Assembly (NCBI GenBank): GCA_965116225.1 | Contig: OZ220495.1 | Span: 2,424,393-2,488,392, forward strand | Source: Dehalococcoidia bacterium | GTDB taxonomy: Bacteria; Chloroflexota; Dehalococcoidia; Bin125 | Length of the DNA: 64,000 nucleotides | Direction of reading: 5' to 3' | Shown: positions 1 through 64,000 of the stretch, piece by piece | Numbering within the stretch: the first letter of the stretch is position 1 | How the letters are laid out: each line of letters begins with the position of its first letter | Notes under the pieces: model-generated | What the model saw: only the letters and a program-made list of their open reading frames with translations | Database searches by the model: none | What the model was told of the DNA's origin: nothing | Made by a program: the position numbers and the translations under genes

Positions 1-972
1 TGGAATCCCGATCACGTGGACGCATTCCTCTCACGGGCGAGACTCGCGGACGAGATCGGCGTCGACATGGTCTGTGTGATCGAGGGCTACGGTCACGACG
101 CCTTCAGCGGTATGGCGCTGTTGGCGCAGGCGACGTCGCATGTCCGCATTGCATCCGCGATCGTGAACGTCTATTCGCGGACGCCGGCGACGCTGGCGCA
201 GAGTTTCGGGACGATCGATCAGCTCTCGGGCGGGCGCGTCGTTGTCGGTCTCGGCGCGAGCGCGCCGGGCGCGATCGAGCACTTTCATGGATTGACGTTC
301 GAGCGTCCATTCGCGCGTATCCGCGAGACGGTCGACCTGATTCGCCTCTACTGGTCGCGCGAACGATTCAGCTACGAGGGATCAACCATCCACGTCAAGC
401 GGGCGTTGGTCAGCGGCATGATCCCTGTGCAGCCGACGCCGCCGATTCACCTTGCCACCCTGCATCCCAAATCAGTCAGGATGACCGCCGAGATCGCCGA
501 CGGCTGGATGCCGACCTGGATTCCCAACGACCGCATGACTGATGCTGTATCGCAGGTCAGGCAGTGGTCAGTCGATGCGGGCCGAGCCGCGAATGCGGTC
601 GAGGTGCGCTCGCCCGGCTCCGCCATCGTGCTGGTGGATTCGGAACGCCGCGCCGACGCCGAGCGCAACTTTGCCCAGGGACTGTCCTTTTTCGCCGTAC
701 GCAATGGCCCCGGTTACTTCCATCAGTTTGAGCGGCAGGGCTTCGCGGAGGAGGTCGCCGCGATGCGCGAGGCGTGGCAAACGGGAGGCGTCGCCGCGGC
801 GACCGAGATCGCGATCTCGGTCGCGCCGCGCTTTTCCTGTCGCGGGTCGGTGGAAGATTGCGTTCGACACATCGACGAGCAGTCGGCTGCCGGTGTGAAT
901 CTACACCAGGTCTCAGTTGACAGCGACGACGACTGCGTTTGGGCCGACGCGCTCACGCAGATCGTCGGCTAG
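1..972 (+). CDS. LLM-class (luciferase-like) flavin/F420-dependent oxidoreductase, 5'-truncated by window edge
   Basis: Frame is open from nt 1 with no start for the conserved N-terminal beta1-alpha1 region. Residues such as VDMVCVIEGYGHD, TIDQLSGGRVVVGLGAS and TLHPKSVRMTAEIADGW match the LLM TIM-barrel family. Stop TAG at 970-972. Confidence 0.8.
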   Translation, partial: WNPDHVDAFLSRARLADEIGVDMVCVIEGYGHDAFSGMALLAQATSHVRIASAIVNVYSRTPATLAQSFGTIDQLSGGRVVVGLGASAPGAIEHFHGLTFERPFARIRETVDLIRLYWSRERFSYEGSTIHVKRALVSGMIPVQPTPPIHLATLHPKSVRMTAEIADGWMPTWIPNDRMTDAVSQVRQWSVDAGRAANAVEVRSPGSAIVLVDSERRADAERNFAQGLSFFAVRNGPGYFHQFERQGFAEEVAAMREAWQTGGVAAATEIAISVAPRFSCRGSVEDCVRHIDEQSAAGVNLHQVSVDSDDDCVWADALTQIVG

Positions 973-989
973 GCTGCGCCCAAGGCGAC

Positions 990-2561
990 ATGGGAGAGTC
1001 GACTGTGGTGGATCACGCCGCTGATAGCTTCAACGCGATCAATCGAGGGGTCTACATTGCCGATAATCTCGACTTCCTCCGCGCACTGAACACTGAGACG
1101 GTTGATCTGATCTACATCGATCCGCCGTTCGCCAAGAACGAGACGTGGGAGGCGAATCGCCTGCGCCCTCCGCTGACCGACGAAGAGCGGGCGATCGAGC
1201 GCCGCTTACTCAAATACTGGAGTATCGCCAATGAAGCGCAGGCCAGGCAGTTAGGGGTCGAGTGGCCGGACGACCATACCGGCTTCGCGGACATCTGGAC
1301 CTGGGCGGGGAATATCCATGAGGAGTGGCTGTTATCCCTCGACGAGGATTACCCATCTGTCAAGGAGTTGTTGGAGTCCGCTGAAGCGACGCATAGTGAG
1401 AGCATGGCCGCGTATCTCTGCTACATGGCGATTCGCCTAATTGAGCTGGAGCGGGTACTCAAGCCCACTGGAAGCATCTACCTGCATTGTGATCCCACTG
1501 CCAGCCACTATCTCAAGGGACTCATGGACGCGATTTTCGGAGCGCACAATTTCCGAAATGAGATCATCTGGCGGATCGGATGGGTATCAGGCTTCAAGAC
1601 GCAGAAGCGTGGATGGATTCGCAACCACGACACGATCCTCTATTACGTAGGTTCCCCAGCCGCGGTCGATAGATTCAATAAAGAGCACCTGCCATATCCG
1701 AAAGGCTATGTGAGGCGTGACGGGAAGCCTCCGACGGGTCGAGGCTTCCCGATCGAGGATACCTGGAACAGCTCTGTTGGCGACGCGCTCGATTCGATCA
1801 TGATCAAGAGTTTCTCGAAAGAGAAGACGGGATATCCGACGCAGAAGCCGCTAGCTCTGCTGGAGCGGATCATCAAGTCCTCTTCGAATGAGTCGGAAGT
1901 CGTGCTCGATTGCTTCGCCGGGTGCGCCACGGCGTCGCTCGCTGCCGAGCGACTGAATCGTCGCTGGGTGGCCTGCGATTTCAACCCACGCGCCTGGACT
2001 GTTCTAAAGCGACGGTTCAATCAACCGCCAGTCAAGCTGCGCTGTGCTGACGAGACGACCGGTCAACAGGTTATGGGCACAGAGCCAGTCGTCACCGTTC
2101 ACGGTCCGAACGAGTTGCCGGTTCGGACATCGCCGGCAACGCCCGCGCCTGCTCGATTTATATTGCCGGAGCGCAGGTTCAAGGTTCCCGCCAGTATCAT
2201 TCCGCAGCGAGAGATGCTGGAGGTGTTGCTCGATCTGTCCGACTATCAGGCGTGGTGTTGCGGATTTGCCAATCGCCGGCCGGACGGGACGATCGTTCGC
2301 ACGACCAACAACTTCCACCTCGACCACATCGATCCGCGGTCGAAGCAGGGATCGAATCAGATCGCCAATCGAGCCCCGCTCTGTCCGACGCATAATATGC
2401 GCAAGGGCGACCGCCCGATTGGTCTGCGCGAGTACCGCGAGGAGATCGCCGCAGCGGGCGAACTGCTGGTTGAGGGCGTCGACGATCTGATTTCCTTGTC
2501 TCAGGCCTATCAATGGGCGCTTGATTACTACTCCGACGCCCGTCTCAAGCGCGGCGGGTAG
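990..2561 (+). CDS. Beta-class DNA methyltransferase (N6-adenine/N4-cytosine, PF01555-like) fused to a C-terminal HNH endonuclease domain
   Basis: Motif IV DPPF (IYIDPPFAKNE) lies upstream of motif I-like FxGxG (LDCFAGCATASLAAERL), the beta-class permuted order. The C-terminal ~120 aa carry an HNH signature: WCCGF...HLDHIDP...N...LCPTHNMRKGD. ATG at 990 is preferred over TTG at 939, which overlaps the upstream gene. Confidence 0.75.
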   Translation: MGESTVVDHAADSFNAINRGVYIADNLDFLRALNTETVDLIYIDPPFAKNETWEANRLRPPLTDEERAIERRLLKYWSIANEAQARQLGVEWPDDHTGFADIWTWAGNIHEEWLLSLDEDYPSVKELLESAEATHSESMAAYLCYMAIRLIELERVLKPTGSIYLHCDPTASHYLKGLMDAIFGAHNFRNEIIWRIGWVSGFKTQKRGWIRNHDTILYYVGSPAAVDRFNKEHLPYPKGYVRRDGKPPTGRGFPIEDTWNSSVGDALDSIMIKSFSKEKTGYPTQKPLALLERIIKSSSNESEVVLDCFAGCATASLAAERLNRRWVACDFNPRAWTVLKRRFNQPPVKLRCADETTGQQVMGTEPVVTVHGPNELPVRTSPATPAPARFILPERRFKVPASIIPQREMLEVLLDLSDYQAWCCGFANRRPDGTIVRTTNNFHLDHIDPRSKQGSNQIANRAPLCPTHNMRKGDRPIGLREYREEIAAAGELLVEGVDDLISLSQAYQWALDYYSDARLKRGG

Positions 2562-2618
2562 CATGGTGTTGAGGCAACATCTGGTTGCCTGGCATCAAGC
2601 AATCTGAAAGGGCGACTC

Positions 2619-3149
2619 ATGGCAGACAACGATCTGGCGGCGGCGCTGGCGAAGTTCACCGACCGCGCGCTGCGCTGGACCGCGCAATCGATGGAAGACC
2701 TGTCGCAGGACGAGGTACACTTCCGCACATACAAAGGACAGAACTGCATCGGCTTCGAGGCGTGGCACATCGCGCGCACAGCCGACAACCTGATCCACTT
2801 CGCGTTCGAGCGCGAGCAGCCGATCTGGCTCGCCAAGAACATGCACGAGGCATGGGGTCTGCCCAAGGTCGATCAGGGTACCGGGACGAGCTACGAGGAG
2901 GTCTCGAACTGGGTCTTCCCCGACGGCCCGACGCTGGCCGGCTATCTGACCGATGTCGCCGATGTAATCGTCCCGCGGATCGCGGAGATGACGACCGAGT
3001 ACCTGAATTCGATCACGCGCATCGTGCCGCAGGGTGAACTGCCGAAGTGGGAGATCATTGGCCAGGTGATCATCAACCATTCCAACAACCATCTGGGACA
3101 AATCAACGTGGGTCGCTCGATGCAGGGCAAAGAGGGACTCGGCTTCTAG
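2619..3149 (+). CDS. DinB/YfiT-family (DinB_2) metal-dependent protein
   Basis: 176 aa with the His-containing motifs typical of the DinB_2 four-helix bundle (WHIARTADN, INHSNNHLGQI). RBS AAAGGG upstream of ATG. Confidence 0.7.
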   Translation: MADNDLAAALAKFTDRALRWTAQSMEDLSQDEVHFRTYKGQNCIGFEAWHIARTADNLIHFAFEREQPIWLAKNMHEAWGLPKVDQGTGTSYEEVSNWVFPDGPTLAGYLTDVADVIVPRIAEMTTEYLNSITRIVPQGELPKWEIIGQVIINHSNNHLGQINVGRSMQGKEGLGF

Positions 3150-3165
3150 TCTCATCCTGCGGGAG

Positions 3166-4527
3166 ATGCCCATGCCGTCGTCCGACGACGCCCGGTTAGT
3201 TTCCCCGCGTTCGCTGGGCGAACAGGTCGCGGCGACGCGCTCGGGCGAGCGTTCGTTGCAGGACATGATCGCGCAGACGCTGGAGCGGCTCGACGTCGTC
3301 AATCCGCTGGTTCGTGCGATCTTGCCCGATCCCAGGCGACGCGAACGCCTGTCGGCGGAAGCGGCGGCGTTGATCGAGCGCTGGCCGTCGCCTCAGGATC
3401 GACCGGCGCTGTTCGGCGCGATGGTCGTGGTCAAGGACATCTTCAACGTTCAGCGGATGCCGACGCGGGCCGGTTCAGCGGTGCCGCCCGAGTCGTTCAG
3501 TGGCCCGGAGGCCGATGTTGTCGCGCGGCTGCGAGGAGCGGGAGCGTTGATGCTGGGCAAGGCGGTGACGACCGAGTTCGCCTACTTCGCCTCCGGTGCC
3601 ACTGCCAATCCGCGCAACCGCGAGCACACGCCGGGCGGCTCGAGCAGCGGATCAGCCGCCGCCGTCGCGGCCGGGATCGCGCCCCTCGCGCTCGGTTCGC
3701 AAACCGTAGGCTCGGTCATCCGACCGGCATCGTTCTGCGGCGTGGTCGGCTTCAAGCCGTCTTACGACCGCATTCCGACCGGGGGCGCGCTCTACTACTC
3801 GCCGTCGGTGGATACGATTGGCTTCTTCGTCAGCTCCGTCGCCGATGCGCTGTTGGTCGCGTCGGCGCTGTTGCTGGGCTGGCGCGAGGGCGAAGACGCC
3901 GAGGCACCGTTGCCCCGTGTCGGGATCCCGACCGGCCCTTTCCTCGCTCAGGCCGGAGCGGAGATGCGCGCCGCGCTCAATGAAGCGGCCGGGCGATTGC
4001 GCGAGGATGGCATCCAAGTCGAGGAAGCGCCGACGCTGCACGATATCGATGAGATCAGCGCCCGCCATCGTGCGCTGACGACCTACGAATTCGCCGAGAC
4101 GCACCGAGAACGGTATGCGAAGTACGGCGCGATGTTTCGACCGCAGAGCGCTCAGCTCTATGAGGCGGGAACGGCTATTTCGACGCTCGACGCGGAAACA
4201 GGTCGGGTCAGTCGGATTGCGCTGCGCCAGCGTCTACACGAGCACATGGATCGAGCCGGGGTCGATGTCTGGCTTGCGCCCTCGGCGATCGGCCCTGCCC
4301 CGCGCGGGCTGGGATCGACGGGTGATCCGGCGATGAATCTGCCCTGGACCCATGCCGGGATGCCCGTGATCTCGCTTCCCTTCGGCGATGTCGATGGGCT
4401 GCCGCTTGGCCTGTCGCTGGTCGGTCGATTCGGTCACGACGAGAGGCTGCTTGGTCAGGCGGCAACGGTCGAGTCGGCGCTGCGCGTGGTCCCCCCGGGA
4501 GGATTCGAACCTCCGCGCACGGTTTAG
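3166..4527 (+). CDS. Amidase-signature (AS) family amidase
   Basis: GGSSSGSAAAVAAG AS signature with a Ser-cisSer-Lys catalytic context. 453 aa. GGGAGA RBS. The last ~40 nt overlap tRNA-Arg on the opposite strand. Confidence 0.85.
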   Translation: MPMPSSDDARLVSPRSLGEQVAATRSGERSLQDMIAQTLERLDVVNPLVRAILPDPRRRERLSAEAAALIERWPSPQDRPALFGAMVVVKDIFNVQRMPTRAGSAVPPESFSGPEADVVARLRGAGALMLGKAVTTEFAYFASGATANPRNREHTPGGSSSGSAAAVAAGIAPLALGSQTVGSVIRPASFCGVVGFKPSYDRIPTGGALYYSPSVDTIGFFVSSVADALLVASALLLGWREGEDAEAPLPRVGIPTGPFLAQAGAEMRAALNEAAGRLREDGIQVEEAPTLHDIDEISARHRALTTYEFAETHRERYAKYGAMFRPQSAQLYEAGTAISTLDAETGRVSRIALRQRLHEHMDRAGVDVWLAPSAIGPAPRGLGSTGDPAMNLPWTHAGMPVISLPFGDVDGLPLGLSLVGRFGHDERLLGQAATVESALRVVPPGGFEPPRTV

Positions 4528-4559
4528 GAAACCGCCGCTCTATCCCCTGAGCTACGGGG
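4485..4559 (-). tRNA. tRNA-Arg (anticodon CCT), CCA encoded
   Basis: Reverse complement folds as a canonical cloverleaf: acceptor CCCCCCG/CGGGGGG, D-arm GCTC-AGGGGATA-GAGC, anticodon stem GCGGT/ACCGT with loop TTCCTAA (U33, anticodon CCT, A37), variable GCGC, T-arm GGAGG-TTCGAAT-CCTCC, discriminator A, then CCA. Confidence 0.85.
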
Positions 4560-4665
4560 GGTATGGCTGAGTGTATGTCGAACACTGCGTTGATGTTCGA
4601 TATCTGTTTCCTATCCTGTAAGCAGAATCCGAAGCCACTTTCAGTCATGAAGAGGAGAGCGTCGC

Positions 4666-4914
4666 ATGCCGATGTACGAGTACTACTGCCGATCATGCAA
4701 CGAGCAGTTCACCAGACTGCGACCGATGAGCACCGCATCGGAGCCGTACGAGCACGACTGCGGTAATGTCGCGCAGAAGGTGCTCACAACAGCCGTCGTC
4801 ACTGTCGCCGGACAGTTCGCGGAGATGGAAGCGGCTGAGCCGGTGCCTGTCGGCGGGGGTTGTGCCTGCGGTCGCGGCTCCTGCGGTTGCGGCGGCATGG
4901 GCGCGCTGAACTGA
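4666..4914 (+). CDS. FmdB-family zinc-ribbon putative regulatory protein
   Basis: N-terminus MPMYEYYCRSCNEQFT matches the FmdB family consensus (MPxYEYxCxxCGxxFE). Cys-rich Gly tail. AGGAG RBS 8 nt upstream. Confidence 0.75.
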   Translation: MPMYEYYCRSCNEQFTRLRPMSTASEPYEHDCGNVAQKVLTTAVVTVAGQFAEMEAAEPVPVGGGCACGRGSCGCGGMGALN

Positions 4915-4964
4915 CATCACCGAACCCGAGTAACGCCCAGAGCGGCCCGAGATCGCGCCGCAGC

Positions 4965-5678
4965 CTACGCGTTGGCCGATTCCCGGTTCGGTTCAAGCCG
5001 CGCGCTTCGTCGCAGACGCCACAGGCAGATCGCCGAGATCGCGCCGCAGCCGATGACGAAAGCGAGAGTGACGCCGCCGATCAGCAGCGTCGTGTCCAGG
5101 AAAAAGCGCTGTGGAAACAGCTGGATCAAGCCATCGCGCGAGCTGAGCTGCCACAGATCGTTGCTGAAGAACAACAGGTGGAAGCTGCGGAAGGCGGAAT
5201 CGAATCCCGCGAGCGCCAGGATGCCCAGCGCGACGACCAGCGTCGCGACGATGCCGCATGACATCAGCATCGTCGTGGAAAGGGTGCGCAACGCTCGCCC
5301 GCGACTGAAGCGCGCGAGGCCGACAACCGCGGCGATGATGAATCCCAGCGCGGCCCAGCCGGCGTCGAACGTTCGCGCCATCAGACGCTTGACGTCGACC
5401 ATGTGCAGAATCTCTCGATGGGAGTAAAACGGCCCTCCCGCGACCTCAACATCGAGCAGCGCGTCGTCGTTCGTCAGGTAATCCCGCGTCTCCTGCGCGA
5501 CTCTGAGGACTTCATCCTGCGTCAGACCGGTTCTGCCGGTCGCGTCGTAGCGCTCGAAGCCGCGTTCCCACCAGGATGCGGATGTAGTCGCATATCGGAC
5601 GCTGAAGGACACCGGCAGCGTGAACAACGCCAGGGCGAGCGCGATCCGGGCGACGTTGACGAGCGATCGAGTGGCCAT
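4965..5678 (-). CDS. TIGR01906/DUF1461-family integral membrane protein (Lit-like)
   Basis: Multi-TM protein with an EILHMVDVKRL motif reminiscent of DUF1461. The listed ORF extends to 6005, but the first ~109 aa are Arg/Pro-rich and non-protein-like, so an internal ATG (MATRS...) at 5678 is preferred. Confidence 0.55.
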   Translation of the reverse strand: MATRSLVNVARIALALALFTLPVSFSVRYATTSASWWERGFERYDATGRTGLTQDEVLRVAQETRDYLTNDDALLDVEVAGGPFYSHREILHMVDVKRLMARTFDAGWAALGFIIAAVVGLARFSRGRALRTLSTTMLMSCGIVATLVVALGILALAGFDSAFRSFHLLFFSNDLWQLSSRDGLIQLFPQRFFLDTTLLIGGVTLAFVIGCGAISAICLWRLRRSARLEPNRESANA

Positions 5679-5713
5679 CGGTAGGCTGAGCGTATCGATC
5701 GAGAGAGGCGGCG

Positions 5714-6646
5714 ATGGGTGTGGAACTGTCTCGGATGATTGAGCTGGTCGGTCTGGAAGCGGAACCGACGTTGACCATTGCGCGAGTATCGACGGACGAC
5801 GTACCGGTGACGACCGGGGCGCTGGTCGTCCTGATCGATGGACAGGCGGGCGCGGAAGCACAGGTCGCTCGCGCCTTGCGACATTATCCCGCCGCGCATC
5901 GCGTGCGCGCGATCGGGCGATTCGAGCGAATCGTGGAGACAACAGTTGGCGAGATCGTTGCGAACCCGGCAGATGCGGTGGCGCTAGTTCTTGATCCGAT
6001 CGCACTATTCGATGTCCGCAACGCGCCCGATGGCGTGCGCGGCGTGATGGATCGCTTGCGAGACCCGATCAACGGTTGCCCTTGGGATAACGCGCAAACC
6101 CACGAAAGTTTGCGGCGATACCTGTTGGAAGAGTGTTACGAGGTGCTGGACGCGATCGCCGTTGGCGATCCGGCCGAGTTGTGCGAGGAACTGGGCGATC
6201 TGATGATGCAGGTCGTCCTGCACGCCAAACTGGCCGAACAGGCGGGACAGTTCACGCTCGATGATGTGTCCGAGGGAATCCGGGCGAAACTGGTTCGACG
6301 GCATCCGCACGTCTTTGGAGATGAGACCGCGAATACGCCGAAGCTGATCGAGAGTGCCTGGGAGCGGCTCAAGGCTCGCGAGCGACCACAGCGCGAGTCC
6401 GTTCTGGACGGCGTGCCGCGAACGCTGCCGGCCCTGGCCCGCGCCCAGTCGATCCTCGGACGAGCCGAGCGCAACGGATTCAGCCGCGATGCCGTCGAAA
6501 GCGATGATCTGGGTGAGCGGCTGCTGAACCTGGTGCAGGAGGCGCGAGCGCGTGATCTGTCGGCGGAGGACGCCCTGCGAGACGCCTCGGCCGCCTTCGA
6601 GCGACAGGTCAGGACGTTGGAATCCACGCGCGAAACCGAAGCTTAG
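5714..6646 (+). CDS. mazG: Nucleoside triphosphate pyrophosphohydrolase MazG with ~100-aa N-terminal extension
   Basis: The MazG EExxE motif region (LLEECYEVLDAI...ELGDLMMQVVLHAKLAEQ) and the second MazG repeat are present. The N-terminal ~100 aa resemble a residual YabN-like domain. Confidence 0.8.
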   Translation: MGVELSRMIELVGLEAEPTLTIARVSTDDVPVTTGALVVLIDGQAGAEAQVARALRHYPAAHRVRAIGRFERIVETTVGEIVANPADAVALVLDPIALFDVRNAPDGVRGVMDRLRDPINGCPWDNAQTHESLRRYLLEECYEVLDAIAVGDPAELCEELGDLMMQVVLHAKLAEQAGQFTLDDVSEGIRAKLVRRHPHVFGDETANTPKLIESAWERLKARERPQRESVLDGVPRTLPALARAQSILGRAERNGFSRDAVESDDLGERLLNLVQEARARDLSAEDALRDASAAFERQVRTLESTRETEA

Positions 6647-8913
6647 GCGCGATGCAAATTCGCCGCCGACGCCAACAGCCGTTTGACCCCGGTATCCGAG
6701 AAGCGCACCATCACTTCGGCGTCGCGGCCGATCGAGCGCAGCCCGATCACCACGCCCTCGCCGAAGACCTCGTGCGACACCTCATCGCCCTCCCTGAGTC
6801 CGACTCCGTGCGCCGTGACGGGTTCCAGGTCGAAGGAATCGAAGTCGTCCCAGCGCACAATGCGGTTGCGCGCAGGTCGGACGTCTTCGCCGACGCGCGC
6901 CTGCTCACGTTGGTATCGCTGTAGCAGCGCCTCGGGGATGTCGGCCAGGAATCGCGAGGGCGGGTTGTGTCCGCTGCGACCCTGGAACGCGCGTCGAAAC
7001 GCGTAGAGCAGATGCAGTTCGCGCATCGCCCTGGTCATGCCGACGTAGCAGAGTCGGCGCTCCTCCTCAAGCTGGTTGGGGTCGTCCAATGTGAGCCGAT
7101 GCGGCAGCAGATCCTCCTCCATGCCGACCATGAAGACGACCGGAAACTCCAGTCCCTTGGCTTGGTGCAGCGTGATCAGCGTGACGGCGTCGGGCGGTCC
7201 GTCCGGCAGGTCGTCAACGTCGGCGACTAGCGCAACATCTTCGAGGAATGCGTCCAGCGCCGCGCCCGGCGCGATCTGCGCATAGTTTTCGGTGACCGTG
7301 ACCAGCTCCTGCACGTTTTCCCAACGACTCTCGGCTTCAGCCTCGGAGTCCGCCTGTCGCAATAGCCATTCCCGGTAGCGCGTCTTGATCAGGAGCGCTC
7401 GCAATACGTCGGCGAGCGGTTCTCGGGCTGCCTGGACGCGCGCGTCCTCGATCAGGGAAACGAAGTCCTGCAACGATGCGGCGGCGCGGCGCGAGATGCT
7501 CGGCGGCGTCAGATAGCCGCCGAGCGCATCGGCGTCGATGCCGACGGCTGCCGCGGCGGCCTGGAAGGGCGAGCGGGCGTGCTCGGCCGCCCAGCCGGTC
7601 ACGGTTTCCAGCGTCTTGGTACCGATGCCTCTGGTCGGCACGTTGACGACGCGCCCGAACGCGACCGAATCCGCCGGATTGCGAACCAGTCGGAGATAGG
7701 CTAGCAGGTCGCGGACTTCGCGACGGTCGTAGAAGCGCGTCGCGCCGACAAGACGGTAGGGAATGCCGTGATGGATCAGCGATTCCTCGATCGGCCTGGA
7801 CTGCGCGTTGGTGCGATATAGCACCGCGGCGTCGCCGGATCGCATGGAACCGTCGCGTAGCCCGTGCTCGACCCGGGTGGCGACGTACTCGGCTTCGTCG
7901 TCTTCGCTATAGGCCTCGTGCAGATACGGCAACGGGCCATCGCTGTTGTCGGTGACGAGATGGCGCTTGATGCGATTCGCGGCGCGCTCGATCACCGCAT
8001 TCGCGGCGTCGAGGATCTGTTGCGTCGAGCGGTAGTTCTTGTTGAGCTGAACCTCGGTCGCGTCCGGATGGTCGCGGAGAAAGTAGGCGAGATTGCGGCT
8101 GTCGGCGGATCGCCAGGAGTAGATCGATTGGTCGAGATCGCCGACGACAGTGAGATCGCCGCTGGCCGACCAGGCGCGGGCGAGCTGGTACTGAATCATG
8201 GATGTGTCCTGAAATTCGTCGACCAGGACATGTTCGAATTGGTAATCGTCCTTGTCCCGTATCGCTTCCTGATCGAACAGCTCCAGCGTCCTGAGCAGGA
8301 GGTCATCGAAGTCGAGCGCGTCGGCTTCTCCGAGCCGCGCTCGATAGCGTTCCCACACGCGCCCGACGATTTCGTCGAAGTAGGAACCCGCGGCGGCGAG
8401 GAATTCCTCTGTGGTGATCGCTTCGGATTTGGCGCGAGAGATGCGGCTGAGCAGCTCGCGCGGCGAATAGTCTCTGGTACTGAGCTGGAGTTCCTTGAGC
8501 GCCTCGCGCACGATCTGGATTTGGTCGTCGCCGTCGAAGATGACGAAGTTGCGCGGCACACCGATCCCGTGGCCGTGCTTGCGCAGCATGCGCACGCAGA
8601 TACGGTGAAAGGTGCCGAGCGGCATACCTTTGACATCGGGGCCGATCAACAATTCTAGGCGCGACCGCATCTCTCGTGCGGCGCGATTGGTGAACGTCAC
8701 CGCGAGGATGCGCCAGGGGTCCGTGCCCTGTTCGATTATCCACGTATCCACGATTCGGTGCGTGATCACCCGCGTTTTCCCCGATCCCGGCCCCGCGATC
8801 ACCAACAGCGGGCCGTCCCGATGGGTCACGGCGGCTCGCTGGGCATCGTTGAGGTTGTCGAGATCGAGCGGTACCGCGCCGTCGGCGGGAGAATTGGTCA
8901 TGGCAGCCAGCAT
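6643..8913 (-). CDS. pcrA: ATP-dependent DNA helicase PcrA/UvrD (SF1)
   Basis: Walker A AGPGSGKT, UvrD-family helicase motifs (TFTNRAAREM, DEFQDTS, VGDLDQSIY) and the C-terminal VMVRFSDTGVKRL tail. 756 aa. Converges on and overlaps mazG by 4 nt. Confidence 0.9.
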   Translation of the reverse strand: MLAAMTNSPADGAVPLDLDNLNDAQRAAVTHRDGPLLVIAGPGSGKTRVITHRIVDTWIIEQGTDPWRILAVTFTNRAAREMRSRLELLIGPDVKGMPLGTFHRICVRMLRKHGHGIGVPRNFVIFDGDDQIQIVREALKELQLSTRDYSPRELLSRISRAKSEAITTEEFLAAAGSYFDEIVGRVWERYRARLGEADALDFDDLLLRTLELFDQEAIRDKDDYQFEHVLVDEFQDTSMIQYQLARAWSASGDLTVVGDLDQSIYSWRSADSRNLAYFLRDHPDATEVQLNKNYRSTQQILDAANAVIERAANRIKRHLVTDNSDGPLPYLHEAYSEDDEAEYVATRVEHGLRDGSMRSGDAAVLYRTNAQSRPIEESLIHHGIPYRLVGATRFYDRREVRDLLAYLRLVRNPADSVAFGRVVNVPTRGIGTKTLETVTGWAAEHARSPFQAAAAAVGIDADALGGYLTPPSISRRAAASLQDFVSLIEDARVQAAREPLADVLRALLIKTRYREWLLRQADSEAEAESRWENVQELVTVTENYAQIAPGAALDAFLEDVALVADVDDLPDGPPDAVTLITLHQAKGLEFPVVFMVGMEEDLLPHRLTLDDPNQLEEERRLCYVGMTRAMRELHLLYAFRRAFQGRSGHNPPSRFLADIPEALLQRYQREQARVGEDVRPARNRIVRWDDFDSFDLEPVTAHGVGLREGDEVSHEVFGEGVVIGLRSIGRDAEVMVRFSDTGVKRLLASAANLHRA

Positions 8914-8978
8914 AACGGCGGATTCGGCATATAGTTGCGTCTAGCGGCGACAGCGGGGGATGGCAATAGGGGCGGTTC

Positions 8979-9539
8979 ATGCTCGATGGCGTCGGTATCT
9001 CCTGGCCCGGCGGCTCACCCGAAAACACCGGTTTGATCGTGGCGCTGATTGTCGGGGCGTACTTCCTCGTGCTGTGGTTGTCGGCGGTCGTCTGGACGGC
9101 GCGAGACATTCATCAACGCACCGTTGAGCCGATGGCGCAGATCGTCTACACCCTGATCGTGCTGGTCTTCAATTTCCCGGGTCTCGTGGTCTACCGCGTG
9201 TTGCGTCCGCCGATGACGTTGCAGGAATCTGAGGAACACCAGCTCGAATCGACTGCCCTGTCGCGCGAACTGGAGCAGACCTCGCCCTGCCCGCGCTGCG
9301 GTTGCGAGATTCTGCCCGACTATCTTGCCTGTCCGCGTTGCGCGCTGACGTTACGTTCCTCGTGCGCGAACTGCGAGCGAGTGCTCGATCCAGGTTGGCG
9401 GATATGCCCTTGGTGCATGAGGCCGATCGCTGCGGAATCGACCTTGGTTGAATCCCCTACGTCGGCGAGCGACATGCCAGAGTCGCAACCCAACCCTCCA
9501 GCTCCGCAACCAACCGCAGGGAAGCGCATCGATGGCTGA
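8979..9539 (+). CDS. Small membrane protein with PLDc_N-like N-terminal domain and C-terminal double zinc ribbon
   Basis: TM helices with a W..RD......Y pattern (LWLSAVVWTARD...GLVVYRVL) resembling the PLDc_N domain. Followed by CPRCGC...CPRC...CANC...CPWC, four CxxC pairs. Confidence 0.55.
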   Translation: MLDGVGISWPGGSPENTGLIVALIVGAYFLVLWLSAVVWTARDIHQRTVEPMAQIVYTLIVLVFNFPGLVVYRVLRPPMTLQESEEHQLESTALSRELEQTSPCPRCGCEILPDYLACPRCALTLRSSCANCERVLDPGWRICPWCMRPIAAESTLVESPTSASDMPESQPNPPAPQPTAGKRIDG

Positions 9540-10374
9540 TTTCAGGGAATCGCGACTGAGGGTCAACGGCGTCGATGGCGTGATTACTGAGCTGGGCGAC
9601 CACGACCGCAGGGAAGCGGTCGTCTGCCTTCACTCTGTGCCTGGCTCCGGTCGTGATTTCCAGTTCGTGATGCCCGCGATTGGCGAGATCATGCGCGTGG
9701 TCGCCATCGATCTGCCCGGATTCGGCAGAGCCGACAAGCCGCAAACGTTCCCATACTCAATCGAAGGGTACCAGACTTGGCTTGCGCCGGCGCTGACGGA
9801 GCTGGGCGTCGACAGGGTTCACTTGCTGATGCATAGCTTCCACACGCAAACGGGTCTGATGTGGGCGGCGATGCATCCTGATCAGTGTGCGTCGATCATG
9901 CTGCTCGACGGCGGCGTGCTGGAGAACTACCCTGGTAACCTGGTCGCCAACATCTGGCGGACGAAGTTCGCCGGTGAGATCCTCCAGTTGATCACCACAC
10001 GGCCGGCATTCAAGCTGTTTATGCGCTGGGGCAATCCGAAGGGATTGCATTCACAGTGGCTCGATGAGCTGATCACCGAGGACGACCGGGACACGCGCCG
10101 GGTCACGCTGGAGCTGTATCGAAACACTAACTTCGACGACGGTCACATCCTGCGCAAGGCGCTGGCGCCGCATCGCAAGCCGGCGCTCGTGATCTACGGC
10201 AAGAACGATCCATTCATCAGTTGGCGGTACGCGGAGCGGCAGCGGGAGACGTTCCCCGATGCCGAGGTCCACGTCTGGGACGATTGCGGCCACTTCCCGC
10301 ACATCCAGCATCCGCAGCGGACGGCGGCGGCGGTGACGAAGTTCCTGCCCTCGCAGGCGGGGCGCGACGCTTAG
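9532..10374 (+). CDS. Alpha/beta-fold hydrolase
   Basis: VVCLHSVPGSGRDFQF...VHLLMHSFHTQTG (nucleophile-elbow region) and a C-terminal ...DDCGHFPH (catalytic His region). ATG at 9532 overlaps the upstream stop (ATGGCTGA). The ORF-track start at 9448 is a non-coding extension. Confidence 0.75.
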   Translation: MADFRESRLRVNGVDGVITELGDHDRREAVVCLHSVPGSGRDFQFVMPAIGEIMRVVAIDLPGFGRADKPQTFPYSIEGYQTWLAPALTELGVDRVHLLMHSFHTQTGLMWAAMHPDQCASIMLLDGGVLENYPGNLVANIWRTKFAGEILQLITTRPAFKLFMRWGNPKGLHSQWLDELITEDDRDTRRVTLELYRNTNFDDGHILRKALAPHRKPALVIYGKNDPFISWRYAERQRETFPDAEVHVWDDCGHFPHIQHPQRTAAAVTKFLPSQAGRDA

Positions 10375-11714
10375 TCGAGCGCGCCCAGTTCGACCGCCAG
10401 ATTAGCGGTCTTCTTCATTTCTTCGAAACGGGCGGCCTGTTCGCGAGCGCGTTCTTCGGCACCTTTGTGGTGGTACTCCTCGCTGATGCGGTTGGAACTG
10501 GTGACCACATCGAAGCCGTAGGGCTGGTAGATTGGGATCTCCTCGTCCGAGAGTTCGATCAGCATCTCATTGCGCTCGGCTTTGCGCTTGAACGCTTCCT
10601 CGATGTAAGGCGCGAGTTCCTCTTCCTTGCGGGCGACGCGCTCGGCTTCGAATTCCTTGAACTCGGGCATCACGTCGCGCGCGAAGATCTCGAGCGACTC
10701 GCAGATATGTTCGTGGCGGTTGTTGCCGGCCTGCTGGATGAAGACGGATTGATCGACGCCGCAGTCGGCGAAGATGCGCAGGTGCTCGCGCAGCTCGTCG
10801 GGCGTGCCGATGCCGCCCTCGCCTTGTCGCGGCCAAGTGTCGCGCAGCTGTTCCCATGCTTTCCAAATGTTGGTGCGACCGGGCTTGTGCATGCCGGCGG
10901 CGTAGTGGTGCCCGAGCGCGAACTGGAAGAAGCGGAAGCCATCGCCGCCGCGACGCTCTGCTTCGTTCCCGTCGGGGTGCACCGAGAAGGAAGACACCAT
11001 CGCGATGTTGGCGTTGACCGTGTGGCCGATCGGCACGCACTCGGTCTTGATCGTTTCGTAGTAGTCGTTGACCCAGTGCTTGGCCTCTTCGGGGTCGATG
11101 AAAGCGAAAGTGAGCGCCCCGATGCCGAGCCTGGCGGCAAGATGGATCGTGTCGCGGTTGGAGCAGGCGACCCAGAGCGGCGGATGCGGCTTTTGCACCG
11201 GTTTGGGCACGACGTTGCGCGTCGGCATCGAGAAGTACTTGCCCTCGTAGCCCGGATACGGGTTCATCGCCAGCATGTTGGCGACCTGCTCGACAGTCTC
11301 GAGCCACATTGAGCGGCGCTCTTCCGGGTTGACGCGGTAGCCTTCCAGCTCGGCGCGCGAGGCGGACTCGCCGGTCCCGAACTCGACGCGACCGTTGGAG
11401 ACGAGATCGAGCGTCGCGATCCGCTCGGCGACTCGGGCCGGGTGGTTATAGCCAGGCGGCATCAGCACGATGCCGTGACCGAGGCGGATGTTCTTGGTCC
11501 GCTGCGAGGCGGCTGCCAGAAAGACCTCTGGCGCCGATGAGTGCGAGTACTCCTCGAGGAAGTGATGCTCGACCTCCCAGGCGTGATCGATGCCGAGTTG
11601 GTCCGCCAACTCGACCTGGTCCAACGCGTCCTGGAACAGCTGCTGTTCCTGTCCTTCGCCCCACGGCTTGGGCAGCTGGTGTTCGTAGAAGATTCCGAAT
11701 CGCATTGCAGGCAC
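10371..11714 (-). CDS. LLM-class flavin-dependent oxidoreductase with long C-terminal coiled extension
   Basis: MRFGIFYEHQLP...LGIDHAWEVEHHF...LDLVSNGRVEFGTGESAS are typical LLM TIM-barrel motifs. The ~90-aa charged C-terminal tail is typical of the large-LLM subfamily. Confidence 0.8.
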   Translation of the reverse strand: MPAMRFGIFYEHQLPKPWGEGQEQQLFQDALDQVELADQLGIDHAWEVEHHFLEEYSHSSAPEVFLAAASQRTKNIRLGHGIVLMPPGYNHPARVAERIATLDLVSNGRVEFGTGESASRAELEGYRVNPEERRSMWLETVEQVANMLAMNPYPGYEGKYFSMPTRNVVPKPVQKPHPPLWVACSNRDTIHLAARLGIGALTFAFIDPEEAKHWVNDYYETIKTECVPIGHTVNANIAMVSSFSVHPDGNEAERRGGDGFRFFQFALGHHYAAGMHKPGRTNIWKAWEQLRDTWPRQGEGGIGTPDELREHLRIFADCGVDQSVFIQQAGNNRHEHICESLEIFARDVMPEFKEFEAERVARKEEELAPYIEEAFKRKAERNEMLIELSDEEIPIYQPYGFDVVTSSNRISEEYHHKGAEERAREQAARFEEMKKTANLAVELGALD

Positions 11715-11746
11715 GGTTCCTGTTGTTCGCGTCGTTTGTGCGCAGT

Positions 11747-12481
11747 CTAGGAGACGATGGCGATCTCGCGCCCTTGGAGCAGGACGGTCGCGGCGGCGTC
11801 GATCAGCGGCGGGAATGGATCGCCGGGTTCGTCCGACGGTGGCAAGCCCTTAGCGGCGGCCGCTGCGTCGGCGTACCAGAGTGAGGCGATCCCGTCCCAT
11901 GTCCCGTCTTCAGCGCCCGGTCCGTCTTGAGCGGCCAAGTCGGCGTGGGACGTCGTGTAACGCGAACACGCGCCGCCGGAACGCCCGATCGACCTGGCGA
12001 CCCTGGGTGAACGTCCGTCGCGCCAGGCAGAGAAGAGCGCGTCGCGGGATACACTCGATCCGCGTTTCACGAACGCGACCCACTTGACGGCATCATCGCC
12101 GGTCGGCGTATCGATGTAGACATGCTCGGTGGCGAACATTGAGTCCGTGGTCGGCTCGATCAGTTCCTGGAAGCCGTCGATCGTCGGCAAGCGACCGCGA
12201 TGCTCGCCGAAGGCACCGTTGAAGTGATCGAAGTCGCGGAACCAGAGTTCGGCCAGGCCGTCGTACGGCATCGCATCCGCCGGCGGAGCGCCGCCCAGCG
12301 ACGCCGAGCTGTTGAAGAAGGTCACGAAATACTTGACCGGCTGTGCGAGGTTCGCGATATGTGCAGCGTGGATGCAACGCCAGAACTCGAAGAAGGACTC
12401 GCGCTCGACGCCTTCGCGACGGGTAACCGGGACGATCCATTTCAGCATGGCGGCTCGCTTTCTTTGTGGCTGGGTGTTCAC
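11747..12481 (-). CDS. Tandem EthD/Dabb-like (dimeric alpha+beta barrel) domain protein
   Basis: Two ~100-aa repeats, each with an EthD-like pattern (MLKWIVPVTRREGV...; DAVKWVAFVKRG...). Assignment is from pattern memory only. Confidence 0.4.
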   Translation of the reverse strand: MNTQPQRKRAAMLKWIVPVTRREGVERESFFEFWRCIHAAHIANLAQPVKYFVTFFNSSASLGGAPPADAMPYDGLAELWFRDFDHFNGAFGEHRGRLPTIDGFQELIEPTTDSMFATEHVYIDTPTGDDAVKWVAFVKRGSSVSRDALFSAWRDGRSPRVARSIGRSGGACSRYTTSHADLAAQDGPGAEDGTWDGIASLWYADAAAAAKGLPPSDEPGDPFPPLIDAAATVLLQGREIAIVS

Positions 12482-12532
12482 TTTGCCGCTGAGTCTAGGC
12501 GGTTCGCGACCGCTCGTGCGCGTCGAGCCTGA

Positions 12533-13870
12533 CTACGCGCGATTTCGCCGCAGACGCCCGTGTACGTGGACGAATCGAGCAGGCCGTCCAGACATATGGC
12601 AGCGCACCTCTTCGTCGCCGATCAACAGATCGCGGAACGGAACTTGCTGCACGGCGTAGGCTTGCGCGTGTTCGTAGGCGATGTCGTGGGCGCGTTGTCG
12701 GCCGATGCGCTCGCCGAGCGCGAGCATGATGCGCTCGCTCATAATCAGACCGCCGGACAGATCGAGGTTCACTCGCATTCGCTCCGGCTTCACCCCGATG
12801 CCTTCGAACAGGACGATCATCCGGGCAAGGATGTCGCCGAATCAGCTCGACCGATCCGTGGACGGCGCGTTCGGCCATGACGCTGGGGAGCCGTCGGCTT
12901 CGTGCTCGGTGCGCATCGCGTCGAGGGCGAGCGGAAACAGGGTTGTCCAGCTGGGCGGCTGCGGCGCGGAGGTCCTGCGAGAGCTTTGGATTGCGTTTCT
13001 GCGGCATCGTGCTGCTGCCGACGGTGCCGGGCGGGACGAGTTTCTCGATCTCACCGAACTCGGGCTTCAGCAGCATGTACGTCTCGTCGGCGATTTTGTG
13101 GCAGGTCGCGGCGAGCATAGCCAGGATCGCGGTGTAATCAGCATGTATAGTCATGGCTGGTTCGTCCCGGAACCGGCATCGGCGGCAGCCCCAGGTATTC
13201 CGCCATGCCTTGCTGGACGGCGAGCCCGAGCGCGCCGAACGATGCCAGCGTGTCTGCGGCGGTGCCGAGCATAGCGACGAAGATGCGCGGTTCGGCGTCA
13301 TGCAAACGCTCGACGTGGCGATAGATCTCGTCAATCCAGACGCTGATCTTGTAGCCGAAGGTGGCTGGCACGGCGTGTTGACCGTGCGTGCGTCCGGCGC
13401 ACGGATCGTCGGTGTGGTGCTCGGCAACGGCGCGAGCGTCGTGAGCACCTGCCCGATATGTCCAAGCACGATCGCATGCGCCTTGCGCAGCTGCAGCATG
13501 TCGCCGGTCTGAGTGATGTTCTGCGTCGTCGCCCCCCAAGAACGTATCAGCCGACTCCGTCGCCGAGGATTCGATCCAATTCCTAGATCAGCGGTACCAG
13601 CGGATGCGCCGTCACGGTGAGGATCGCCTCGATCCGTGCCATGTCCAGCAGATCGGGCCGACAGTGCTCGGCGATCTAGGCTGCGGCATCGGCGGGAATT
13701 GAATTATGCCCAGGTCCGCCTCCCCGCAGGCGAGCGCGGCTTCCACGCCCAGCCACGCCTGCCAGCGCGCCTCGCGCGTGAGGAGGTCTTGAATGCCAGG
13801 ATCCGGAATGCGCGCCGCGGTGGGTCGGTGTTGCATGAGCGGTTTCGCTTTCTTCCGTGGCAGGCAAAGT
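12533..13870 (-). pseudogene. Fumarate-lyase-family gene (3-carboxy-cis,cis-muconate cycloisomerase / adenylosuccinate lyase-like), at least 3 frameshifts
   Basis: Family segments appear in N-to-C order but in different frames. The N-terminal DLLTREARWQAWLGVEAALA lies in ORF 13612..14061. GRTHGQHAVPATFG lies in ORF 13138..13539. The signature GSSTMPQKRNP lies in ORF 12495..13499. The C-terminal NLDLSGGLIMSERIMLALGE lies in ORF 12533..12820. Confidence 0.6.
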
Positions 13871-13905
13871 AAGATCGGACTGCGGGCGAACGAAGGGGGC
13901 TGGCT

Positions 13906-15120
13906 ATGCTTGCGCCGCTTGAGGGTATACGGGTCGTCGAGGTCGCCAATTGGCTGGCGGCGCCCTCGGCAGCGGCGCTGATGGCCGATCTCGGTGCCGA
14001 CGTGATCAAGGTGGAACATCCCGGCGGCGATGCCTGGCGCACCACCCTGATGCGCGGCCAACAGGAGGATTTCAACCCCGAGACCGATGTGGACGCCGCG
14101 TTCGAGCTAGACAATCGCGGCAAGCGCGGCGTCGCGCTGTCGCTCGATCGACCGGGCGCGAGCGATGTCGTCAAACGGATGATCGCCGACGCCGACCTCT
14201 TCATCACTAATCTGACCGCGCCGCGCATCGAACGTTACGACCTGTCTCGCGCTTCGCTGCAGCGCCTCAACCCGCAGTTGATCTACGTCGTCCTGACCGG
14301 CTACGGCACGCGTGGACCCGACAGGGCCAAGACCGCGTTCGACTACTCAGCGTTCTGGTCGCGGTCGGGCATTATGAGCCTGATCGGCGAACCGGACGGC
14401 CCGCCGATGCCGTGCCGACCGGGTCAGGGCGACCATGCGACGGCGCTGAATTTACTTGCGGGCGCGCTGGCTGCCCTGCGCCTTCGCGATCTCACTAACG
14501 ACGGTCAATACGTCGAGGTGACTTTGCAACGCACGGGCGCGTGGACGATCGGTTCGGACCTATCGGCGGCGCTGATCACCAAGCGGCAACCATCGCGCAT
14601 CGACCGAGTGCAGCCCGGCAATCCACTGTTTAACGCGTACGAGACCGCCGACGGGCGCTGGTTGATGCTGGTGATGCCGACTGGAGATCGCTATTGGGCG
14701 CCAACCTGTCGAGCGCTGGGTCGTCTGGACCTGCTTGCCGATGATCGCTACGCCACCCTGCTCGGCCGCATGGAGCACAGCGCGCTGATCACGTCGGAGA
14801 TCGCGTCGGCGTTCCGCGCCAGGCCGCTTGGGGAATGGGCGCCGCTGCTGGACGCTGAAGCGCTGACCTGGGCACCTGTAGTCGAACTGCCTGAGCTGAT
14901 CGCCGATCCGCAGATGGAGGAGATGAACGCCTGGAGCGTGATCGATGGGCCGAACGGTCAGTTCCACACGCTCAATACGCCGTTCGAGATCGCCGGGGCG
15001 GACATTGGACCGCGCGGCCCCGCGCCCACAGCCGGGCAACATACGCATGAGGTGCTGAGAGAAGTCGGCCTGTCGGACGGCGAGATCGCCGCATTGGCCG
15101 AAAACGGCGCGCTCGGCTGA
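13906..15120 (+). CDS. CaiB/BaiF-family (class III) CoA-transferase
   Basis: N-terminal LEGIRVVEVANWLAAPSAAALMADLGADVIKVEHPGGD is the hallmark of family III CoA-transferases. 404 aa. Confidence 0.85.
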   Translation: MLAPLEGIRVVEVANWLAAPSAAALMADLGADVIKVEHPGGDAWRTTLMRGQQEDFNPETDVDAAFELDNRGKRGVALSLDRPGASDVVKRMIADADLFITNLTAPRIERYDLSRASLQRLNPQLIYVVLTGYGTRGPDRAKTAFDYSAFWSRSGIMSLIGEPDGPPMPCRPGQGDHATALNLLAGALAALRLRDLTNDGQYVEVTLQRTGAWTIGSDLSAALITKRQPSRIDRVQPGNPLFNAYETADGRWLMLVMPTGDRYWAPTCRALGRLDLLADDRYATLLGRMEHSALITSEIASAFRARPLGEWAPLLDAEALTWAPVVELPELIADPQMEEMNAWSVIDGPNGQFHTLNTPFEIAGADIGPRGPAPTAGQHTHEVLREVGLSDGEIAALAENGALG

Positions 15121-15140
15121 ATCGCCGGTCCCGCAGCCGA

Positions 15141-16316
15141 ATGTCGAAGTCAGTCGGAGCGTGCGTTATGGGTGAAGCGCTCGACCTCATCGTTCAGGCG
15201 GCGCGTCGGTTCGTGCGCAAGGATATCTGGCTACGCGAACGGCGCATCGATGCCAACGCAACGCAATTGCCGGCTGAGATGTTCGTAATCGTACGCAAGC
15301 GAGCGAGCGAACTAGGCATTGATCACCTGATGGCGCCGCGGGTGGACTCGGTCGGACCGCAGATTGATCTCCCCGATGCCGATCGCTTACGCATCGCCGA
15401 AGAGCTGTCGCAGCATCGCGCCGGGGTGCTCAATCCGGTCTACGGATTGTTCGATCCCGACCCGCCCGCGCAACTGTATGCCGGCACGGATGATCAACGG
15501 AGCCGCTTTCTGGAGCCCCTCCTGCGGAGGGAGGTCATCTGCTTCCGAGGGTTGGACGACCCGGATCTTGCGCATCTGCCGACTGATGGCGTGCGCATCC
15601 GGGCGCAACGACATCAGTCGGGATGGATGTTGGACGGCACCAGGCTGTTCGTCGCCGACGCCAATGATGCCGCTTTCGGCATCGTCTATTGCAATACGGA
15701 AGAAGTAGCCGGGCAGCGAACAGGCGTATCGGCGATCTTGGTCGAGAGTGACCGCATCGGTTTCCAGCGCTGGCGCGCGTGGCCGACGATTGCGGTTGGT
15801 CGCGACACGATGGAGCTCAATCTGTCCGCTGTCAAGGTGCCGCAAACGAACCTGCTTGGCGTTCCTAGTCGGGGACCGGAGTTTGCTAATGATCTGTCAC
15901 TGCGTCGGAGACTATTCACGGCGGCGTATCTGACCGGCGTGGCGTCGGCGGCGCAGGACATATGCCGCTCGGTGGTCTGGTCGCGGCGGATGCACGGCGC
16001 GCTGATCGCGCAGGGCGAACGAGCGCGGCTGGCGCTCGCCGACAACGAGATCGCGGTATCTGCGTCGCGGGCGCTGTATCTGTCCGCCGCGGAGCAGATC
16101 GAAGAGCTCGCGCTTGCCGCACTGTCGTTCGGTCTCGGGGCTGCGTCCTCGGTCGTCGAACGGGCAATGCTGCTACATGGCCCGGTTGGCGGCTCGTCGG
16201 ACCTACCGCTCGAGCGTTGGTCGCGCGAGTTGACCTGGACGCGGTTGAGTCTCGGCGGCGCAGATCAGCAGCGTTTGGCGATCGCACAACGATTGGCGAC
16301 TACGTTCAAGAAGTAA
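15141..16316 (+). CDS. Acyl-CoA dehydrogenase-like protein (divergent, possibly non-catalytic)
   Basis: ACAD-like C-terminal helical domain. The N-terminus is only weakly ACAD-like. Lies immediately downstream of the CoA-transferase. Confidence 0.5.
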   Translation: MSKSVGACVMGEALDLIVQAARRFVRKDIWLRERRIDANATQLPAEMFVIVRKRASELGIDHLMAPRVDSVGPQIDLPDADRLRIAEELSQHRAGVLNPVYGLFDPDPPAQLYAGTDDQRSRFLEPLLRREVICFRGLDDPDLAHLPTDGVRIRAQRHQSGWMLDGTRLFVADANDAAFGIVYCNTEEVAGQRTGVSAILVESDRIGFQRWRAWPTIAVGRDTMELNLSAVKVPQTNLLGVPSRGPEFANDLSLRRRLFTAAYLTGVASAAQDICRSVVWSRRMHGALIAQGERARLALADNEIAVSASRALYLSAAEQIEELALAALSFGLGAASSVVERAMLLHGPVGGSSDLPLERWSRELTWTRLSLGGADQQRLAIAQRLATTFKK

Positions 16317-16327
16317 CGGGGGATAAG

Positions 16328-17524
16328 CTACGAGTCGAGGTCGGGCAGCGGATCAAGAGCGGCGGATGCGATCAATTCGAGCCCGCGCGGCGTAATCGGT
16401 GGGTTGTGCAACGGGCCTCGAACATCTCGGTAGTAGCGTTCCAGAGGCTGCGAGCGGTGTAACGACACACCGCCGACCAGTCGCATGCAGCGATCGACGA
16501 CCTCGACCGCGAGATCGCCGGCATGAAGTTTAGCGGCGGCAATGCGAGGGCCAAGTTGCGCGTGCGCGTCCCTGTCGAGTTGATCCCAGGCTGATGCGGT
16601 CTCGTATAGCAGGGCGCGAGCAGACATGATGCGCAGATCGATCTCGCCGATCTGCGCGCGGACGAGGGGTAGACTGCCAATCACTCCAGGCGCGCCTGTC
16701 GGACGTCGGTTGCGGGCGAACTCGACGGTGTAGTCACGAGCCGCCTCGGCGACGCCGAGCGATGCGGCGGCGACGAGCAACGCGAACCAGGCGAAGTCGC
16801 CATACCGCTGTCCGGCGCGGGCTGGATCCTGGCGCACCAGAAACTCGTCGTCGCTGATCGCGACGTTCTCGAACCAGATATCGTGTGAGCCGGTCGAACG
16901 CAGTCCAACCACGTCCCACGTCTCCTCGATCCGCAATCCGGGCGAGTCGCGATGGACGGCGACGCGGGCCAGCATCTCTGATCCATCCTCCAGCGCGCAG
17001 TAGGTCAGGAACCAGGTCAAAGCCGGGGCGAGTGTAGTGAACGACTTGCGACCGTTGATGCGCCAGCGGCCAGGTCCCTCGGGCGTGAGGGCGGTCTGCG
17101 GTCTGCCGCCGCCCTGGGGCGAGCCGAGGTCGGGTTCAGTCGCGACCTGATTGCACAGCGCGCCGTCCTCGACAACCGAACGGAAGATGCGTTCTCGTAG
17201 CTGGTCCGGCCAGTTGCGATTCGAGCGCTCGGAACCGATTGACATCAGATGCATACCGCAAGCGAACGCCAGCGCCATATCGATCTTGGCCAGCGCCGTC
17301 TGAGCGGCAACGAGGTCGGCGAGCGCGCATTCCTCGCCGCCGTACTCGCGCGGAATCGGCGCGGAGAGCCAGCCGATCTCTCGGAGGATGTCGAACGATG
17401 CGAATGGGAAGCTAGCCTCGCGATCGTGTCGCTTGGCGTGTGCGGTCAGTGTCGCCGTATGCGGCACGAGTCGCCCGATCAGCTCCCGTCCGGCACGATT
17501 GGCGGGCGGAAGAGGCGACATCAA
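16328..17524 (-). CDS. Acyl-CoA dehydrogenase
   Basis: The ACAD three-domain pattern is present, including TEPDLGSPQGGGRPQT, GRWRINGRKSFTT and a C-terminal ...RYYRDVRG region. Confidence 0.8.
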   Translation of the reverse strand: MMSPLPPANRAGRELIGRLVPHTATLTAHAKRHDREASFPFASFDILREIGWLSAPIPREYGGEECALADLVAAQTALAKIDMALAFACGMHLMSIGSERSNRNWPDQLRERIFRSVVEDGALCNQVATEPDLGSPQGGGRPQTALTPEGPGRWRINGRKSFTTLAPALTWFLTYCALEDGSEMLARVAVHRDSPGLRIEETWDVVGLRSTGSHDIWFENVAISDDEFLVRQDPARAGQRYGDFAWFALLVAAASLGVAEAARDYTVEFARNRRPTGAPGVIGSLPLVRAQIGEIDLRIMSARALLYETASAWDQLDRDAHAQLGPRIAAAKLHAGDLAVEVVDRCMRLVGGVSLHRSQPLERYYRDVRGPLHNPPITPRGLELIASAALDPLPDLDS

Positions 17525-17551
17525 CGACTTGGTCGGTTCGAGCGGTTGACG

Positions 17552-17869
17552 CTAGAGCACATCGCGCAGGCGTTTCAGCGCCCGCACTCGCACTTTACCT
17601 CGTTCCAGTGCCGGTCGCGAGGCGATGGTGATCGCCTCGCCAGTTGCAGGGTTGCGTCCCTGTCGCTCGGGTCGCGCTGTCTGAGGGACGATGTCGACCT
17701 TGATCAGCCCTGCGACGGTAACGGAACCAGGACCGCCTTTAGACAGATCTTCAACGATAACGTCGGCGAGCGCGTCGAGGACTTCGCTGACGTCGCGGCT
17801 CGCGATGTCGGTGCGTTCCTCAATCGCCTTGGCGATTTGCGCCTTGGTCTTCGGCTTTGCGTCGCTCAT
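17552..17869 (-). CDS. hup: HU/IHF-family nucleoid-associated DNA-binding protein
   Basis: 105 aa. KAQIAKAIEERTDIASRDVSEVLDALADVI...RNPATGEAITIASRPALE... matches the HU beta-arm (RNPxTGE). AT-richer upstream region. Confidence 0.9.
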   Translation of the reverse strand: MSDAKPKTKAQIAKAIEERTDIASRDVSEVLDALADVIVEDLSKGGPGSVTVAGLIKVDIVPQTARPERQGRNPATGEAITIASRPALERGKVRVRALKRLRDVL

Positions 17870-17996
17870 CTCACTCCCTCACTGTATTTGGTCTACTTAC
17901 TCGACCTCGTGCTAATCATTGCGCAGTGTTATTCGGAATTGCCAAAGGCGCAAGATCGCACAACACACCCTGCGCAAGGAGTCGGCTGGAACCGAG

Positions 17997-18905
17997 CTAC
18001 CCCAGCAACTCGGCGTGCGCGACTTCGGCGACCAGCGAGACCGCTGTCTCGAGCTTGCGCCGGCCGACAAATGCCGAGCGTCCGTAGAGCGGGCCGATTA
18101 CCTCCACCGCCTCCAAGGTGCTCATCGGCGTGGTGATCAGCGCGAACGACTCGCGTTCCGCGCGCTGGGCGATGTATGGCAAGGTCGGCTCGCCGCCGGC
18201 CAGGATCAGACAGAGCGGTTCGTAGTCGAGTGCGCCCAGGGCGATATCGATCCGGTCGTGTCGTGTGATCAGCGTCTTGTCGGGGTACTTGCGGAAGTAA
18301 TCCATGCCCTCATGTGCGCTCACCGGCCCGATCACTAGGTCGCGCGATGCTTCATCAAACAGCGCTTCGTCGCCCGAGAGCTTCCCGTCTATGGCGGGCG
18401 CGATGTCGCGAACGATCGGCGCGGCGAGGTGACGATCCTGAGGGAGGAGGCGAACGCTGGTCGCGCCCAGTCCGGTTAGCCTGGCGACAGCGGTGGCTTC
18501 GCCATGCTGGGGGACGCCATTGACGATGACCAGGTCTGGCTGCATGTCGGCCAGCGCGCGGGAGATCGTGTCGTCGTCGGCTTCGCCATGACGGACGATG
18601 AGGACGACTAGGTCGGACTCGATCCCCGCCGTGCCGTCCGCCTCGATGACGACGCGATCCGTGTCGTTGGGGATATCGGCGGCGGCCATCGGCGTTGCGG
18701 CGCTGCGGACGCCGTTGACGTAGGAGAACTGTTGCGCGTCGGATGCGGCGGACCGGTTGGGATTAGCGGAATCTGGAGAATCCGAGTGGTCGACGCGAGC
18801 CAAGCGAACCGTCGCACCGGTCGAACGAAGCGCGGCGGCAATGCCGCTGGCGACCGCCGACTTACCGTCGCCGCTCAGCGTGGACGTGACGAGTATGCGG
18901 GTCAC
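17997..18905 (-). CDS. Phosphotransacetylase-N-terminal-like protein (BioD-like P-loop plus DRTGG-type domain)
   Basis: RILVTSTLSGDGKSAVASGIAAAL is a BioD/CobQ-like P-loop. The C-terminal region (LCLILAGGEP...) resembles the DRTGG domain found N-terminal in Pta. The first ~165 aa of the listed ORF are Arg-rich junk, so a GTG start with GGAG RBS near 18905 is preferred. Confidence 0.45.
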   Translation of the reverse strand: MTRILVTSTLSGDGKSAVASGIAAALRSTGATVRLARVDHSDSPDSANPNRSAASDAQQFSYVNGVRSAATPMAAADIPNDTDRVVIEADGTAGIESDLVVLIVRHGEADDDTISRALADMQPDLVIVNGVPQHGEATAVARLTGLGATSVRLLPQDRHLAAPIVRDIAPAIDGKLSGDEALFDEASRDLVIGPVSAHEGMDYFRKYPDKTLITRHDRIDIALGALDYEPLCLILAGGEPTLPYIAQRAERESFALITTPMSTLEAVEVIGPLYGRSAFVGRRKLETAVSLVAEVAHAELLG

Positions 18906-19098
18906 CGTGACGCTCCGTTCCTGCTGCCGCTCGCCGCGTTTCCGGCGTCGGCACGCTTCAGGAGCGAGCGTAGCGGGAAGCGGAGCTATACGCCGAGATG
19001 CGGACTGGCGGCGGTTATTTACTATATCGACTACACTGAAGGCTGACGATGATCCGACGCGAGTGCTTTCCGCAGGGCGGAGCAGCCGCAAGGTTGCT

Positions 19099-19326
19099 AT
19101 GATGACCGAACATCGGCGCTCGGAACCACAGGCGTGGCCGCCGCCCGCCCCTGACTCGCCACGAGCGCGTCGCCGGCCGCCCGAACGGCACGCACATTGG
19201 ATCGATCCCGACAATCGGGCCGAAGAGCCTCGAGAGGGTACGCCGCGTCTGCTCTGGTGGGTGTTGGGCGGGCTACTGCTCTTCGGAGTGTTCTCCGTTC
19301 TGATTCGCGTCTTCTTAGTTCTCTGA
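19099..19326 (+). CDS. Possible small membrane protein (hypothetical)
   Basis: 75 aa from ATGATG with a single C-terminal TM helix (LLWWVLGGLLLFGVFSVLIRVFLVL). Sits in an otherwise empty 540-nt intergenic gap. No family recognised. Confidence 0.25.
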   Translation: MMTEHRRSEPQAWPPPAPDSPRARRRPPERHAHWIDPDNRAEEPREGTPRLLWWVLGGLLLFGVFSVLIRVFLVL

Positions 19327-19444
19327 CCGCGTTCGTTCACGATCCAGCCGTGTTGCCGTGTCTGATTGTCGTATCTTGCCAGTGTCTTGATCGATAGCGC
19401 CTGCAATTCCGCGACCTCAGGCCAGTACGGATCGGAGCGAGAGG

Positions 19445-21961
19445 ATGACGATTATATCATCGGACGCGAACGCGACTCCAGACGCGGATGCCGGACAGGA
19501 GACGCTGCTGGCGGGGGTGAGGGTGCTCGATCTGGCGACGCCGCGGGCGGAGATGGCGGGGCGTGTCTTGGCCGATATGGGTGCGGAGGTGATTAAGGTC
19601 GAACCGCCCACAGGCGTCGAGTCGCGGTGCCTGCCCCCCTTCAATGATGCCGATCCGCAGCGCTCGCTCTATTGGGCCGCTGTCGGGCTGGGCAAACGAA
19701 GCGTGGTGGTCGATCTTGAATCGGAAGCTGGCCGCTCCGACTTCCGAGCCTTGCTGGCGACCGCCGACGTCCTGATCGAGTCCTTCGATCCGGGTGCGAT
19801 GTCGAAGTGGGATCTGGGCTATAACGATCTGGCCCCGCAGCATCCCGACTTGATCTACGTCTCAGTCACGCCGTATGGACAGGACGGTCCGCATGCGCAT
19901 CGACCGGCGACCGATCTGACGATCGAGGCGGCTGGTGGATTGGTGGGTCTGCAAGGGGATGGCGACCGCCCGCCGGTTCCGGTCGGGTTGCCGCAGGCGT
20001 CGATGCATGCCGGCGTACAGGCGGCGGCGGATACGGCGATCGCGCTGCGGGAGCGCGATCTGTCGGGGCTCGGACAGCATCTGGACGTGTCGATGCAGGC
20101 GGCCGTCGTCTGGACGCTGATGAACGCGACCGGATTTCCGCCCAACACCGGCGATGATCCGCCAGGTACCTGCGCGCAACGCAGTGTGGGCGGCGACAGC
20201 CCCAGCGGCGCGGTGATGGGCGTGCATCCCTGCCTCGACGGATATGTCGTTTTCAGCATCGTCCCTGGCGGGCTGGGGCTACGACATTCGGCCAAGGTGC
20301 TGAAGTGGATCGCGGAGGAGGGCGAGCTGATCGGCGGGTTGGCGGGCGTAGATATCGACGAATGGGTGGCGAACGTGGGCAGTCTGGTCATGGAAGATCC
20401 AGCCGAAGCCGGTCGGCAGGTCGCCATTGCGACGGAGAATCTGCACCATTTCGTGGCCAGGCGCACGATGGCGGAGTGCTTTGCCCGCGCCGTCGCCGAC
20501 GGATTCATGATGGCTCCGCTGTACACGATGGAGGACATCGCCAACGACCAGCACTTGGCGGCGCGGGATTTCTGGATCGAGCTCGACGGGTACCGATATC
20601 CCGGACCGTTCGCGAAGCTCTCGCGAACGCCGTTGCAGTTGCGCCGGGCGTCGCCGACGTTGGGACAGGATCAGGAGCTGCTCGCCCAGGTTGGCAGCGC
20701 GCCGACGCGGATCGCGAGGACGCCGAAGTCGTCCAACGGCGTGCGCGGCGCGGACGGCGGCGCGTTGACCGGCGTCAGGATCGCCGACTTCGCCTGGGTC
20801 GGCGTCGGACCGCTGATCTCCAAATCGATGGCGGACCACGGCGCGACCGTGGTGCACATCGAATCGGCGACGCGGCCCGATGTGCTGCGCCTCGCGCCTC
20901 CCTTCAAGGACAACCGGCCCGGCATGGACCGCGCCCAGTTCATGGCCAACTTCAACTCGTCCAAGCTCGGTGTCGCCTTGCGGCTCGATACCGAGCAGGG
21001 GCGCGATTACGCGCGACAGTTGATCGACTGGGCCGATGTGGTGGTTGAGTCGTTCACGCCGGGAACGATGAAACAGTTCGGTTTCGACTATGACACGCTG
21101 AGCAAGGATCGTCCGGAGTTGATCATGCTGAGCACGTGTTTGCGTGGACAGACGGGACCGGAATCGAGCTATCCCGGATTCGGACTGCAGGGTGCCTGCC
21201 TGTCGGGTCTGCATCGCATCACCGGATGGCCGGATCGGCAACCGTCCGGCACCTGGGGCGCGTACACCGACTTCATCAATCCTCGGTTCGGCTCAGGCGT
21301 GCTCGCAGCGGCGATTCGATATCGCGATCGGACCGGGAATGGTCAGTACATCGATCTGGCGCAGAGCGAGGCGGGGATTCACTTCGTCGCTCCGCTGCTG
21401 CTTGATTACCTGGAGAATGGGCGGATCGCGCAAGCGCCCGGCCACGATTCTCTGTACGGCGTCCCGAACGGGGTGTTCCGCGTCGGCGACGGCGAACGCT
21501 ATGTGGCCATCGCGACGGAGACCGCCCAGCAGTGGCGCGCGCTGCGAGACGCAACCGGTCTGGAGCATTGGTCGGGAACGGCATTCGACGACCTGTCAGT
21601 AAGGATTGGCGCCAAAGCGGAGATCGAAGCCATCATCGCCGAGTGGTGCGCCCCGCAGACCGCCGATGCTGTGGTCGAGCGGCTCACCGGGGCCGGTGTC
21701 CCCGCGTCGCTGGTGGAATGGCCCTCAGACCTCTATCAGGATGCCCAGCTCGCGCATCGGAACTTCTTCGTCAGCTTGCACCACTCAGTGATGGGTCCCA
21801 CGCCGTATGACGGACTCGTAACCAGGTTCTCAGGCGCCACGGCGCGCTTGCGTCGGGCGGCGCCGGCGATCGGCGAGCACACGCACTACGTCCTGTCGGA
21901 AATGCTGCAGGCGTTGGACGAGGAGATCACGGACGCGCTTGTTGCGGGCGCGCTTCAGTAG
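19445..21961 (+). CDS. Tandem-fused double CaiB/BaiF-family CoA-transferase
   Basis: 838 aa with two complete family III CoA-transferase units (GVRVLDLATPRAEMAGRVLADMGAEVIKVE... and LTGVRIADFAWVGVGPLISKSMADHGATVVHIE...). GAGAGG RBS before ATG. Confidence 0.85.
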   Translation: MTIISSDANATPDADAGQETLLAGVRVLDLATPRAEMAGRVLADMGAEVIKVEPPTGVESRCLPPFNDADPQRSLYWAAVGLGKRSVVVDLESEAGRSDFRALLATADVLIESFDPGAMSKWDLGYNDLAPQHPDLIYVSVTPYGQDGPHAHRPATDLTIEAAGGLVGLQGDGDRPPVPVGLPQASMHAGVQAAADTAIALRERDLSGLGQHLDVSMQAAVVWTLMNATGFPPNTGDDPPGTCAQRSVGGDSPSGAVMGVHPCLDGYVVFSIVPGGLGLRHSAKVLKWIAEEGELIGGLAGVDIDEWVANVGSLVMEDPAEAGRQVAIATENLHHFVARRTMAECFARAVADGFMMAPLYTMEDIANDQHLAARDFWIELDGYRYPGPFAKLSRTPLQLRRASPTLGQDQELLAQVGSAPTRIARTPKSSNGVRGADGGALTGVRIADFAWVGVGPLISKSMADHGATVVHIESATRPDVLRLAPPFKDNRPGMDRAQFMANFNSSKLGVALRLDTEQGRDYARQLIDWADVVVESFTPGTMKQFGFDYDTLSKDRPELIMLSTCLRGQTGPESSYPGFGLQGACLSGLHRITGWPDRQPSGTWGAYTDFINPRFGSGVLAAAIRYRDRTGNGQYIDLAQSEAGIHFVAPLLLDYLENGRIAQAPGHDSLYGVPNGVFRVGDGERYVAIATETAQQWRALRDATGLEHWSGTAFDDLSVRIGAKAEIEAIIAEWCAPQTADAVVERLTGAGVPASLVEWPSDLYQDAQLAHRNFFVSLHHSVMGPTPYDGLVTRFSGATARLRRAAPAIGEHTHYVLSEMLQALDEEITDALVAGALQ

Positions 21962-22119
21962 CGGGTGTTGACACTGACTGGAGGGCGTCGGGGTTGGAGC
22001 CGACGATCAAGTAGACTTCGAAGCCAGCTTCGATCCTGTGACCCGACGGGTCGGCGCGATCACGATGGACGACCAGCGCGTCTGCGCCTAACGCGAGACG
22101 CGGGGAAGGATTCCGAGCG

Positions 22120-23301
22120 ATGGGACAGCGCACGATGCGCGGGCAAACGGCGATCATCGGCGTCGGCGAGACGACCTACTACAAGCGTGGTCGTTCACCT
22201 GACGCGGAGTTCAAACTCGTCGTCGAGGCAATCCTGAAGGCGAGCGCGGATGCAGGCATTGACCCACGCAAGATCGACGGGTTCGCGTCGTACTCCAACG
22301 ACCGCAACGACCCGTCGCGGATTGCGGCGGCGCTCGACATCCATGACCTGCGCTTCTCCAACATGGAGTGGGGCGGCGGCGGCGGCGGCGGTTCGGCGGC
22401 GTGTTGTCACGCCGCTGCCGCGATCGCAACCGGCCTGGCCAACACGGTGGTGGTCTTTCGAGGGCTGGCGCAGGGTCAGTTCGGTCGTTTTGGGCAGGGC
22501 GCGCGCGTGCCGCGTGTGCGCGGCGACCAATCCTATACGGCACCCTATGGTCTGATGTCGCCAGCGCAGTCGTTCGCGATGCGGGTGCACAAGCTGTTCG
22601 ACGACCACGGGATCATGCAGGACACGCTTAAGGCCTGCTCGCTGGCGTCCTATCACCATGCGCAGAACAACCCGCGCGCGGTGATGTATGGGCGTCCGCT
22701 GACCCCTGAAGACTACGATCAGTCGCGCTGGATTGTGGAGCCGTTCCACCTGTTCGACTGCTGTCAGGAGAACGACGGCGCGGCGGCGATGATTTTCGTC
22801 TCGGCCGAACGGGCCAGGGACTACGCCAAACCGTCGGTCTATTTCCTCGGTGGCGCGGTCGGATCGCCCAATCGCGCTGGATCCGGCTCGCACAACGCGA
22901 CCGATTACGCCACCTCGAATTTCAAGACCGTCGCCCCGCGTATGTACGACATGGCGCAGGTCAAACCGGAGGAGGTCGACGTCGCGCAGGTCTACGAGAA
23001 CTTCACCGGCGGCGTGGTGATGAGCATCATTGAGCACGGACTGACGACGTATACGGAAGCGAACGAGTTCATCACCTTCGACAACCTCATCGCTCCAAGC
23101 GGCAAGATGCCGCTCAACACCAGCGGCGGCAATCTGGCTGAGTGCTACATGCACGGCCTGGAGCTGAACATCGAGGCGGTCCGCCAGGTACGCGGCGAGT
23201 CCTGCAACCAGGTCGACGACGTCAATGTGTCGCTGGTCGCGTCGGGTCCGATGGTGACGCCGGTGTCCGACATGATCGTCGGTTCAGAGGCGGTGCTCTA
23301 A
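22120..23301 (+). CDS. SCPx-type thiolase / lipid-transfer-protein-like thiolase-fold enzyme
   Basis: GQTAIIGVGETTYYKRGRS...IDGFASYSNDRND and a C-terminal CYMHGLELNIEAVRQVRG match nonspecific lipid-transfer-protein thiolases. Contains an in-frame (GGC)7 poly-Gly tract. Confidence 0.8.
   Translation: MGQRTMRGQTAIIGVGETTYYKRGRSPDAEFKLVVEAILKASADAGIDPRKIDGFASYSNDRNDPSRIAAALDIHDLRFSNMEWGGGGGGGSAACCHAAAAIATGLANTVVVFRGLAQGQFGRFGQGARVPRVRGDQSYTAPYGLMSPAQSFAMRVHKLFDDHGIMQDTLKACSLASYHHAQNNPRAVMYGRPLTPEDYDQSRWIVEPFHLFDCCQENDGAAAMIFVSAERARDYAKPSVYFLGGAVGSPNRAGSGSHNATDYATSNFKTVAPRMYDMAQVKPEEVDVAQVYENFTGGVVMSIIEHGLTTYTEANEFITFDNLIAPSGKMPLNTSGGNLAECYMHGLELNIEAVRQVRGESCNQVDDVNVSLVASGPMVTPVSDMIVGSEAVL
22366..22386 (+). 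repeat. (GGC)7 trinucleotide repeat inside the thiolase gene, encoding seven Gly (WGGGGGGGS)
   Basis: Direct reading of 22366-22386, ggcggcggcggcggcggcggc. Confidence 0.9.
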
Positions 23302-23750
23302 TGGCGAATTCGGGAGCGTACTATTTGGGCGAGGGCATGCCCGCCCCAGCCCCGTCGATCGATGGACTGGACACCGAGTACTGGGAAGGCGTCAAGCGTC
23401 ACGAGTTGTTGGTTCAGCATTGCAATGCCTGCGACCGACCCCAGTTCGGCCCCGAGTGGGTTTGCCATCGCTGTCACTCATTCGATCTGGGCTGGAAGCC
23501 GGTCGAAGGCAACGGGTGCATCTTCTCTTGGGAGCGCGTCTGGCATCCCGTGCACCCGGCGTTGCAGGACTCGTGTCCGTACCTCGTCGTGCTGGTCGAG
23601 CTGCCCAATCATGAAAATGTCCGTATGGTTGGCAATCTGATCGGCGACCCGATGCAGACCGTCGAGATCGGCGCGGAAGTCCGCCCGTACTTCGAGGACC
23701 ACGAAGGCGACGATCCATTCACTCTCGTGCACTGGGAAGTGGTCGAGTAA
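23301..23750 (+). CDS. DUF35 OB-fold/zinc-ribbon protein (thiolase partner)
   Basis: CNACDRPQFGPEWVCHRCHS zinc ribbon followed by an OB-fold. Start overlaps the thiolase stop (TAATG). This is the classic SCPx-thiolase/DUF35 pairing. Confidence 0.8.
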   Translation: MANSGAYYLGEGMPAPAPSIDGLDTEYWEGVKRHELLVQHCNACDRPQFGPEWVCHRCHSFDLGWKPVEGNGCIFSWERVWHPVHPALQDSCPYLVVLVELPNHENVRMVGNLIGDPMQTVEIGAEVRPYFEDHEGDDPFTLVHWEVVE

Positions 23751-23782
23751 GTCCGTTGAGGGTCGGCGCGCGAACCCGTCGG

Positions 23783-26659
23783 CTAGCCTGTGTTGCGCAG
23801 TCCCGCTGCGACGCCGTTGATGCTGCGCAGGATCGACTCCAGCGTGTCGGTGTACTCGGGATCAGTCTCCGGCAGATCACGGATGCGACCGAGTAGTTCC
23901 ACCTGCAGAAAGCTGAGCGCGTCGACATACGGATTACGCAACGCGATCGAGCGCTGCAGTACCGGCGAATCGTCGAGCAGGTGATCCTGGCCGGACAGGC
24001 GATTGACCATGGCGACAGTGCGGATGTATTCGTCTCGCAGGCGACTGAAGGTATGCAGGTCCTGGTTGCCGTTGCCCAGTGTGCGGGCATAGTGCTCGGC
24101 AACATCGAAGTCCGCCTTGGCCAGCACCATTTCGACATTGGAGAGCAGTGTGGCGAAGAAGGGCCAGCGGAGGCGCATGTCCCTGAGTAGCGCCTCGCCT
24201 GCGCTCCCGTGTCGTTCGATGAACTGCGCGATCGCCGTACCGACGCCCATCCAACCAGTAATCACGTGGCGTGTCTGCATCCAAGCGAAGACCCAGGGGA
24301 TTGCCCGCAATGAGGTCAGCGAAGCATCGGAACCGGGTCGGAACGTTGGACGCGAGCCGATCGCGAGGTTGCCCAGCATCCCAATTGGCGTGACGCGCTG
24401 GAAATAGGCATGGAGATCGAGGTTCTCGACGACCTCGGCGCGATAGGCACATTCGGCCGTTTCCGACAGCTCTTCCATGGCGACGTGATAGCGCTCGCGT
24501 TCGGCGTCCGGTGTGTCGTCATGATCTCGATCGAAACGTTTGACCAACGAGGCCGCCAGAGCCTGTTCGAGGTTCCATTTGGCCAAGCCGGGCATGCCGT
24601 AGGTGAATTGGATCATCTCACCTTGTTCGGTGAACTTGATCCCGGCCTTGGTCGTGTGCGGGGGTAGGGCGAGGATCGCGTCATGCGACGGCCCGCCGCC
24701 GCGACTGACGGTTCCGCCGCGTCCGTGAAAGAACATCAGCCCAATGCCCGCCTCGCGGGCGACGGCGTGCATCGCCTCCTGGGCGCGATACAGCCCCCAG
24801 AGCGAGGGCAGCACGCCGGCGTCTTTGGCAGAATCGGAATAGCCAACCATAACTTCCTGCAGGTCGTTGTGCGCTTGTAAATGGCGTCGGTAGGCACCGT
24901 GTGAGAGCAGCGATCGGAGGACCGCCGGGGCGCGATTGAGATCGGCGACGCGCTCGAACAACGGCGCAATACGGATCTGTCCGCCGGGCGCGCGCAGATT
25001 GATGTCGTTGAGGCCGGCCTGTCGAGCCACCAGCACCGGTGCCAGTACGTCGGCGGCGCTGCCGCTCATCGAGACGATGCAGGTCTGCATCGCTTCCGGT
25101 CCGCAGATGCGCTGGATGCGCCGCGCCGTGCGGAAGCGCCGCAGCGTCTCGTCGTCGTGGGTCGACATGGCATGGCCGATGGGAAAGTAGTCGCGGTCCA
25201 GTTCGCTAGCCAGAAACCCCTCGCGTTGCTCAGTCCCGAGCTCGAGGTAGCTGCCGCCGGGCGGCTGGATGTCGAGACCGCGCAGGACCGCGTCGGCGGC
25301 GGTGTGAAATCTGTCGGCATGGTCGCGGATGTCGAGCGTCGCCAGATGGAAGCCGAACGCGCGCGCGCGGTCGATCAGGGGCTGTACCACAGTGTCGGCG
25401 CCGGCATTCGCGCCATGCAGTCTCAGACTCTCGGCGATGGTTTCCAGGTCCTCGACGAATTCTTGCGGCGAGTCGTAGGTGGCTCCATCGGGTTCCTCCG
25501 CGCTGGTGCGCGCATCGTGCGTTGTCGCCGCGCGAGTATCGAGTAGCGCGAAATCGGCCTCCAGGGTGGCTTCAAGGCGTGCCGCCATATACCGAATCTT
25601 GTGGCGATACCGCTCGGCCTGGTTGCGGTGTTCGAGTCGTTGCTCGACTCTCGGCATGCGACGTGCGTCGCGGAGTAGCGAGGACTCCAGTTCGGACGAC
25701 GCTGCCACTCGGCGAACGGAGTGTGGGAGCATGGCGTCCAACGAGCGGACAGCTTGCAGGTGTAGACGCAGCACGCGCGCGCGCATGGTGAGTGCGGTTT
25801 GCCAGGTCAGGTCGGGCGTCACGTTCGGGTTGCCATCCGCGTCGCCGCCCATCCACGAGCCGAGGATTACGGGCACCTGTTCGGGGCTCACGCCGGTGGC
25901 TCGACGGAATCGTCGGGCGATGTCGGGCACGGCATTCCACAGTGTGGTCTCGAATGTGCGCAGTAAGAGACGCGATTCCTCAAGCACCGTCGGTCGGCGA
26001 TGACGGAGGTGATCTGCCTGCCACAGACCTTCTATGTGCGTTTTCAGCGCGTCGTCGATCTCGTCCAGCTCGGGTGGAATCGCATGTTCGCGCTCCAACA
26101 GCAACCGATGGACGTCCTGCAGGGCGCCCAGCATGGTCAGTCGCTGCGACTCGGTTGGATGTGCGGTAAAGACGGGCTGTAGGTGGATGCCCGCTGCCTG
26201 GCTTCGAATGGTAGGTACGTCCAGTCCGCGGGTGAGCAGTTGTTCGACTACAGCCGGGATCGAGCGCGGAGCGGCAGGCGCATCGGACGAGCGCAGCCGT
26301 CGTCGTCGAATGCGGTGAGCCTCTTCCGCCGTGTTGGTGAGCAGGAAGTAGGTGAGGAAGGCGTTGCCGACCTCGGCGGCGAGCCACAGCGGCCAGCTCT
26401 GAATCAGCTCGACGATCTCGGCGGTGAGTTGCGGTTCCGGGTCCTGGCGGACGCCTCGTCGACGCTGCGCCAGGCTTCTGAGCTGTTCGACGGCGTTGAA
26501 CACGTCGTCGCCGTCGACCCGTCGGATCGTGCTACCCAGCAAACTGCTCAGCAGACGGACGTCGGCGGCCAACGGCGCGTCGACGTGTCGGCGCTCCTGG
26601 TTCTGCGTCGCCGTCGTTTCTCCGATGACTGCGCTGCCATGCTCCGGACGCTCAATCAT
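23783..26659 (-). CDS. ppc: Phosphoenolpyruvate carboxylase
   Basis: VMVGYSDSAKDAG and FHGRGGTVSRGGGPSH signatures with the C-terminal ...RNTG. 958 aa. Confidence 0.95.
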   Translation of the reverse strand: MIERPEHGSAVIGETTATQNQERRHVDAPLAADVRLLSSLLGSTIRRVDGDDVFNAVEQLRSLAQRRRGVRQDPEPQLTAEIVELIQSWPLWLAAEVGNAFLTYFLLTNTAEEAHRIRRRRLRSSDAPAAPRSIPAVVEQLLTRGLDVPTIRSQAAGIHLQPVFTAHPTESQRLTMLGALQDVHRLLLEREHAIPPELDEIDDALKTHIEGLWQADHLRHRRPTVLEESRLLLRTFETTLWNAVPDIARRFRRATGVSPEQVPVILGSWMGGDADGNPNVTPDLTWQTALTMRARVLRLHLQAVRSLDAMLPHSVRRVAASSELESSLLRDARRMPRVEQRLEHRNQAERYRHKIRYMAARLEATLEADFALLDTRAATTHDARTSAEEPDGATYDSPQEFVEDLETIAESLRLHGANAGADTVVQPLIDRARAFGFHLATLDIRDHADRFHTAADAVLRGLDIQPPGGSYLELGTEQREGFLASELDRDYFPIGHAMSTHDDETLRRFRTARRIQRICGPEAMQTCIVSMSGSAADVLAPVLVARQAGLNDINLRAPGGQIRIAPLFERVADLNRAPAVLRSLLSHGAYRRHLQAHNDLQEVMVGYSDSAKDAGVLPSLWGLYRAQEAMHAVAREAGIGLMFFHGRGGTVSRGGGPSHDAILALPPHTTKAGIKFTEQGEMIQFTYGMPGLAKWNLEQALAASLVKRFDRDHDDTPDAERERYHVAMEELSETAECAYRAEVVENLDLHAYFQRVTPIGMLGNLAIGSRPTFRPGSDASLTSLRAIPWVFAWMQTRHVITGWMGVGTAIAQFIERHGSAGEALLRDMRLRWPFFATLLSNVEMVLAKADFDVAEHYARTLGNGNQDLHTFSRLRDEYIRTVAMVNRLSGQDHLLDDSPVLQRSIALRNPYVDALSFLQVELLGRIRDLPETDPEYTDTLESILRSINGVAAGLRNTG

Positions 26660-26743
26660 CGCGAACCTCCCGCTCCCCGCTTCGAGTTTCGGGTGTTGTG
26701 CCTCCTACGATAGTTACAGGTTTCGAGTCGGCGAGGGGTAACG

Positions 26744-28717
26744 ATGAGTGAACAAGCGAGCGGACCGCGGATTGCGCCATACGGATCCTGGCAATCGCCG
26801 ATCGCCACGGCGATGTTAACTACGGGCGCGCTTCGATTTGATGAGCTCGATGTGGACGGCGATGACCTTTACTGGGTCGAGTCTCGCCCCGATGAGCAGG
26901 GCCGCTACGCGGCGATGCGTTATTCGCTAGGCGGCGAGGTCAGCGAAGTCACCACGCCGGACTTGAGCGCGCGCACGCTGGTTCACGAATACGGCGGCGG
27001 ATCGCTCGCGGTTTCGAATAGCGTCGCGTACTTCTCGAACTTTGTGGATCAGCGGTTGTATCGACGCGTGACGAGCGGCGATGCGCCGCCGACCACGCTG
27101 ACGCCCGATATTCCAGTGCGCTACGCGGATGCAACCGTCGATGACGAGCGTGGGCAGTTGATCTGCGTGGCTGAAGATCATCGTCGCGAGGGCCTGGAGG
27201 CAGAGAACTACTTGGCCTCGATCCCAACCGACGGCAGCGCTGCCGTCGCAGGCGACATCACTCGTCTTCACGAAGGGTTCGATTTCTGCTCGTCGCCGCG
27301 GCTTAGCCCTGACGGTCGGCGGCTGGCGTGGATTTGCTGGAATCATCCCTGTATGCCTTGGGATGCGACCGAGTTGTGGCTAGCCGAAGTGTCGAGCGAC
27401 CGCTCGCTGTTATCGCCGCGCCGGATCGCCGGCGACGCGCGAGGCGATATCTCGATCACCGAACCGCAATGGGGTCCTGATGGCACGCTCTATTGCGTCT
27501 CCGATGCTTCCGGCTGGTGGAACATCCACCGATTCGACGGCGACCGCCTGGTGCCCGTGCTGGCGCTCGATGCGGAATTCAGCCAGCCGCAGTGGACACT
27601 CTCGATGTCAACCTACGCCGTGCTCGACGAGCGTCATCTGGTGGCGCAGTACGGCAATGCGGAAGGACGCAAAGTCGGGGTGATCGATGTCGGTTCGGGC
27701 AGGCTGAGGGAGATCGACACGCCGTTCAATACGTTCGGGTTCTTCACCGCCGCGCTCGGAGGTCGCATGATCTGCGCAGCGGCGAGCGTTGACGCGGGTG
27801 CGGCGATCGTCGCCATCGACGTCGATACCGGCGAGGTGGAAACGATCCGCGCCTCCAGCAGCCCTGATCTGGATCAGTCCTGTTTCTCCGAGGCTGAGAC
27901 GATCACGTACCCCACGAGCGATGGAGCCATCGCTCACGCCTACTTCTACGCGCCGCGTAATCCGGACTTCTTAGCTCCCGACGGCGAGGCGCCGCCTCTG
28001 CTCACGTTCATCCATGGCGGTCCGACCAGCGCAGCCAATCCAGGCTTCAATCTGGCAATCCAGTACTGGACGACGCGCGGCTTCGCGGTGGTCGATGTCG
28101 ACTACCGCGGCTCGACCGGATACGGCACCGAGTATCGGCGAGCGCTGAACGGTAACTGGGGTGTCGTCGATCGCGACGATTGCGAGGCGGCGGCGCGGTT
28201 TCTGATCGAACGCGGCGATGTCGATCCGGCTCGCCTGGCGATCCGCGGCGGCTCGGCAGGCGGCTATACGACGCTCTGCGCGCTCACGTTCGGCGATGTG
28301 TTCACCGCGGGCGCGTCGTACTTCGGCGTCTCCGACGCAGCGGCGCTGGCCGAGGACACGCACAAGTTCGAGTCGCGCTACCTCGATTCGTTGATCGGTC
28401 CCTATCCTGAACGAGCGGAACTGTATGAGCAGCGGTCGCCGATCCGCGCGGTCGATCTCCTGTCCTGCCCGGTCATCTTCCTGCAGGGTCTCGATGACAA
28501 GATCGTGCCGCCGAATCAGGCCGAGCGCATGGTCGAGGCGTTGCGCAAGAAAGGCCTGCCAGTCGCCTACATCGCTTTTGAGGGAGAGCAGCATGGCTTT
28601 CGGCAGGCCGCCAATATCCAGCGCGCCACCGAGGCGGAGCTGGACTTCTACGGACGCATCTTCGGCTTTGCTCCCGCGGGCGACATCGCCTCGGTCGAGA
28701 TTGAGAATCTGCCATGA
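26744..28717 (+). CDS. S9-family serine peptidase (beta-propeller plus prolyl oligopeptidase-type alpha/beta hydrolase domain)
   Basis: C-terminal GGSAGGYTT nucleophile elbow, ...DDKIVPP (Asp) and ...GEQHGF (His). The N-terminal region is WD-like/TolB-like. Confidence 0.85.
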   Translation: MSEQASGPRIAPYGSWQSPIATAMLTTGALRFDELDVDGDDLYWVESRPDEQGRYAAMRYSLGGEVSEVTTPDLSARTLVHEYGGGSLAVSNSVAYFSNFVDQRLYRRVTSGDAPPTTLTPDIPVRYADATVDDERGQLICVAEDHRREGLEAENYLASIPTDGSAAVAGDITRLHEGFDFCSSPRLSPDGRRLAWICWNHPCMPWDATELWLAEVSSDRSLLSPRRIAGDARGDISITEPQWGPDGTLYCVSDASGWWNIHRFDGDRLVPVLALDAEFSQPQWTLSMSTYAVLDERHLVAQYGNAEGRKVGVIDVGSGRLREIDTPFNTFGFFTAALGGRMICAAASVDAGAAIVAIDVDTGEVETIRASSSPDLDQSCFSEAETITYPTSDGAIAHAYFYAPRNPDFLAPDGEAPPLLTFIHGGPTSAANPGFNLAIQYWTTRGFAVVDVDYRGSTGYGTEYRRALNGNWGVVDRDDCEAAARFLIERGDVDPARLAIRGGSAGGYTTLCALTFGDVFTAGASYFGVSDAAALAEDTHKFESRYLDSLIGPYPERAELYEQRSPIRAVDLLSCPVIFLQGLDDKIVPPNQAERMVEALRKKGLPVAYIAFEGEQHGFRQAANIQRATEAELDFYGRIFGFAPAGDIASVEIENLP

Positions 28718-30129
28718 CGGCGATTCACGAGCTCACCGCCGGGCAGTTGCGGGTTGCCTATGCGGCACGCGACCTGTCGCCGGTCGAGGTTCTGGAGTCC
28801 TGCTTCGAGAGAATCGACCGCCTGGAGCCGTCGATCCATGCGTTCATCACCCAAACGCGGGACCTGGCCATATCCCAGGCGCGGGACGCTGAGCGACAGT
28901 GGTTGGTGCCGAGCGACGCCGAGCGACCGCTCCTGCTCGGTATTCCAGTGTCGATCAAGGATCTCGTTGACGTTGCCGGAGCGCCCACGACGATGGGCTC
29001 GTTGGTCACCTCAAGGAATCGCGTATCCCGCGATGAACTGTTCGTCGAGCGGTTACGGTCGTCTGGAGCCGTCATGCTGGGCAAGACCAATACTTCGGAG
29101 TTCGGACTCGCCGCGCAGACGCTGAACCGGCTCGGTCCAGCGACGGCCAATCCTTGGAATCTGGACAGAACGGCCGGCGGTTCGAGCGGCGGCGCGGCGG
29201 CGGCTTGCGCGGCCGGTTTCGGTCCGCTGCATCATGGTACCGACGGCGGCGGTTCGGTTCGCGTACCTGCCGCGTACTGCGGGGTCGTCGGCCTCAAGCC
29301 GACAGGCAGGCGAGTCCCCCGCCGCGCTCGCGGCGCAGGTATGTCGCAGATCTCAACCGACGGCGTGCTGGCGCGGTCGGTCGCCGACGCGGCGCTGATG
29401 CTCGACGCTATCACCGGCTCGCATCCTGACGATGCGGCTCTGTACCGCGACAGGCGATCCGACGTCAGCCAGTCGGCAAGTATTGGCGATCTTCAGGGAT
29501 TGCGGGTTGGAGCCACCACGCAGCTGGGTTGGCCGACGCCTTGCGAGCCGTTGATCGCCGAGCGTGTCGAGGCGGCGGCAATGATATTGCGTGAGGCGGG
29601 CGCGTCGGTGTCGGCGAGCGCGCCTGACATCTCCGACCCGAACGAGATATTCCCGACGCTGTCCGCCGTTGGCGCGGCGGCGAACTATGGGGATATGTGC
29701 GTCGGACGCGAGGATGAACTGTCCGATTACACCCGTGGCAGTCTCAAGCGCGGACGCGCCCTGTCAGGCGTCCAGGTGGCGGAGGCTTATGCGGCGCTCG
29801 ACCGGTTGCAGCGTCAGATGGATGCCTGGTTCGATGAGCGCGACATTCTGCTCACGCCGACCAGCGCGATCGCTGCCCACGAGCATAGCGCTCAAATCGA
29901 CGAGATCGCGGGCGCGCATGTTTCACCCTGGACGATCTCGATCCTGTACACGCCGCTGGCCAACCTGATCCAGGCACCGTCTATTTCCATCCCTGCGGGG
30001 CTCGATTCCGATGGCCTGCCGATCGCTGTGCAGTTGACGGCGCGCGAGGGCGACGATACAGCGGTCATCCGGGCCGCGGCCGTGCTGGAAGAGCGGGGTC
30101 TGAACAGCGCCAGACCTCTGGCACCCTAG
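28714..30129 (+). CDS. Amidase-signature family amidase
   Basis: GGSSGGAAAACAAG AS signature. Start overlaps the S9 peptidase stop (ATGA). Confidence 0.85.
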   Translation: MTAIHELTAGQLRVAYAARDLSPVEVLESCFERIDRLEPSIHAFITQTRDLAISQARDAERQWLVPSDAERPLLLGIPVSIKDLVDVAGAPTTMGSLVTSRNRVSRDELFVERLRSSGAVMLGKTNTSEFGLAAQTLNRLGPATANPWNLDRTAGGSSGGAAAACAAGFGPLHHGTDGGGSVRVPAAYCGVVGLKPTGRRVPRRARGAGMSQISTDGVLARSVADAALMLDAITGSHPDDAALYRDRRSDVSQSASIGDLQGLRVGATTQLGWPTPCEPLIAERVEAAAMILREAGASVSASAPDISDPNEIFPTLSAVGAAANYGDMCVGREDELSDYTRGSLKRGRALSGVQVAEAYAALDRLQRQMDAWFDERDILLTPTSAIAAHEHSAQIDEIAGAHVSPWTISILYTPLANLIQAPSISIPAGLDSDGLPIAVQLTAREGDDTAVIRAAAVLEERGLNSARPLAP

Positions 30130-30902
30130 TCCTCCAGCACCAGCGTGACCGGCGCATGGTCGGAAGGCTTGTCTCCGTCGCCCTGCATCTGACGTTCGTG
30201 GATGTCGATCTCGACTGCGACCGCTCGCTCGACCAGCGGCACCGAAATCAGATGATGGTCGATTCGCAAGCCGTTGTCCTGCTGCGCGCCGCCGGTGCGA
30301 TAGTCCCACCAAGTATAGACCCCGTCCGATTCGTCGAAGAGGCGTAGCGCGTCCGTCAAGCCCCAGTCGATCAGCGCGTTCAGCCGTTCCCGCTCAGCTG
30401 AGGAACAGAGGATGCGCTCGCGCCAAAACACCGGATCGTTGACATCGCGATCGTCGAAGGTGATGTTGTAGTCGCCGGTCAGTACCAATGCGTCGTTGAT
30501 GTCCTGACCGTCCAGCCACGCGCGCAACCGATCGAACCACTCCAGCTTGTACCGGTACATCGCATGCCCGACCTCGCGTCCATTGGGGCAGTAGAGACTG
30601 GCGACGCGAACGCCGTTGATGTCGGCGACAATGCCGCGCGCCTGGTCGTCTTCGGGCCAAGCCACGCCGACCTCGACATTGTCGGGATCGTCGAGTGATG
30701 CGATGGCGACGCCGTTGTACATCTTTTGGCCATGGATTGCCAGTTGGTAGCCTAAGCCGTCGAAGCCGTCGAATGGGAATTGCTCCTCGGTGCACTTGAG
30801 TTCCTGTAGGCAGAGGACGTCCGGCTGATGTTGATCGAGCCAGTTGAGGACTCGATCTTCGCGGGCGCGGATCGAGTTCACGTTCCAAGTCGTGATTTTC
30901 AT
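30126..30902 (-). CDS. xth: Exodeoxyribonuclease III
   Basis: MKITTWNVNSIRAR...LCLQELK... and the C-terminal SDHAPV match the EEP-family ExoIII. Confidence 0.9.
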   Translation of the reverse strand: MKITTWNVNSIRAREDRVLNWLDQHQPDVLCLQELKCTEEQFPFDGFDGLGYQLAIHGQKMYNGVAIASLDDPDNVEVGVAWPEDDQARGIVADINGVRVASLYCPNGREVGHAMYRYKLEWFDRLRAWLDGQDINDALVLTGDYNITFDDRDVNDPVFWRERILCSSAERERLNALIDWGLTDALRLFDESDGVYTWWDYRTGGAQQDNGLRIDHHLISVPLVERAVAVEIDIHERQMQGDGDKPSDHAPVTLVLED

Positions 30903-31693
30903 GCCTCGTTCCTCTCGCGGGCGCAGTACTCGCCGGCGTGTTGTCCATAGTGGAGGATGATCCCCGCCGAGACGTTGACGTTGAGCGAGTCGATGCCTTT
31001 GGCGATCCGGACAGCGACGCTCGCGTCGATCAGTGGTTCCAGTTCGTCGCTGATGCCTGAGCCTTCGTTGCCGAACAGCCAGATGGCCTGGTCCGGCGGC
31101 GTTTGCTCGTCCAGCGATCGCCCTCGTTGGTCGGCAGCAAGGACGGTCGCGCCATGCGCACGCAACTGCGCCAGATCGTCGGCGAGCGCTTGCGACCTTG
31201 CGATTCGGACGTGGAACCAGGCCCCCGTCGCGGCGCGGGTGACCCGCTGGTGGGTCGGATCAGCGCTACCTGGACCGACGAGCACCGTATCGACGCCGAA
31301 CGCCGCCGCCGAGCGGATGATCCCGCCCACGTTGCCTGGATCCTGCACCGCGTCAAGCGCGACGATCTGCCAGCGTTCTGGAGTCGGGATCCGGACTGCC
31401 CCCAACTCGTCCCGCAGGACTGCGATGTGGCCTTGCGGTGTTCTAGTGTCCGACAACCGCTCCGAGTCGGCCCGGCTCATTTTCAAGACCGGGATATCGA
31501 CCTCGCGCCACAGCTCCGGCGACGTACTGAGAATCTCTTCGATCGGGGCGGTAGCATCGATGGCGTCGCAGATGAGCTTCTCGCCGTCGATCAGGAAGCG
31601 GCGCTGCTCGCGGCGTCCTCGGGCGGTTTGGAGCTTCTGCAAGTAACGCAGGCGAGCATGGCTGAGTAGATCGACGTTGCCCGGGTTGCGCAT
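30899..31693 (-). CDS. TrmH/SpoU-family RNA 2'-O-methyltransferase (RlmB-like)
   Basis: SPOUT motifs DAVQDPGNVGGIIRSAAAFGV and LFGNEGSGISDE. 4-nt overlap with xth. Confidence 0.8.
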   Translation of the reverse strand: MRNPGNVDLLSHARLRYLQKLQTARGRREQRRFLIDGEKLICDAIDATAPIEEILSTSPELWREVDIPVLKMSRADSERLSDTRTPQGHIAVLRDELGAVRIPTPERWQIVALDAVQDPGNVGGIIRSAAAFGVDTVLVGPGSADPTHQRVTRAATGAWFHVRIARSQALADDLAQLRAHGATVLAADQRGRSLDEQTPPDQAIWLFGNEGSGISDELEPLIDASVAVRIAKGIDSLNVNVSAGIILHYGQHAGEYCARERNEA

Positions 31694-31734
31694 GGCCTCC
31701 CGACTCCAGAGCGCAGTCGGAGAGATGCCCGTAC

Positions 31735-32586
31735 CTAGCCGCCGTTGAATTCGGCCTTGACCTCGGTGTAGCGATCTAGAAGTGGCGTCACCGTGCCGGC
31801 CTCCGCGGGCGGCAGACCGAATATGATCCGCTGGAAACCCATCTCGATCAGATTCCGTACCTGTTGCGGATTCGGTCCGACGCCGAAGACGCTGCGCTGA
31901 ATCGTGTCGAAATCGCGATCGGCGCGATCTGCGGCGGCTCTGAGCTGCTCCATATCAGCCCGTAGGTCGCCGCGACCGGCAATCGGAAGCCAGCCATCGC
32001 AGTAATCGACGACGCGGTCGAATGCCCACTTGGACTGCGCGCCCAGCAGGATATCGGGACCGTTCTCCTGGACAGGCTTTGGGTAGCTCCAGACCGGGTC
32101 GAAGTTGATGAACTCGCCGCGGAACTCGGGCTCATCCTGCGTCCAGAGCTCGCGCCAGGCAAGGACGATCTCTCGCGTCACTTTCCAGCGATCCTTGAAG
32201 TTCCAGCCGTGGTTCTCGAGCTCCTCGGCATTCCAGCCGGCCCCGATGCCCAGGATCAGTCGTCCGCTGGAGATCATGTCCAGCGATGCGGCTGATTTTG
32301 CTGCAACCAGCACATCGTGCTCGGGCACGAGCAGGATGCCGGTGCCGACCTTGAGCGTCTCGGTCGCCGCCGCCGCCGCCATCAGCGAGACGAATGGGTC
32401 GTGCGTGTGCCAATATTCTTGCGGCAGATCGCCACCGCCCGGCCAAGGCGACATGCGTGAGGTGGGAATGTGCGTGTGCTCGGGGAACCAGAGCGATTCG
32501 AAACCGCGCGCTTCCACCTCGCGCGCTAGCTCGGGCGGTTGAATCGCGTAATCGGTCGGGAACATCGATACACCGAAGTCGGTCAT
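31735..32586 (-). CDS. LLM-class F420-dependent oxidoreductase
   Basis: FGVSMFPTDYAIQPPELAREVEARGFESLWFPEHTHIP...GIGAGWNAEE is the TIGR03619-like pattern. Confidence 0.8.
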   Translation of the reverse strand: MTDFGVSMFPTDYAIQPPELAREVEARGFESLWFPEHTHIPTSRMSPWPGGGDLPQEYWHTHDPFVSLMAAAAATETLKVGTGILLVPEHDVLVAAKSAASLDMISSGRLILGIGAGWNAEELENHGWNFKDRWKVTREIVLAWRELWTQDEPEFRGEFINFDPVWSYPKPVQENGPDILLGAQSKWAFDRVVDYCDGWLPIAGRGDLRADMEQLRAAADRADRDFDTIQRSVFGVGPNPQQVRNLIEMGFQRIIFGLPPAEAGTVTPLLDRYTEVKAEFNGG

Positions 32587-32655
32587 CCTGCATCCTGTCT
32601 ATGTGCGTCGGATCGTTCGCAGTCGAGGATATCGTCTGACGTCTGATGTGCTCGC

Positions 32656-33183
32656 TCAGATCGTCAGACCGCCCAGTCCCAGTAGACCGCGAGCATGTTC
32701 GATTTCTCCGATGTGCCGGTAGCCGTGGAAGAGCAGCATGCCGGTCAGCGCCTGCCAAGTGGTCATGGGCGGCGTGGGCTTGATCACGATCTCTGCGTCG
32801 AGATGGTCCACGCTGAGGCTCCCGACCCACTCGCGCGTCGCCGACCAGACCTGCCGCTGATACGATAGCCAGCCGTCGACATCGTTAAGCAGGACGGCGT
32901 CTGCCTCCGCTTTGGTCATGCCCGTGCCCTGCGAGGTTCGATGCAAGCTGAAACGCTGATCCCACTCGCCATTGATCCAGACGGTCGGTTGCCGCTGCGC
33001 GACCCAGTTAACGATGTTGTCTTCAGTGCGGACGTAATGCCAGAGCGAGAAGAAGGCGCTGACGCCATCTCCGGCCGGCCGGGCATTCCACTGCTCGGCG
33101 GTCATGTCGGGTACCGCGCGGTCGAGCATTCCGTGCATTCCGTCGAGACCTTGCCGGATCACTTCGAGCTGTGTCAGATTCAT
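32656..33183 (-). CDS. DinB-family protein
   Basis: LWHYVRTEDN...LLFHGYRHIGEIEHARG is the His triad pattern of DinB_2. Confidence 0.7.
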   Translation of the reverse strand: MNLTQLEVIRQGLDGMHGMLDRAVPDMTAEQWNARPAGDGVSAFFSLWHYVRTEDNIVNWVAQRQPTVWINGEWDQRFSLHRTSQGTGMTKAEADAVLLNDVDGWLSYQRQVWSATREWVGSLSVDHLDAEIVIKPTPPMTTWQALTGMLLFHGYRHIGEIEHARGLLGLGGLTI

Positions 33184-33248
33184 CCTGAACCTCCTCACCG
33201 TTGGCGAACGACCTGATCATATCCTGAAGCGGGTGTGAGGAGTCAAAC

Positions 33249-33554
33249 ATGGCCCACAGAGTTGAAGCCGACGAGTACCAGGAAATGTTGCGGCACGGGA
33301 CGATGTCGGTGGGCCTGTACAGGCCGCGGGAGGTGGACAAACAGTCGCCGCATGATCAGGACGAGGTGTACATCGTCGCTTCCGGTACCGGCGTGTTCGC
33401 GTTAGGCGGGGAACGCATGCCGTGTGCCCCAGGCGATACCTTCTTCGTCGGCGCGGGCGCGAAGCACCGGTTTGAGGAGTTTAGCGACGATCTGGCCGTC
33501 TGGGTCGTGTTCTATGGACCCAAAGGAGGCGAACACGCCCACGGCACCGGTTAA
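33249..33554 (+). CDS. Cupin-domain protein
   Basis: 101 aa with the two-motif cupin pattern (HDQDEVYIVASGTG...PGDTFFVGAGAKHRF). Confidence 0.7.
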   Translation: MAHRVEADEYQEMLRHGTMSVGLYRPREVDKQSPHDQDEVYIVASGTGVFALGGERMPCAPGDTFFVGAGAKHRFEEFSDDLAVWVVFYGPKGGEHAHGTG

Positions 33555-33561
33555 GAAACTG

Positions 33562-34041
33562 CTAGTAGACGCCGCCGAGTTTCTCGTGGTCCCAGCTGTA
33601 GACGCGGGTTGGATTGATGCGTACGACGGCGCGCTTGGACGCCTGGCGCCGGCGCTGTTCGCTGTCCACCGGAATGGTAGAGCGGCCCTGGGCGTTCGGG
33701 TTGCGCTTCTCGCCCGTCGCGTCCTGGACCGCCATGACGAGGTCGGGGTCGTTCTCGATCACGTCGGCGTCGCCCTCGATCACGAGTCCCTTGATCTTCG
33801 AGTATTCGGTACCCGATTCGAGCATTACGGTGATGCGCGGGTCGCGCTTGAGATTGAGCACCTTCTGCGCCTTGGCGTAGGTGGTGAAGTGGATTTTGCC
33901 GTCGATCATGCCGTACCACATGGCGACGAGATGCGGGAATCCGTTGTGGCCGTTGGAGGCGACCTGTAACGTCCAGCCAGTCTCGATGAACCCCTTGGCT
34001 TCCTCGTCGGTCATGGCGATCTTGTTGCGTCGGCTGGGCAT
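33562..34041 (-). CDS. PPOX-class (pyridoxamine 5'-phosphate oxidase-like) F420/FMN-binding protein
   Basis: GFPHLVAMWYGMIDGKIHFTTYAKAQKVLNLKRDPRITVM is the split-barrel PNPOx-like pattern. Confidence 0.75.
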   Translation of the reverse strand: MPSRRNKIAMTDEEAKGFIETGWTLQVASNGHNGFPHLVAMWYGMIDGKIHFTTYAKAQKVLNLKRDPRITVMLESGTEYSKIKGLVIEGDADVIENDPDLVMAVQDATGEKRNPNAQGRSTIPVDSEQRRRQASKRAVVRINPTRVYSWDHEKLGGVY

Positions 34042-34080
34042 TGCTACTCCGATTCCTGCTACGCGCTGACGGCAGTCTAG

Positions 34081-35469
34081 CTAGGGGCGGGTCATGTCTT
34101 CAGGGCGCACCCAGTCGGCGAACTGTTCCTCAGTGAGCAGCCCGAGCTCGAGGCCGGCGGAGAGCAACGTGCCGTTGTCGGCGTGCGCCTTCTTGGCGAT
34201 CGCGGCGGCGTTGTCGTAGCCAATGTGCGGATTGAGCGCCGTGACGAGCATCAACGAGGAGTGCATCAGCTCGTCGATCCGCTGGTAGTTCGGCTCGATC
34301 CCAACCACGCAGTTGTCGGTGAAGGAAACTGCGGCGTCGCCGAGCAGCTTGATGCTCTGCAGGTTGTTAAAGGCCATCATCGGCTTGAAGACGTTGAGCT
34401 CGAAATGGCCGTTGGCGCCGCCGACCGAGACCGAGACAGCATTGCCCATGACCTGCGCGCAGACCATGGTTAGCGCCTCGGACTGGGTCGGATTGATCTT
34501 GCCCGGCATGATCGATGAGCCGGGTTCGTTGGCGGGCAGGACCAATTCACCCAGACCGGCGCGCGGTCCCGAGCCAAGCATCCGCACGTCATTGGCGATC
34601 TTCATCAGCGAAACGGCGATCGTGTTGAGCCCACCGGCGAGTTCCACCTGCGCGTCGTGCGCGGCGAGCGCTTCGAACTTGTTGGGGGCGGTGACGAACG
34701 GCAGGCCGGTCAGCTCTGCGATCTCCTCAGCGACCCTGACTGCATACTCGGGGTGCGAGTTGATCCCTGTGCCGACAGCGGTACCGCCCAGCGCCAGTTC
34801 ATAGAGACGAGGCAGCGTCTGCTCGGCGCGCTGGATACCGTAAGTGACTTGCTGGGCGTAGCCGCTGAATTCCTGGCCCAGCGTCATCGGGACGGCATCC
34901 ATGAAGTGGGTGCGTCCGATCTTGACGATCTGCGCCCACTGATCGGCCTTGTCCTGGAGCGCGTGGTGAAGATGTCGAAGGCTGGGGATCAGATGATGGA
35001 CGGTCCGTTCAGCGGTGGCGATCGCCATGGCGCCAGGGAAGACGTCGTTGGACGACTGCGACATGTTGACGTGATCATTGGGATGGACGGGCGATTTGGA
35101 TCCGATCTCGCCGCCGAGCAGCTCGATGGCGCGGTTCGAGATCACCTCGTTGGCGTTCATATTCGACTGCGTGCCGGAGCCAGTCTGCCAGACGACCAGG
35201 GGGAAGTGATCGTCGATCTCACCATCGATCACCTGCTGTCCGGCCGAGCGGATCGCGTCGGCCAATTCCTCGTCCAGGCGGCCCAGCCTCTCGTTCGCCG
35301 TCGCTGAGGCGTGCTTGACGATACCCATCGCACGCAGGATCGCGCGCGGCATGCGCTCGCCGCCGATCTTGAAATTCTCCAACGAGCGCTGCGTCTGCGC
35401 ACCCCAGTAGCGGTCGGCGGGAACCTCAATCGTTCCCATCGTGTCGGATTCGACTCGGATGTTGCTCAT
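34081..35469 (-). CDS. fumC: Fumarate hydratase class II
   Basis: [17 protein letters not shown] signature, [34 protein letters not shown] before ATG(MSNIRVESD). The listed ORF to 36201 is a spurious N-terminal extension running into mdh. Confidence 0.95.
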
Positions 35470-35500
35470 GATCCTGTCCTCAACAGACGTCGGGTCCGGG

Positions 35501-36439
35501 TTAGGTTGCGGCCAGTCGCGCCATGTCGTCGACCAGTCCCTGGACGGCCTCGGCGGAGTGCTGGAGGCGGGACTGCTCCTCGTTGGTGAGGTCGATCTCG
35601 AGAATCCGCTCGATGCCGTTCCTGCCCAGGACGACGGGCACGCCGATGAACAAGCCGTTGACGCCGTACTCGCCGTTGAGCAGCGCGGCGCAGGGGAGAA
35701 TACGACGCTTGTCGAGTGCAATCGCATCGACCATCTGCGCGACGGCGGCGGACGGCGCGTAGAAGGCGGAGCCGGTCTTGAGCAGGTTGACGATCTCGGC
35801 ACCGCCGTCGCGGGTGCGTTGAATGATCTGGTCGAGTTGATCCTGAGGTAGCAGCTTCGTGATCGGGATCCCGGCGGCAGTGGTGTAAGAGGCGAGCGGG
35901 ACCATGGTGTCGCCATGCCCGCCGAGCACGAAGGCGTTGATGTCCTCGACGGAGATGTTGATCGCTTCGGCCAGGAAGGAGCGGTATCGGGCCGTGTCAA
36001 GAATGCCGGCCATGCCGACGACGCGTGAGCTAGGAATGCCGGCCACGTTGTAGGTGACGTGGCACATCGCGTCGAGCGGATTGGAGACGACGACGATGGT
36101 CGCGCCGGGCGATTCGGCGATGGCGGAGCGGGTGACCGAGTCGACGATGCCCATGTTGATCTGCAACAGGTCGTCGCGCGACATACCCGGTTTGCGGGCA
36201 ACGCCGGAGGTGATCACGATGATGTCAGAACCCGCCGTTGGGCCGTAGTCGATTGCGCCGCTGATGGCGGCGTCGACGCCGATGACGGGCGATGCTTCGT
36301 ACATGTCGAGCGCCTTACCCTGGGGCAGGCCGTCGACGATGTCCACCAGAACGACATCGGCGTAGCCGCGCTCAGCGAGTCGCTGGGCGGTGGTCGCGCC
36401 GACGTTGCCGGCTCCAATGACGGTCACCTTCGTTCGCAT
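35501..36439 (-). CDS. mdh: Malate dehydrogenase (LDH-like type)
   Basis: [18 protein letters not shown] Rossmann motif and the [10 protein letters not shown] region. 312 aa. Confidence 0.95.
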
Positions 36440-36611
36440 GTGTTGAGAGCCTTTCGGAACGCGAGTAGTCGTGCCCGTGCATGGGGTGGCGGGGCTGTGC
36501 GTAATTGTTATCGGATGCAGCTCGTTGGGTCTGCCATGTGCATGGCGGAATCGGACGGATGGCCACGGGATCCCGCGGTCCTGAAGGAACGATCGCTCCG
36601 GAGGGGAAGTT

Positions 36612-36635
36612 AGGAGGGCGGGTCGAACGCCTCCT
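36612..36635 (-). terminator. Possible stem-loop between acn and mdh (GC stem, no U-tract)
   Basis: AGGAGGGCG-ggtcgaa-CGCCTCCT imperfect inverted repeat seen directly. Function is inferred only. Confidence 0.3.
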
Positions 36636-36673
36636 GTCGTAATCCTGGATGCGCCACTTACCGAAACGTAGGC

Positions 36674-38941
36674 CTACTGCGCGGCGGCGATCTTGTTCAG
36701 GGCGCTACCGGCGCGGAACCAAGTGATCTGATCGTCGGTGTACGAGTGGTTGATGGCGACGTGGTCGCTCGACCCGTCCTCATGATCGATGCGCAGGGTT
36801 AGCGGTTGACCCGGCGCGAAGTCGCCAAGACCGAGCACGCTGATCCGGTCGCGCTCGGCGATGAGATCGTAGTGGGCCGGATCGCTGAAGGTAAGGGCGA
36901 GAATGCCCTGCTTCTTGAGGTTGGTCTCGGCGATGCGAGCGAATGAGCGGGCGATGACCACGTAGCCACCGCTGAACCGAATCTCCATCGAGGCGTGCTC
37001 TCGACTGGAGCCTTCGCCGTAGTTCTCATCGCCAACGGCGACCCAGCGAATGCCGGCATCCTTGTAGGCGCGCGCAACATCGCTGATCGGCTGGTTGATT
37101 TGTCCCGCGATCTGATTGAGCGTGCTACCAGTTTCGCCCGTGTACGCGTTGACGCCGCCGCTGAAGAGGTTGCCCGAGATGTTCTCGAGATGACCGCGAA
37201 AACGCAGCCAGGAACCGGCTGGGGAGATATGGTCGGTGGTCGTTTTACCCTGCGTTTTGATCAGTACGGAGAGGTAGCGGTAGTCGTCGCCGTCCCAGGC
37301 GGGGAATGGCGTCAGGCGTTGCAAGCGATTGCTCTCGGGGCTGACGATCACATCGATATCGCTGCCGTCTTCGGGCGGAGCGATGAAGCCTTCGTCGCCG
37401 GCGTCGAATCCGTGGAGAGGCAGCTCGTCGCCGCTGGGGGCGCTGAAGCGGAACTGGCCCTCGCGAGTGTCGATGGTGTCGTGGCGCGGGTCGAATCCTA
37501 TCTCGCCGGCAAACGCGGTGGCGACGACCAGCTCGGGAGAGCCGATGAAGGCGAGTGTATTGCGGTTAGCATCGTTGCGGCCGGGAAAATTGCGGTTGAA
37601 CGAGGTGACGATCGTGTTCTGCTGGTCGCCTTCGATGTCATCGCGCTTCCACTGACCGATGCACGGTCCGCAGGCATTGGCGAGCACGGTCGCGCCGGCC
37701 GACTCGAAGGCCTCGATCTGTCCGTCGCGCTCAATCGTGGCGCGGATCTGCTCGGAGCCGGGCGTGACTAGCAGGGGTGCCTGTAGTTCGAGACCGGCTT
37801 CCGCCGCCTGGCGGGCGATGTGCGCTGCGCGGTTCATGTCCTCGTACGAGGAGTTGGTGCAGGAGCCAATCAGCGCGTTGGTCACAGTGAGCGGGTAGTC
37901 CTGCGACTCCATGAAGCTGCGAACCTGGTCAACCGTGTTGCGCAGGTCGGGCGTGTGCGGTCCGACCCAGGCGGGTTCGAGTTCGCTGAGGTTGATCTCG
38001 ATCACGCGATCGAAGATGTCGTGTCGAGCATCGGCGATGCCTTCGTCGGCGCGCAGATGCTCGGCGTTCGCCTCGGCCAGTTCGACGATGTCGGAGCGGC
38101 TAGTACTGTGCAGGTAGGCAGCGGTGCGTTGGTCGAAGGGGAAGAGCGACGTGGTCGCGCCGATTTCGGCACCCATATTGGTCACGGTGCCGCGACCGGT
38201 GGCGCTCATCGACGCCAGGCCGGGGCCGAAGTACTCGACGATGGCACCGGTACCGCCCTTGACCGTAAGCTCGTCGGCGACGCGCAGGATCACGTCTTTG
38301 GGCGTCGTCCAACCGTCGAGTGCGCCGGTTAGATACACGCCGATCAGTTTCGGCATGGTGACGCCCCAGCCGAGGCCAGCCATCACGTCGACCGCGTCGG
38401 CACCGCCGACGCCAATCGCGATCATCCCCATGCCGCCGGCGTTCGGCGTGTGTGAGTCGGTACCGATCATCATCCCGCCAGGGAAGGCGTAGTTCTCGAA
38501 CACGACCTGGTGGATGATGCCGGAACCAGGCTTCCAGAAACCCGCTCCGTAGCGCGCCGCTGCGGTGCGCAGGAACTCGTATACTTCTTCATTTTCGCTG
38601 ATCGCGACCTGGAGGTCGGCGTCGGCGCCGACGCGCGCCTGGATCAGATGGTCGCAATGAACGGTGGTCGGCACGACGGCCCGCTGTAGCCCGGCGAGTT
38701 CGAACTGCAACAGCGTCATCTGCGCTGTGGCGTCCTGCAAGGCGACCCGATCCGGTTTGAGCGAGGCGTGATCCTGGCCGCGGCCCAGCGGCTGATTAAC
38801 CGGATCGACGAAGTGGCCGAAGAGAATCTTCTCAGCAAGCGTGAGCGGTCGGCCGAGTCGTTGCCGGGCGATCTCGATGCCATCGCGCAATGATGCGTAT
38901 GCAGCGCCGATCCGCTGCAATTCGTCTGGTTCGTATACCAT
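36674..38941 (-). CDS. acn: Aconitate hydratase (aconitase family, ~750-aa form)
   Basis: Aconitase motifs GIIHQV, GTDSHTPNAGG, SCTNSS and the swivel-domain SR region. 755 aa. Confidence 0.85.
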   Translation of the reverse strand: MVYEPDELQRIGAAYASLRDGIEIARQRLGRPLTLAEKILFGHFVDPVNQPLGRGQDHASLKPDRVALQDATAQMTLLQFELAGLQRAVVPTTVHCDHLIQARVGADADLQVAISENEEVYEFLRTAAARYGAGFWKPGSGIIHQVVFENYAFPGGMMIGTDSHTPNAGGMGMIAIGVGGADAVDVMAGLGWGVTMPKLIGVYLTGALDGWTTPKDVILRVADELTVKGGTGAIVEYFGPGLASMSATGRGTVTNMGAEIGATTSLFPFDQRTAAYLHSTSRSDIVELAEANAEHLRADEGIADARHDIFDRVIEINLSELEPAWVGPHTPDLRNTVDQVRSFMESQDYPLTVTNALIGSCTNSSYEDMNRAAHIARQAAEAGLELQAPLLVTPGSEQIRATIERDGQIEAFESAGATVLANACGPCIGQWKRDDIEGDQQNTIVTSFNRNFPGRNDANRNTLAFIGSPELVVATAFAGEIGFDPRHDTIDTREGQFRFSAPSGDELPLHGFDAGDEGFIAPPEDGSDIDVIVSPESNRLQRLTPFPAWDGDDYRYLSVLIKTQGKTTTDHISPAGSWLRFRGHLENISGNLFSGGVNAYTGETGSTLNQIAGQINQPISDVARAYKDAGIRWVAVGDENYGEGSSREHASMEIRFSGGYVVIARSFARIAETNLKKQGILALTFSDPAHYDLIAERDRISVLGLGDFAPGQPLTLRIDHEDGSSDHVAINHSYTDDQITWFRAGSALNKIAAAQ

Positions 38942-39004
38942 GATCGGTTCCCGTTCGGTGTTGGCCCGCTGACGGTCGGTCGGGGTTAGAGCGAACGCAC
39001 GGCC

Positions 39005-40591
39005 TTAGAGAGGGATGTTGCCGTGTTTCTTGGGTGGCGACGTGTCGACCTTATCGGCCAGCATATCGAGCGCCCGAAAGATGGCCGTGCGTGTATCGCG
39101 GGGGTGAATGACATCGTCGACGAACCCGAGCTCGGCGGCTTGATAGGGACGATAGAATTCGGCCTCGTATTCGGCGATCAGCTTGGCGTGCTCGGCGATC
39201 GGGTCGTCGGCATCGGCGATGCGTCGGCGGTGAACGATGTTGACCGCGCCGTCGGAGCCGGTCACGGCGATCTGGGCCGTAGGCCAGGCGAGGTTGATGT
39301 CGGAGCGCAGGTGCTTACTACTCATTACAACATAGGCGCCGCCGATCGACTTGCGTAGCGTCACGGCGACCTTGGGCACGGTGGCCTCGGCGTAGGCATA
39401 GAGCAGCTTGGCACCATGCGCGATGATGCCGCCGTACTCCTGCTGCGTGCCGGGCAGAAAGCCGGGCACATCGACGAGCGTGACAATGGGGATGTTAAAG
39501 CAGTCGCAGAAGCGGACGAAGCGAGCGGCTTTGCGAGAGGCGTCGATGTCGAGCACGCCGGCGAGCGTGTCGGGGTCGTTGGCGACGATGCCGACGCCAT
39601 AGCCGCCCATGTGGGCGAAGCCGATCGCTACGTTGCGCGCCCACTGCGACTGAATTTCCATGAACTGACCGTTGTCGACGATCTCGCGGATCACGCGGCG
39701 CATGTCGTACGGTCGTGTGGAATCGGCGGGCACAATCTCAGCGAGCGCGTCGAGCTTACGATCGGGAGAGTCGCCGGTGTCGGTCCAGCGCGGGTCTTCC
39801 ATGTTGTTCTGGGGCAGGAAGGTAAGCAGCTGACGGACACTGTTCAGCGTCGCTTCCTCGCCGGCGATGCAGAAATGGGCAACGCCGGTCCTGGTGGCGT
39901 GGGTCATCGCGCCGCCAAGCTCTTCGTGTGTGACTTCCTCGCCCGAGACGGCGCGAATTACGTCGGGCCCGGTGATGTACATCTGTCCGCTGCCCTGGAC
40001 CATGAAGATGAAGTCCATAATCGCCGGGGAATAGACGCCCCCACCGGCGGCGGGGCCGGCGCAGACGGCGATCTGAGGCACGAGGCCTGATGAGAGCGTG
40101 TTGCGCAGGAAAATCTCGCCGTAGCCGCGCAGCGAGGTGACGCCCTCCTGAATGCGGGCACCGCCGCCGTCGTTGATCGCGACGATGGGCGCGCCGACCT
40201 TCATCGACAGGTCCTGGACCTTGACGATTTTCTCGGCCGCCGCTTCCGAGACCGAACCGCCGAAGAGGGTGAAATCCTGCGCGTAAGCAAAGACCGTACG
40301 GCCGTCGATGGTCCCGTGCCCGACGACGACGGAATCGCCTTCGGGTCGGTTGGTTTCCAGACCGAACCCCGTGCCGCGGTGCTTAACGAACGGATCGATC
40401 TCGGTGAATGAGCCGGCGTCGAACAGAATGTCCAGTCGTTCGCGCGCGCTCAATTTGCCGCGGCTGTGCTGTCGCTCGAGCGCTCCCGTTCGGGACGTGG
40501 CGGCGTTGCCGTTGCGTCGCCGTCGGGCGACTTCTTCGAGCAAGAAGTCGATGCCGCGCTGCGAAGCCTGCTGAGCCGGTTCAGAGACCAT
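39005..40591 (-). CDS. Acyl-CoA carboxylase carboxyltransferase (beta) subunit, propionyl-CoA carboxylase-type
   Basis: Two crotonase-like carboxyltransferase halves (...AINDGGGARIQEG...; ...GGAYVVMSSK...). 528 aa. Confidence 0.85.
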   Translation of the reverse strand: MVSEPAQQASQRGIDFLLEEVARRRRNGNAATSRTGALERQHSRGKLSARERLDILFDAGSFTEIDPFVKHRGTGFGLETNRPEGDSVVVGHGTIDGRTVFAYAQDFTLFGGSVSEAAAEKIVKVQDLSMKVGAPIVAINDGGGARIQEGVTSLRGYGEIFLRNTLSSGLVPQIAVCAGPAAGGGVYSPAIMDFIFMVQGSGQMYITGPDVIRAVSGEEVTHEELGGAMTHATRTGVAHFCIAGEEATLNSVRQLLTFLPQNNMEDPRWTDTGDSPDRKLDALAEIVPADSTRPYDMRRVIREIVDNGQFMEIQSQWARNVAIGFAHMGGYGVGIVANDPDTLAGVLDIDASRKAARFVRFCDCFNIPIVTLVDVPGFLPGTQQEYGGIIAHGAKLLYAYAEATVPKVAVTLRKSIGGAYVVMSSKHLRSDINLAWPTAQIAVTGSDGAVNIVHRRRIADADDPIAEHAKLIAEYEAEFYRPYQAAELGFVDDVIHPRDTRTAIFRALDMLADKVDTSPPKKHGNIPL

Positions 40592-40718
40592 AAGACATCC
40601 GTTGTCCCTTCGGCGAGACGCACCCGGTCACCGCTTCGCAGTCAGTGAGGCTACTACAGGCGGATCGCGGGGACAATCGACGAATACGCAACGGAGCTGC
40701 GGCGAATCGCCCGCCCTC

Positions 40719-41384
40719 CTATCCGGGGGGGGGCAACGCTTCCGTCTGTTGTTGTTCCGGCACCGCTTCATCGGACTGCGGAGGGATGATCAACGCTTGC
40801 CCAATCTGCAGGTTACCCGCCTGCGTCTCCGTGAGACGATTGTACGACATGAGCGCGTCCCAGGTGAATCCGTGCGCGAAGGCGATATCGGCGAGCGTGT
40901 CGCCGGCCTGGACAATGTAGATCTCTCCGGGCGGCTGCTCAGGCGGGTCGTCAGGTTCCGCGCTATCGGCATTCTGCGGCGCAGCCGCCCCGCAGCCGCC
41001 CTCGCGGATCGGAATCCGAAGTTCGTCACCGATGTCGAGTGTGTTGATGTCGACGATCGTGTTGAGGCGCTGAATCTCCTCGAACGTAACGCAGAATCGC
41101 GCCGCGATGGTGGCGAGGCTGTCTCCGGGCTGCACCACGTATGTCGTCTCCGTAACCGGTGCCTGCTCGACAGTGATCTCATCCTCGAACAGATACGGGG
41201 CCGGCAGCGGATCGGGCAACGCTTCGACCGGGATGTCCTCGGCATTTGCGCTCGTGCTTGAGGGTTCGACCGCGCCGGGTACGTCGGCAGGGGGCGGGTT
41301 TTCGTTCCCGCAGGCGACCACAACCGCCGCGCCGATCACGGCGACGAGGACGATCAGTCCTCTGGCGCGAGAGCGGAGGTACAC
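40719..41384 (-). CDS. LysM-domain lipoprotein (two LysM repeats)
   Basis: Two LysM motifs (YVVQPGDSLATIA..., YIVQAGDTLADIA...). Lipoprotein signal MYLRSRARGLIVLVAVIGAAVVVAC from GTG at 41384. The alternative ATG at 41426 would overlap the M28 gene. The C-terminus runs through a C9 tract. Confidence 0.7.
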   Translation of the reverse strand: MYLRSRARGLIVLVAVIGAAVVVACGNENPPPADVPGAVEPSSTSANAEDIPVEALPDPLPAPYLFEDEITVEQAPVTETTYVVQPGDSLATIAARFCVTFEEIQRLNTIVDINTLDIGDELRIPIREGGCGAAAPQNADSAEPDDPPEQPPGEIYIVQAGDTLADIAFAHGFTWDALMSYNRLTETQAGNLQIGQALIIPPQSDEAVPEQQQTEALPPPG

Positions 41385-41407
41385 GTGCCTAGTGTCGCAC
41401 GATATGG

Positions 41408-42889
41408 CTAGTTTGGATTCACGCACGCGGTGTTGGGGATGACCGGACTGCCGGCCTGTAGCAGAAGGCAGGAGAGGATGCTATGGCTAAGTGTGGCGAT
41501 GTCGGCGTAGACTTCGTGATCGATGTTGTCGAGATTATCGAGCGGGGTGTGCATGATCCCACCCAGAGGAAACGGGAAGACCACGGGTACGCCGGCCCAG
41601 TCGAAGTTCAAGTGATCGGAGCCAAGCATCATAGGCAGCGAACCGCGGCTCGCGTCGATCTGTAGCGCTTCGGATACCGCGTTGACCATCGCGCCGAGTT
41701 CGCCGGATGCGATGATCCGGTACGGTGCGTTTCCGTCGCCGATCGCGTCGAGATTGAGCATGGCGGTAACCAGTTCCAGCGCGCCGGAGGCTTGCATCTC
41801 CTGAACGAAGAACTCGGAGCCATGTAGTCCGAGCTCTTCAGCTCCGAAGCCGACGAAGCAGAGGTCGGCCGCGGCCGGATGCGCGGACCATGCCTCGGCG
41901 AAGGCAAGCATGAGCGCGGTGCCTGATGCGTTGTCGTTGGCGCCGCTGACTTCGGGCACGGTGTCGTAATGTCCGCCAACAACCACGAGACAGCGTCCAC
42001 CTAGCTTTCGGGCGATCACGTTGCGGGACACGCCAGTCGCGGGGGATGCGTTGAGAATGACGGCTTCGACATCTGCCACGGCAAGACGGGCGCGAAGGTC
42101 GTCTCCGTCTTGCTTGATCATCTGCAGAACGGGAATCTTGCTGGAATACGCGCCCAAGCTGCCGCCCAGCGATTCGCTCGCGAGGCGGTTGACGATGATC
42201 AGCGCGACTGCGCCCGCGGCCTCCGCATGCGACGCCTTGACGTGGAACTCGATCTCGCCACGATCGACGATGGCGATCCTGCCTCGTACTGCGGCAGCCT
42301 CAAAGTCTGCGGGCTGGCCTAATCCAGGCACATCGACGAGTCTGGCTCTGATACCGTGATCCGCCGAACCGGGAAAGCGAAATCCGATTGCACTGTAACC
42401 AGCATCGAGATCGACGCGGCTGACTACGCCCTGGACGCTATAGGTGAACGGCTGGATCTCGACCTCGTAGCCGAGTTGCTTGAAGATCTGGGCGAGATAC
42501 TCGGCCGCCGCTGCTTCCTCCTCTGAGCCGCTGGCGCGTGATCCCAGCTCGCCGGCGAGCTGGTCGAGGTACCTGCGGGCGGACTCGACGCTGAACGAAG
42601 GCGTGGCCGCCGCTTCAGCCGATGCTTGACGCGCTGGAGTTGCGGGCGCGGGTTGTCGCTGCCCCACTTGAGTCCCGGCTTGCGTCGAGGTTTGCGGGTT
42701 GGTTTGGGATCGACCCAACTCGACAGGTTGCACATCGGGCTGGTGGGTAACCGCAGGGGTTGACTGCGCGTCCCGCTCAGCCGGCTCGACCTGTTCGACG
42801 GGTTGGGCAACCGGTTGCGGAACGTCCGATGAGCAGGAAAGCGCCAGCGCGGCTGTGACGGCGAACGTAGGCAGGAGTCGGCGAAGCAC
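41408..42889 (-). CDS. M28-family zinc aminopeptidase with PA domain, lipoprotein
   Basis: GGHYDTVPEVSGANDNASGTALMLAFAEAW and ...GAEELGLHGS are M28 metal ligands. Lipobox LALSC. Pro/Gln-rich linker. GTG start 7 nt after the upstream gene's stop. The listed ORF to 43096 overlaps that upstream gene. Confidence 0.75.
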   Translation of the reverse strand: MLRRLLPTFAVTAALALSCSSDVPQPVAQPVEQVEPAERDAQSTPAVTHQPDVQPVELGRSQTNPQTSTQAGTQVGQRQPAPATPARQASAEAAATPSFSVESARRYLDQLAGELGSRASGSEEEAAAAEYLAQIFKQLGYEVEIQPFTYSVQGVVSRVDLDAGYSAIGFRFPGSADHGIRARLVDVPGLGQPADFEAAAVRGRIAIVDRGEIEFHVKASHAEAAGAVALIIVNRLASESLGGSLGAYSSKIPVLQMIKQDGDDLRARLAVADVEAVILNASPATGVSRNVIARKLGGRCLVVVGGHYDTVPEVSGANDNASGTALMLAFAEAWSAHPAAADLCFVGFGAEELGLHGSEFFVQEMQASGALELVTAMLNLDAIGDGNAPYRIIASGELGAMVNAVSEALQIDASRGSLPMMLGSDHLNFDWAGVPVVFPFPLGGIMHTPLDNLDNIDHEVYADIATLSHSILSCLLLQAGSPVIPNTACVNPN

Positions 42890-42896
42890 AGTCGAA

Positions 42897-43298
42897 TCAA
42901 CGATCGCGGCGGAAGAGACGTCGAAAGGGATTGCTGGATTGTCGCTCGTAGCTGATGTAGCGGTCGCGCCAGTAGCCGCCGCGAGGCTGCCCGCTCCGCG
43001 AGTTGCCGCCGCGAGAGGCCCAGAACAGGCCAAGCGCAAACACCACGAAGCCGGACACTGCCAGCCACAGGCCGCCGCCGCGGAGCACCAGGCCAACGAT
43101 GAGCAGTAGCGCTCCAGCGAGTAGCAGATGGTTGGCGGTCAGCGCCGCGGCGTGGTTGACGATCGACGAGCCGACGCGCTGTGCGGCAAGCCGAATTGGC
43201 CCCGGGCGACGCGATTGTCTGCGTCGCCAATCGAAGTCCTCGATGTTGGCGAGCACTTCCTCAACGTCGCGTTCGAGGCGGTCCGATTCGTCCGACAT
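42897..43298 (-). CDS. Small two-TM membrane protein (DUF3040-like)
   Basis: Charged N-terminus (MSDESDRLERDVEEVLANIED) followed by two TM helices. Confidence 0.45.
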   Translation of the reverse strand: MSDESDRLERDVEEVLANIEDFDWRRRQSRRPGPIRLAAQRVGSSIVNHAAALTANHLLLAGALLLIVGLVLRGGGLWLAVSGFVVFALGLFWASRGGNSRSGQPRGGYWRDRYISYERQSSNPFRRLFRRDR

Positions 43299-43340
43299 GG
43301 TTGGCTCTCCGTCGTTCCTCCGCGTCCCTGTTCAGACATT

Positions 43341-44972
43341 CTAACGTGATTTCGGCGCGCCCCAACCGCCGCCGCCGGGCGTTTCGATACTGATGATGTC
43401 TCCCGCCTGCACATCGATCGTGACTTTACCGGGCAGGTTGCGTCGCGCTCGGGACTCGCCGCGATCGATGCGCTCCAGGCGGTTGCGGCCGCTCTGGCCA
43501 GGCAGACCGCCGTTCGCGCCCCAGGGTTGACGGGTCCGGCGTTCGCTGATGATCGTGACCTGCGCGGGAGCGAGGAACTGCGTGCGGCGCACGAGACCGT
43601 GACCGCCGCGATGTCGGCCGGCCCCCGACGATCTCGGGCGAATGGAGTTCTCGACCACTCGCAGTGGATAGGCAAGTTCCAACGCCTCAGCCGGCGTATT
43701 GAGCGTGTTGGTCATATGCGCGTGAGCGGCGTCGAGCCCTGGTCCGTCGGGACCGCCGCCAAGTCCGCCGCCTGAGGTCTCGTAGTACGCCCACGGCTGA
43801 CCGCTGCGTGGATCGACGCCGCCGGCGGTGAAATTGTTCATCGTGCCGGATGATGCCGCCGGCATACGCTCGGGCAGGATCTGCGCGAACGCGCCCCAGA
43901 CCGTGTCGACGATCCGTTGCGAGGTTTCCACATTGCCGGCAGCGACGGCAACGGGAGGCTGAGCGGCTACCACGGAGCGTTCCGGCAACGTGAACGTGAT
44001 CGGCCGAAACAGACCTGAGTTCATCGGCGTATCGGGCGGCAGCAGACAACGGATCACGTAGTAGCAGGCAGAGCGCGTGACCGGCGCGACGGCGTTTATT
44101 GAGGCAGCGCGCTGCAGCGCGCTGCCGCTGAAGTCGAAGTGCGCCTGATCCTCCGTCAGTGTCAGCGCGAGTCGTATCTGCACTGGTTCCAGCTCGTGCC
44201 CGTCGTCGTCGAGCGCGTCCTCAAAGGTCCAGACCCCGTGCGGCAGTTCGCGCAGGTAGGCGCGGGTCAGACGCTCGCCATAGTCGAGCAGCGCGACGGT
44301 CGTTTCGACGTAGGCGGTGTCGCCATAGTCGGCGTGGAGGTCGGCGACGCGGCGCTCGCCGAGCCGCTGCGCGGCGATCTGCGCGTTGAAGTCGCCGCGC
44401 CGCTCGTCGGGCGTGCGCACGTTGCGGAGAATAAGTTGCAGTCCCTCTTCGACGAGTTCGCCAGCTCGATAGAGGCGGATCGGTGGGATAACCAGTCCTT
44501 CCTGGATCAACTCGCGGGCGACGGGCATCGATCCTGGTACCATACCGCCGATATCAGCCTGGTGCGCGCGACTGGCGACATAACCAATCGGCTCGTCGTC
44601 CTCCACCACATCCGCCGCGTGGTGGGTGAAGACCGGCGAGACCATAGTCACATCAGGCAAGTGCGTGCCGCCGAGGAACGGATCGTTGAGAATCGCGAGG
44701 TCGCCGCGCCGCCATGGCGCGAGCCCCTCAACGGCCCTGACCGACTCGGGCATCGCGCCCAGGTGGACGGGAATGTGCGCTGCCTGCGCCAGCAGTTGCC
44801 CATCGCGGTCGAACACGGCGCAGGAGAAGTCGGCGCGCTCCTTGATGTTGGGCGAAAGCGCCGCGTGTCGAAGCACGGCACCCATTTCCTCGGCGATCGA
44901 GCTGACCAGCGAGTCGAATATGGCGAGTCGAGCAGGATCAATGCTGGACTCCGACATGGTTCGTATCCTCAC
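43341..44972 (-). CDS. Hydantoinase B / oxoprolinase-family subunit
   Basis: HyuB pattern (...[20 protein letters not shown]...). 4-nt overlap with hyuA. Confidence 0.85.
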
Positions 44973-46987
44973 TCGGCTCGGGTGAGCAAGAGGCTTCCGG
45001 TCGGTAGCGGCGAGGCGCTCCAGCCGGGCGGCACGGTTACTGTAGTGTCGATCTGGGTCAGAATCGCCGGCCCCTGGATGCGGTCCGTCACCGAGGCTCG
45101 GACGACGACTGTGGTCAATCGAGGTCGGTCCCAGGTCACGATCTCGCTTCGGGACGGCGCGCGTTCGGAATCTTGTTTGACGCCGAGATCGCCCTGATAG
45201 CCGGCTCGGCGCGCTTTCGCGCGGGCAATGACGACTTCCACCGGCGTGCCGTCCGCTGAGAAGCCGAAGCGTTCCTCGTGCGACAGATGGAACGCCTCGC
45301 GGATGGATCGGGCATCGCGACCGTTGGGTAGCTGCACGGTGAGTTCATGCGATTGACCGCGATAACGCAGGTCGGCGGCAAACTCGATGGTGACGTCGTC
45401 CACGTAGCCGTCCTCGGCGATGGCCGCGGTTGCCTGCCGCGCGACGGACGCGAAGGCCTCGTCGAGTCCGGGCAGCTCGCCGTGATCAGTTAGGTCAATG
45501 GTCAGATGGATGCCCTGTTCCGCGTCGCGGGTGATATCGGCGATTAGCATGCCTGCCGCCGACAGCACGCCCGGAGCTGGGGGAATCAGCACTTGTGGAA
45601 TGCTGAGCGCGTCGGCGAGGTCGCAGGCGTGGAGCGGTCCGGCACCGCCGAATGCGACCAGCGTGAATCGTTCGGGGTCGTAGCCGCGCTCGACCGAGAT
45701 CGCCCGCAACGCGCGTGCCATATTCGCGTTGATGACGTCGATCACCGCCTGCGCCGCCATCTCGATCGAACCGAACGGTGCGGAGATGTCCGCGATAGCG
45801 GTATGGGCTCGTTCTACGTCGAGCGAGACCGCGCCGCCCAGCTGTTGTTCCGGTCGCAGTCGGCCGAGTGCTACGTGAGCGTCGGTGACCGTTGGCAGTC
45901 GGCCGCAACCGTAGGCCGCCGGTCCCGGATCGGCACCGGCCGACTGCGGCCCGACGCGGAGCGCGCCCCCGGCGTCAAACCAGGCAATCGAGCCGCCCCC
46001 GGCGCCAACGGTATGTAGGTCCACAGCCGGCGTGCGAATCGGCATGCTGTCGACGACGAGATCGGTGCGTTCCAGCAGTCGACCGGGACAGAGCGCGACA
46101 TCGGCGGAGGTGCCGCCCATGTCGAAGGTAATCGCGTTGGCGCATCCGTCGGACCAGGCGGCGGCGAATGCGCCGGCGACGCCCCCGGCGGGTCCTGAGA
46201 GCACGGTCCGCACCGCGTTGCGCCCCGCTGCGGCGGCCGAGAGCGAGCCGCCGTTGGATTGCATGATGCGCAGGCGCACGCCGTTCGCGCTCGCCGCTTC
46301 GAGTTGTTGCGCCAACTTACTCAGATAGGCGGTCATCACCGGCGTGAGGTAGGCGTTCGCCGTGGTGGTGCTCATCCGCTCGAACTCACGGTGTTGGGGA
46401 AGAACCTCGTGCGAGACAGAAACTTCGAAGCCGCGTCGATGGGCGCGTTCGGCGGCGATGCGTTCGTGCGCCGGATTGATGAAGCTGAACAGGAAACAGA
46501 TGGCGATGCTGCGGATGCAGGCCCGCTCGATACGATCGAGGACCAGGTCGAGTTCGTCGATGGAAAGCGGCGTCACCACTGCACCGTCGGCGGCGATGCG
46601 TTCGTCGACCTCGAAGCGCAGTCGGCGTGGCACCAGCGGATCGGGTCGTTGCGGATGGAGCGCGTAGAGGTCGGGACGCGCCTGACGTCCGATGACGAGC
46701 GCGTCGCGGAATCCGGCTGTCGTGATCAGCGCGACAGGAGCGCCGTTTCGGGTGAGCAGCGCGTTGGTGGCAACGGTCGATCCGTGCACGACTTCGTCCG
46801 GCGACCAGCCGAATTCGGCCAATCCGTCGATGATCGCCCGTCCAGGATCGTCGGGTGTGGACGGTCGTTTGGCGATCTTGATCTCGCCTTGGCGCAGGAA
46901 GACGAAGTCGGTGAAGGTGCCGCCGACATCGGTACCGAGGAGCGTTCCACGATGCCGATTGGCTGAGCTGGTTGACGAGATCGACAT
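44969..46987 (-). CDS. Hydantoinase A / oxoprolinase-family subunit
   Basis: GTDVGGTFTDFVFL N-terminus and ASKHA-fold pattern. 672 aa. Confidence 0.85.
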   Translation of the reverse strand: MSISSTSSANRHRGTLLGTDVGGTFTDFVFLRQGEIKIAKRPSTPDDPGRAIIDGLAEFGWSPDEVVHGSTVATNALLTRNGAPVALITTAGFRDALVIGRQARPDLYALHPQRPDPLVPRRLRFEVDERIAADGAVVTPLSIDELDLVLDRIERACIRSIAICFLFSFINPAHERIAAERAHRRGFEVSVSHEVLPQHREFERMSTTTANAYLTPVMTAYLSKLAQQLEAASANGVRLRIMQSNGGSLSAAAAGRNAVRTVLSGPAGGVAGAFAAAWSDGCANAITFDMGGTSADVALCPGRLLERTDLVVDSMPIRTPAVDLHTVGAGGGSIAWFDAGGALRVGPQSAGADPGPAAYGCGRLPTVTDAHVALGRLRPEQQLGGAVSLDVERAHTAIADISAPFGSIEMAAQAVIDVINANMARALRAISVERGYDPERFTLVAFGGAGPLHACDLADALSIPQVLIPPAPGVLSAAGMLIADITRDAEQGIHLTIDLTDHGELPGLDEAFASVARQATAAIAEDGYVDDVTIEFAADLRYRGQSHELTVQLPNGRDARSIREAFHLSHEERFGFSADGTPVEVVIARAKARRAGYQGDLGVKQDSERAPSRSEIVTWDRPRLTTVVVRASVTDRIQGPAILTQIDTTVTVPPGWSASPLPTGSLLLTRAE

Positions 46988-47021
46988 GATGGCAGCTAGT
47001 GTACGGCGCGTTTTTAGGTTG

Positions 47022-47050
47022 CTTGACTGTCCTACGGATCGCTCGTAGCA
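47022..47050 (+). promoter_or_regulatory. Candidate sigma-70-type promoter for rplY
   Basis: TTGACT, 17-nt spacer, TAGCAT, lying ~75 nt upstream of the rplY start. Seen in sequence but unverified. Confidence 0.3.
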
Positions 47051-47124
47051 TTAATCGAATCGATACGCTCTCGGCAATATAGCAAATGCGACCACGCACA
47101 CTGGCCGACGGTTGAGATGGATGG

Positions 47125-47781
47125 TTGATGATGCTTGATGCGGCGGAAACGGTCTTGCAAGCGGCAAGCCGTAAGATTGTCGGCAAGAGAGTTAAGCAGC
47201 TACGACGATTGGGGATCGTCCCAGCGAACGTCTACGGGCGCGGTCGAGAATCGCGCGCCATTCAGACACCGCTCACCGAAGTGCAGCGCGTATTCACCAC
47301 GGTAGATCGCAATGCGGTCGTACCGATCTCGATCGACGGCTTGCCCGAGACCATCCCCACCGTGCTCCGCGAGGTGCAACGGCATCCGGTCAACCATCAG
47401 ATTCTACACCTGGATTTCTACGAGGTCGACCTGACGCGGCGGATTCACTCGGACGCGCGCCTCGTGCTGATTGGCAGCTCGGAAGCCGAGTCGCGCGGTG
47501 GCACGGTGGTGCAGTCGCTGGAGCGCGTTGCCCTAGAAGCGTTGCCGACGGAGATGCCGTCGGTGATTGAAGTGGAGATTTCCACGCTCGATGATTTCGG
47601 ACAATCGATGTTGGTCCGCGATCTTGAACTGCCCGAGGGCGTGATCGCCCTGACGGACGAGGCGGTCGCCGTCGCCACCGTGCTAGCGCCGCGCGTGAGC
47701 GAAGAAGACGAAGACACCGAGGCTGAGGAAGCGGTTGAGGGCATCGAGGAAGAAGAAGAGGGCGAGGCAGCTGCCGAATAG
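47125..47781 (+). CDS. rplY: 50S ribosomal protein L25 / general stress protein Ctc form
   Basis: GKRVKQLRRLGIVPANVYG N-terminus plus an acidic C-terminal tail. Confidence 0.9.
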   Translation: MMMLDAAETVLQAASRKIVGKRVKQLRRLGIVPANVYGRGRESRAIQTPLTEVQRVFTTVDRNAVVPISIDGLPETIPTVLREVQRHPVNHQILHLDFYEVDLTRRIHSDARLVLIGSSEAESRGGTVVQSLERVALEALPTEMPSVIEVEISTLDDFGQSMLVRDLELPEGVIALTDEAVAVATVLAPRVSEEDEDTEAEEAVEGIEEEEEGEAAAE

Positions 47782-47800
47782 CCGCAGCGCGGCTATTCGG
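47774..47800. terminator. 12-bp perfect hairpin between convergent rplY and rlmN
   Basis: CCGAATAGCCGC-agc-GCGGCTATTCGG overlaps the rplY stop and abuts the rlmN stop. No U-tract. Confidence 0.45.
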
Positions 47801-48830
47801 ATCGCCGCGCGTGGTCGCCGCGCAGTTGGCCGCACGCCGCAGAGATGTCGCGTCCTTGCTCAACGCGGACAGTCGTAGGCACGCCGCGCGCCTGCAACGC
47901 CTGTTGGAAGCTGAGCGTCGCTCGTCTCGTCGGCCGCTGGCCCACGACGCCAGGCGATGGGTTGAGCGGAATCAGATTAACGTGGGCGCGTAGTCCGTCG
48001 ATTCGCTCGGCCAGGCGTCGGGCGTGCGATCGACTGTCATTGACGCCCTGTGACAGGACATATTCGAACGTCACCCGGCCGCCGGTCAGGCGGTTGTGGT
48101 CGCGGATAGCGTTGAGGATGTCGTCGATCGACGATCCGGGCATAGGCACGAGTTGCTTGCGTAAGGTGGGGTCGGGCGCGTGCAGCGAGACCGCGAGGTT
48201 GACGCGAGGGTGATCCTCGCCGAGACGACGGATGTTCTGGGGGATACCTACGGTTGATACTGTGATGCGTCGGGGCGAGAGTCCGAATCCGCCAGGGTCA
48301 GTGAGTCTGCCAATCGTCTCGCTGATCCGCGCGTAGTTGGCGAGTGGCTCGCCCATACCCATGAAGACGACATGGGTGAGATCGCGTCCCTCCGCTTGCG
48401 CCCACGAGCGGGCGAGCAGCGCCTGGCGCATGATCTCGCCAACGCTGAGCTGGCGTCGTAGCCCGTCCAGTCCGGTGGCGCAAAAGACGCATCCCATCGC
48501 GCAGCCCGCCTGTGAGGAGAGGCAGACAGTGTCGCGCATCGTGGCGCGGATCAGCACGGTCTCGATTAGTTCGCCATCGCTGAGCGGCAGCAGCGCTTTG
48601 CTGGTCGATCCGTCTGTGGAGGTCTGGATGCGGACCGGACCGGTGCCGTCGGCACTGAAATCGGCGAGTTGGCGTCGCAGCGCGTCGGGGATGTCGGACA
48701 TCTTCATTGGATCAGTCACCCCGCGCTGATAGATCTGTCGCCAGATTTGCCTGGCCCGATAGGTGGGTTGCTGGAGCGATTCAACGAGCGCTGCGAGCGC
48801 GGTACGGTCGAGATCGAGGAGATCAGTCAT
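47793..48830 (-). CDS. rlmN: 23S rRNA/tRNA (adenine2503-C2)-methyltransferase RlmN (radical SAM)
   Basis: CAMGCVFCATG radical-SAM CxxxCxxC plus the RlmN-type N- and C-terminal regions. Confidence 0.9.
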   Translation of the reverse strand: MTDLLDLDRTALAALVESLQQPTYRARQIWRQIYQRGVTDPMKMSDIPDALRRQLADFSADGTGPVRIQTSTDGSTSKALLPLSDGELIETVLIRATMRDTVCLSSQAGCAMGCVFCATGLDGLRRQLSVGEIMRQALLARSWAQAEGRDLTHVVFMGMGEPLANYARISETIGRLTDPGGFGLSPRRITVSTVGIPQNIRRLGEDHPRVNLAVSLHAPDPTLRKQLVPMPGSSIDDILNAIRDHNRLTGGRVTFEYVLSQGVNDSRSHARRLAERIDGLRAHVNLIPLNPSPGVVGQRPTRRATLSFQQALQARGVPTTVRVEQGRDISAACGQLRGDHARRSE

Positions 48831-49827
48831 GTTCGGAGCCGAATCTCTGTCCGACCAGTCCGCGTGCGCCGCGTGAGAATGCGTCGGCGCTGAGTTCCCG
48901 TTTGCCCGCTCGCTGCAGTCTGATCACGTCGAGGACGCCTGAACCGGTGGCGACGGTGATCGTCGGTCCAGCCTCGATAATGACGCCCGGCGGCTCGGTC
49001 GCGTCGCTGTTGCGTTCGTCGCCGATGGTCGCTTCGCTGATTCTGATTGACTCTGATTCAAGTGTGGTGGTCGCCGCCGGCCAGGGCGTGTAGGCGCGGA
49101 CGTGTCGGGTGATCTGTTCGGCAGACTGATGCCAGTCGATGCGTCCCTGTTGCTTCTCCACTCGCCTCGCTCTGCTGGCACGGCTGTTGTCCTGCGGCTC
49201 TGGCGTGAGCGCGCCATCCAGCCAATCGGGGATCGTCTCCAGCATCAGCGCCGCGCCCATTGCGGCGAGTCGATCGCCAAGCCGGCCGGCGTGCTCATGC
49301 GGTTGGATGGTGGTGGCTCGCTGACTCAGGATGTCGCCGGTGTCCTCGGTCTCGTCGACGAGCATGATCGTGACGCCGGTCTCCGCGTCGCCGTGCAGGA
49401 TCGCGGCGCAGATCGGCGAGGCGCCGCGCCAACAGGGGAGTAGGGAGGCATGGACGTTCAGCGTTCCATTGCGAGGGATGTCGAGGATGCCCTTCGGGAT
49501 GATCTGCCCGTAGGCGGCGACGATTTGCAGGTCTGGTCGCAGGCTGGCGATCTGGGCGATGGCGGCGCGGTCGCGGAGCCTGGCCGGCTGAATGGCGGGA
49601 ATGTCGTGCGCCGCAGCGAGCGCCTTGACCGGCGGAGGTTGCACCGCGCGGCCGCGGCCAGCTCGCGCATCGGGTTTCGCCACAACGGCGACGGGCCGGT
49701 AGGGACTGTCGATCAGCACCTGCAACGTGGGTACGGCAAAGTCCGGCGATCCATAGAAGAGGACGCGTGGTGGATCGGACATGGCGCGGCTGGCTGGCTT
49801 AGGAGGATCAGAGGCGTACGGCGACAA
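48823..49827 (-). CDS. fmt: Methionyl-tRNA formyltransferase
   Basis: RVLFYGSPDFAVPTLQVL...HASLLPCWRGASPI formyltransferase motifs. Confidence 0.9.
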   Translation of the reverse strand: MSPYASDPPKPASRAMSDPPRVLFYGSPDFAVPTLQVLIDSPYRPVAVVAKPDARAGRGRAVQPPPVKALAAAHDIPAIQPARLRDRAAIAQIASLRPDLQIVAAYGQIIPKGILDIPRNGTLNVHASLLPCWRGASPICAAILHGDAETGVTIMLVDETEDTGDILSQRATTIQPHEHAGRLGDRLAAMGAALMLETIPDWLDGALTPEPQDNSRASRARRVEKQQGRIDWHQSAEQITRHVRAYTPWPAATTTLESESIRISEATIGDERNSDATEPPGVIIEAGPTITVATGSGVLDVIRLQRAGKRELSADAFSRGARGLVGQRFGSEHD

Positions 49828-50032
49828 TGCTGAGTCCGACGAAGGCGAGCATCAGTACGATCGTGCCGCGAAACAGCGTGCGCTCCAGGCCTCGGCGTGT
49901 GCGATAGGACTCGCCACCGGCACCGCCGAAGATATTGCCCAGCCCGGCCCCCTTGGCTTGCAAGACCACCGCAGCGATGACGGCCAGCGCGATCAGAATC
50001 TGAAAGATGTTGAGGATGTCGGAATTGCTCAC
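49808..50032 (-). CDS. secG: Preprotein translocase subunit SecG
   Basis: 74 aa. ILIALAVIAAVVLQAKGAGLGNIFGGAGGES matches SecG. Confidence 0.8.
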   Translation of the reverse strand: MSNSDILNIFQILIALAVIAAVVLQAKGAGLGNIFGGAGGESYRTRRGLERTLFRGTIVLMLAFVGLSIVAVRL

Positions 50033-50061
50033 CTGATGGGCATATCTCTGCTGGGTGCGCG

Positions 50062-51558
50062 CTATGGCGACGGGACGCTGACACGTTGCGAGTGGCGTGG
50101 TCGCACGCCAGCCTCGTGCCCCTCATGGTAGGCGGTCATGATGGCGTCGGCGAGCTTGGCGCTGTCGTGTCGGTAACGGTTGCCAGTATCGATGATATCG
50201 GCCTCGATAATGCGCACGCCGTCCGGCAGATTCGACGCCACTTCGTCGCGGTTGGCATTGCAATCGATGTGGACAGGCTCGGACTTCCAGCCACGCGGCA
50301 ATCGGGCGCGACTGTTGCTGTTGGCGACGACGGCGTCGAAGGGCAGGCCGCCGATGTGCTCGGTGATTACGCGCACGTGGTCCTGAACCGAGAAGTGGTC
50401 GGTCTCCCCGTGCTGAGTGGCGACGTTCGAGATGTAGAGCTTCATCGCGTCGGACTCCTGGAACGCAAGCCGGATATCCGGCACGAGCAGGTTTGGCAGC
50501 ACCGATGTCAAGAGCGATCCTGGTCCGACCACGATCAGATCGGCGTTGCGAATGGCGTTGAGCGTCTCGGGATAGGCGGCGGGGTGACGCGGCTCGAGGT
50601 TGAGATGAGCGATGCGTCGCCCGGCTTCGGTGATCGACGACTCGCCGCGGATGCGCTCGCCGTCGGCAGTCGTGGCGGCGAGCCGGATGTTCTCCAGTGT
50701 CGAAGGCAGAATCTTGCCCCGCACTGCGAGCACGCGCACGGTCTCGTGAATCGCCTCCTCCATCGATCCCGCCACATCCGACATGGCGACCAGGAAGAGA
50801 TTGCCAAACGAGTGACCCTCCAATCCGTTTCCTGAGCCTTCCGGGAAGCGGTACTGGAAGAGTCGGGTCATGAGCGGCTCGGCATCGGCGAGGGCGGCGA
50901 TGCAGTTGCGCAGATCGCCAGGTGGAATGATGCCTAGGTCGCGCCGTAACCGCCCCGATGAGCCGCCATCATCGGCGACGCTGACTACCGCCGAGAGGTT
51001 GTCGGTGTAGGTCTTCAGTCCACGTAGCAGCACCGAGAGACCGGTGCCGCCGCCGATGCAGACGATGCGAATCCCGCGTCCGGCAAAGCGCTGGCGATGG
51101 AGCAGTTCGACGAGCGGCTCCTCTATGACGGCGCGACTGTCGGACGATCTGGCGGCAACGACCAGCCCGGAGGTGAACTTGCCGATCCCGAAGCCGACGC
51201 AGAGCACGGCCAGTCCGATCAGGATCGCGCCGCGCACGGCGTAGGGCAGGAACTGCAGCGTGATGTAATAGAAAGCGCTGGGCAGTGTGACCGTGAGATA
51301 GAGCTCGCGGGCGAGAAAGGAGACACCCAGACCGAGTAGCCCCATGCCGAACAGCAGGAGCACGAACCAGCGCTTGATCCCGATGCCGGGCGCGAGCCAC
51401 TTGCGGAGATGTCGTTCGGGCTGGCCGCCGCTGGCGTTGACGTCGACGAGAACGGGTCCGTTTCCTCGACCACGGCGGAGCATTGCGCCACTATAGCGCC
51501 GCTCGTACTGGAGGCGGTAGTGTAGGCGGGACACAGAACTCATCGAGACGGCACTCAA
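50062..51558 (-). CDS. YvcK/CofD-like (UPF0052, gluconeogenesis factor family) protein with N-terminal ~170-aa multi-TM extension
   Basis: RIVCIGGGTGLSVLLRGLK...VVSVADDGGSSGRLRRDLGIIPPGDLRNCIAALAD are YvcK motifs. Residues ~60-150 form three hydrophobic helices. Confidence 0.8.
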   Translation of the reverse strand: MSAVSMSSVSRLHYRLQYERRYSGAMLRRGRGNGPVLVDVNASGGQPERHLRKWLAPGIGIKRWFVLLLFGMGLLGLGVSFLARELYLTVTLPSAFYYITLQFLPYAVRGAILIGLAVLCVGFGIGKFTSGLVVAARSSDSRAVIEEPLVELLHRQRFAGRGIRIVCIGGGTGLSVLLRGLKTYTDNLSAVVSVADDGGSSGRLRRDLGIIPPGDLRNCIAALADAEPLMTRLFQYRFPEGSGNGLEGHSFGNLFLVAMSDVAGSMEEAIHETVRVLAVRGKILPSTLENIRLAATTADGERIRGESSITEAGRRIAHLNLEPRHPAAYPETLNAIRNADLIVVGPGSLLTSVLPNLLVPDIRLAFQESDAMKLYISNVATQHGETDHFSVQDHVRVITEHIGGLPFDAVVANSNSRARLPRGWKSEPVHIDCNANRDEVASNLPDGVRIIEADIIDTGNRYRHDSAKLADAIMTAYHEGHEAGVRPRHSQRVSVPSP

Positions 51559-51588
51559 CGCCCGTAGCCTGCGGCAGGAGCACCCGAC

Positions 51589-52605
51589 ATGGAACAGCGA
51601 CGATTCGGCAGCAGCGACCTAGTGGCATCGGCAGTGGGCTTCGGCACCTGGGAGATGAGCGGTAACGCGTACGGTCACATCGACCGCGACGAGGCGGTGC
51701 GGGCCGTGAACATGGCGATTGACCGCGGGATCACTCTGTTCGACACAGCCGAGGTCTATGGGCCCAATCATTCCGAGGAGCTGCTGGCGCGCGGTATAGG
51801 CAGCCGTCGCCACGAGGTGGTGCTGGTCACCAAAGTCGGCTTCGACTACGACGAGACGCCGCGCGTGATCGGCCTCAACTCGAAGAAGGACCACATCATC
51901 GCGCACACCGAAGGTTGCCTGCGACGACTCAATGCAGACTACGTGGACTTGATGCTGATCCACTGGCCCGACCACGACACGCCGTTCGCGGAGACGATGG
52001 AGGGTCTGGAGCAACTGAAGCGGGACGGCAAGATTCTTCACTATGGCGTCTCGAACTTCAATATCGACATGATGGAGGAGTGTCAGCGGCATGGCACGAT
52101 CGTCGCCAACCAGGTCGGTTATCACATGTTCGACCGACGGATGGAATCGCGCGTCCTGCCTTGGTGCATGGCGAACGGTGTAGGTTTCATGTCCTACGGC
52201 TCGCTCGCTTTCGGGCTGTTGACCGGCGCGTTCGCCCCCGATCACCAATTCGACGAGAGCGACTGGCGACGCAACGGCACCGCATTCAATCTGCCCTTGT
52301 TCGAGTCGGATCGCTTCCGTCAAGAGGTTGAGATCGCCAGCCGCCTGGGCGAGTTGGCCGACGGCTACGGCAAGACGGTTGCCCAGCTCGGCATCGCCTG
52401 GGTGCTCGACCATCCCGGCGTTAGCTGCGCGTTGGTCGGAATGCGCAACGAGCGCGAGCTCGAAGAGAATGTTGCTGCAACCGACTGGAAGCTGACCGAG
52501 GACATCCGCAGCGCCGTCAACCAGATCTTCGACGACGTCGGCATCCCGACCTATCAGAACACCCCACAGGTCGTCCACGTCGCCAGAGCGACCGGTCGGC
52601 GGTAG
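51589..52605 (+). CDS. Aldo/keto reductase
   Basis: AKR pattern (GFGTWEMSG...DTAEVYG...LIHWPD...). Confidence 0.9.
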   Translation: MEQRRFGSSDLVASAVGFGTWEMSGNAYGHIDRDEAVRAVNMAIDRGITLFDTAEVYGPNHSEELLARGIGSRRHEVVLVTKVGFDYDETPRVIGLNSKKDHIIAHTEGCLRRLNADYVDLMLIHWPDHDTPFAETMEGLEQLKRDGKILHYGVSNFNIDMMEECQRHGTIVANQVGYHMFDRRMESRVLPWCMANGVGFMSYGSLAFGLLTGAFAPDHQFDESDWRRNGTAFNLPLFESDRFRQEVEIASRLGELADGYGKTVAQLGIAWVLDHPGVSCALVGMRNERELEENVAATDWKLTEDIRSAVNQIFDDVGIPTYQNTPQVVHVARATGRR

Positions 52606-52614
52606 AGGACTGCC

Positions 52615-55503
52615 TTACTCCTCTGCCTCGGCTCGTTCCCGATTGAGTTCGAGCAGGCGCGCCAGGACCTCATCGTCCGCGATGTCCGCACTCCAGCCGT
52701 AGGCGGCGCAGACAGCCTCATCCAATTCGCCATGTACGTCGATCAACCAGTCAGGTCGGCGGTTATACAGCTCGGTCATCGTGCGATCTTGCAGGATGGC
52801 TGAATTGACGTTGACGCCGATCGGATTGAGCCAGGCCTCGCGACGTTCCTTCAGCTTCTGCGCCACCGAAGCGATGGCGCGCGCGTGAGCGCGCAGCTCG
52901 GCGTCGAGGCCGCTCGACGCCATGGTCGAGCGGCCAGGGGAACGGAAATGTGTTGAAGCAGAGAGTATGGGTATAGCGAGGGCTGACGCCGAGTCGGGAT
53001 CCCATCGCCAGGGCCCACGTTTCGTGGATTCGTGAGTGAAGGACACCAAAGGTGTAGTCGTCTGCTCTGGCGATAGCGACGACTGTCGCGTCCGGAGTGA
53101 CCTTTGCCTCCAGCCAGACGAAGAATTGGTGCTTCGATGTTAGCGGAGCGGCGATGAATCGGCTCAGTGGGCGAATGGCCGATCGCATCCCAGGTCGCCA
53201 TGACTCGTGTATCCACCAGTTCTCACGTAGCGACGCTGCATCCAGCGATTCCCGATACGGCTTGACGTGTGTTCGTAGGTGTTCCCACGGCTGCTCGTAC
53301 ATGGCAGCCTGCTTGGGATCCATGTCCTGGCCGAAATCAATGATGTAGGCACCCTTGGGTCGTTGAGCGAGGTCATGGGCATTGACGAACGGAAACACGA
53401 CATCAGCATTTGGGCGTCCGTTGACGTTGATGGGTTGGCCTAGCATCTGCTCGCCTTGTTCACGGGTCACATCGAACTGGCCGTTTCTGATGTCGCCCTG
53501 GAACGCGATGCCCATATTCTCGGCCAGCTCGATCGCCGACGCCATATACGCCGAGCCGGCTGTGAGGTCGGGGTTAATGAACGCTACCGATTCTCCGTCA
53601 AGCGTGAGTTCGGTTTCGCTGCCATCGTCCTGTCCGACAATTGAAATACGTACCCGGGCACCGTCATTGGTCCACTCCTGATCGGCATATGCCATGAATA
53701 TCTGTCCCGACCCGGCAATGCGCTCTAGCACACCACGGCTATAGACACCTCGGATGTTTTGTGTAGCCAACAGTCCGGCTCGGCGCGATATCCCCCCCCC
53801 CCATTGATCTGGCGTCGGGCGAGTTCATGCCAGTAGGTGCATAAGTCGACACGTCCATCAAGAGCGCCCCGATAGGCGCGGCGCAGGCGGTCGACATATC
53901 GGGTATCAAGCTGCTGACGCATCAGTTTCATGCCGAGGAAGGGCGGATTGCCGATGATAAATTCTGCCTCCGGCCATGTTGCGGGAACTGGATTACCGTC
54001 GTCGTCTTGATCGAGAACCGCGTTGCGGCATTCAATCTGATCGATCCGGCCGAGGATCGGTTCGCCAAGGCGCTGTAATCCATGCTGCGTGGTCCACTGG
54101 ATATCGCCGATCCAGAGCGATAGTCGGGTGAGGTCGACCGCGAACTGGTCGATATCGATTCCTAGCATGTTGGCGGGGCCGATACGGCGCTGCATGCCGT
54201 TGATGCCGTGCGCGTCATGCGCCCAGCCAATCAACTCCTGCTCAAGTTGTTTGAGCTCGCGCATGGCGACGTACAGGAAGTTGCCTGAGCCGCAGGCAGG
54301 GTCGAGCACGCGCACGCTGGCGAGACGATCGTGAAACGCGCGAATGCGCCCTTCGGGCGAATCGGGATCTGGCTCGTCGAGACTGAGCGCGCCGATCTTG
54401 CCATAGACGGGCGTGGCACCGGAGGTGCCGGAATCCGGCTGGAGCGCCTGCCTCAGATCGGCGAACTCGCGCCGCAGCGGACGCAGGAGTACAGGTTCGA
54501 TCACGAGCATGATGGTGTCGGGATCGGTGTAGTGGGCGCCGGTTTGGGTGCGTCGCTCGGGGTCTAGACCGCGTTCGAAGAGCGTCCCAAAGATGGCGGG
54601 GTCGATGCGCGACCAGTCTAGCTTGCTGGTTTCCAGCAGGGTATTGACCGGATCCCCGGTCAGCGCAAACGTCTCGTCTGCCGCTGACTTGTCGAACAGG
54701 CCGCCGTTGAACCAAGGCACAGGAAGCGGTCCAAAGTCGGGGATCTCCGACGATGACATCGCCCCGAACACTGCCGAGATCTGCGCTTGAGTTCGTTCCG
54801 GACGGTGGCGAAGGTTCTCAAGCGTGATCGTTAATGGCCTGTGGATATCACCGTGATCGTTGCGAAACAGATCGATGCTCTCTGCGAAGAAGGTAAACAC
54901 AATACGGTTCAGAAAGCGGGCGACGACATTGGGGTCGTGGTCGAGCGCGCGCAGCGCCTCTGCGACTTCGCCGAATTTAGCCGCCGCGGTTTCGGTGATG
55001 TAGCGAGGATCACGATCCGGGTGCAGCGGATGTTCGCGGTCTGCGTAAGCAGGCTCAAGGACATCCTGGAGAATCCGGCAGTAGTAGGTCGGGCTCTCCT
55101 TCAGATCCTTGAGGGTGAACCGAATCGTCCGCGCCGGCGCGTTCGTGAACGTTGTGTGAATCTCAAACGTCCGCATGTCGCAGACGACCAGAATCGGTGG
55201 ATTGCCCAGACCTTCCTGATAGCCGCGCAGCTGGCCGTACGCGTCGCGGAAGTTCTTGCCGGGACTCTTATATTCCCAGGCGAAGCATTGTTCTTTCCAC
55301 ACATCCGCCTTGCCAACGTATCCGCCGTCTGCATCATGCACGGCGCGCTCAAAGGTGTATGTCTTGGGATCGTGCGGTGGATTGACCTCGAGCATTACGC
55401 ACAGATCGCGAAAGTGCGTCTGAGCGCCCTGAGCTTCGTTGAGTCCGGACGCATTCCACTTTGAGTAGAACTCAGCGACGCTCAGAGTCGGCTCGGACGG
55501 CAT
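52615..55503 (-). pseudogene. MmeI-family Type IIL restriction-modification enzyme (nuclease, gamma-class N6-A MTase and TRD in one chain), split into three frames
   Basis: ORF 53725..55503 carries the N-terminal D..EYK nuclease motif (GKADVWKEQCFAWEYK), MTase motif I VLDPACGSGNFL and motif IV NPPFLG. ORF 52763..53770 continues the TRD through RYTHTLCFNTFPFP. ORF 52615..53049 carries the family C-terminus (LYNRRPDWLIDVHGELDEAVCAAYGW). Frame breaks lie at the G11 tract (53792-53802) and near 52925. Confidence 0.75.
53792..53802 (-). repeat. G11 homopolymer (C11 on + strand) inside the MmeI-like gene at its first frame break
   Basis: Direct reading. Encodes NGGGGY in frame 1. Inserting one G joins frame 1 to the ORF 52763..53770 frame with no intervening stop. 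Confidence 0.9.
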
Positions 55504-55510
55504 TGCGGTA

Positions 55511-57007
55511 TTACTCCGACAGCGCCGCCGTCAACAGCTCGGAGGCTTGTTGGGGGTTTGCCTGACCTCGACTGTGACGCATGACCTGGCCGACGAGGTA
55601 CTTCAGGGCGGCTTCCTTACCGCTGCGGTAGTCGGCCGCGGCGTCGGGATTGTCGCTGATCACCCGGCTGATGATCGGGGCGAGCGCATCTGCGCCGCTG
55701 ATCTGCATGAGTCCTCTCACCTTGACAATATCGGTGGGGTCATCGCCGGTTTCGTACATCGTCTCGAAGACGGACCTGGCCTGGCTGCGCGAGATATCGC
55801 CGCCCGCGATCAGGCCGACCAGCTCGGCGAGCTGCGCGGGACGGATTGGCTGCTCATCCAGATCGGGGTGGGCGGGGTCTTTGTTGATCTGCGCGAACAG
55901 GTCGCCGGTGATCCAATTTGCGGCCTCTCGGGCGGTGGTGGTGTCCCTGAGCGCGTCGACGGTCTGATCGAAGTAGTTGGCGCGCGATGGTTCTTCGGTC
56001 AGCAGGTTGGCTTCAAATTCGCCGAGGCCGTAGCGGGACTGAAACCGCGCATAACGTTCCTGCGGAAGTTCGGGTAGTTGACGGCGAATCGTTTCCACCT
56101 CCGCGGCTGAGATCGAGAGCGGCGGCAGGTCGGGCTCGGGGAAGTAGCGGTAGTCGTGCGCTGCTTCCTTGTAGCGCTGCGAGAGCGTGATTTGCCGTTC
56201 CTCGTCCCAGCCCCGTGTCTCCTGCGCAATCGCGCTGCCCGCGCGTAGCAGCTCGGCCTGGCGCTTGACCTCGTATTCGAGAGCGCTGTGGACGCCCCGG
56301 AACGAGTTCATGTTCTTGATCTCGACCTTGGCGCCGAGCTCGCCTGAGCCGACCGGGCGCAACGAGACGTTGGCATCGCAACGGAAGGAGCCTTTCTCCA
56401 TGTCGGCGTTGGAGACGCTAAGATAGCGGAGAATCTGTCGCAGCTGCACAAGATAGGCTCGCGCTTCGTCCGCGGAGCGCATGTCGGGCTCGGACACGAT
56501 TTCCATAAGCGGCACACCGGAGCGATTGACGTCGACCAGCGAGAAGCGCTCGCCGGCCTCGTTCTCGCGGTGCAACAATCGGGCCGTGTCCTCTTCGAGA
56601 TGGACACGGGTGATGCCGATTCGACGCTTGCCCAGCGAGTCCGTCTCGACATCCATCCATCCGCCTTCGGAGAGCGGCATGTCGTACTGCGAGATCTGGT
56701 AGCCCTTCATCAGATCCGGGTAGGGATAGTTCTTGCGGTCGAACTTGGATAGTTCGGGGATCGACATATTGAGCGCGAGCGCCGTGCGGATCGTCCACTC
56801 GACCGCCGTGCGGTTGATCACGGGTAACGTGCCGGGCATCCCCAGGCAGAGGGGGCAGACGTAGGTGTTGGGCTCAGCGGAGGCGTAGTTGGCCGGGCAG
56901 CGGCAGAACATCTTGCTCTGTGTGTGGAGCTGGCAATGAACTTCGAGTCCGATCACGGTTTCGTACTCGATGGCGAGATCGGGCGCGGGTGAGGCCTTCG
57001 TGCTCAT
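55511..57007 (-). CDS. gatB: Asp-tRNA(Asn)/Glu-tRNA(Gln) amidotransferase subunit B
   Basis: IGLEVHCQLHTQSKMFCRCP and the C-terminal YqeY-like tail. Internal ATG (MSTKAS) at 57007 is preferred over the listed 57097. Confidence 0.9.
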   Translation of the reverse strand: MSTKASPAPDLAIEYETVIGLEVHCQLHTQSKMFCRCPANYASAEPNTYVCPLCLGMPGTLPVINRTAVEWTIRTALALNMSIPELSKFDRKNYPYPDLMKGYQISQYDMPLSEGGWMDVETDSLGKRRIGITRVHLEEDTARLLHRENEAGERFSLVDVNRSGVPLMEIVSEPDMRSADEARAYLVQLRQILRYLSVSNADMEKGSFRCDANVSLRPVGSGELGAKVEIKNMNSFRGVHSALEYEVKRQAELLRAGSAIAQETRGWDEERQITLSQRYKEAAHDYRYFPEPDLPPLSISAAEVETIRRQLPELPQERYARFQSRYGLGEFEANLLTEEPSRANYFDQTVDALRDTTTAREAANWITGDLFAQINKDPAHPDLDEQPIRPAQLAELVGLIAGGDISRSQARSVFETMYETGDDPTDIVKVRGLMQISGADALAPIISRVISDNPDAAADYRSGKEAALKYLVGQVMRHSRGQANPQQASELLTAALSE

Positions 57008-57089
57008 ATCTCCAGTGTAGTCGCGGTCTGCTGTTAGTCTGCGAGCAGGACTGCGCCGTGCCGGAGCGGCGCTAGGATATGCGTACTGC

Positions 57090-57929
57090 ATGAGCACAGA
57101 GGTTTACTCGCCGCGGGCGGGACTGAACGGCGTCACATCCGAGATTCGACCGTTGCGGATGCTGCACACATCGGATGTGCATCTCGGCGCATACATGTCG
57201 CAGCCGTATCGGGACGAGGCGGAAGGCTCGGATTCGTTGGAGCCGGCACTGCAGGCGTTCCAGCACGTACTCGACCTGGGCGTCGAGGCGGACGTCGACG
57301 TGGTCGCAATTGCGGGGGACTTCTTCGACCATGTGCGAGTCAAACGGCCCTATGTCGATACGACCTGCGAGCTGATCGAGGCGGTCGGGCGACCGGTGGT
57401 CATTCTGCCCGGCAATCACGACCCGCACATGCCCGAGGGCATCTACCAGAAGTTCGCCGATGCGTTTCCGTCCAACGTGGAGATCATCTCCTCGGCCGAG
57501 GGCGAGCTGGTCCTGCTTGAAGAGCAGGGAGTGCAGTTCTGGGGACAGGCGCACGAGAGCTACAACGACTTCGCGCCGACCTCCGCGCAGCCGGCCTGGT
57601 CGGTTCATGCGGAGCGATACATCTGGCGCGTTGCGATGGCGCACGGCTACTACGTGAGAACGGGCGAGTCTCGCTACTCGTACCAAATCCACTCGTCGGA
57701 GATCGCGTCGATGGACGCCGACTACGTGGCGCTTGGACACATCGACGTGCACGAGGGCGTCGGCGACGGCACGGTACCCGCCTACTATCCGGGCGCGCCA
57801 AGACATTCGGGCGGCGCCACCATTGTGGATTTCTCCGTTGACGGCGTGATGGTTCGTCATGAACAGCACAACGGTACCGATGCAGACCCGCAAACCGCGA
57901 ACCCGATGCTGGCCGTGCGGTCGCACTAA
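57090..57929 (+). CDS. Calcineurin-like metallophosphoesterase
   Basis: LHTSDVHLG, GDFFD and GNHD metallophosphatase motifs. Divergent from gatB. Confidence 0.75.
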   Translation: MSTEVYSPRAGLNGVTSEIRPLRMLHTSDVHLGAYMSQPYRDEAEGSDSLEPALQAFQHVLDLGVEADVDVVAIAGDFFDHVRVKRPYVDTTCELIEAVGRPVVILPGNHDPHMPEGIYQKFADAFPSNVEIISSAEGELVLLEEQGVQFWGQAHESYNDFAPTSAQPAWSVHAERYIWRVAMAHGYYVRTGESRYSYQIHSSEIASMDADYVALGHIDVHEGVGDGTVPAYYPGAPRHSGGATIVDFSVDGVMVRHEQHNGTDADPQTANPMLAVRSH

Positions 57930-57992
57930 CAGCGTGGTCTGCCGCTGCGCGCCCGATGAGAGAGCCTGCAAAGTGATACAACAGGAGCGAAT

Positions 57993-58982
57993 GTGACGTA
58001 TCGAGCGTTTGTGGTGGACAAAGATGGGGACGAGTTCACGGCGTCAGTGCAATCGCTGGACTCGTCATCGCTGCCTGATGGCGATGTCACCGTTGCCGTC
58101 GAGTGGTCCGATCTGAACTACAAGGACGGTCTCGCCTGCACGCCGAATGGTCAGGTAGTAACAGCCTATCCGATGACGCTGGGCATCGATTTCGCTGGTA
58201 TTGTGATCGAGTCCTCAAACTCGCGTTACCAGGTGGGCGACGCGGTCGTGGCGACAGGCTATGACCTCGGCACAGGACATCCCGGCGGCTACGCCGAGCG
58301 CGTCCGCGTGTCGGGCGACTGGCTGTCGCCGCGGCCCGACGGTATGACGTCGGAAGAGGCGATGATACTCGGCACGGCCGGGATCACGGCGGCGATGTCG
58401 GTTGACGTGATCGAGCGGGCGGGGATCAGCCCCGACGCCGGCCCGGTGATCGTCTCGGGCGCGACCGGCGGCGTCGGGTCGACGGCGGTGGCAATGTTGA
58501 CCGCGCGTGGGTACACCGTCCACGCAAGCACCGGCAAGGCGTCGGAGCACGACTTCCTGCGCGAGCTGGGCGCGTCGGAGATCCTCGATCGCGAAGAGCT
58601 GGCTGCCGAGTCGCGGCGTCCAATCGAGCGCGAGCGCTGGGCGGCCGCGGTCGACCCGGTGGGCGGTTCGACAACCGCGTCGATCCTGCGGCAGACGAAG
58701 TACAATGGCTTGGTCACCCTCTCTGGTCTGACCGGCGGCGTTGCGGTGGATGCGAACGTGATGCCGTTCATCCTGCGCGGCGTCTCGTTGGTCGGGATCG
58801 AGTCGGTGTATTGGCCGGGCGAGGATCGTCCGCGCCTGTGGGCCCGAATGGCGGAGGATTTCAGCGGGCGCAACCTGCTCGATCTGGTTGAAGCCCGTAT
58901 CGGACTGGAGGATGTGCCCGGCGCGGCTGCGAGGATTCTCGCCGGCGGCGTTCGCGGCAGGATTCTGGTTCAACCGTCGTAG
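57993..58982 (+). CDS. MDR-family NADPH-dependent oxidoreductase, YhdH/AcuI (acrylyl-CoA reductase)-like
   Basis: Cofactor-binding VSGATGGVGSTAV and the YhdH-like N-terminus (VEWSDLNYKDGLA). Confidence 0.8.
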   Translation: MTYRAFVVDKDGDEFTASVQSLDSSSLPDGDVTVAVEWSDLNYKDGLACTPNGQVVTAYPMTLGIDFAGIVIESSNSRYQVGDAVVATGYDLGTGHPGGYAERVRVSGDWLSPRPDGMTSEEAMILGTAGITAAMSVDVIERAGISPDAGPVIVSGATGGVGSTAVAMLTARGYTVHASTGKASEHDFLRELGASEILDREELAAESRRPIERERWAAAVDPVGGSTTASILRQTKYNGLVTLSGLTGGVAVDANVMPFILRGVSLVGIESVYWPGEDRPRLWARMAEDFSGRNLLDLVEARIGLEDVPGAAARILAGGVRGRILVQPS

Positions 58983-59017
58983 GCGACAAAACTTGGAATA
59001 GAGCACGGAGTACTGAC

Positions 59018-59938
59018 ATGCGGATTGGCATCTTCATCGGCGGCACTGGTCCAGCGCAGGGTGTGCGCGACATCGTCGAGCAGGCGCAGCGGGCTGAAGC
59101 GGTGGGATTCTCCACCTTCGGGATGGCGAACATCTTCTCGCACGACGCAATGGGCGCGTTGACGCTCGCAGGCGCGCACACCGATTCGATCGAGCTGATG
59201 ACCGCCGTCGTGCCGACGTATCCTCGACATCCGCACGCGATGGCGCAGCAGGCGCTGACGGTGCAGGCGTCGTCGGGCGGCTCGCGCTTCGTGCTGGGCA
59301 TTGGCCTGTCGCACCAAATCGTGATCGAGGGCATGTTTGGTTACTCTTTCGATCGTCCGGCGCGCCACATGAAGGATTATCTGGATGTGCTGCTCCCGCT
59401 CCTGTCAGGTGAAACAGCGCGGACGAATGGCGAACACTACCGAGGCGCAATCAGCCTTGATGTGCCGGACGCGGCCAAGCCAGTGTCATGCATGCTTGCG
59501 GCGCTGGGGCCGTCGATGCTGCGGCTGGCGGGCGCGCGGACGGACGGGACCATCCTGTGGATGACCGCTGCCGGCGTGGTCGAGTCCTATATCGCGCCGA
59601 CGATCAATGCGGCGGCTGCCGAGGCTGGTCGGCCGCGACCGCGAATTGTGGTTGGACTGCCGGTCCTGCTGACCGACGACGTCGCTCAGGCTCGTGAGTC
59701 CGCGGCGGAGCAATTCGCCAACTACGGACAGCTGCCTTCGTATCGTTCGATGCTCGACAGGCAAGGAGCCGCCAATCCGGAGGATGTCGCCATACTGGGT
59801 TCCGAGGAGCAGATCGAGACGCAGTTGCGACAGGTTCGCGATGCGGGCGCGACGGACTTCGTCGGCGTTGTGTTCGGCAGTGAGGAAGAGCGATCGCTCA
59901 CAGAGACGTTCCTGGGAACGCTGGTACCAACGCTGTAA
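59018..59938 (+). CDS. LLM-class F420-dependent oxidoreductase
   Basis: MRIGIFIGG...AEAVGFSTFGMANIF...FVLGIGLSHQ LLM pattern. Confidence 0.8.
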   Translation: MRIGIFIGGTGPAQGVRDIVEQAQRAEAVGFSTFGMANIFSHDAMGALTLAGAHTDSIELMTAVVPTYPRHPHAMAQQALTVQASSGGSRFVLGIGLSHQIVIEGMFGYSFDRPARHMKDYLDVLLPLLSGETARTNGEHYRGAISLDVPDAAKPVSCMLAALGPSMLRLAGARTDGTILWMTAAGVVESYIAPTINAAAAEAGRPRPRIVVGLPVLLTDDVAQARESAAEQFANYGQLPSYRSMLDRQGAANPEDVAILGSEEQIETQLRQVRDAGATDFVGVVFGSEEERSLTETFLGTLVPTL

Positions 59939-59982
59939 TGGTCCACCGTCGGCGGCGGGTCGAATCTCCGAGCGTTGCGTTG

Positions 59983-62184
59983 CTACTCGATGTAGTCGCG
60001 CAGGCGAGTGGCTCGGGTTGGGTGCCGGAGCTGACGCAGCGCTTTGGCTTCGATCTGGCGGATACGCTCGCGGGTGACGTCGAAATCGCGGCCGACCTCC
60101 TCTAGCGTTCGCGCGCGCCCGTCGCCAAGGCCGAAGCGCAGCTCCAACACCTCGCGCTCGCGCGGTAGGAGCGAACTGAGCACAGCGCTGACCGTCTCTT
60201 TCAGCAACTGCTGGCCGGCAGCGGCGTCGGGAGCGAGCATCTTCTCGTCCTCCACGAAGTCGCCGAGATGGCTGTCGTCCTCCTCGCCGATTGGAGTTTC
60301 CAGCGAGACGGGTTCCTGTGAGACCTTGATGATCTCGCGTACGCGCTGGGCGTCGACGCCCATACCCTGTCCGATCTCCTCATAGGTCGGCTCGCGACCG
60401 AGCTCCTGCACGAGTCGGCGAGAGACGCGCACCTGCTTGTTGATCGTCTCGACCATATGCACCGGGATGCGGATGGTGCGCGCTTGGTCGGCGATGGCGC
60501 GGGTGATTGCCTGTCGAATCCACCAGGTTGCGTAGGTTGAGAACTTGTAGCCCTTGCGATAGTCGAACTTCTCGACCGCGCGGACGAGGCCGATGTTTCC
60601 TTCCTGGATCAGATCGAGCATCGACATACCGCGTCCGATGTACTTCTTGGCGACTGAGACGACCAGTCGCAGATTCGCCTCGGTGAGACGTTTCTCGGAG
60701 AGATAGGCGTCCTCCTTGAGCACACCGATATGCCGCTCACAACGCAGCGAGATCGGCTCCAGCTTGTCGTCTAGGTCCGCCGGACAAGGCATTAGCTGAT
60801 CTAGTCCATCGGCCGCTCTGAGCAAATGGCGTACGTGTCGATGGTCGAAGATGTGCGTCACGACCGAGATTTGCACCAGGCGCTCTTCGGCGCGAGCTTC
60901 GTCGTACTCCTCGTCCAACGGCTGGAACTTGTTGATCAGCGCCTCGCGAAGCTCGGGGTCCATTTCCTGGTCGACCCGCTCGCGGAATTTCAGGTCTTTG
61001 GTCAGATCAAAGAGTGAGAGCTGCGACTTGTTGATCTCCTCAGCGATCACAGCGATTTCGGGTAGCAGCGACTCCAGCTGCAACAGGAGGTAGATCGTGA
61101 CTTCGATGGCGTTTGGGTAGCGGCCCTTTTGGTTGCGCCAGTCTTCCTCGAAGTCGCGGATCCAGTTTCCTTCTTCCATCTGGCGGGAGAGGAAGCGCTC
61201 GTCCTCGGCGGTCAGCAGGTTGACGCGCCCGATTTCGCGTAGATACATACGTACCGGGTCGTCGACGCCATCGGCTTCCTCGTGCACGCGCTGTCGTCCC
61301 TCTTTACGCATCTCGATGATGCGACGGGAGCCGATTTCTTTGGTCCGACCGTAGAGATCGACGACGGGTGCGCTCTGTTCCTCGACCGCTGCTTTGGCTT
61401 TCCCTCTGCCCTTGCCTTTCCCTTTGCCACGTCCTCGAGTTTTGGCGCGCGGCTTGGCGCGGCGTGCGGCGGCCGGTTTGGCCGTCGGACGCGCTGCTTC
61501 GAGAGGCCGTTCGAGCGATTGGAGCAGCTCACCGAGCGCTGTGACGTCTTCCGCGGGTTCTGCGCCCGCTAGCTTGAAACTGGCTACCGACGCATGTGAG
61601 ACCTGACGTTCCTCGTGCATTTTCGCCTGGTTGCGGCGTTCGGCGGCCTTTTTCGGCGTGGGGGCGGCCTTAGTCGATTTTTTCGTCGTCCGCTTAGGCT
61701 GCTCGGCGAGGTTGATGGTGCGTCGCCCGGCCGGCATGGAGAATTCGTCAACGGGAGCGGTCAGGGCGCGCACCCGCGCCTCTGCCTCGGACTGCGCGAC
61801 CGCGCGAGGCTTCCGTTGACCGGGTGCCTCGGCGGTCATGCGGCGGTCGCCAAGTTGCTCGCGCACGATATTGCGGAGGTCGCCGACGAAGTGCGTGTCG
61901 AGGTCGGCGTTTTGTGCGAGGTCGGCCAGAGCGGCGGCGGTCAGAGCGGTGACGCTGCGTTTTCGAGTCGTACGGCCAGCGCCGTTGCCTGCGGACTTCC
62001 TGAACACGGTACCAGCAGCGCCATTCTTCGTTACAGCCGACACCGCTCCGTTGTCGGACATACCATTGCCAGCCGATGGTCGGGTTTCCGCAGGGGTTGC
62101 GCTTGTCGCGGCAGCGGTTTCCGTCGTTGCCTCGGTGGTTGCGTTTCGAGCGATCACCATGGTCGTGGTCCTTTCTCTCAGCAT
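59983..62184 (-). CDS. rpoD: RNA polymerase primary sigma factor (sigma-70) with long basic low-complexity N-terminal region
   Basis: Regions 2-4 are conserved ([60 protein letters not shown]; C-terminal [29 protein letters not shown]). The N-terminal ~300 aa are Ala/Lys/Arg/Pro-rich with a (GK)n run. Confidence 0.95.
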
Positions 62185-62213
62185 GATCCCGACGGCGGGC
62201 TCGCGGTCTTCGA

Positions 62214-64000
62214 TCAGACCGACCTCGACTGGGCCGGTTGGTGCAAGCGTCGGGCGGAGTTGCGGGCATCAACGACGGAATAGGCAGCATCGGCCAAGTC
62301 GGGGTCGCACTGTTCATCGTTGACAAGCTGGACAGCGGCGCGGGCGATCGGGTCAGCGCCGATCTGACGTTCCATCTCGTTGATTTCGAGGTTTTTCAGA
62401 CGCAGGCCTGCTTTGCTTCGGTTCTTGCGGATACGCGCAGCAGCGTCGATGGCGGCGTCAATGGCATCCTCGTCACTGTAGGGTGGAAGCCGTTTAGCGT
62501 CACGGTCAAGCTCGGCCACACGGGCTGTGGATTCATCCAGCACGTCGGCCCAGTCGTTGCTAGATGAATCCAGCCTCGCCATCAGGATCGCCCGGTCTTC
62601 GGCATCCTCGATCAACTCGATATCTGCAAACGCGAACCCGCTGCGGACCACTTCGAACCGCAGGGCGAGCTGGACGAGGAACGATTGTTGTCGATCGTGT
62701 CGTCCGCGCCGCGATGGCTGCGCGTTCGTCGCGCCGTTCGGGCGGCGACGAACGAATGACGCAGGCTGAGCGTAGCGGGTGAGGAGCGAGTTCGGGTCGA
62801 TGCGTCCCCAGGCGGCGAGCCGCCGCAAGTACTCCTCGCGCAGGACCGGATGGCCGATACTGCGGATCGTCGGCAGCAGCTCGTCGATGAAGTTGGAGCG
62901 GCCGCGTGGCGTGTCGAGATCGTGTTGGGATCGGACGTGATCCAGCAGCCAATCGAGGAATATGGGCGCGGTGTCGACGAGTTCGCTCCATCGTTCCGGT
63001 TCGGAGCGGATCAGGTCGTCGGGGTCTCGCCCTTTGGGCAGCTGGATGATGCGAATGTCGCTGGCCAACTGATTTTGCAGCGCCCCCAGATGACGGTGAT
63101 CGGTGTGGTTCTGCCACTCGACGCCCAACGCCTGTCGCGCGGTCTCGATCCCGCGCCTGGTGGCGGCCTGCCCGGCGGCGTCGGGGTCGAATGCGAGGCG
63201 CACATCGGTGGCGAGCGGCTTGATCAGCGCGATCTGCGGTTCGGTCAGCGCGGTACCCATCGAGGCGACCGTATTGGGGCTGCCGTACTCATGCGCGCTA
63301 ATCACATCGGTGTACCCCTCGACAATGATCACTAAGCCAGCCTCGCGAATCGCCGCGTGGGCGATGTCCAGACCGTAGAGCAGGTCTCGCTTGCGGAAGA
63401 GCTCGGATTTGGGGGTGTTGATGTACTTCGCCGGCTCGTCGATCAGCGTACGTCCACCGAAGCCGACTGTTTCACCGCGGGCATTGCGGATCGGGAACAT
63501 GAGCCGATCGCGGAAGCGGTCGCGCGTGCCGTGTTCGGTTTCGATGACGAGGCCGGCGGCTACGGAGTCGGATGATTGGTGTCCGCGTGCGGAGAGGTGC
63601 TGGACCAGCGCATCGGAATCGGATCCCGCGAGTCCGAGATTGAATCGCTGGGCGGTACCGACGGAGATGCCGCGTTCGCGTAGGTACTCCCTGGCCTGCC
63701 ACCCGCCCACGGGATCTTCGAGTCGGCTGCGCCAGAAGTGCAGGGCGGCATCGTTGGCGAGGATCAGTCGTTGGCGCTGTTGATCGCGGCGGGTTTGTTC
63801 CTCGGTTCTGGGTCGCAGCTGCACGCCTGCCTGTTGCGCGAGCATCTGGAGCGCCTCGCGGAAGTCGACGTTGTGTCGTTTCATCTCCCAGCTGAATATG
63901 TCGCCGCCCTCTGCGCAGGCACCGAAGCAATGCCAGGTCTGGCGGTCCGGATTGACGATGAACGACGGAGTCTTCTCGGCGTGGAAGGGACAGGGAGCCT
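62214..64000 (-). CDS. dnaG: DNA primase, 5' end beyond window
   Basis: TOPRIM region [16 protein letters not shown]. The reverse complement of the last 100 nt encodes the CHC2 zinc finger ([33 protein letters not shown]) in frame. dnaG-rpoD follows the classic operon order. Confidence 0.9.

Follow-up and report, generated by a model that had tools for sequence, protein, structure and literature searches.

Introduction

Restriction-modification (R-M) enzymes that carry nuclease and methyltransferase (MTase) in one chain, with one target-recognition domain (TRD) and without a separate restriction endonuclease gene, are represented by Types IIG, IIC and IIL (MmeI, Eco57I, BpuSI). Type IIG enzymes are gamma-class MTases of ~900-1250 aa, mostly with an N-terminal PD-(D/E)XK cleavage domain and with a C-terminal TRD (Loenen et al. 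2014, PMC3874165). R.MboII, which cuts 8/7 outside GAAGA, is a listed HNH-family enzyme (PMC4081073). In this Type IIS system, R.MboII and the beta-class MTase M.MboIIA are two proteins, each with a recognition module of its own. In Type III systems a beta-class m6A MTase whose central TRD can be swapped (Mod; EcoP15I Mod, H. pylori Mod 6k0w, Mbo45V Mod) is combined with the ATPase-containing Res (SF2 helicase and PD-ExK nuclease). Mod is a dimer when acting, and the beta-class MTases characterised so far act as dimers; those of the CcrM type have a C-terminal DNA-binding domain. HNH domains often occur in homing endonucleases. They are also typical effectors of Type IV enzymes (McrA, TagI, VcaM4I), whose readers (SRA, EVE, McrA N-terminal domain) are not MTases.

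Here we describe a gene of a Dehalococcoidia bacterium in which a beta-class MTase carries an HNH nuclease as C-terminal fusion (MTase-HNH). It was analysed within a window of 64 kb, i.e. the whole stretch of DNA under study (64,000 nucleotides). Sequence comparisons suggest that MTase-HNH is a compact, previously uncharacterised one-protein R-M enzyme. In the open-access literature searched, 'MTase-HNH' and variants of this term were unmatched and no description of a single-chain enzyme of beta-MTase and HNH was found, which is not proof of novelty.

Results

Location of the MTase-HNH gene

The open reading frame, its domains and the strings that the initial annotation had read on the forward strand (DPPF ahead of FAGCAT, and WCCG, HLDHIDP and LCPTHN in the HNH region) were all recovered at their positions (Table 1). 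The ATG at position 990 has AAGG on its 5' side and lies 17 nt past the stop codon (TAG, 970-972) of the LLM gene. A longer form of the frame (939-2561, +) starts from TTG; this in-frame codon overlaps the last part of the LLM gene and is unlikely to be where translation begins. In the alignment of relatives, conservation of the family starts at about F14.

Table 1. Features of the MTase-HNH gene and its surroundings (positions refer to the 64-kb window).
Feature	Coordinates	Strand	Basis or remark
Bac_luciferase/LLM	16-972		Neighbour on the 5' side; Pfam profile
MTase-HNH fusion CDS, complete	990..2561	+	523 aa + stop
Beta-class (permuted) amino-DNA-methyltransferase domain, aa 14-345	1029..2024	+	PF01555, PADLOC, PDB matches
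Motif IV DPPF, aa 44-47, catalytic loop	1119..1130	+	Kept in 116/116 relatives
Putative target-recognition domain, 'type A' cassette, aa 195-277	1572..1820	+	Flanked by motifs VIII and X
Motif X region YPTQKP, aa 282-287	1833..1850	+	Conserved in relatives
Motif I FAGCAT, aa 309-314, SAM-binding loop	1914..1931	+	F309, A310, G311, C312 in 116/116
Linker, aa 346-399, conserved TVHGPxELPxR and FKVP patches	2025..2186	+	Invariant residues
Portable HNH nuclease module, aa 400-520	2187..2549	+	N-terminal helix, beta-beta-alpha core, C-terminal helices
HNH catalytic core, aa 421-472	2250..2405	+	AWCCG ... HLDH ... N460 ... C465-P-T-H468-N469 ... K472
DinB_2	2619-3149		Neighbour; Pfam profile
Amidase	3166-4527		Neighbour; Pfam profile
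tRNA-Arg(CCT)	4487-4561	-	1.9 kb downstream of MTase-HNH
MmeI-family R-M gene, classical	52763-55503		Same 64-kb window

Pfam profiles bore out the neighbours named in the initial annotation (LLM, DinB, amidase) and its statement that no restriction, specificity or control gene is adjacent. Within the 64-kb window, no further MTase or HNH copy was found. A scan for sigma-70 and terminator signals at the locus, uninformative for this phylum, gave no match. Composition of the gene, proposed earlier as a point of comparison with the window, departed mildly from that of 41 window ORFs, both in GC (0.583 vs 0.639 ± 0.020; flanks ~0.645) and in GC3 (0.707 vs 0.759 ± 0.044, within 1.2 sd). The two gene regions of lowest GC in the window are MTase-HNH and the MmeI-family R-M gene.

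Conservation of the locus and search for mobile relatives

The order LLM–MTase-HNH–DinB–amidase–tRNA-Arg is kept in five other species-level genomes of Dehalococcoidia, across which identity of MTase-HNH equals or exceeds that of the neighbour genes. Values of dN/dS over all domains were between 0.03 and 0.16, indicating purifying selection; they were 0.025-0.077 for the HNH catalytic core and 0.04-0.08 for the TRD within the ortholog group. Judged by these comparisons, the gene is vertically inherited and long resident in the chromosome of this lineage. The family as a whole is spread over several phyla. Across 32 related loci no conserved partner gene was found, and the neighbours are metabolic (DUF1800, DUF1501, NHL repeat, sulfatase, LLM, SDR and ABC genes). 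A Res gene (SF2 helicase plus nuclease) was found neither in the 64-kb window nor at any of the 32 loci.

The tRNA-Arg gene had raised the possibility of an island insertion. Its proximity was confirmed, but an island at this site was rejected because synteny and the tRNA gene are conserved in the five other species, no integrase was found, and the only repeats of tRNA-Arg were 11-nt chance ones, none of them att-like. A suggested role as anti-restriction module of mobile DNA fared no better. In tblastn searches of 50,697 records from phages and 72,556 from plasmids, only the MTase part was matched, at no more than 42% identity and never with a coverage of 80% or higher; two pattern scans of IMG/VR yielded no relative of MTase-HNH. 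An origin from phage, plasmid or virus was thus dropped, as the fusion is absent from these sources. That the gene is recent cargo of a tRNA-Arg island, or that a mobile element or phage uses it as anti-restriction methylase, would fit its GC relative to the flanks and the nearby tRNA gene; given the conserved locus and a GC3 close to that of window genes, we regard this as scarcely credible.

The N-terminal methyltransferase domain

Pfam family PF01555 (N6_N4_Mtase) matched residues 38-335 with E=1.2e-35 and 123.9 bits, far above the curated cutoff of 26.7; with the HNH match described below, this confirmed the fusion proposed in the initial annotation. The motifs are arranged in the permuted order of the beta class, with IV (44-47) followed by the variable segment (195-277), X (282-287) and I (309-314). 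PADLOC models for MTases matched the protein (MTase_II, 172.8 bits; MTase_III, up to 106.8 bits), and only these; the family is absent from PADLOC as a nuclease-bearing system. A match to a non-DNA methyltransferase family, which would have spoken against the earlier assignment, was not seen: top matches in PDB sequence and Foldseek searches were all DNA MTases (M.MboIIA, CcrM, M.RsrI, M.BceJIV, Type III Mod, M.PvuII), with M.MboIIA as best sequence match (E=7.7e-13), and profiles of RsmD and Trm5 stayed far under their cutoffs.

All MTase motifs are intact in 116/116 relatives. In the motif X region Y282, T284, Q285, K286 and P287 are invariant in the alignment; counted over all relatives, Q285 and K286 are kept in 116/116 and P287 in 115/116. 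The Asp of DPPF suggests N6-adenine rather than N4-cytosine as the methylated base, and m6A is also probable from the adenine-specific closest relatives and from the names in source records.

These motifs bear on a further role considered earlier, that of a modification-dependent nuclease. Here, the MTase-like domain would read methylated or hemimethylated sites, and HNH would cut modified foreign DNA as Type IV enzymes do or, similar to MutH, the unmethylated strand of hemimethylated DNA. The HNH effectors of McrA, TagI and VcaM4I are in line with such a function, as is Mrr_cat, which serves the Type IV enzyme Mrr as nuclease and is fused to some relatives (see below). A pure reader would be free to lose the SAM-binding and catalytic motifs, whereas these are invariant in 116/116 relatives, and diversification of the TRD is hard to square with a role in repair. 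We therefore consider modification sensing very improbable.

The HNH module and its linker

PF01844 matched residues 440-475 with 24.8 bits (cutoff 21.4), and the same family was detected in relatives. Loss of the metal-binding His and Asn, which would have undermined the earlier assignment, was not observed: D445-H446, N460 and H468-N469 are present, and the complete signature CC-DH-N-C-HN is unbroken in 111/116 relatives. Catalytic residues are substituted in the remaining five, a small number in which sequencing errors are possible for some. Losses in the HNH part (5/116) against none in the MTase part (0/116) are what one would predict for a nuclease that does harm when the methylase is missing. 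Judged from its residues, the HNH nuclease is apparently active.

The module was modelled with confidence (pLDDT 91.6) and adopted the beta-beta-alpha fold, with HNH domains of Cas9 and IscB as nearest structures. Fold matches in BFVD were weak and of a generic HNH kind. Many HNH families, but not all, have a structural zinc site of the pattern CxxC ... CxxC; MTase-HNH deviates from this canonical pattern and has an invariant C423-C424 ... C465-x-x-H468 instead. In the linker and at its border T369, P373, L376, P377, R379, K398 and P400 are invariant among relatives. According to the full-length AF2 model, the linker is partly packed on the MTase, with a block of 10 residues (aa 371-380) at pLDDT 93. 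As the HNH region is poor in this model, the arrangement of the domains was not inferred from it.

Short matches that resembled standalone HNH genes came mostly from long-read assemblies of 9-11x coverage in which housekeeping neighbours are split as well. For this reason, neither these matches nor the frameshifted copy in L033 were counted as genuine standalone genes or pseudogenes; L034 may be an exception.

Variation of the putative target-recognition domain

The strongest result of this work is the modularity of the TRD. Residues 195-277 correspond to a segment that is hypervariable across the family, and at least eight unrelated TRD classes of 68-178 aa are found on one conserved scaffold. 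Within the ortholog group the type-A TRD is 83-93% identical. In tandem paralogues at the same locus in sister genomes (L002, L003, L004), by contrast, identity is 87-96% outside the TRD and 20-27% inside, and the comparison of this segment between orthologues and tandem paralogues gave 10-27% for the latter; the scaffolds of L002a and L002b are 96% identical. Type B (L002, 9609-11264) and type C (L003, 9600-11165) are two of the other cassettes. Conversely, the type-A cassette (76-86% identical) is also carried by scaffolds that are merely 38-54% identical. Searches with the TRD alone returned mostly fragments. The alignments point to cassette exchange and local tandem duplication as the route of diversification.

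The nuclease end varies too. Type-A relatives L022 and L025 end in Mrr_cat, a PD-(D/E)XK nuclease (PF04471, 30.3 bits vs a cutoff of 21), and L017 and L019 in an HNH with canonical CxxC zinc finger (35-48 bits). That three nuclease modules were independently joined to this type of MTase argues for a functional coupling of methylation to DNA cleavage.

Two further explanations have to be weighed against these data. MTase-HNH might be an orphan epigenetic MTase whose HNH domain serves as non-cleaving DNA clamp or housekeeping nickase, without restriction. This would agree with synteny in six species-level genomes at an identity no lower than that of the neighbours, with strong purifying selection that includes the TRD within the ortholog group, with the lack of a visible mobile-element context, and with the fold match to CcrM and its C-terminal DNA-binding domain. 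We nevertheless think it unlikely: beyond the fold, 111/116 relatives keep the catalytic residues (D-H, N and H-N), a housekeeping regulator would not be expected to show at least eight swapped TRD classes or tandem arrays in which the TRDs differ, and there are independent fusions of the same MTase/TRD type to Mrr_cat and a second type of HNH.

Alternatively, the gene might be a selfish homing or gene-conversion element. HNH would nick alleles that are unmethylated or lack the gene or cassette, and would thereby drive its own spread, exchange of TRDs and tandem duplication, while the MTase shields the carrier and any defence is incidental. Concerted evolution of scaffolds within a genome combined with cassette replacement (L002a/L002b), insertion of copies to the left or right of the type-A gene at a single locus, the frequency of HNH domains in homing endonucleases and the distribution over several phyla could all be accommodated. 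However, the relatives examined showed no polymorphism of empty and filled sites, six genomes have the gene at a stable position, an intein, intron or phage context is absent, and the mechanism mostly coincides with that of a selfish R-M system. This makes homing a decidedly unlikely explanation.

Discussion

MTase-HNH is best explained as a solitary R-M enzyme of one chain, whose single internal TRD would direct methylation as well as cutting by HNH; we assign this reading a probability of about 55%. Of the three roles offered in the initial annotation, the self-contained R-M enzyme is thus favoured, on account of TRD cassette swapping, alternative nuclease fusions and the asymmetric loss of nuclease residues, whereas modification-dependent cleavage is disfavoured and anti-restriction is unsupported. 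In the mechanism that we infer, the protein would consist of three modules: a beta-class MTase scaffold, a plug-in TRD and a Cas9/IscB-like HNH on a linker of ~55 residues. The TRD would read a short DNA motif. In host DNA this motif would be methylated by the MTase, presumably to m6A, and cutting would thereby be blocked; in unmodified incoming DNA the tethered HNH would nick or cut at or near the bound site. If MTase-HNH is a dimer like characterised beta-class MTases, its pair of HNH domains could cleave both strands. Its role would be that of a long-resident chromosomal defence gene.

For this R-M reading also speak the apparent diversification of specificity in R-M style, by unrelated TRDs on one scaffold, the solitary state of the gene among metabolic neighbours at the 32 loci examined, and the lowest GC of the window, which it shares with the MmeI-family R-M gene. 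On the other side, nuclease and methylase would vie for the same site through one TRD, which leaves self-protection unaccounted for. Vertical inheritance and purifying selection on the TRD would equally suit a housekeeping epigenetic methylase, the zinc-ligand pattern (CC ... CxxH) is atypical, and PADLOC has no nuclease-bearing system for the family.

With Types IIG, IIC and IIL the protein shares the one-chain design and a family-wide variation of the TRD on a conserved scaffold. It differs from Type IIG in its beta class, C-terminal HNH nuclease, internal TRD and length. Type III Mod proteins, among its best matches in sequence, structure and PADLOC, resemble it in the beta-class m6A MTase with central TRD, but in MTase-HNH the nuclease is fused in cis and there is no ATPase. 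The pair R.MboII/M.MboIIA offers a parallel to the proposed geometry of a recognition module with tethered HNH, although MTase-HNH would combine both activities in one chain with one TRD. The N-terminal domain retains all catalytic MTase motifs and hence is distinct from the non-catalytic readers of Type IV enzymes. The HNH module, closest to Cas9/IscB HNH domains in predicted structure, could have common ancestry with them.

A more far-reaching proposal, which we advance tentatively and at less than even odds, is that MTase-HNH is the founding member of a minimal one-protein R-M class. Its members would have a beta-class scaffold, an internal cassette of 70-180 residues that reprograms methylation as well as cutting, and a C-terminal nuclease that can be exchanged and that would in this case be an HNH of the Cas9/IscB type cutting a single strand.

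If one TRD couples methylation to HNH cutting, single-chain R-M would extend beyond the gamma-class design with N-terminal PD-ExK that defines Type IIG, in a protein about half the size of MmeI-type enzymes. Small size and natural, repeated exchange of the cassette recommend it as a candidate scaffold from which site-specific nickases or nucleases could be engineered; natural cassette libraries of at least eight classes could then lead to compact, protein-only enzymes reprogrammable by cassette swap. The enzyme would also account for some of the heavy methylase load that has been reported in sponge-associated symbionts, and concrete predictions for their methylomes would follow. Finally, a gene of the defence type would be seen to keep its fixed slot in the chromosome under stable vertical inheritance and, at that site, to diversify by cassette exchange and tandem duplication.

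Domain structure of the fusion protein

The initial annotation had described the gene at 990-2561 as a fusion of a DNA methyltransferase (MTase) and an HNH nuclease. This was confirmed by Pfam searches, in which both domains were matched, and all quoted motifs were found (see table). The start codon lies 17 nt past the stop codon of an upstream luciferase-like monooxygenase (LLM) gene; the other named neighbours, a DinB_2 protein and an amidase, were likewise recognized by Pfam.

The N-terminal domain is a beta-class DNA amino-methyltransferase. Its closest sequence match in the PDB is M.MboIIA (E=7.7e-13), followed by M.BceJIV, DpnA-like M1.HpyAVI, M.RsrI, CcrM, Type III Mod subunits and M.PvuII. 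Foldseek recovered the same set when queried with an AlphaFold prediction for the complete chain, whose mean pLDDT was 74.7, with most of the MTase part above 85. These relatives, together with scores far under the cutoffs for the RNA methyltransferase families RsmD and Trm5, argue against a non-DNA methyltransferase. The Asp of the DPPF motif and the adenine-specific relatives suggest that the product is probably m6A.

The full-length run gave a poor model of the HNH region. When aa 380-523 were modelled separately (67-sequence alignment), a beta-beta-alpha core resulted, with a pLDDT of 91.6 and a pTM of 0.78. In the PDB, the sequence profile of the module gave no matches except weak ones to IscB and Cas9 chains (E 0.013-0.2), and NCBIfam yielded weak IscB and Cas9d matches. 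Relatives show no variation, or almost none, at the candidate catalytic residues D445-H446, N460 and H468-N469 or at C423, C424 and C465; the metal-binding His and Asn of the HNH fold are thus present. The cysteine pattern is CC ... CxxH, unlike the usual CxxC ... CxxC.

For the module, an exhaustive search of 1.84 billion proteins with aa 345-523 returned only 129 cluster representatives. Long proteins carrying it are colinear MTase-HNH proteins, and in a few proteins it lies behind PDZ domains. Three of the PDZ proteins (P0150, P0152, P0196) have a module 52-66% identical to that of the window. P0152, from a 1.8-kb contig, is predicted to be membrane-anchored, with hydrophobic segments at its N terminus and a coiled-coil-like region of repeated RQRQTEAE. 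In locus L034, on a 4.57-Mb contig, an ORF of 173 aa encodes the module by itself, 8 nt 3' of a 470-aa protein for which no Pfam or PADLOC family was found; the pair could be a two-gene system using the same nuclease module. This ORF adjoins a >1694-aa protein with Mrr_cat_2 and ResIII helicase domains, and a serine recombinase is nearby. Many short matches from low-coverage long-read assemblies were treated as assembly frameshifts and not as standalone genes because adjacent genes are split too. In locus L033 an MTase-HNH copy is broken up over different frames into four colinear pieces, which may mark a pseudogene; genes nearby are fragmented too, so that assembly error is another possible cause.

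Features in the window and in related loci (L handles); aa, residues of the window protein
Feature	Position	Strand	Remarks
MTase-HNH ORF	939-2561	+	ATG at 990, 523 aa
PF01555 N6_N4_Mtase	aa 38-335		E=1.2e-35, 123.9 bits
PF01844 HNH	aa 440-475		24.8 bits, curated cutoff 21.4
DPPF	aa 44-47		
FAGCAT	aa 309-314		then WCCG, HLDHIDP, LCPTHN
tRNA-Arg(CCT)	4487-4561	-	
Zn-ribbon protein	4666-4914		housekeeping
Long ORF	4965-6005	-	
MazG-domain protein	5714-6646		housekeeping
UvrD/PcrA helicase	6643-8913	-	housekeeping
MmeI_TRD ORF	52763-53770	-	
MmeI_N, MmeI_hel, MmeI_Mtase ORF	53725-55503	-	
L002 tandem copies	8010-9581; 9609-11264		LLM/DinB slot, extra copy downstream
L003 tandem copies	8007-9578; 9600-11165		LLM/DinB slot, extra copy downstream
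L004 tandem copies	6406-7965; about 8001-9524		LLM/DinB slot, extra copy upstream; pair 6406-9560
L011 tandem pair	5889-9674		paralogues with different cassettes
Type-A MTase with Mrr_cat PD-(D/E)XK end	L022 8010-9461; L025 7992-9431		PF04471, 30.3 bits, cutoff 21
Type-A MTase with canonical CxxC...CxxC HNH	L017 7965-9278; L019 7959-9248; L018 8079-9173		
L030 second copy	14976-16281		truncated or split
L033 broken copy	3846-5567		
L034 two-gene locus	3580-5522		
L035 PDZ-HNH gene (P0152)	484-1830		

Distribution and genomic context

When one genome was scanned for each species, 32 related loci emerged. The majority belong to Dehalococcoidia MAGs and a few to Acidimicrobiia and other phyla; several record names (SB0662, COS4, PNGco, Plut) appear to be those of sponge or coral holobiont bins. 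No constant partner gene was found across the 32 loci, whose flanking genes are metabolic, in line with the earlier remark that a restriction, specificity or control gene is missing next to the fusion.

The order LLM – MTase-HNH – DinB – amidase, with tRNA-Arg downstream, is kept in five species-level genomes (L001-L004, L028). MTase-HNH identity in these (78-89%) equals or exceeds that of the neighbours (LLM 59-81%, amidase 70-87%). The Zn-ribbon, MazG-domain and UvrD/PcrA genes are also syntenic in L001; the start of the long minus-strand ORF among them is probably mis-set, since it is overlapped for ~290 nt by the MazG-domain gene. Five other genomes share the order DUF1800 – MTase-HNH – DUF1501 – NHL – sulfatase. 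In L030, which belongs to this second group, another MTase(-HNH) copy lies ~5 kb 3' of the main one.

No integrase was found, and no att-like repeats of tRNA-Arg past 11-nt chance matches. Phage and plasmid records held no fusion, the MTase part alone matching at ≤42% identity, and two scans of IMG/VR gave no relative. The GC content of the gene is lower than that of window genes (0.583 versus 0.639 ± 0.020), whereas GC3 is just 1.2 sd low. The kept synteny and tRNA, the modest GC3 shift and these negative searches lead to the conclusion that MTase-HNH is a chromosomal gene of long residence. The island insertion at tRNA-Arg and the anti-restriction module of mobile DNA envisaged initially were not borne out, and recent cargo of either kind is most improbable.

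In every genome examined (window and L001-L028 orthologues) the GC content of MTase-HNH is 1-8 points below its flanks. The dip is deepest (GC 0.55-0.57) in the MTase part at the N terminus and in the putative target-recognition domain (TRD), and it persists although the gene has long been inherited vertically and its GC3 is close to normal; amino-acid composition and repeated cassette import are candidate causes. The lowest-GC gene region of the window comprises this gene and an MmeI-family Type IIG/IIL restriction-modification (R-M) gene (52763-55503, minus strand; GC 0.586-0.601). The latter is frameshift-split into two overlapping ORFs, through either pseudogene formation or sequencing error.

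Exchange of TRD cassettes and nuclease modules

In 115 full-length relatives, conservation extends over the MTase core, linker, HNH domain and C-terminal helices, but aa 195-277 are hypervariable. This segment sits between motifs VIII and X, where beta-class enzymes have their TRD. Where the window has one copy in the LLM/DinB slot, L002-L004 have tandem pairs with different cassettes. Within the segment, orthologues are 83-93% and tandem paralogues 10-27% identical to the window protein, the paralogues being 73-92% identical to it in all other regions. Paralogues of one genome share 96% (L002), 92% (L003) and 87% (L004) identity outside the segment; being alike outside and unlike inside, they point to a common scaffold on which cassettes were recently replaced or gene conversion recently occurred. 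A selfish homing or gene-conversion element was also considered, and is judged unlikely.

At least eight unrelated cassette classes of 68-178 aa occur in 116 family members. The window cassette (type A) recurs, 76-86% identical, on MTase scaffolds just 38-54% identical and with different nuclease ends. It is 86% identical in L022 and L025, where an Mrr_cat restriction-endonuclease domain takes the place of the C-terminal HNH. In L017-L019 it accompanies a canonical HNH domain with a short linker, unrelated to the AWCCG-type module of the window (L017 and L019, the two scanned: PF01844 35-48 bits; also HNH_5). Cassette, scaffold and nuclease module are thus exchanged independently of one another, and methylases of this type have been joined to a nuclease in at least three separate ways.

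Selection and loss of nuclease residues

Between orthologues, dN/dS (Nei-Gojobori) was 0.03-0.16 over all regions, 0.025-0.077 for the HNH domain and 0.04-0.08 for the TRD, with dS of about 0.7-2 and hence partly saturated. DPPF, FAGC and Q285-K286 are kept in all 116 relatives and P287 in 115; beside so constant a methylase, a modification-sensing nuclease, the third role first proposed, seems quite improbable. Catalytic HNH residues are substituted in five of the 116 (N460S, N460Y, H446Y, D445N+H446R, D445G), and are intact in both members of each tandem pair. Loss of the nuclease and never of the methylase would be expected if the nuclease were dangerous without methylation, although numbers are small. 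An orphan methylase with an epigenetic role, its HNH domain taking no part in restriction, is an unlikely alternative, though the least unlikely of those considered.

Comparison with known systems and proposed function

By function, MTase-HNH would belong to Type IIC/IIG, with R and M in one chain. Type IIG enzymes have gamma-class MTases, an N-terminal, mostly PD-(D/E)XK cleavage domain and a C-terminal TRD (Loenen et al., PMC3874165), and MTase-HNH differs in each respect. It is also like a Type III Mod subunit, though no Res partner accompanies it. The MboII system consists of similar parts, beta-class M.MboIIA and an HNH Type IIS nuclease (PMC4081073), which MTase-HNH has in one chain. No paper describing such a single-chain architecture was found in a search of open-access literature.

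The best-supported reading (probability roughly 0.55) is that of a solitary single-chain R-M enzyme, the self-contained role included in the initial annotation. In this reading the TRD inside the chain would govern where the MTase methylates (probably to m6A) as well as where the attached HNH domain cuts. Since the characterised beta-class MTases resembling this one are dimeric and an HNH domain of the Cas9 type cuts a single strand, the two HNH domains of a dimer could produce a double-strand break near the recognition site.

Follow-up and report, generated by a model that had tools for sequence, protein, structure and literature searches.

What is achieved by placing a CoA-transferase gene beside a thiolase-fold/DUF35 gene pair? 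The question is raised by a 64,000-nucleotide stretch of DNA (the window) from a marine or sponge-associated Chloroflexota bacterium, in which open reading frames for proteins of 838, 393 and 149 aa follow one another on the plus strand, as originally called (Table 1). We suggest that their most likely role is the ATP-free loading of CoA onto an acid, followed by retro-aldol cleavage. The original prediction, made from the sequence, is partly supported: the fused transferase, the thiolase-fold protein with its DUF35 neighbour and the suggested retro-aldolase stand, while the rarity of the fusion and a catalytic Asp in both transferase halves do not. All parts fall in known families, and the pairing is a modest variant and no new kind of system.

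Table 1. Features of the locus and its upstream neighbours, in window coordinates
Feature	Position	Strand	Basis
Single-domain family III CoA-transferase, 404 aa	13906..15120	+	Pfam PF02515, 313 bits
Divergent acyl-CoA dehydrogenase (ACAD), 391 aa	15141..16316	+	Weak Pfam ACAD N, M and C matches
ACAD-fold "type 2" flavoprotein	16328..17524	-	Nearer SfnB, DszC and nitrososynthase-type monooxygenases than true ACADs
DRTGG-domain protein, like N-terminal region of phosphate acetyltransferase	17997..18905	-	Pfam DRTGG
Small ORF, 75 aa, hydrophobic C-terminal tail, upstream of transferase	19099..19326	+	Protein-level conservation
Two-domain fused BbsE-BbsF-type family III CoA-transferase, 838 aa	19445..21961	+	Pfam PF02515, twice
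Ser186 codon, N-half counterpart of catalytic Asp (no Asp)	20000..20002	+	Alignment
Asp609 codon, predicted catalytic nucleophile, motif AYTDF	21269..21271	+	Aligned to 9fn0_B NYTD Asp
Intergenic motif ATCAAGTA(G/A)ACT	22006..22017	+	Spacer alignment
Thiolase-fold Ltp2-like predicted retro-aldolase, 393 aa	22120..23301	+	Pfam Thiolase_C_1; best solved match 6ok1_A
Tyr292 codon, YENF motif	22993-22995	+	Counterpart of Ltp2 catalytic Tyr
Tyr343 codon, second catalytic Tyr counterpart	23146-23148	+	Alignment with Ltp2
Stand-alone DUF35 protein, 149 aa, C4 zinc ribbon and OB fold	23301..23750	+	Pfam zf-ChsH2, OB_ChsH2_C

A fused CoA-transferase with one predicted active site

The two CoA_transf_3 (PF02515) matches expected in the 838-aa protein were both found by Pfam (555 bits), in an N-terminal half of approximately residues 1-430 and a C-terminal half of approximately residues 431-838, joined by a poorly conserved linker of low pLDDT (residues ~420-440). 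In the AF2 model (pLDDT 91.7, pTM 0.93) both halves are complete folds, with Foldseek TM values of 0.94 and 0.87 against the two chains of BbsEF. This succinyl-CoA:(R)-benzylsuccinate CoA-transferase (PDB 9fn0, 9fol) is also the best solved match in sequence for either half: residues 25-423 align with 9fn0_A (134 bits) and residues 440-830 with 9fn0_B (215 bits). Gene order and sequence length point to chain A as BbsE and chain B as BbsF.

The Asp of the 9fn0_B NYTD motif, D178 by residue count and the residue of the D178-CoA adduct in the description of 9fol, aligns with D609, a position occupied by Asp in 234 of 235 homologs. The corresponding N-half column, holding Ser186 here, contains Asp in 4ed9 and 10uh and Tyr in 9fn0_A; among the 235 homologs, close relatives have A, S or G there and distant ones mainly Y, F, W or H, and Asp is absent from the commonest residues of the column. 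The reading of the protein as two complete CoA-transferase units therefore holds for the folds but not for the catalytic Asp, which is retained in the C-half alone. Since BbsEF likewise has one Asp-bearing subunit and one with a non-Asp residue (Tyr), we conclude that the 838-aa protein is a fused pseudo-heterodimer with a single active site. An Asp-less half before an Asp-bearing one is also the order indicated for split pairs (n=4), whose upstream subunits score better against N-halves and downstream subunits against C-halves. The 838-aa protein differs from the benzylsuccinate (Bbs) system in being one polypeptide instead of two subunits, and no BbsG, BbsH or BbsCD genes lie near its gene.

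The view that such a fusion is unusual was not borne out, as, among the 150 top-ranking clusters at 50% identity, almost all are collinear two-domain relatives (~120 of them full length, 770-870 aa). The architecture was known already from DddD and PtmU4, with 2401 sequences reported in 2018. By published description, these two enzymes resemble the 838-aa protein in their tandem family III domains, length (~800 aa), poorly conserved linker and catalytic Asp conserved in the C-terminal domain only, which in PtmU4 is required for activity (PMC6006322). It is nevertheless highly improbable that the protein resembles DddD in function, as a CoA-transferase/lyase for DMSP or a similar osmolyte, or PtmU4, as a thioacid-forming enzyme. 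Even though these are the sole characterised two-domain type III enzymes, both doing chemistry past simple transfer, and DddD is the top Swiss-Prot match reported for SAR202 CaiB-type proteins (PMC5395668), DddD is also reported to branch outside the remaining two-domain enzymes, Pfam scans show no transporter near the operon, and the N- and C-halves both find their best solved match in BbsEF, a plain transferase. The genomic context is likewise unlike that of DddD and PtmU4, and the extra lyase and sulfur-transfer chemistries have no support for the 838-aa protein.

A thiolase-fold protein without the thiolase nucleophile

Downstream of the transferase, Pfam bore out both the thiolase-fold protein and the separate DUF35 protein. 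The best solved match of the 393-aa protein is Ltp2 (6ok1_A, 239 bits, E 8e-70) from the Ltp2-ChsH2(DUF35) steroid side-chain aldolase, compared with 48-93 bits for true thiolases. A WGGGGGGG loop (residues 84-91) stands where the thiolase nucleophile would be, with a Gly, as in Ltp2, aligned to the Cys column of the true thiolases 7yvy and 6esq, and Tyr takes the place of His in the HDCF motif of thiolases. Y292 and Y343 correspond to Y294 and Y344 of TcLtp2; the catalytic roles of the Ltp2 tyrosines are described in PMC12329534. The poly-Gly loop, YENF motif and Y343 are invariant or nearly so in 120 orthologs, with the catalytic Tyr positions kept in at least 119 of them. The suggestion of a retro-aldolase fits these observations, the nucleophilic Cys being missing, both Ltp2 tyrosines kept and Ltp2 the best solved match; judging by its residues, the protein looks like a carbon-carbon-cleaving aldolase and not a thiolase.

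It is scarcely probable, then, that the 393-aa protein works as a true thiolase and completes ordinary beta-oxidation by BbsAB-like thiolysis with DUF35. The thiolase fold and its Thiolase_C_1 match, source annotations reading "acetyl-CoA acetyltransferase" and a weak NCBIfam match to BbsB (53 bits) would agree with that reading, as would the architecture of the benzoylsuccinyl-CoA thiolase BbsAB (PDB 7pxp), which also combines a stand-alone DUF35 with a thiolase-fold subunit and shares its operon with an E/F-type CoA-transferase. However, BbsB is a true, Cys-containing thiolase (48.5 bits against the 393-aa protein), whereas the enzyme downstream of the transferase here is aldolase-like, with Gly in the nucleophile column and inside an invariant loop; CtSal, with Gly at the same position, is stated to be incapable of thiolysis (PMC12329534).

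The likeness to Ltp2 has its limits. The 393-aa protein falls under the NCBIfam PRK07855 cut-off (349 versus 469), and the YDHF motif of Ltp2 is YENF here, so that the oxyanion-hole His is replaced by Asn (N294); because of this replacement, catalysis may depart from that of Ltp2. The DUF35 protein is free, unlike that of ChsH2, which forms the C-terminus of a MaoC hydratase, and neither ChsH1/H2 and ChsE1/E2 nor steroid ring-degradation genes are present in the 64-kb window. The bile-acid aldolase Sal-Shy(DUF35) (PDB 9myr) is likewise made up of a DUF35 partner and an aldolase of thiolase fold, but Sal scores only 96 bits against the 393-aa protein and has a YDCY motif, with Cys as acid, and Gln at the second-Tyr position, neither of which is found here.

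Given that YENF is unlike YDHF and YDCY, the two motifs of characterised aldolases, that aldol reactions are reversible and that the related TbSLP has weak malonyl-CoA decarboxylase activity, the pair might perform some other Cys-independent CoA-ester chemistry, such as decarboxylation or a biosynthetic aldol-type condensation. We consider this improbable in view of the strict conservation of both Ltp2 catalytic tyrosines and of the catabolic nature of the recurrent neighbours (hydratases, ACADs, CoA-transferases and monooxygenases).

The 149-aa DUF35 protein is predicted to be the partner subunit of the aldolase-like protein. The two genes are coupled through a real TAATG stop/start overlap (23299-23303), and the best solved matches of the DUF35 protein are 9myr_B (Shy), which ranks first, and 6ok1_B (ChsH2). 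Its zinc-ribbon cysteines (C41, C44, C55 and C58) follow the canonical C-x2-C-x10-C-x2-C spacing, giving a C4-type ribbon as in ChsH2, in contrast to the C3H1 ribbon of Shy.

Linkage of transferase and cassette across genomes

The thiolase-like gene had been described as directly following the transferase. The order is correct, but the genes are not immediately adjacent, being divided by a 158-nt spacer. An alignment of the window with loci L001, L008 and L091 reveals one conserved element in it, ATCAAGTA(G/A)ACT, with 8 of 12 columns invariant and the remaining spacer variable. Because of this spacer and its motif, joint transcription of the transferase with the aldolase-like/DUF35 cassette is only putative.

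The order transferase, aldolase-like, DUF35 is held in seven of nine Chloroflexota loci with a transferase at least 51% identical, even among close relatives in which the flanking block is differently arranged. It may be that the adjacency is a product of lineage history, the cassette being autonomous with a job of its own and the transferase serving another pathway. Lone cassettes with 61-93% identity are spread over Chloroflexota, Gammaproteobacteria, Acidobacteriota and metagenomes from soil or the sea, and have many kinds of neighbours (Amidohydro_2 in 29 of 83 loci, and also SDR, GST, PrpD and HpcH), while the transferase is far less conserved (~30-47% identity for distant two-domain relatives of other lineages). 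A two-domain transferase is present at 4 of 83 cassette loci, and most two-domain transferase loci are without the cassette, which is found at ~5 of 80. One locus (L019) has a transferase 71% identical and no cassette, and the spacer itself agrees with separate roles. We regard this explanation as unlikely, because the gene order survives rearrangement of the flanks and because independent cases of the pairing involve transferases that are distant or split: L126 has a distant two-domain enzyme and a hot-dog hydratase pair, a Variovorax plasmid has a split transferase pair and hot-dog proteins (one annotated as MaoC-family), and L037 and L086 are further examples. In Mycobacterium tuberculosis, Rv1866, which we take to be a ~780-aa double CaiB-like protein, adjoins Rv1867, presumably a thiolase-like protein of lipid-transfer type; the two would match the pairing here, and a literature search found no functional data on them.

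Proposed pathway

We propose that the three frames form a putative operon for ATP-independent activation of a carboxylic acid and subsequent carbon-carbon cleavage. The sequences themselves show how the domains are arranged, that one transferase half alone has the Asp, that the thiolase nucleophile is missing while both Ltp2 tyrosines are kept, and that the genes stay linked. The chemistry, substrate class, CoA donor and CoA recycling that we infer would be as follows. The fused transferase would take CoA from a donor acyl-CoA and load it onto the substrate acid, folding as an intramolecular pseudo-heterodimer with covalent intermediates on Asp609 and the Asp-less N-half as structural partner. 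The resulting acyl-CoA would be converted to a 3-hydroxyacyl-CoA by a dehydrogenase and a hydratase encoded outside the operon, unless the beta-hydroxyl group is present on the substrate from the start. The thiolase-fold protein, bound to its DUF35 partner with zinc ribbon and OB fold, would then cut the C-alpha/C-beta bond by a retro-aldol mechanism, with Tyr292 as base and Tyr343 as acid as in Ltp2, yielding an aldehyde or ketone and a short acyl-CoA. The latter could be reused as CoA donor, similar to the Bbs pathway, where the acyl-CoA product of BbsAB, succinyl-CoA, is the donor for BbsEF (PMC10818641). Taken jointly, we rate these four steps as somewhat more probable than their failure. 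The whole 64-kb window encodes neither a hydratase nor a 3-hydroxyacyl-CoA dehydrogenase, which counts against the scheme, as do the many loci where cassette and two-domain transferase occur apart; the CoA-dependent degradation module originally envisaged is therefore no more than plausible as one integrated unit.

Upstream neighbours

The single-domain CoA-transferase favours neither the N- nor the C-halves of the fused family. The 391-aa ACAD gene is probably co-transcribed with it, and the best solved matches of its product are ordinary ACADs (~80 bits). Only this gene upholds the earlier mention of two ACADs, as the second product, whose best solved matches are 5gj7 and 5z8t (275 bits), ahead of nitrososynthases and DszC, and whose top NCBIfam match is SfnB, is a type 2 flavoprotein. 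An upstream lyase gene is a frameshifted pseudogene. The DRTGG gene starts with GTG, is divergent from the transferase gene, a position also held in L001, L008, L019 and L091, and its product weakly matches positions 196-362 of the NCBIfam Pta model. The 75-aa frame has a counterpart in a called 76-aa gene (L001:9648-9878).

A single active site in the fused 838-aa pseudo-heterodimer

Three ORFs were found where they had been placed from sequence inspection (see the table of features): a fused two-domain CoA-transferase (838 aa), a thiolase-fold protein (393 aa) and a stand-alone DUF35 protein (149 aa), the latter two genes being referred to hereafter as the cassette. Two CoA_transf_3 matches had been expected in the 838-aa protein, and PF02515 was indeed matched in two stretches (555 bits, Pfam). 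Full-length alignments pair residues 25-423 (N-half) with chain A of the succinyl-CoA:(R)-benzylsuccinate CoA-transferase BbsEF (PDB 9fn0), and residues 440-830 (C-half) with chain B (215 bits, far above other solved enzymes), while the two halves share 27% identity with one another. With 34 input sequences, AlphaFold2 gave a confident model (pLDDT 91.7, pTM 0.93) whose best structural matches are the two BbsEF chains (TM 0.94 and 0.87); prediction was poor only for the N-terminus, one loop and linker residues 430-433, the last with pLDDT below 50. Each half is thus a complete family III fold.

In the C-half, D609 of the AYTDF motif aligns with the NYTD aspartate of 9fn0 chain B, which is D178 by residue count; PDB 9fol is described as a D178-CoA adduct. 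D609 is kept in 234 of 235 aligned full-length two-domain homologs. The equivalent residue of the N-half is S186, where BbsEF chain A has Tyr, and in the 235 homologs this column holds Ala, Ser or Gly in close relatives and mostly Tyr, Phe, Trp or His in distant ones, Asp not being among the commonest residues. The original prediction of two complete units in one chain therefore stands as far as the folds are concerned but not for the catalytic Asp, which is retained in the C-half alone, an outcome that the prediction had itself named as counting against it. Since both folds are complete and the Asp is confined to the C-half, we conclude that the 838-aa protein is a pseudo-heterodimer fused into one chain, with a single active site; as judged from the alignment, each chain would form one catalytic unit, not two.

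Two-domain transferases are common and have split counterparts

Two-domain enzymes are described as having tandem domains in each chain, a poorly conserved linker and the Asp in the C-terminal domain only (PMC6006322), and the 838-aa protein shares the tandem domains, the weak linker and the C-terminal Asp. In PtmU4 of this class the C-terminal Asp alone is conserved and is required for activity, and DddD, the first two-domain enzyme to be characterised, forms an outgroup to the others (PMC6006322). No DddD family was returned by an NCBIfam search with the 838-aa protein, and Pfam scans revealed no transporter beside the operon. The fusion had been thought unusual, a view that does not hold: 2401 two-domain sequences have been counted (PMC6006322); among the best 150 clusters (50% identity) from a search of 1.84 billion representative proteins, most are ~800 aa long and collinear across the whole query; and a scan of one genome per species recovered 80 two-domain loci, in Dehalococcoidia, Acidimicrobiia, Gammaproteobacteria, Binatia and Desulfobacterota. 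In SAR202, CaiB-type proteins are expanded, some with DddD as their best Swiss-Prot match (PMC5395668).

Four two-gene pairs (the BbsEF chains and pairs from Aromatoleum aromaticum EbN1 plasmid 2, a Variovorax plasmid and a Chloroflexota contig) were scored against the N- and C-halves of 235 fused proteins. The upstream or Asp-less subunit scored higher against N-halves in all four (medians of 173 vs 60 bits in one example), and the downstream, Asp-bearing subunit scored higher against C-halves (236 vs 85 bits in one example). The homodimer-type CaiB encoded in the window showed no preference for either half. These preferences argue that the fused and split transferases are versions of the same asymmetric heterodimer. 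The split E/F-type pair of EbN1 plasmid 2 (L006, 66351-68755) is 37% identical to and collinear with the fused protein, and immediately follows the genes for two UbiD-family decarboxylases and a UbiX prenyltransferase.

BbsEF resembles the 838-aa protein in pairing an Asp-less with an Asp-bearing unit and is the best solved match of both halves. However, the identities are only ~33% and 26%, the two units form one chain here, and further bbs genes are absent from the surroundings; we read the 838-aa protein as BbsEF-like in architecture and not as an ortholog.

The cassette encodes a putative Ltp2-like aldolase and its predicted DUF35 partner

Among solved structures, Ltp2 (6ok1_A), a steroid side-chain aldolase from Thermomonospora curvata, scores highest with the 393-aa protein (239 bits), followed by an uncharacterised Sphaerobacter protein (144 bits), the bile-acid aldolase Sal (96 bits), archaeal-type thiolases (93 and 66 bits) and BbsB, of the benzoylsuccinyl-CoA thiolase BbsAB (48.5 bits). 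Public records name the family 'acetyl-CoA acetyltransferase', and a true thiolase (SCP2/SCPx, BbsB included) would be in keeping with the fold. Against this, the nucleophilic Cys of the true thiolases 7yvy and 6esq aligns with a Gly in a WGGGGGGG loop, and where thiolases read HD(A/C)F the protein has YENF, so that the thiolase His is absent too. Judging by these replaced residues, it could not work as a thiolytic enzyme, and the public label is probably wrong.

In Ltp2, Tyr294 of the YDHF motif acts as base, Tyr344 as acid and the His forms the oxyanion hole, whereas Sal has a YDCY motif with a catalytic Cys, a Gln at the second Tyr position and a C3H1 DUF35 (PMC12329534). Both tyrosines of Ltp2 have aligned counterparts here, Y292 (120 of 120 orthologs) and Y343 (119 of 120), with the His of YDHF changed to Asn294 and the Asp to Glu293. 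YENF does not vary among the 120 orthologs, and the poly-Gly loop and NTSGGNLAECYMHG show hardly any variation. A Sal-type aldolase is disfavoured by YENF in place of YDCY, by the presence of Y343 and by a C4 ribbon in the DUF35 protein. At the same time, the score against PRK07855, the NCBIfam family that contains Ltp2, was 349, below the 469 cut-off. The most fitting reading of the 393-aa protein is an Ltp2-like aldolase from a separate YENF subfamily that is so far uncharacterised.

The 149-aa protein carries a C-x2-C-x10-C-x2-C ribbon (C41, C44, C55, C58), which is the canonical DUF35 pattern (PMC12329534), followed by an OB fold; among solved structures it comes closest to the Sal-binding and Ltp2-binding DUF35 domains. 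It is free-standing like BbsA, whereas the DUF35 domains of ChsH2 (partner of Ltp2) and Shy (partner of Sal) are fused to a MaoC hydratase. A TAATG overlap joins its ORF to the 393-aa ORF, pointing to translational coupling. It is predicted to be the partner subunit of the aldolase-like protein. In every ortholog locus inspected a DUF35 gene was located directly 3' of the thiolase-like gene by gene call or tblastn.

The transferase-cassette link is a minority arrangement

Among loci with a transferase at least 51% identical to the 838-aa protein, the order transferase, aldolase-like protein, DUF35 is kept in L001/L002, L008, L091, L090, L092 and L010. The cassette is lost in L019, where the transferase is present, and L012 is altered, with a hot-dog-like ORF, DUF35 and two ACADs. 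The cassette is also found beside distant or split transferases, with further variants in L037 and L086. One such locus (L126) combines ABC permeases, a 30%-identical two-domain transferase, an FAS1_DH/MaoC hot-dog pair, the aldolase-like and DUF35 genes and a crotonase. In another, on the Variovorax plasmid, a split transferase pair is accompanied by genes for a thiolase-family protein and a Zn-ribbon OB-fold protein and by two small ORFs: one bears a MaoC-family dehydratase annotation, and the other, hypothetical, is only weakly similar to a MaoC-like protein of L003 (24%, 48 bits).

The link is nevertheless infrequent from either side: the cassette occurs in ~5 of the 80 two-domain transferase loci, and a two-domain transferase in 4 of 83 cassette loci. 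The cassette itself is strikingly conserved, with 61-93% identity from Chloroflexota to Gammaproteobacteria, Acidobacteriota and metagenomes of soil and sea. Unsupervised clustering was contaminated by shadow ORFs lying over the two cassette genes, and neighbour counts in the 83 loci are restricted to Pfam-confirmed clusters: SDR (11), single-domain CaiB (10), GST (9), Zn-ADH (8), MaoC hydratase and ACAD (7 each), crotonase (6), PrpD (5) and HpcH-type lyase (4). The leading neighbour is an Amidohydro_2 protein of ~400 aa (ACMSD/LigW-type), encoded immediately 3' of the cassette in 29/83 loci (L100-L112 and others), often with GST, SDR, PrpD, ACAD, CaiB and an HpcH-type CoA-ester lyase nearby. 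This context is apparently commoner than the transferase context.

The 838-aa and 393-aa ORFs are separated by a 158-nt spacer that is variable in four related loci except for the conserved motif ATCAAGTA(G/A)ACT, which may have a regulatory function. Scans for promoters and terminators over 17.4-24 kb stayed at background level, and an Rfam scan of the window returned one tRNA and nothing else. The window has a G+C content of 60-66% throughout. Those homologs that carry names belong to MAGs of Chloroflexota and Dehalococcoidia, several of them apparently from sponge metagenomes, to go by isolate and sample names. An exact look-up of the 838-aa sequence in the contig collection gave no match, and a literature search on DUF35, CoA-transferases and aldolases in Chloroflexi yielded no earlier account of the operon.

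Proposed reactions and possible roles

We suggest that the fused transferase would load CoA onto an acid without ATP, and that the resulting ester would be converted to a 3-hydroxyacyl-CoA by enzymes encoded elsewhere, unless the substrate is a beta-hydroxy acid to begin with. The entire 64-kb window lacks genes for a hydratase or a 3-hydroxyacyl-CoA dehydrogenase; the hot-dog hydratase pair of L126 and the hot-dog-type ORFs of the Variovorax plasmid represent the activity expected for this step. The aldolase-like/DUF35 complex would then split the ester into a carbonyl compound and a short acyl-CoA. The latter may be re-used as CoA donor, as documented for succinyl-CoA between BbsAB and BbsEF (PMC10818641). 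Resemblance to Ltp2 suggests a substrate with a bulky or branched beta-carbon. In its logic the system would be a hybrid: as in Bbs, an E/F transferase is combined with a thiolase-fold enzyme assisted by DUF35, and as in Ltp2, cleavage would be retro-aldol and not thiolytic. It is set apart from BbsEF, BbsAB, Ltp2 proper and Sal by feature tests.

Two known pathways were considered and rejected. A steroid side-chain pathway was set aside as the default: the window lacks genes for ChsH, ChsE and ring degradation, and many free-living bacteria of sea and soil carry the cassette, a distribution that argues against steroids as its general substrate. Against a Bbs-like anaerobic arylsuccinate pathway, equivalents of BbsG, BbsH and BbsCD are missing and the thiolase-fold protein is Cys-less.

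A rather improbable reading of the present locus is that the YENF cassette represents an uncharacterised and very widespread family of C-C lyases, coupled in this Chloroflexota lineage to the single-site fused transferase as a self-priming, ATP-free loop, in which the short acyl-CoA freed by cleavage may serve as CoA donor for the next substrate molecule. If that were true, CoA ester in catalytic amounts would be enough to remove side chains from carboxylated, recalcitrant organic matter or from host-derived lipids and sterols.

Expanded families of flavin monooxygenases and CaiB-type CoA-transferases are believed to let SAR202-type and sponge-associated Chloroflexota oxidise recalcitrant dissolved organic matter (PMC5395668). 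The locus offers a concrete, testable pairing, in which a fused transferase with one active site is predicted to feed an aldolase-type C-C cleaving enzyme. To our knowledge, the reactions after CoA loading in such Chloroflexota are largely guesswork. Each component belongs to a known family and the fusion itself is already known and common, so that, as things stand, known families are extended and no new principle is added. The more useful results are the single-site asymmetry, the connection between fused and split forms and the reassignment of the 'acetyl-CoA acetyltransferase' cassette to an aldolase-type subfamily, which opens a widespread label to correction. These would gain weight if the substrate were an abundant marine or host-derived acid. 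We found no functional data on Rv1866/Rv1867 in the literature, and nothing useful under the PDB codes 9FN0, 5Z8T and 5GJ7.

Genes around the module

Features of the window discussed in the text
Feature	Position	Strand	Remarks
540-aa ORF	939-2561	+	DNA methylase (N6_N4_Mtase) with C-terminal HNH endonuclease domain
Three luciferase-like monooxygenases, DinB-family protein, CofD (F420 biosynthesis)	10371-11714, 31735-32586, 59018-59938, 32656-33198, 50062-51558
Adenylosuccinate-lyase-like gene	12590-13836	-	Lyase_1/ADSL_C; broken over at least four reading frames
Single-domain CaiB	13906-15120
Divergent ACAD	15141-16316
ACAD-type-2 flavoprotein	16328-17524	-	Matches 5gj7, 5z8t (275 bits), then nitrososynthases, DszC; top NCBIfam match SfnB
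HU-like gene	17552-17869
DRTGG-domain protein, ~300 aa	17997-18905	-	Resembles N-terminal regulatory region of phosphate acetyltransferase
Small ORF, 75 aa	19099-19326	+	Just upstream of transferase; Pro/Arg-rich N-terminus, hydrophobic C-terminal tail
Fused transferase, 838 aa	19445-21961	+	Pfam: two CoA_transf_3 stretches
Spacer motif	22006-22017	+	ATCAAGTA(G/A)ACT
Thiolase-fold protein, 393 aa	22120-23301	+	Pfam: Thiolase_C_1
DUF35 protein, 149 aa	23301-23750	+	Pfam: zf-ChsH2 and OB_ChsH2_C
Carboxyltransferase (acyl-CoA carboxylase beta type) and hydantoinase A/B pair (oxoprolinase or acetone-carboxylase type)	39005-40591 and 43341-46987	-	Downstream of the module
MmeI-type restriction-modification enzyme	52763-55503	-	Two overlapping ORFs

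The small ORF upstream of the transferase is conserved with a called 76-aa gene of L001 (9648-9878). The DRTGG gene is divergent from the fused transferase in the window and in L001, L008, L019 and L091, a position more constant than that of the aldolase-like/DUF35 cassette. Of the two ACADs of the original prediction, the divergent one is upheld, but the ACAD-type-2 flavoprotein is closer to monooxygenases of the SfnB, DszC and nitrososynthase types than to true ACADs and probably acts as a flavin monooxygenase, not as a dehydrogenase. The lyase-like gene, intact in L001 (454 aa), is a pseudogene here because of its broken frames; to its left lie an EthD gene and a luciferase-like monooxygenase gene, both intact. 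The module is bounded on the right by PEP carboxylase on the opposite strand, followed by housekeeping genes. An 82%-identical relative has the same genes with the left block inverted and adjoining PEP carboxylase.

The luciferase-like monooxygenases, DinB-family protein and CofD are in keeping with the wealth of flavin/F420 monooxygenases described for Chloroflexota of the SAR202 type. A hydantoinase pair also occurs near the Variovorax transferase/thiolase/DUF35 cluster (L007). Of the two MmeI-type ORFs, one comprises the N-terminal, helicase-spacer and methyltransferase domains and the other the target-recognition domain, a layout that suggests a frameshift or a split gene.

What the first reader, a model, noticed from the sequence alone, without database searches (positions are those of the whole stretch)
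52615..55503. Solitary MmeI-family Type IIL RM gene broken at a G11 homopolymer: candidate phase-variable restriction-modification
A single ~940-aa MmeI-like polypeptide is recoverable across three overlapping minus-strand ORFs: an N-terminal D..EYK nuclease, a gamma-class MTase with VLDPACGSGNFL and NPPFLG, a TRD with ...FETFPFP-like motif, and the conserved C-terminus. The first break sits exactly in an 11-G run (53792-53802). I verified by hand that adding one G (G12) reads AAT GGG GGG GGG GGG ATA TCG ... TTG GCT ACA CAA AAC ATC CGA, the frame of ORF 52763..53770, with no stop in between. That is the classic slipped-strand ON/OFF architecture of phase-variable RM systems, which is seldom reported in high-GC genomes. 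The gene sits alone between an aldo/keto reductase and gatB. Because no separate MTase or BREX partners are present, this is a self-contained RM enzyme rather than a PglX-type component.
Basis: partly seen in the sequence, partly recalled or inferred. Interest (0 to 1): 0.75.

Follow-up and report, generated by a model that had tools for sequence, protein, structure and literature searches.

The report
Broken MmeI-type restriction gene with G-run
This is a single-protein restriction-modification gene of the MmeI type, broken once inside an unusual run of 11 G's and once more by a stray extra C outside any repeat. It is therefore most likely a recently dead gene, not a working on/off switch.

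Summary
A 962-codon MmeI-family (Type IIL/IIG) gene lies on the minus strand at 52615-55503, split into three ORFs. The first break sits in a G11 run (53792-53802), the longest homopolymer in the window and absent from 100 shuffles. Adding one G joins ORF1 to ORF2.

The switch reading is only partly supported.
- **Second break.** It is one extra C (CC at 52924-52925), outside any repeat. No tract length can restore the full protein. G12 or G9 would give about 913 aa without the C-terminal helical bundle. Two native MmeI-family enzymes with lesions in that C-terminal region (DraRI, ApyPI) were inactive until repaired.
- **Tract distribution.** It is private to this allele. None of 166 homologous loci or 120 homologous proteins has it, and the linker it lengthens is otherwise fixed in length.
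- **Other genes.** About 46 other ORFs in the window look intact. The one other broken gene is an old, multiply damaged pseudogene, so random assembly indels are unlikely, though not excluded.

The gene is a long-term resident directly after gatB in at least seven related long-read assemblies, probably Dehalococcoidia. Its specificity half is swapped between near-identical strains, and one sister copy carries an IS insertion.

Verdict: a young pseudogene of a known kind that carries a hypermutable tract. Interest is low to moderate.

The parts
53725..55503 (-). ORF1, 592 aa. It holds the N-terminal PD-ExK nuclease (D67 at 55303-55305, E77 at 55273-55275, K79 at 55267-55269) and the helical spacer. 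It also holds the first part of the gamma-class m6A methyltransferase: motif I VLDPACGSGNFL at 54274-54309 and motif IV NPPFLG at 53932-53949. It ends in 21 out-of-frame residues after the G tract.
   Evidence: P0019 is this exact 592-aa product, called on a 2.6-Mb contig.
53792..53802 (-). G11 homopolymer (C11 on the + strand), the site of the first frameshift. G12 or G9 would be in frame. It would encode extra glycines in a low-confidence loop between helix 554-567 and strand 575-581 of the methyltransferase domain.
   Evidence: 0 of 100 shuffles; loop position; absent from orthologs.
52926..53791 (-). Coding part of ORF2 (listed ORF 52763..53770, frame shifted by one). It holds the rest of the methyltransferase domain and the target recognition domain, ending at FNTFPFP (52937-52957) and WPLD.
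   Evidence: MmeI_TRD at residues 797-856; tblastn HSP 53797-52925.
52924..52925 (-). Second frameshift. CC stands where the closest ortholog has a single C (GACCATGG against GA-CACGG). This is a 1-nt insertion, not in a repeat of three or more bases.
52615..52923 (-). Coding part of ORF3 (listed ORF 52615..53049, same frame as ORF1). It is the conserved C-terminal helical bundle, about 100 aa, 72% identical to the ortholog. It cannot be reached from ORF2 without removing one base.
   Evidence: HSP 52920-52621; helices 868-959.
55511..57007 (-). gatB (Asp/Glu-tRNA amidotransferase B subunit). Its stop lies 7 nt upstream of the RM start codon. The same arrangement is seen in relatives, so co-transcription is inferred.
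51589..52605 (+). Aldo/keto reductase, convergent with the RM gene, with 9 nt between the two stop codons. It is the conserved downstream boundary of the locus.

Best explanation
The locus is a recently inactivated copy (a young pseudogene) of an MmeI-family Type IIL restriction-modification enzyme.

**What an intact copy does (known for the family, inferred here)**
- One 962-aa protein binds an asymmetric site through its target recognition domain.
- It methylates one adenine on one strand with its gamma-class methyltransferase.
- It cuts unmodified DNA about 20 bp away with its N-terminal PD-ExK nuclease.

**The two lesions in this genome**
1. A 1-nt shortfall in a G tract. The tract grew from an ancestral GGG glycine codon to G11 in a surface loop of the methyltransferase domain.
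2. A single extra C just after the FPFPWP motif, which cuts off the C-terminal helical bundle.

**Consequences**
- As assembled, translation stops after 592 aa. That product lacks the target recognition domain, so neither methylation nor restriction is expected.
- The G tract is long enough to slip often (inferred). However, slipping to G12 or G9 only extends the product to about 913 aa without the C-terminal bundle, which is predicted to be inactive.
- The tract may have worked as an on/off switch before the second lesion, or it may be a by-product of relaxed selection. Either way it cannot now restore the enzyme.

The gene is dispensable and turns over in this lineage. Sister genomes keep intact copies at the same site, exchange the specificity half by recombination, and in one case carry an IS insertion.
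For: **Family identity**
- Pfam finds MmeI_N, MmeI_hel, MmeI_Mtase and MmeI_TRD.
- PADLOC REase_MTase_IIG matches residues 8-961 at E=1.8e-233.
- MmeI 5HR4 is the only PDB sequence hit (E=7e-43) and the top fold hit (E=8e-30, 16 orders of magnitude ahead of the next).
- D67/E77/K79, motif I and motif IV are invariant in the alignment.

**Two lesions**
- Frame analysis and the +1 G repair are.
- The DNA alignment to the ortholog shows only two indels that are not multiples of 3: the G-tract site and one C at 52925.

**The lesions are probably real rather than assembly noise**
- 16 neighbouring genes align to the ortholog proteins as single HSPs; most are full-length, and DnaG is cut by the window end.
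- 30 further ORFs were screened against Pfam. The large multi-domain enzymes (PEP carboxylase, aconitase, carboxyltransferase, fumarase, amidase, UvrD) give complete domain matches, and no other ORF shows a domain split across adjacent frames. Only the lyase-like ORF at 12536-12841 is truncated.
- That lyase-like gene has many frameshifts plus in-frame stops, so it is a genuine old pseudogene.
- Damage is therefore clustered in two dispensable genes rather than scattered.

**Recent inactivation**
- There are no in-frame stops within any segment.
- The segments are 78%, 55% and 72% identical to the ortholog.
- Only 5 private changes fall at otherwise invariant sites.

**The C-terminal region matters**
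- DraRI (stop at codon 841) and ApyPI (frameshift after R886) were inactive natively and active after repair. DraRI's host DNA was unmethylated (PMC2731913).
- That paper describes three natively disrupted MmeI-family genes in all.

**Turnover in the lineage**
- The same gatB-RM-AKR-CofD synteny holds in L001, L002, L082, L083 and L084 with intact genes.
- L165 has an IS5-like insertion with terminal inverted repeats and a CTAG target duplication.
- A 1.25-kb specificity block is 45-63% identical between genomes that are otherwise 95-100% identical.

**The tract is allele-specific**
- None of 166 loci has a G/C run of 8 or more inside the gene.
- The linker length is 7 in 97 of the 98 homologs in which the flanking motif could be found (of 120). 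It would be 9 here with G12. Only this ORF has GGGG.
Against: - No reads are available, so neither lesion is verified at read level.
- The second lesion is a C-to-CC length change. The same class of error appears in essential genes of sibling long-read MAG contigs: GG to G in the sigma-70 gene of L083 and C to CC in gatB of L166. An assembly artefact is therefore possible.
- An 11-base homopolymer is at the limit of what long-read consensus resolves. Sereika et al. 2022 report correct consensus for lengths under 11 and expect runs of 10 or more to stay problematic (PMC9262707). The true length could be 12.
- Growth of GGG into G11 in a permissive loop, with in-frame lengths G9 and G12 one or two steps away, is what an evolved contingency tract looks like.
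- Both pieces after the breaks are still well conserved. That fits a functional gene as well as a very young pseudogene.
- Whether a protein lacking the C-terminal bundle is inactive rests on two relatives, not on a test of this protein.
Confidence: 0.6

Rival explanations
1. The gene is an otherwise intact, functional Type IIL RM gene caught in the OFF phase of a G-tract contingency switch (G11 OFF, G12 or G9 ON). The second frameshift would be an assembly error.
For: - G11 is an extreme outlier in the window.
- It lies in a loop that should tolerate extra glycines.
- +1 G restores the frame through the whole target recognition domain.
- All catalytic motifs are intact.
- PolyG-driven ON/OFF switching is established for the Type IIG gene cj0031 (G9 ON, G10 OFF), and there too the tract occurs only in some alleles (PMC4889913).
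- C-to-CC and GG-to-G consensus errors occur in sibling assemblies.
Against: - It needs an error at exactly this gene, while about 46 other ORFs in the window show no such error. On my rough Poisson estimate from zero errors in about 58 kb, the chance of a random error in the remaining 2.9 kb is about 0.05, and at most 0.15.
- The tract is absent from every relative.
- No tract-length variants could be found.
- Real inactivation of this gene happens in the lineage (L165).
Confidence: 0.12
2. Both frameshifts are consensus errors of a long-read metagenome assembly. The real gene is intact and ON, with a true tract of G12 (or G9). Whether it phase-varies stays open.
For: - Relatives come from long-read MAG assemblies. 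I infer this from contig names such as ctg6947_128x_c and ctg21605c; the sequencing platform is not stated.
- Those assemblies show 1-nt homopolymer-length errors in essential genes.
- Homopolymers of 10 or more remain problematic in long-read consensus (PMC9262707).
- Both lesions are homopolymer-length changes (11 against 12, and 2 against 1).
Against: - No other such error was seen elsewhere in the 64 kb.
- Two independent errors falling in one 2.9-kb non-essential gene is improbable, even allowing that the G tract is an error hot spot.
- The source assembly and its coverage are unknown. Look-ups for window proteins returned nothing.
Confidence: 0.1
3. Both lesions are real, but the roughly 913-aa form made at G12 or G9 is active without the C-terminal bundle. 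The G tract would then still toggle a working enzyme. This would resemble the short forms of H. pylori JHP1272 and HP1353-54, where the downstream reading-frame state changes the C-terminal end of an active Type IIG enzyme.
For: - In H. pylori, two frame switches in one MmeI-like Type IIG gene give an ON/OFF switch plus a specificity change. The shorter variant is active (PMC3936762).
- The nuclease, methyltransferase and whole target recognition domain up to FPFPWP would be present.
Against: - In H. pylori both switches are homopolymers. The extra piece there is an additional recognition domain, not the conserved C-terminal bundle.
- The missing bundle here is conserved in all 21 aligned homologs.
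- Lesions in this region inactivate DraRI and ApyPI.
- The out-of-frame tail is a 53-residue Arg-rich sequence with no homology.
Confidence: 0.08
4. Recoding rescues the gene. RNA polymerase slippage on the G11/C11 template would supply the missing base in a share of transcripts, and a ribosomal +1 shift would bypass the extra C.
For: Long homopolymers promote transcriptional slippage (general knowledge, not tested here). The two lesions are of opposite sign, so ORF1 and ORF3 share a frame.
Against: - The second site (CUC GAC CAU GGC) has no slippery sequence and no in-frame stop. I saw no obvious stimulatory element by eye; no structure or motif search was run.
- No relative has either feature.
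- Two independent low-efficiency events would give negligible full-length protein.
Confidence: 0.03

Closest known systems
MmeI family of Type IIL RM enzymes (MmeI, PDB 5HR4), including the natively disrupted members NmeAIII, DraRI and ApyPI (Morgan et al. 2009, PMC2731913; Callahan et al. 2016, PMC4833311)
   Same: - It has the same five-part layout: PD-ExK nuclease with D-x9-E-x-K, helical spacer, gamma-class m6A methyltransferase (DPACGxGNFL, NPPF), target recognition domain ending at FPFP, and C-terminal helices.
- It is a single gene with no partner methyltransferase.
- Like three characterised members, the native gene is disrupted by small lesions yet looks readily repairable.
   Different: - It is only about 21% identical to MmeI itself.
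- It carries two lesions rather than one, and one of them lies in a long homopolymer, which was not reported for those three.
- Recognition site, cleavage distance and one-strand modification are untested.
- Its host is an uncultured high-GC lineage, probably Dehalococcoidia.
Campylobacter jejuni cj0031 (phase-variable Type IIG RM; Anjum et al. 2016, PMC4889913)
   Same: - A polyG tract inside a fused nuclease-methyltransferase gene splits it into two ORFs.
- A one-base change toggles the frame.
- The tract is present in only some alleles.
- The target recognition domain region is highly variable between strains.
   Different: - cj0031 switching was shown directly (G9 ON, G10 OFF colonies) along with methylation and phage restriction. 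Nothing is shown here.
- cj0031 belongs to a different Type IIG subfamily (Eco57I/TaqI_C-like) and to a low-GC genome with 12-29 such tracts.
- This gene also has a second, non-repeat frameshift.
Helicobacter pylori JHP1272 / HP1353-HP1354 (Type IIG/IIL-like with two homopolymer switches; Krebes et al. 2014, PMC3936762)
   Same: It has two frame breaks in one MmeI-like gene. The first is ON/OFF. The second lies near the end of the target recognition domain and decides what follows it.
   Different: - In H. pylori both breaks are homopolymeric repeats. The second adds an extra recognition domain that changes specificity.
- Here the second break is a CC dinucleotide, and it removes a conserved domain.
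BREX PglX and DISARM DrmMI methyltransferases
   Same: They share a related gamma-class methyltransferase and target recognition module.
   Different: - Matches are partial. NCBIfam PglX scores are 21-31 bits against cut-offs of 400-900, and DrmMI models match only the C-terminal half.
- There are no BREX or DISARM partner genes nearby.
- An N-terminal PD-ExK nuclease is present.

Membership tests
MmeI family (Type IIL RM enzymes) | N-terminal PD-ExK nuclease with residues aligned to MmeI D70, E80 and K82 (criterion used in PMC2731913) | tested here: met
   D67-x9-E77-Y-K79 are invariant across 22 homologs. Pfam MmeI_N covers residues 10-185. The MmeI alignment covers this region.
MmeI family (Type IIL RM enzymes) | Similarity along the whole length of MmeI: helical spacer, gamma-class m6A methyltransferase (motif I, then NPPF), and a target recognition domain ending at FPFP | tested here: met
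   Pfam MmeI_hel, MmeI_Mtase and MmeI_TRD hit above their cut-offs. PADLOC REase_MTase_IIG matches end to end. 5HR4 is the only PDB sequence hit and the top Foldseek hit.
MmeI family (Type IIL RM enzymes) | Conserved C-terminal helical region after FPFP | tested here: inconclusive
   The sequence is present in ORF3, 72% identical to the ortholog and predicted helical. However, Pfam MmeI_C gave no hit at E<=0.01, and the region is out of frame with the target recognition domain in this genome.
MmeI family (Type IIL RM enzymes) | One uninterrupted ORF encoding the whole enzyme | tested here: not met
   There are two frameshifts, at 53792-53802 and at 52924-52925. It qualifies as a family member by descent, not as a functional enzyme as assembled.
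MmeI family (Type IIL RM enzymes) | Modification of one strand only is enough for host protection, with no partner methyltransferase | not testable with these tools
   No methyltransferase gene is adjacent. A separate N6_N4_Mtase-HNH gene lies 50 kb away at 921-2558. Methylation itself cannot be tested here.
MmeI family (Type IIL RM enzymes) | Cleavage about 20/18 nt from an asymmetric site | not testable with these tools
   This needs biochemistry.
Phase-variable (contingency) locus driven by a simple sequence repeat | A hypermutable repeat inside the reading frame or promoter | tested here: met
   G11 lies inside the ORF. Known polyG switches work at G9 and G10. The tract is an extreme outlier in the window.
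Phase-variable (contingency) locus driven by a simple sequence repeat | Repeat-length change alone toggles between a full-length functional product and a truncated one | tested here: not met
   G12 or G9 reads only to a stop at 52763-52765, giving about 913 aa without the C-terminal bundle. A second, non-repeat frameshift blocks the rest.
Phase-variable (contingency) locus driven by a simple sequence repeat | Repeat-length heterogeneity within a population or between isolates | not testable with these tools
   No reads are available. No second copy of this strain turned up among the proteins or the contigs searched.
BREX PglX / DISARM DrmMI | Full-length match to the family model, and partner genes (brxA/B/C, pglZ, brxL; or drmA/B/C) in the neighbourhood | tested here: not met
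   NCBIfam PglX scores are 21-31 bits against cut-offs of 400-900. The neighbours are gatB, an aldo/keto reductase, CofD, SecG, Fmt, RlmN and others.

The most novel reading that the evidence does not exclude
The second frameshift is an assembly error, and the G tract is a working contingency switch. On this reading, an uncultured high-GC Dehalococcoidia-like lineage keeps a Type IIL RM gene as a fixed resident directly after gatB. It diversifies that gene by swapping the specificity half between strains. In this strain it has evolved slipped-strand ON/OFF control, a strategy so far documented mainly in host-adapted pathogens.
Probability: 0.12. Interest if true: 0.55.

Novelty: new member of a known kind. 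Interest (0 to 1): 0.3.

Why it matters
As it stands this is one more naturally disrupted MmeI-family gene. Such genes have been known since 2009, and polyG switches in fused nuclease-methyltransferase genes are well described.

Three modest points of value remain.
- **A caution for annotation.** A G tract at a frame break is not enough to call phase variation. The rest of the gene must be intact. Homopolymer breaks in long-read MAGs also need read-level checking.
- **Locus dynamics.** In this uncultured lineage the RM gene stays at one chromosomal site after gatB, while its specificity module is replaced between near-identical strains. Copies are also repeatedly knocked out, by an IS element or by frameshifts. 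That is a compact natural example of RM turnover outside pathogens.
- **A practical resource.** The intact orthologs, with several different target recognition domains on a common scaffold, could be mined for new MmeI-type specificities.

If reads showed tract-length heterogeneity and no second frameshift, it would be a rare case of slipped-strand control in environmental Chloroflexota.

Tried and rejected
- **Finding the source genome or other copies of the strain.**
  - Exact look-ups of ORF1 and of the aldo/keto reductase returned nothing.
  - Cluster look-up gave no names or accessions.
  - A scan of JGI metagenomes with the tract flanks and a variable gap found nothing.
  - A protein-guided scan of the same collection found only relatives at 47% identity or less.
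- **A conserved tract.** I considered that the tract might be a family feature. No relative has it.
- **BREX or DISARM membership.** Rejected on scores and on gene context.
- **A generally error-ridden assembly.** I checked 16 neighbours by synteny and 30 more ORFs by Pfam. The only other broken gene is an old pseudogene with stop codons. Random error is therefore unlikely but not excluded, because sibling assemblies do show this class of error.
- **Signs of long-term decay.** Private substitutions at invariant sites number 5. That is slightly above close relatives (0-3) and not decisive.
- **Programmed frameshifting at the second site.** I saw no slippery motif or in-frame stop by eye in the sequence. 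No dedicated search was run.
Full report
**1. The observation**

The minus strand of 52615-55503 carries three ORFs: 55503..53725 (592 aa), 53770..52763 and 53049..52615. ORF1 and ORF3 share one frame and ORF2 is in another.

A run of exactly 11 G occupies 53792-53802 on the minus strand. It is the longest homopolymer in the window. The only other run of 7 or more is a G9 at 40725-40733. G/C run counts fall 33, 4, 0, 0 for lengths 5 to 8. No G11 appears in 100 dinucleotide-preserving shuffles.

Inserting one G reads ...YWHELARRQINGGGGISRRAGLLATQNIRG... into ORF2 without a stop. Removing two G's (G9) is also in frame.

The second break was located by aligning the DNA with the closest ortholog. 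All indels are multiples of three except two: the tract site, and a single extra C at 52924-52925 (GACCATGG against GA-CACGG). That C lies four codons after FPFPWP. Repairing both gives a 962-aa protein.

**2. What the gene is**

- The repaired protein hits Pfam MmeI_N, MmeI_hel, MmeI_Mtase and MmeI_TRD.
- It matches the PADLOC Type IIG model PDLC03627 from residue 8 to 961 at E=1.8e-233.
- MmeI (5HR4) is its only PDB sequence match (E=7e-43).
- An AlphaFold model (mean pLDDT 75.6) finds 5HR4 as the top fold match at E=8e-30. The next hit is at 8e-14.
- The nuclease triad D67...E77-Y-K79 has the D-x9-E-x-K spacing of MmeI D70/E80/K82 (PMC2731913, PMC4833311). Motif I DPACGSGNFLY and motif IV NPPF are invariant among 22 homologs.
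- BREX PglX models score 21-31 bits against cut-offs of 400-900. The neighbours are housekeeping genes.

**3. Context and relatives**

More than 100 intact homologs of 944-986 aa exist, the best at 70% identity.

In five related genomes the intact ortholog sits at exactly the same place (L001, L002, L082, L083, L084). It starts a few nucleotides after the gatB stop (7 nt in the window and L001), is convergent with an aldo/keto reductase, and is followed by CofD, SecG, Fmt and RlmN. Two further assemblies, L165 and L166, have the same layout with a disrupted copy. These are 2.5-3.3 Mb long-read MAG contigs. One carries the title 'Dehalococcoidia bacterium'.

Flanking proteins are 79-96% identical between the window and L001. 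The RM protein is 78% identical in its N-terminal 576 residues, 55% in the target recognition region and 72% at the C-terminus.

The specificity half behaves as an exchangeable module.
- L001 and L082 are 95-100% identical in DNA across the locus. The exception is a 1.25-kb block (about aa 520-930) at 45-63%.
- P0027 and P0033 show the same pattern, and P0008 and P0005 show the converse.

In L165, a strain 98-99% identical to L083 in the flanks, the gene is split by an IS5-like element. The element has terminal inverted repeats and a CTAG target duplication. That is an unambiguous natural knockout.

**4. The tract**

Orthologs have a single GGG or GGC glycine codon at this position, with no run longer than five.

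The linker between the conserved I and the AGLLAT strand is 7 residues in 97 of the 98 homologs in which the motif could be found. With G12 it would be 9. Among 120 homologs plus this ORF, only this ORF contains GGGG. None of 166 homologous loci has a G/C run of 8 or more inside the gene.

In the model, the tract-encoded residues (569-571, pLDDT below 50) lie in a loop between helix 554-567 and strand 575-581.

The tract is therefore an allele-specific expansion in a permissive loop. That is compatible with a contingency tract. It is equally compatible with stepwise slippage in a gene whose loss is tolerated.

**5. Why the switch model fails as assembled**

Frame 0 after the tract has six stops before ORF3, so ORF2 cannot be bypassed. 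With G12 or G9, translation runs through the target recognition domain but then reads 53 out-of-frame residues to a stop at 52763-52765. The whole C-terminal helical bundle (helices 868-959) is lost.

Morgan et al. 2009 report that DraRI (stop at codon 841) and ApyPI (frameshift after R886) are inactive as found and become active when repaired. D. radiodurans DNA is not protected. By analogy the 913-aa form should be inactive. This step is an inference.

**6. Real lesion or assembly error?**

For an error:
- Sibling long-read assemblies contain 1-nt homopolymer-length errors in essential genes. Examples are GG to G in the sigma-70 gene of L083 and C to CC in gatB of L166.
- The window's second lesion is the same class.
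- An 11-mer is at the resolution limit of long-read consensus (PMC9262707).

Against an error:
- 16 syntenic genes align to the L001 proteins as single HSPs. Most are full-length, and DnaG is cut by the window end.
- 30 further ORFs show no domain split across frames, and the large enzymes give complete Pfam domain matches.
- The one other damaged gene, a lyase-family gene at about 12536-13870, has pieces in all three frames plus in-frame stops. It is an old, genuine pseudogene.

With zero errors in about 58 kb of other coding sequence, I estimate the chance of a random error in this gene outside the tract at about 0.05, and at most about 0.15. Real inactivation of this very gene is documented in a sister strain.

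I therefore put about 0.6 on a genuine young pseudogene, whatever the exact tract length. Smaller weights go to a truncated-but-active enzyme and to recoding.

**7. Comparison with known systems**

- Natively disrupted but repairable MmeI-family genes are described in PMC2731913. Its authors suggested that populations may hold active and inactive forms.
- PolyG ON/OFF switching of a fused Type IIG enzyme is demonstrated for cj0031, where the tract also occurs only in some alleles (PMC4889913).
- H. pylori JHP1272 and HP1353-54 have two homopolymer switches in one MmeI-like gene (PMC3936762).

The present locus differs in three ways: its host lineage, a second break that is not in a repeat, and the absence of any functional data.

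**8. Verdict**

This is a new member of a known kind. Interest is 0.3. Most of that rests on the locus dynamics (fixed site, module swapping, recurrent knockouts) and on the small remaining chance that the tract is a live switch.

Noticed in passing
window 12536-13870 (-): A lyase-family gene (Pfam ADSL_C on 12536-12841) is a heavily decayed pseudogene. Recognisable pieces lie in all three frames, with several in-frame stops. It shows that this genome carries genuine old pseudogenes.
   Followed up: partly
window 40725-40733 (+): This is the second long homopolymer in the window: G9 on the + strand, C9 on the coding strand. It forms the last codons (...EALPPPG-stop) of a LysM-domain protein gene (40722-41480, -), just upstream of a carboxyltransferase gene. 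A length change would alter only the C-terminal tail. The five close relatives have no run of 8 or more in about 82 kb.
   Followed up: partly
window 921-2558 (+): A 546-aa ORF combines an N6_N4 DNA methylase domain with a C-terminal HNH nuclease motif. It is a second RM-like gene in the window, unrelated to the MmeI-type gene.
   Followed up: no
L001 11560-12790 vs L082; L165 5568-7604 vs L083: Pairs of strains with 95-100% identical flanks differ by wholesale replacement of the methyltransferase C-part, target recognition domain and C-terminal module of the RM gene. That block is only 45-63% identical. The breakpoints lie near NPPFLG and about 100 nt before the stop. This is specificity-cassette exchange at a fixed locus.
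   Followed up: partly
L165 ~6036-6900: The orthologous RM gene of a sister genome is interrupted by an IS5-like element (DUF4096 plus DDE_Tnp_1 ORFs). It has terminal inverted repeats GGCCTGTTCACTCTA / TAGAGTGAACAGGCC and a CTAG duplication.
   Followed up: yes
L083 ~757; L166 ~3224: Essential genes in sibling long-read MAG contigs carry 1-nt homopolymer-length frameshifts. The sigma-70 gene has GG to G and gatB has C to CC. These are probable assembly errors. It is a warning for any frameshift call in these assemblies.
   Followed up: yes
window 19391-21958 (+): An 856-codon stop-to-stop ORF contains two CoA-transferase family III stretches. It is either a tandem fusion or two genes in one frame. 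I did not examine it.
   Followed up: no
L163 1201-1212 and 2070-2077; L032 5178-5187: G12, G8 and G10 runs lie upstream of, not inside, distant MmeI-family homologs. Their gene context was not examined.
   Followed up: no
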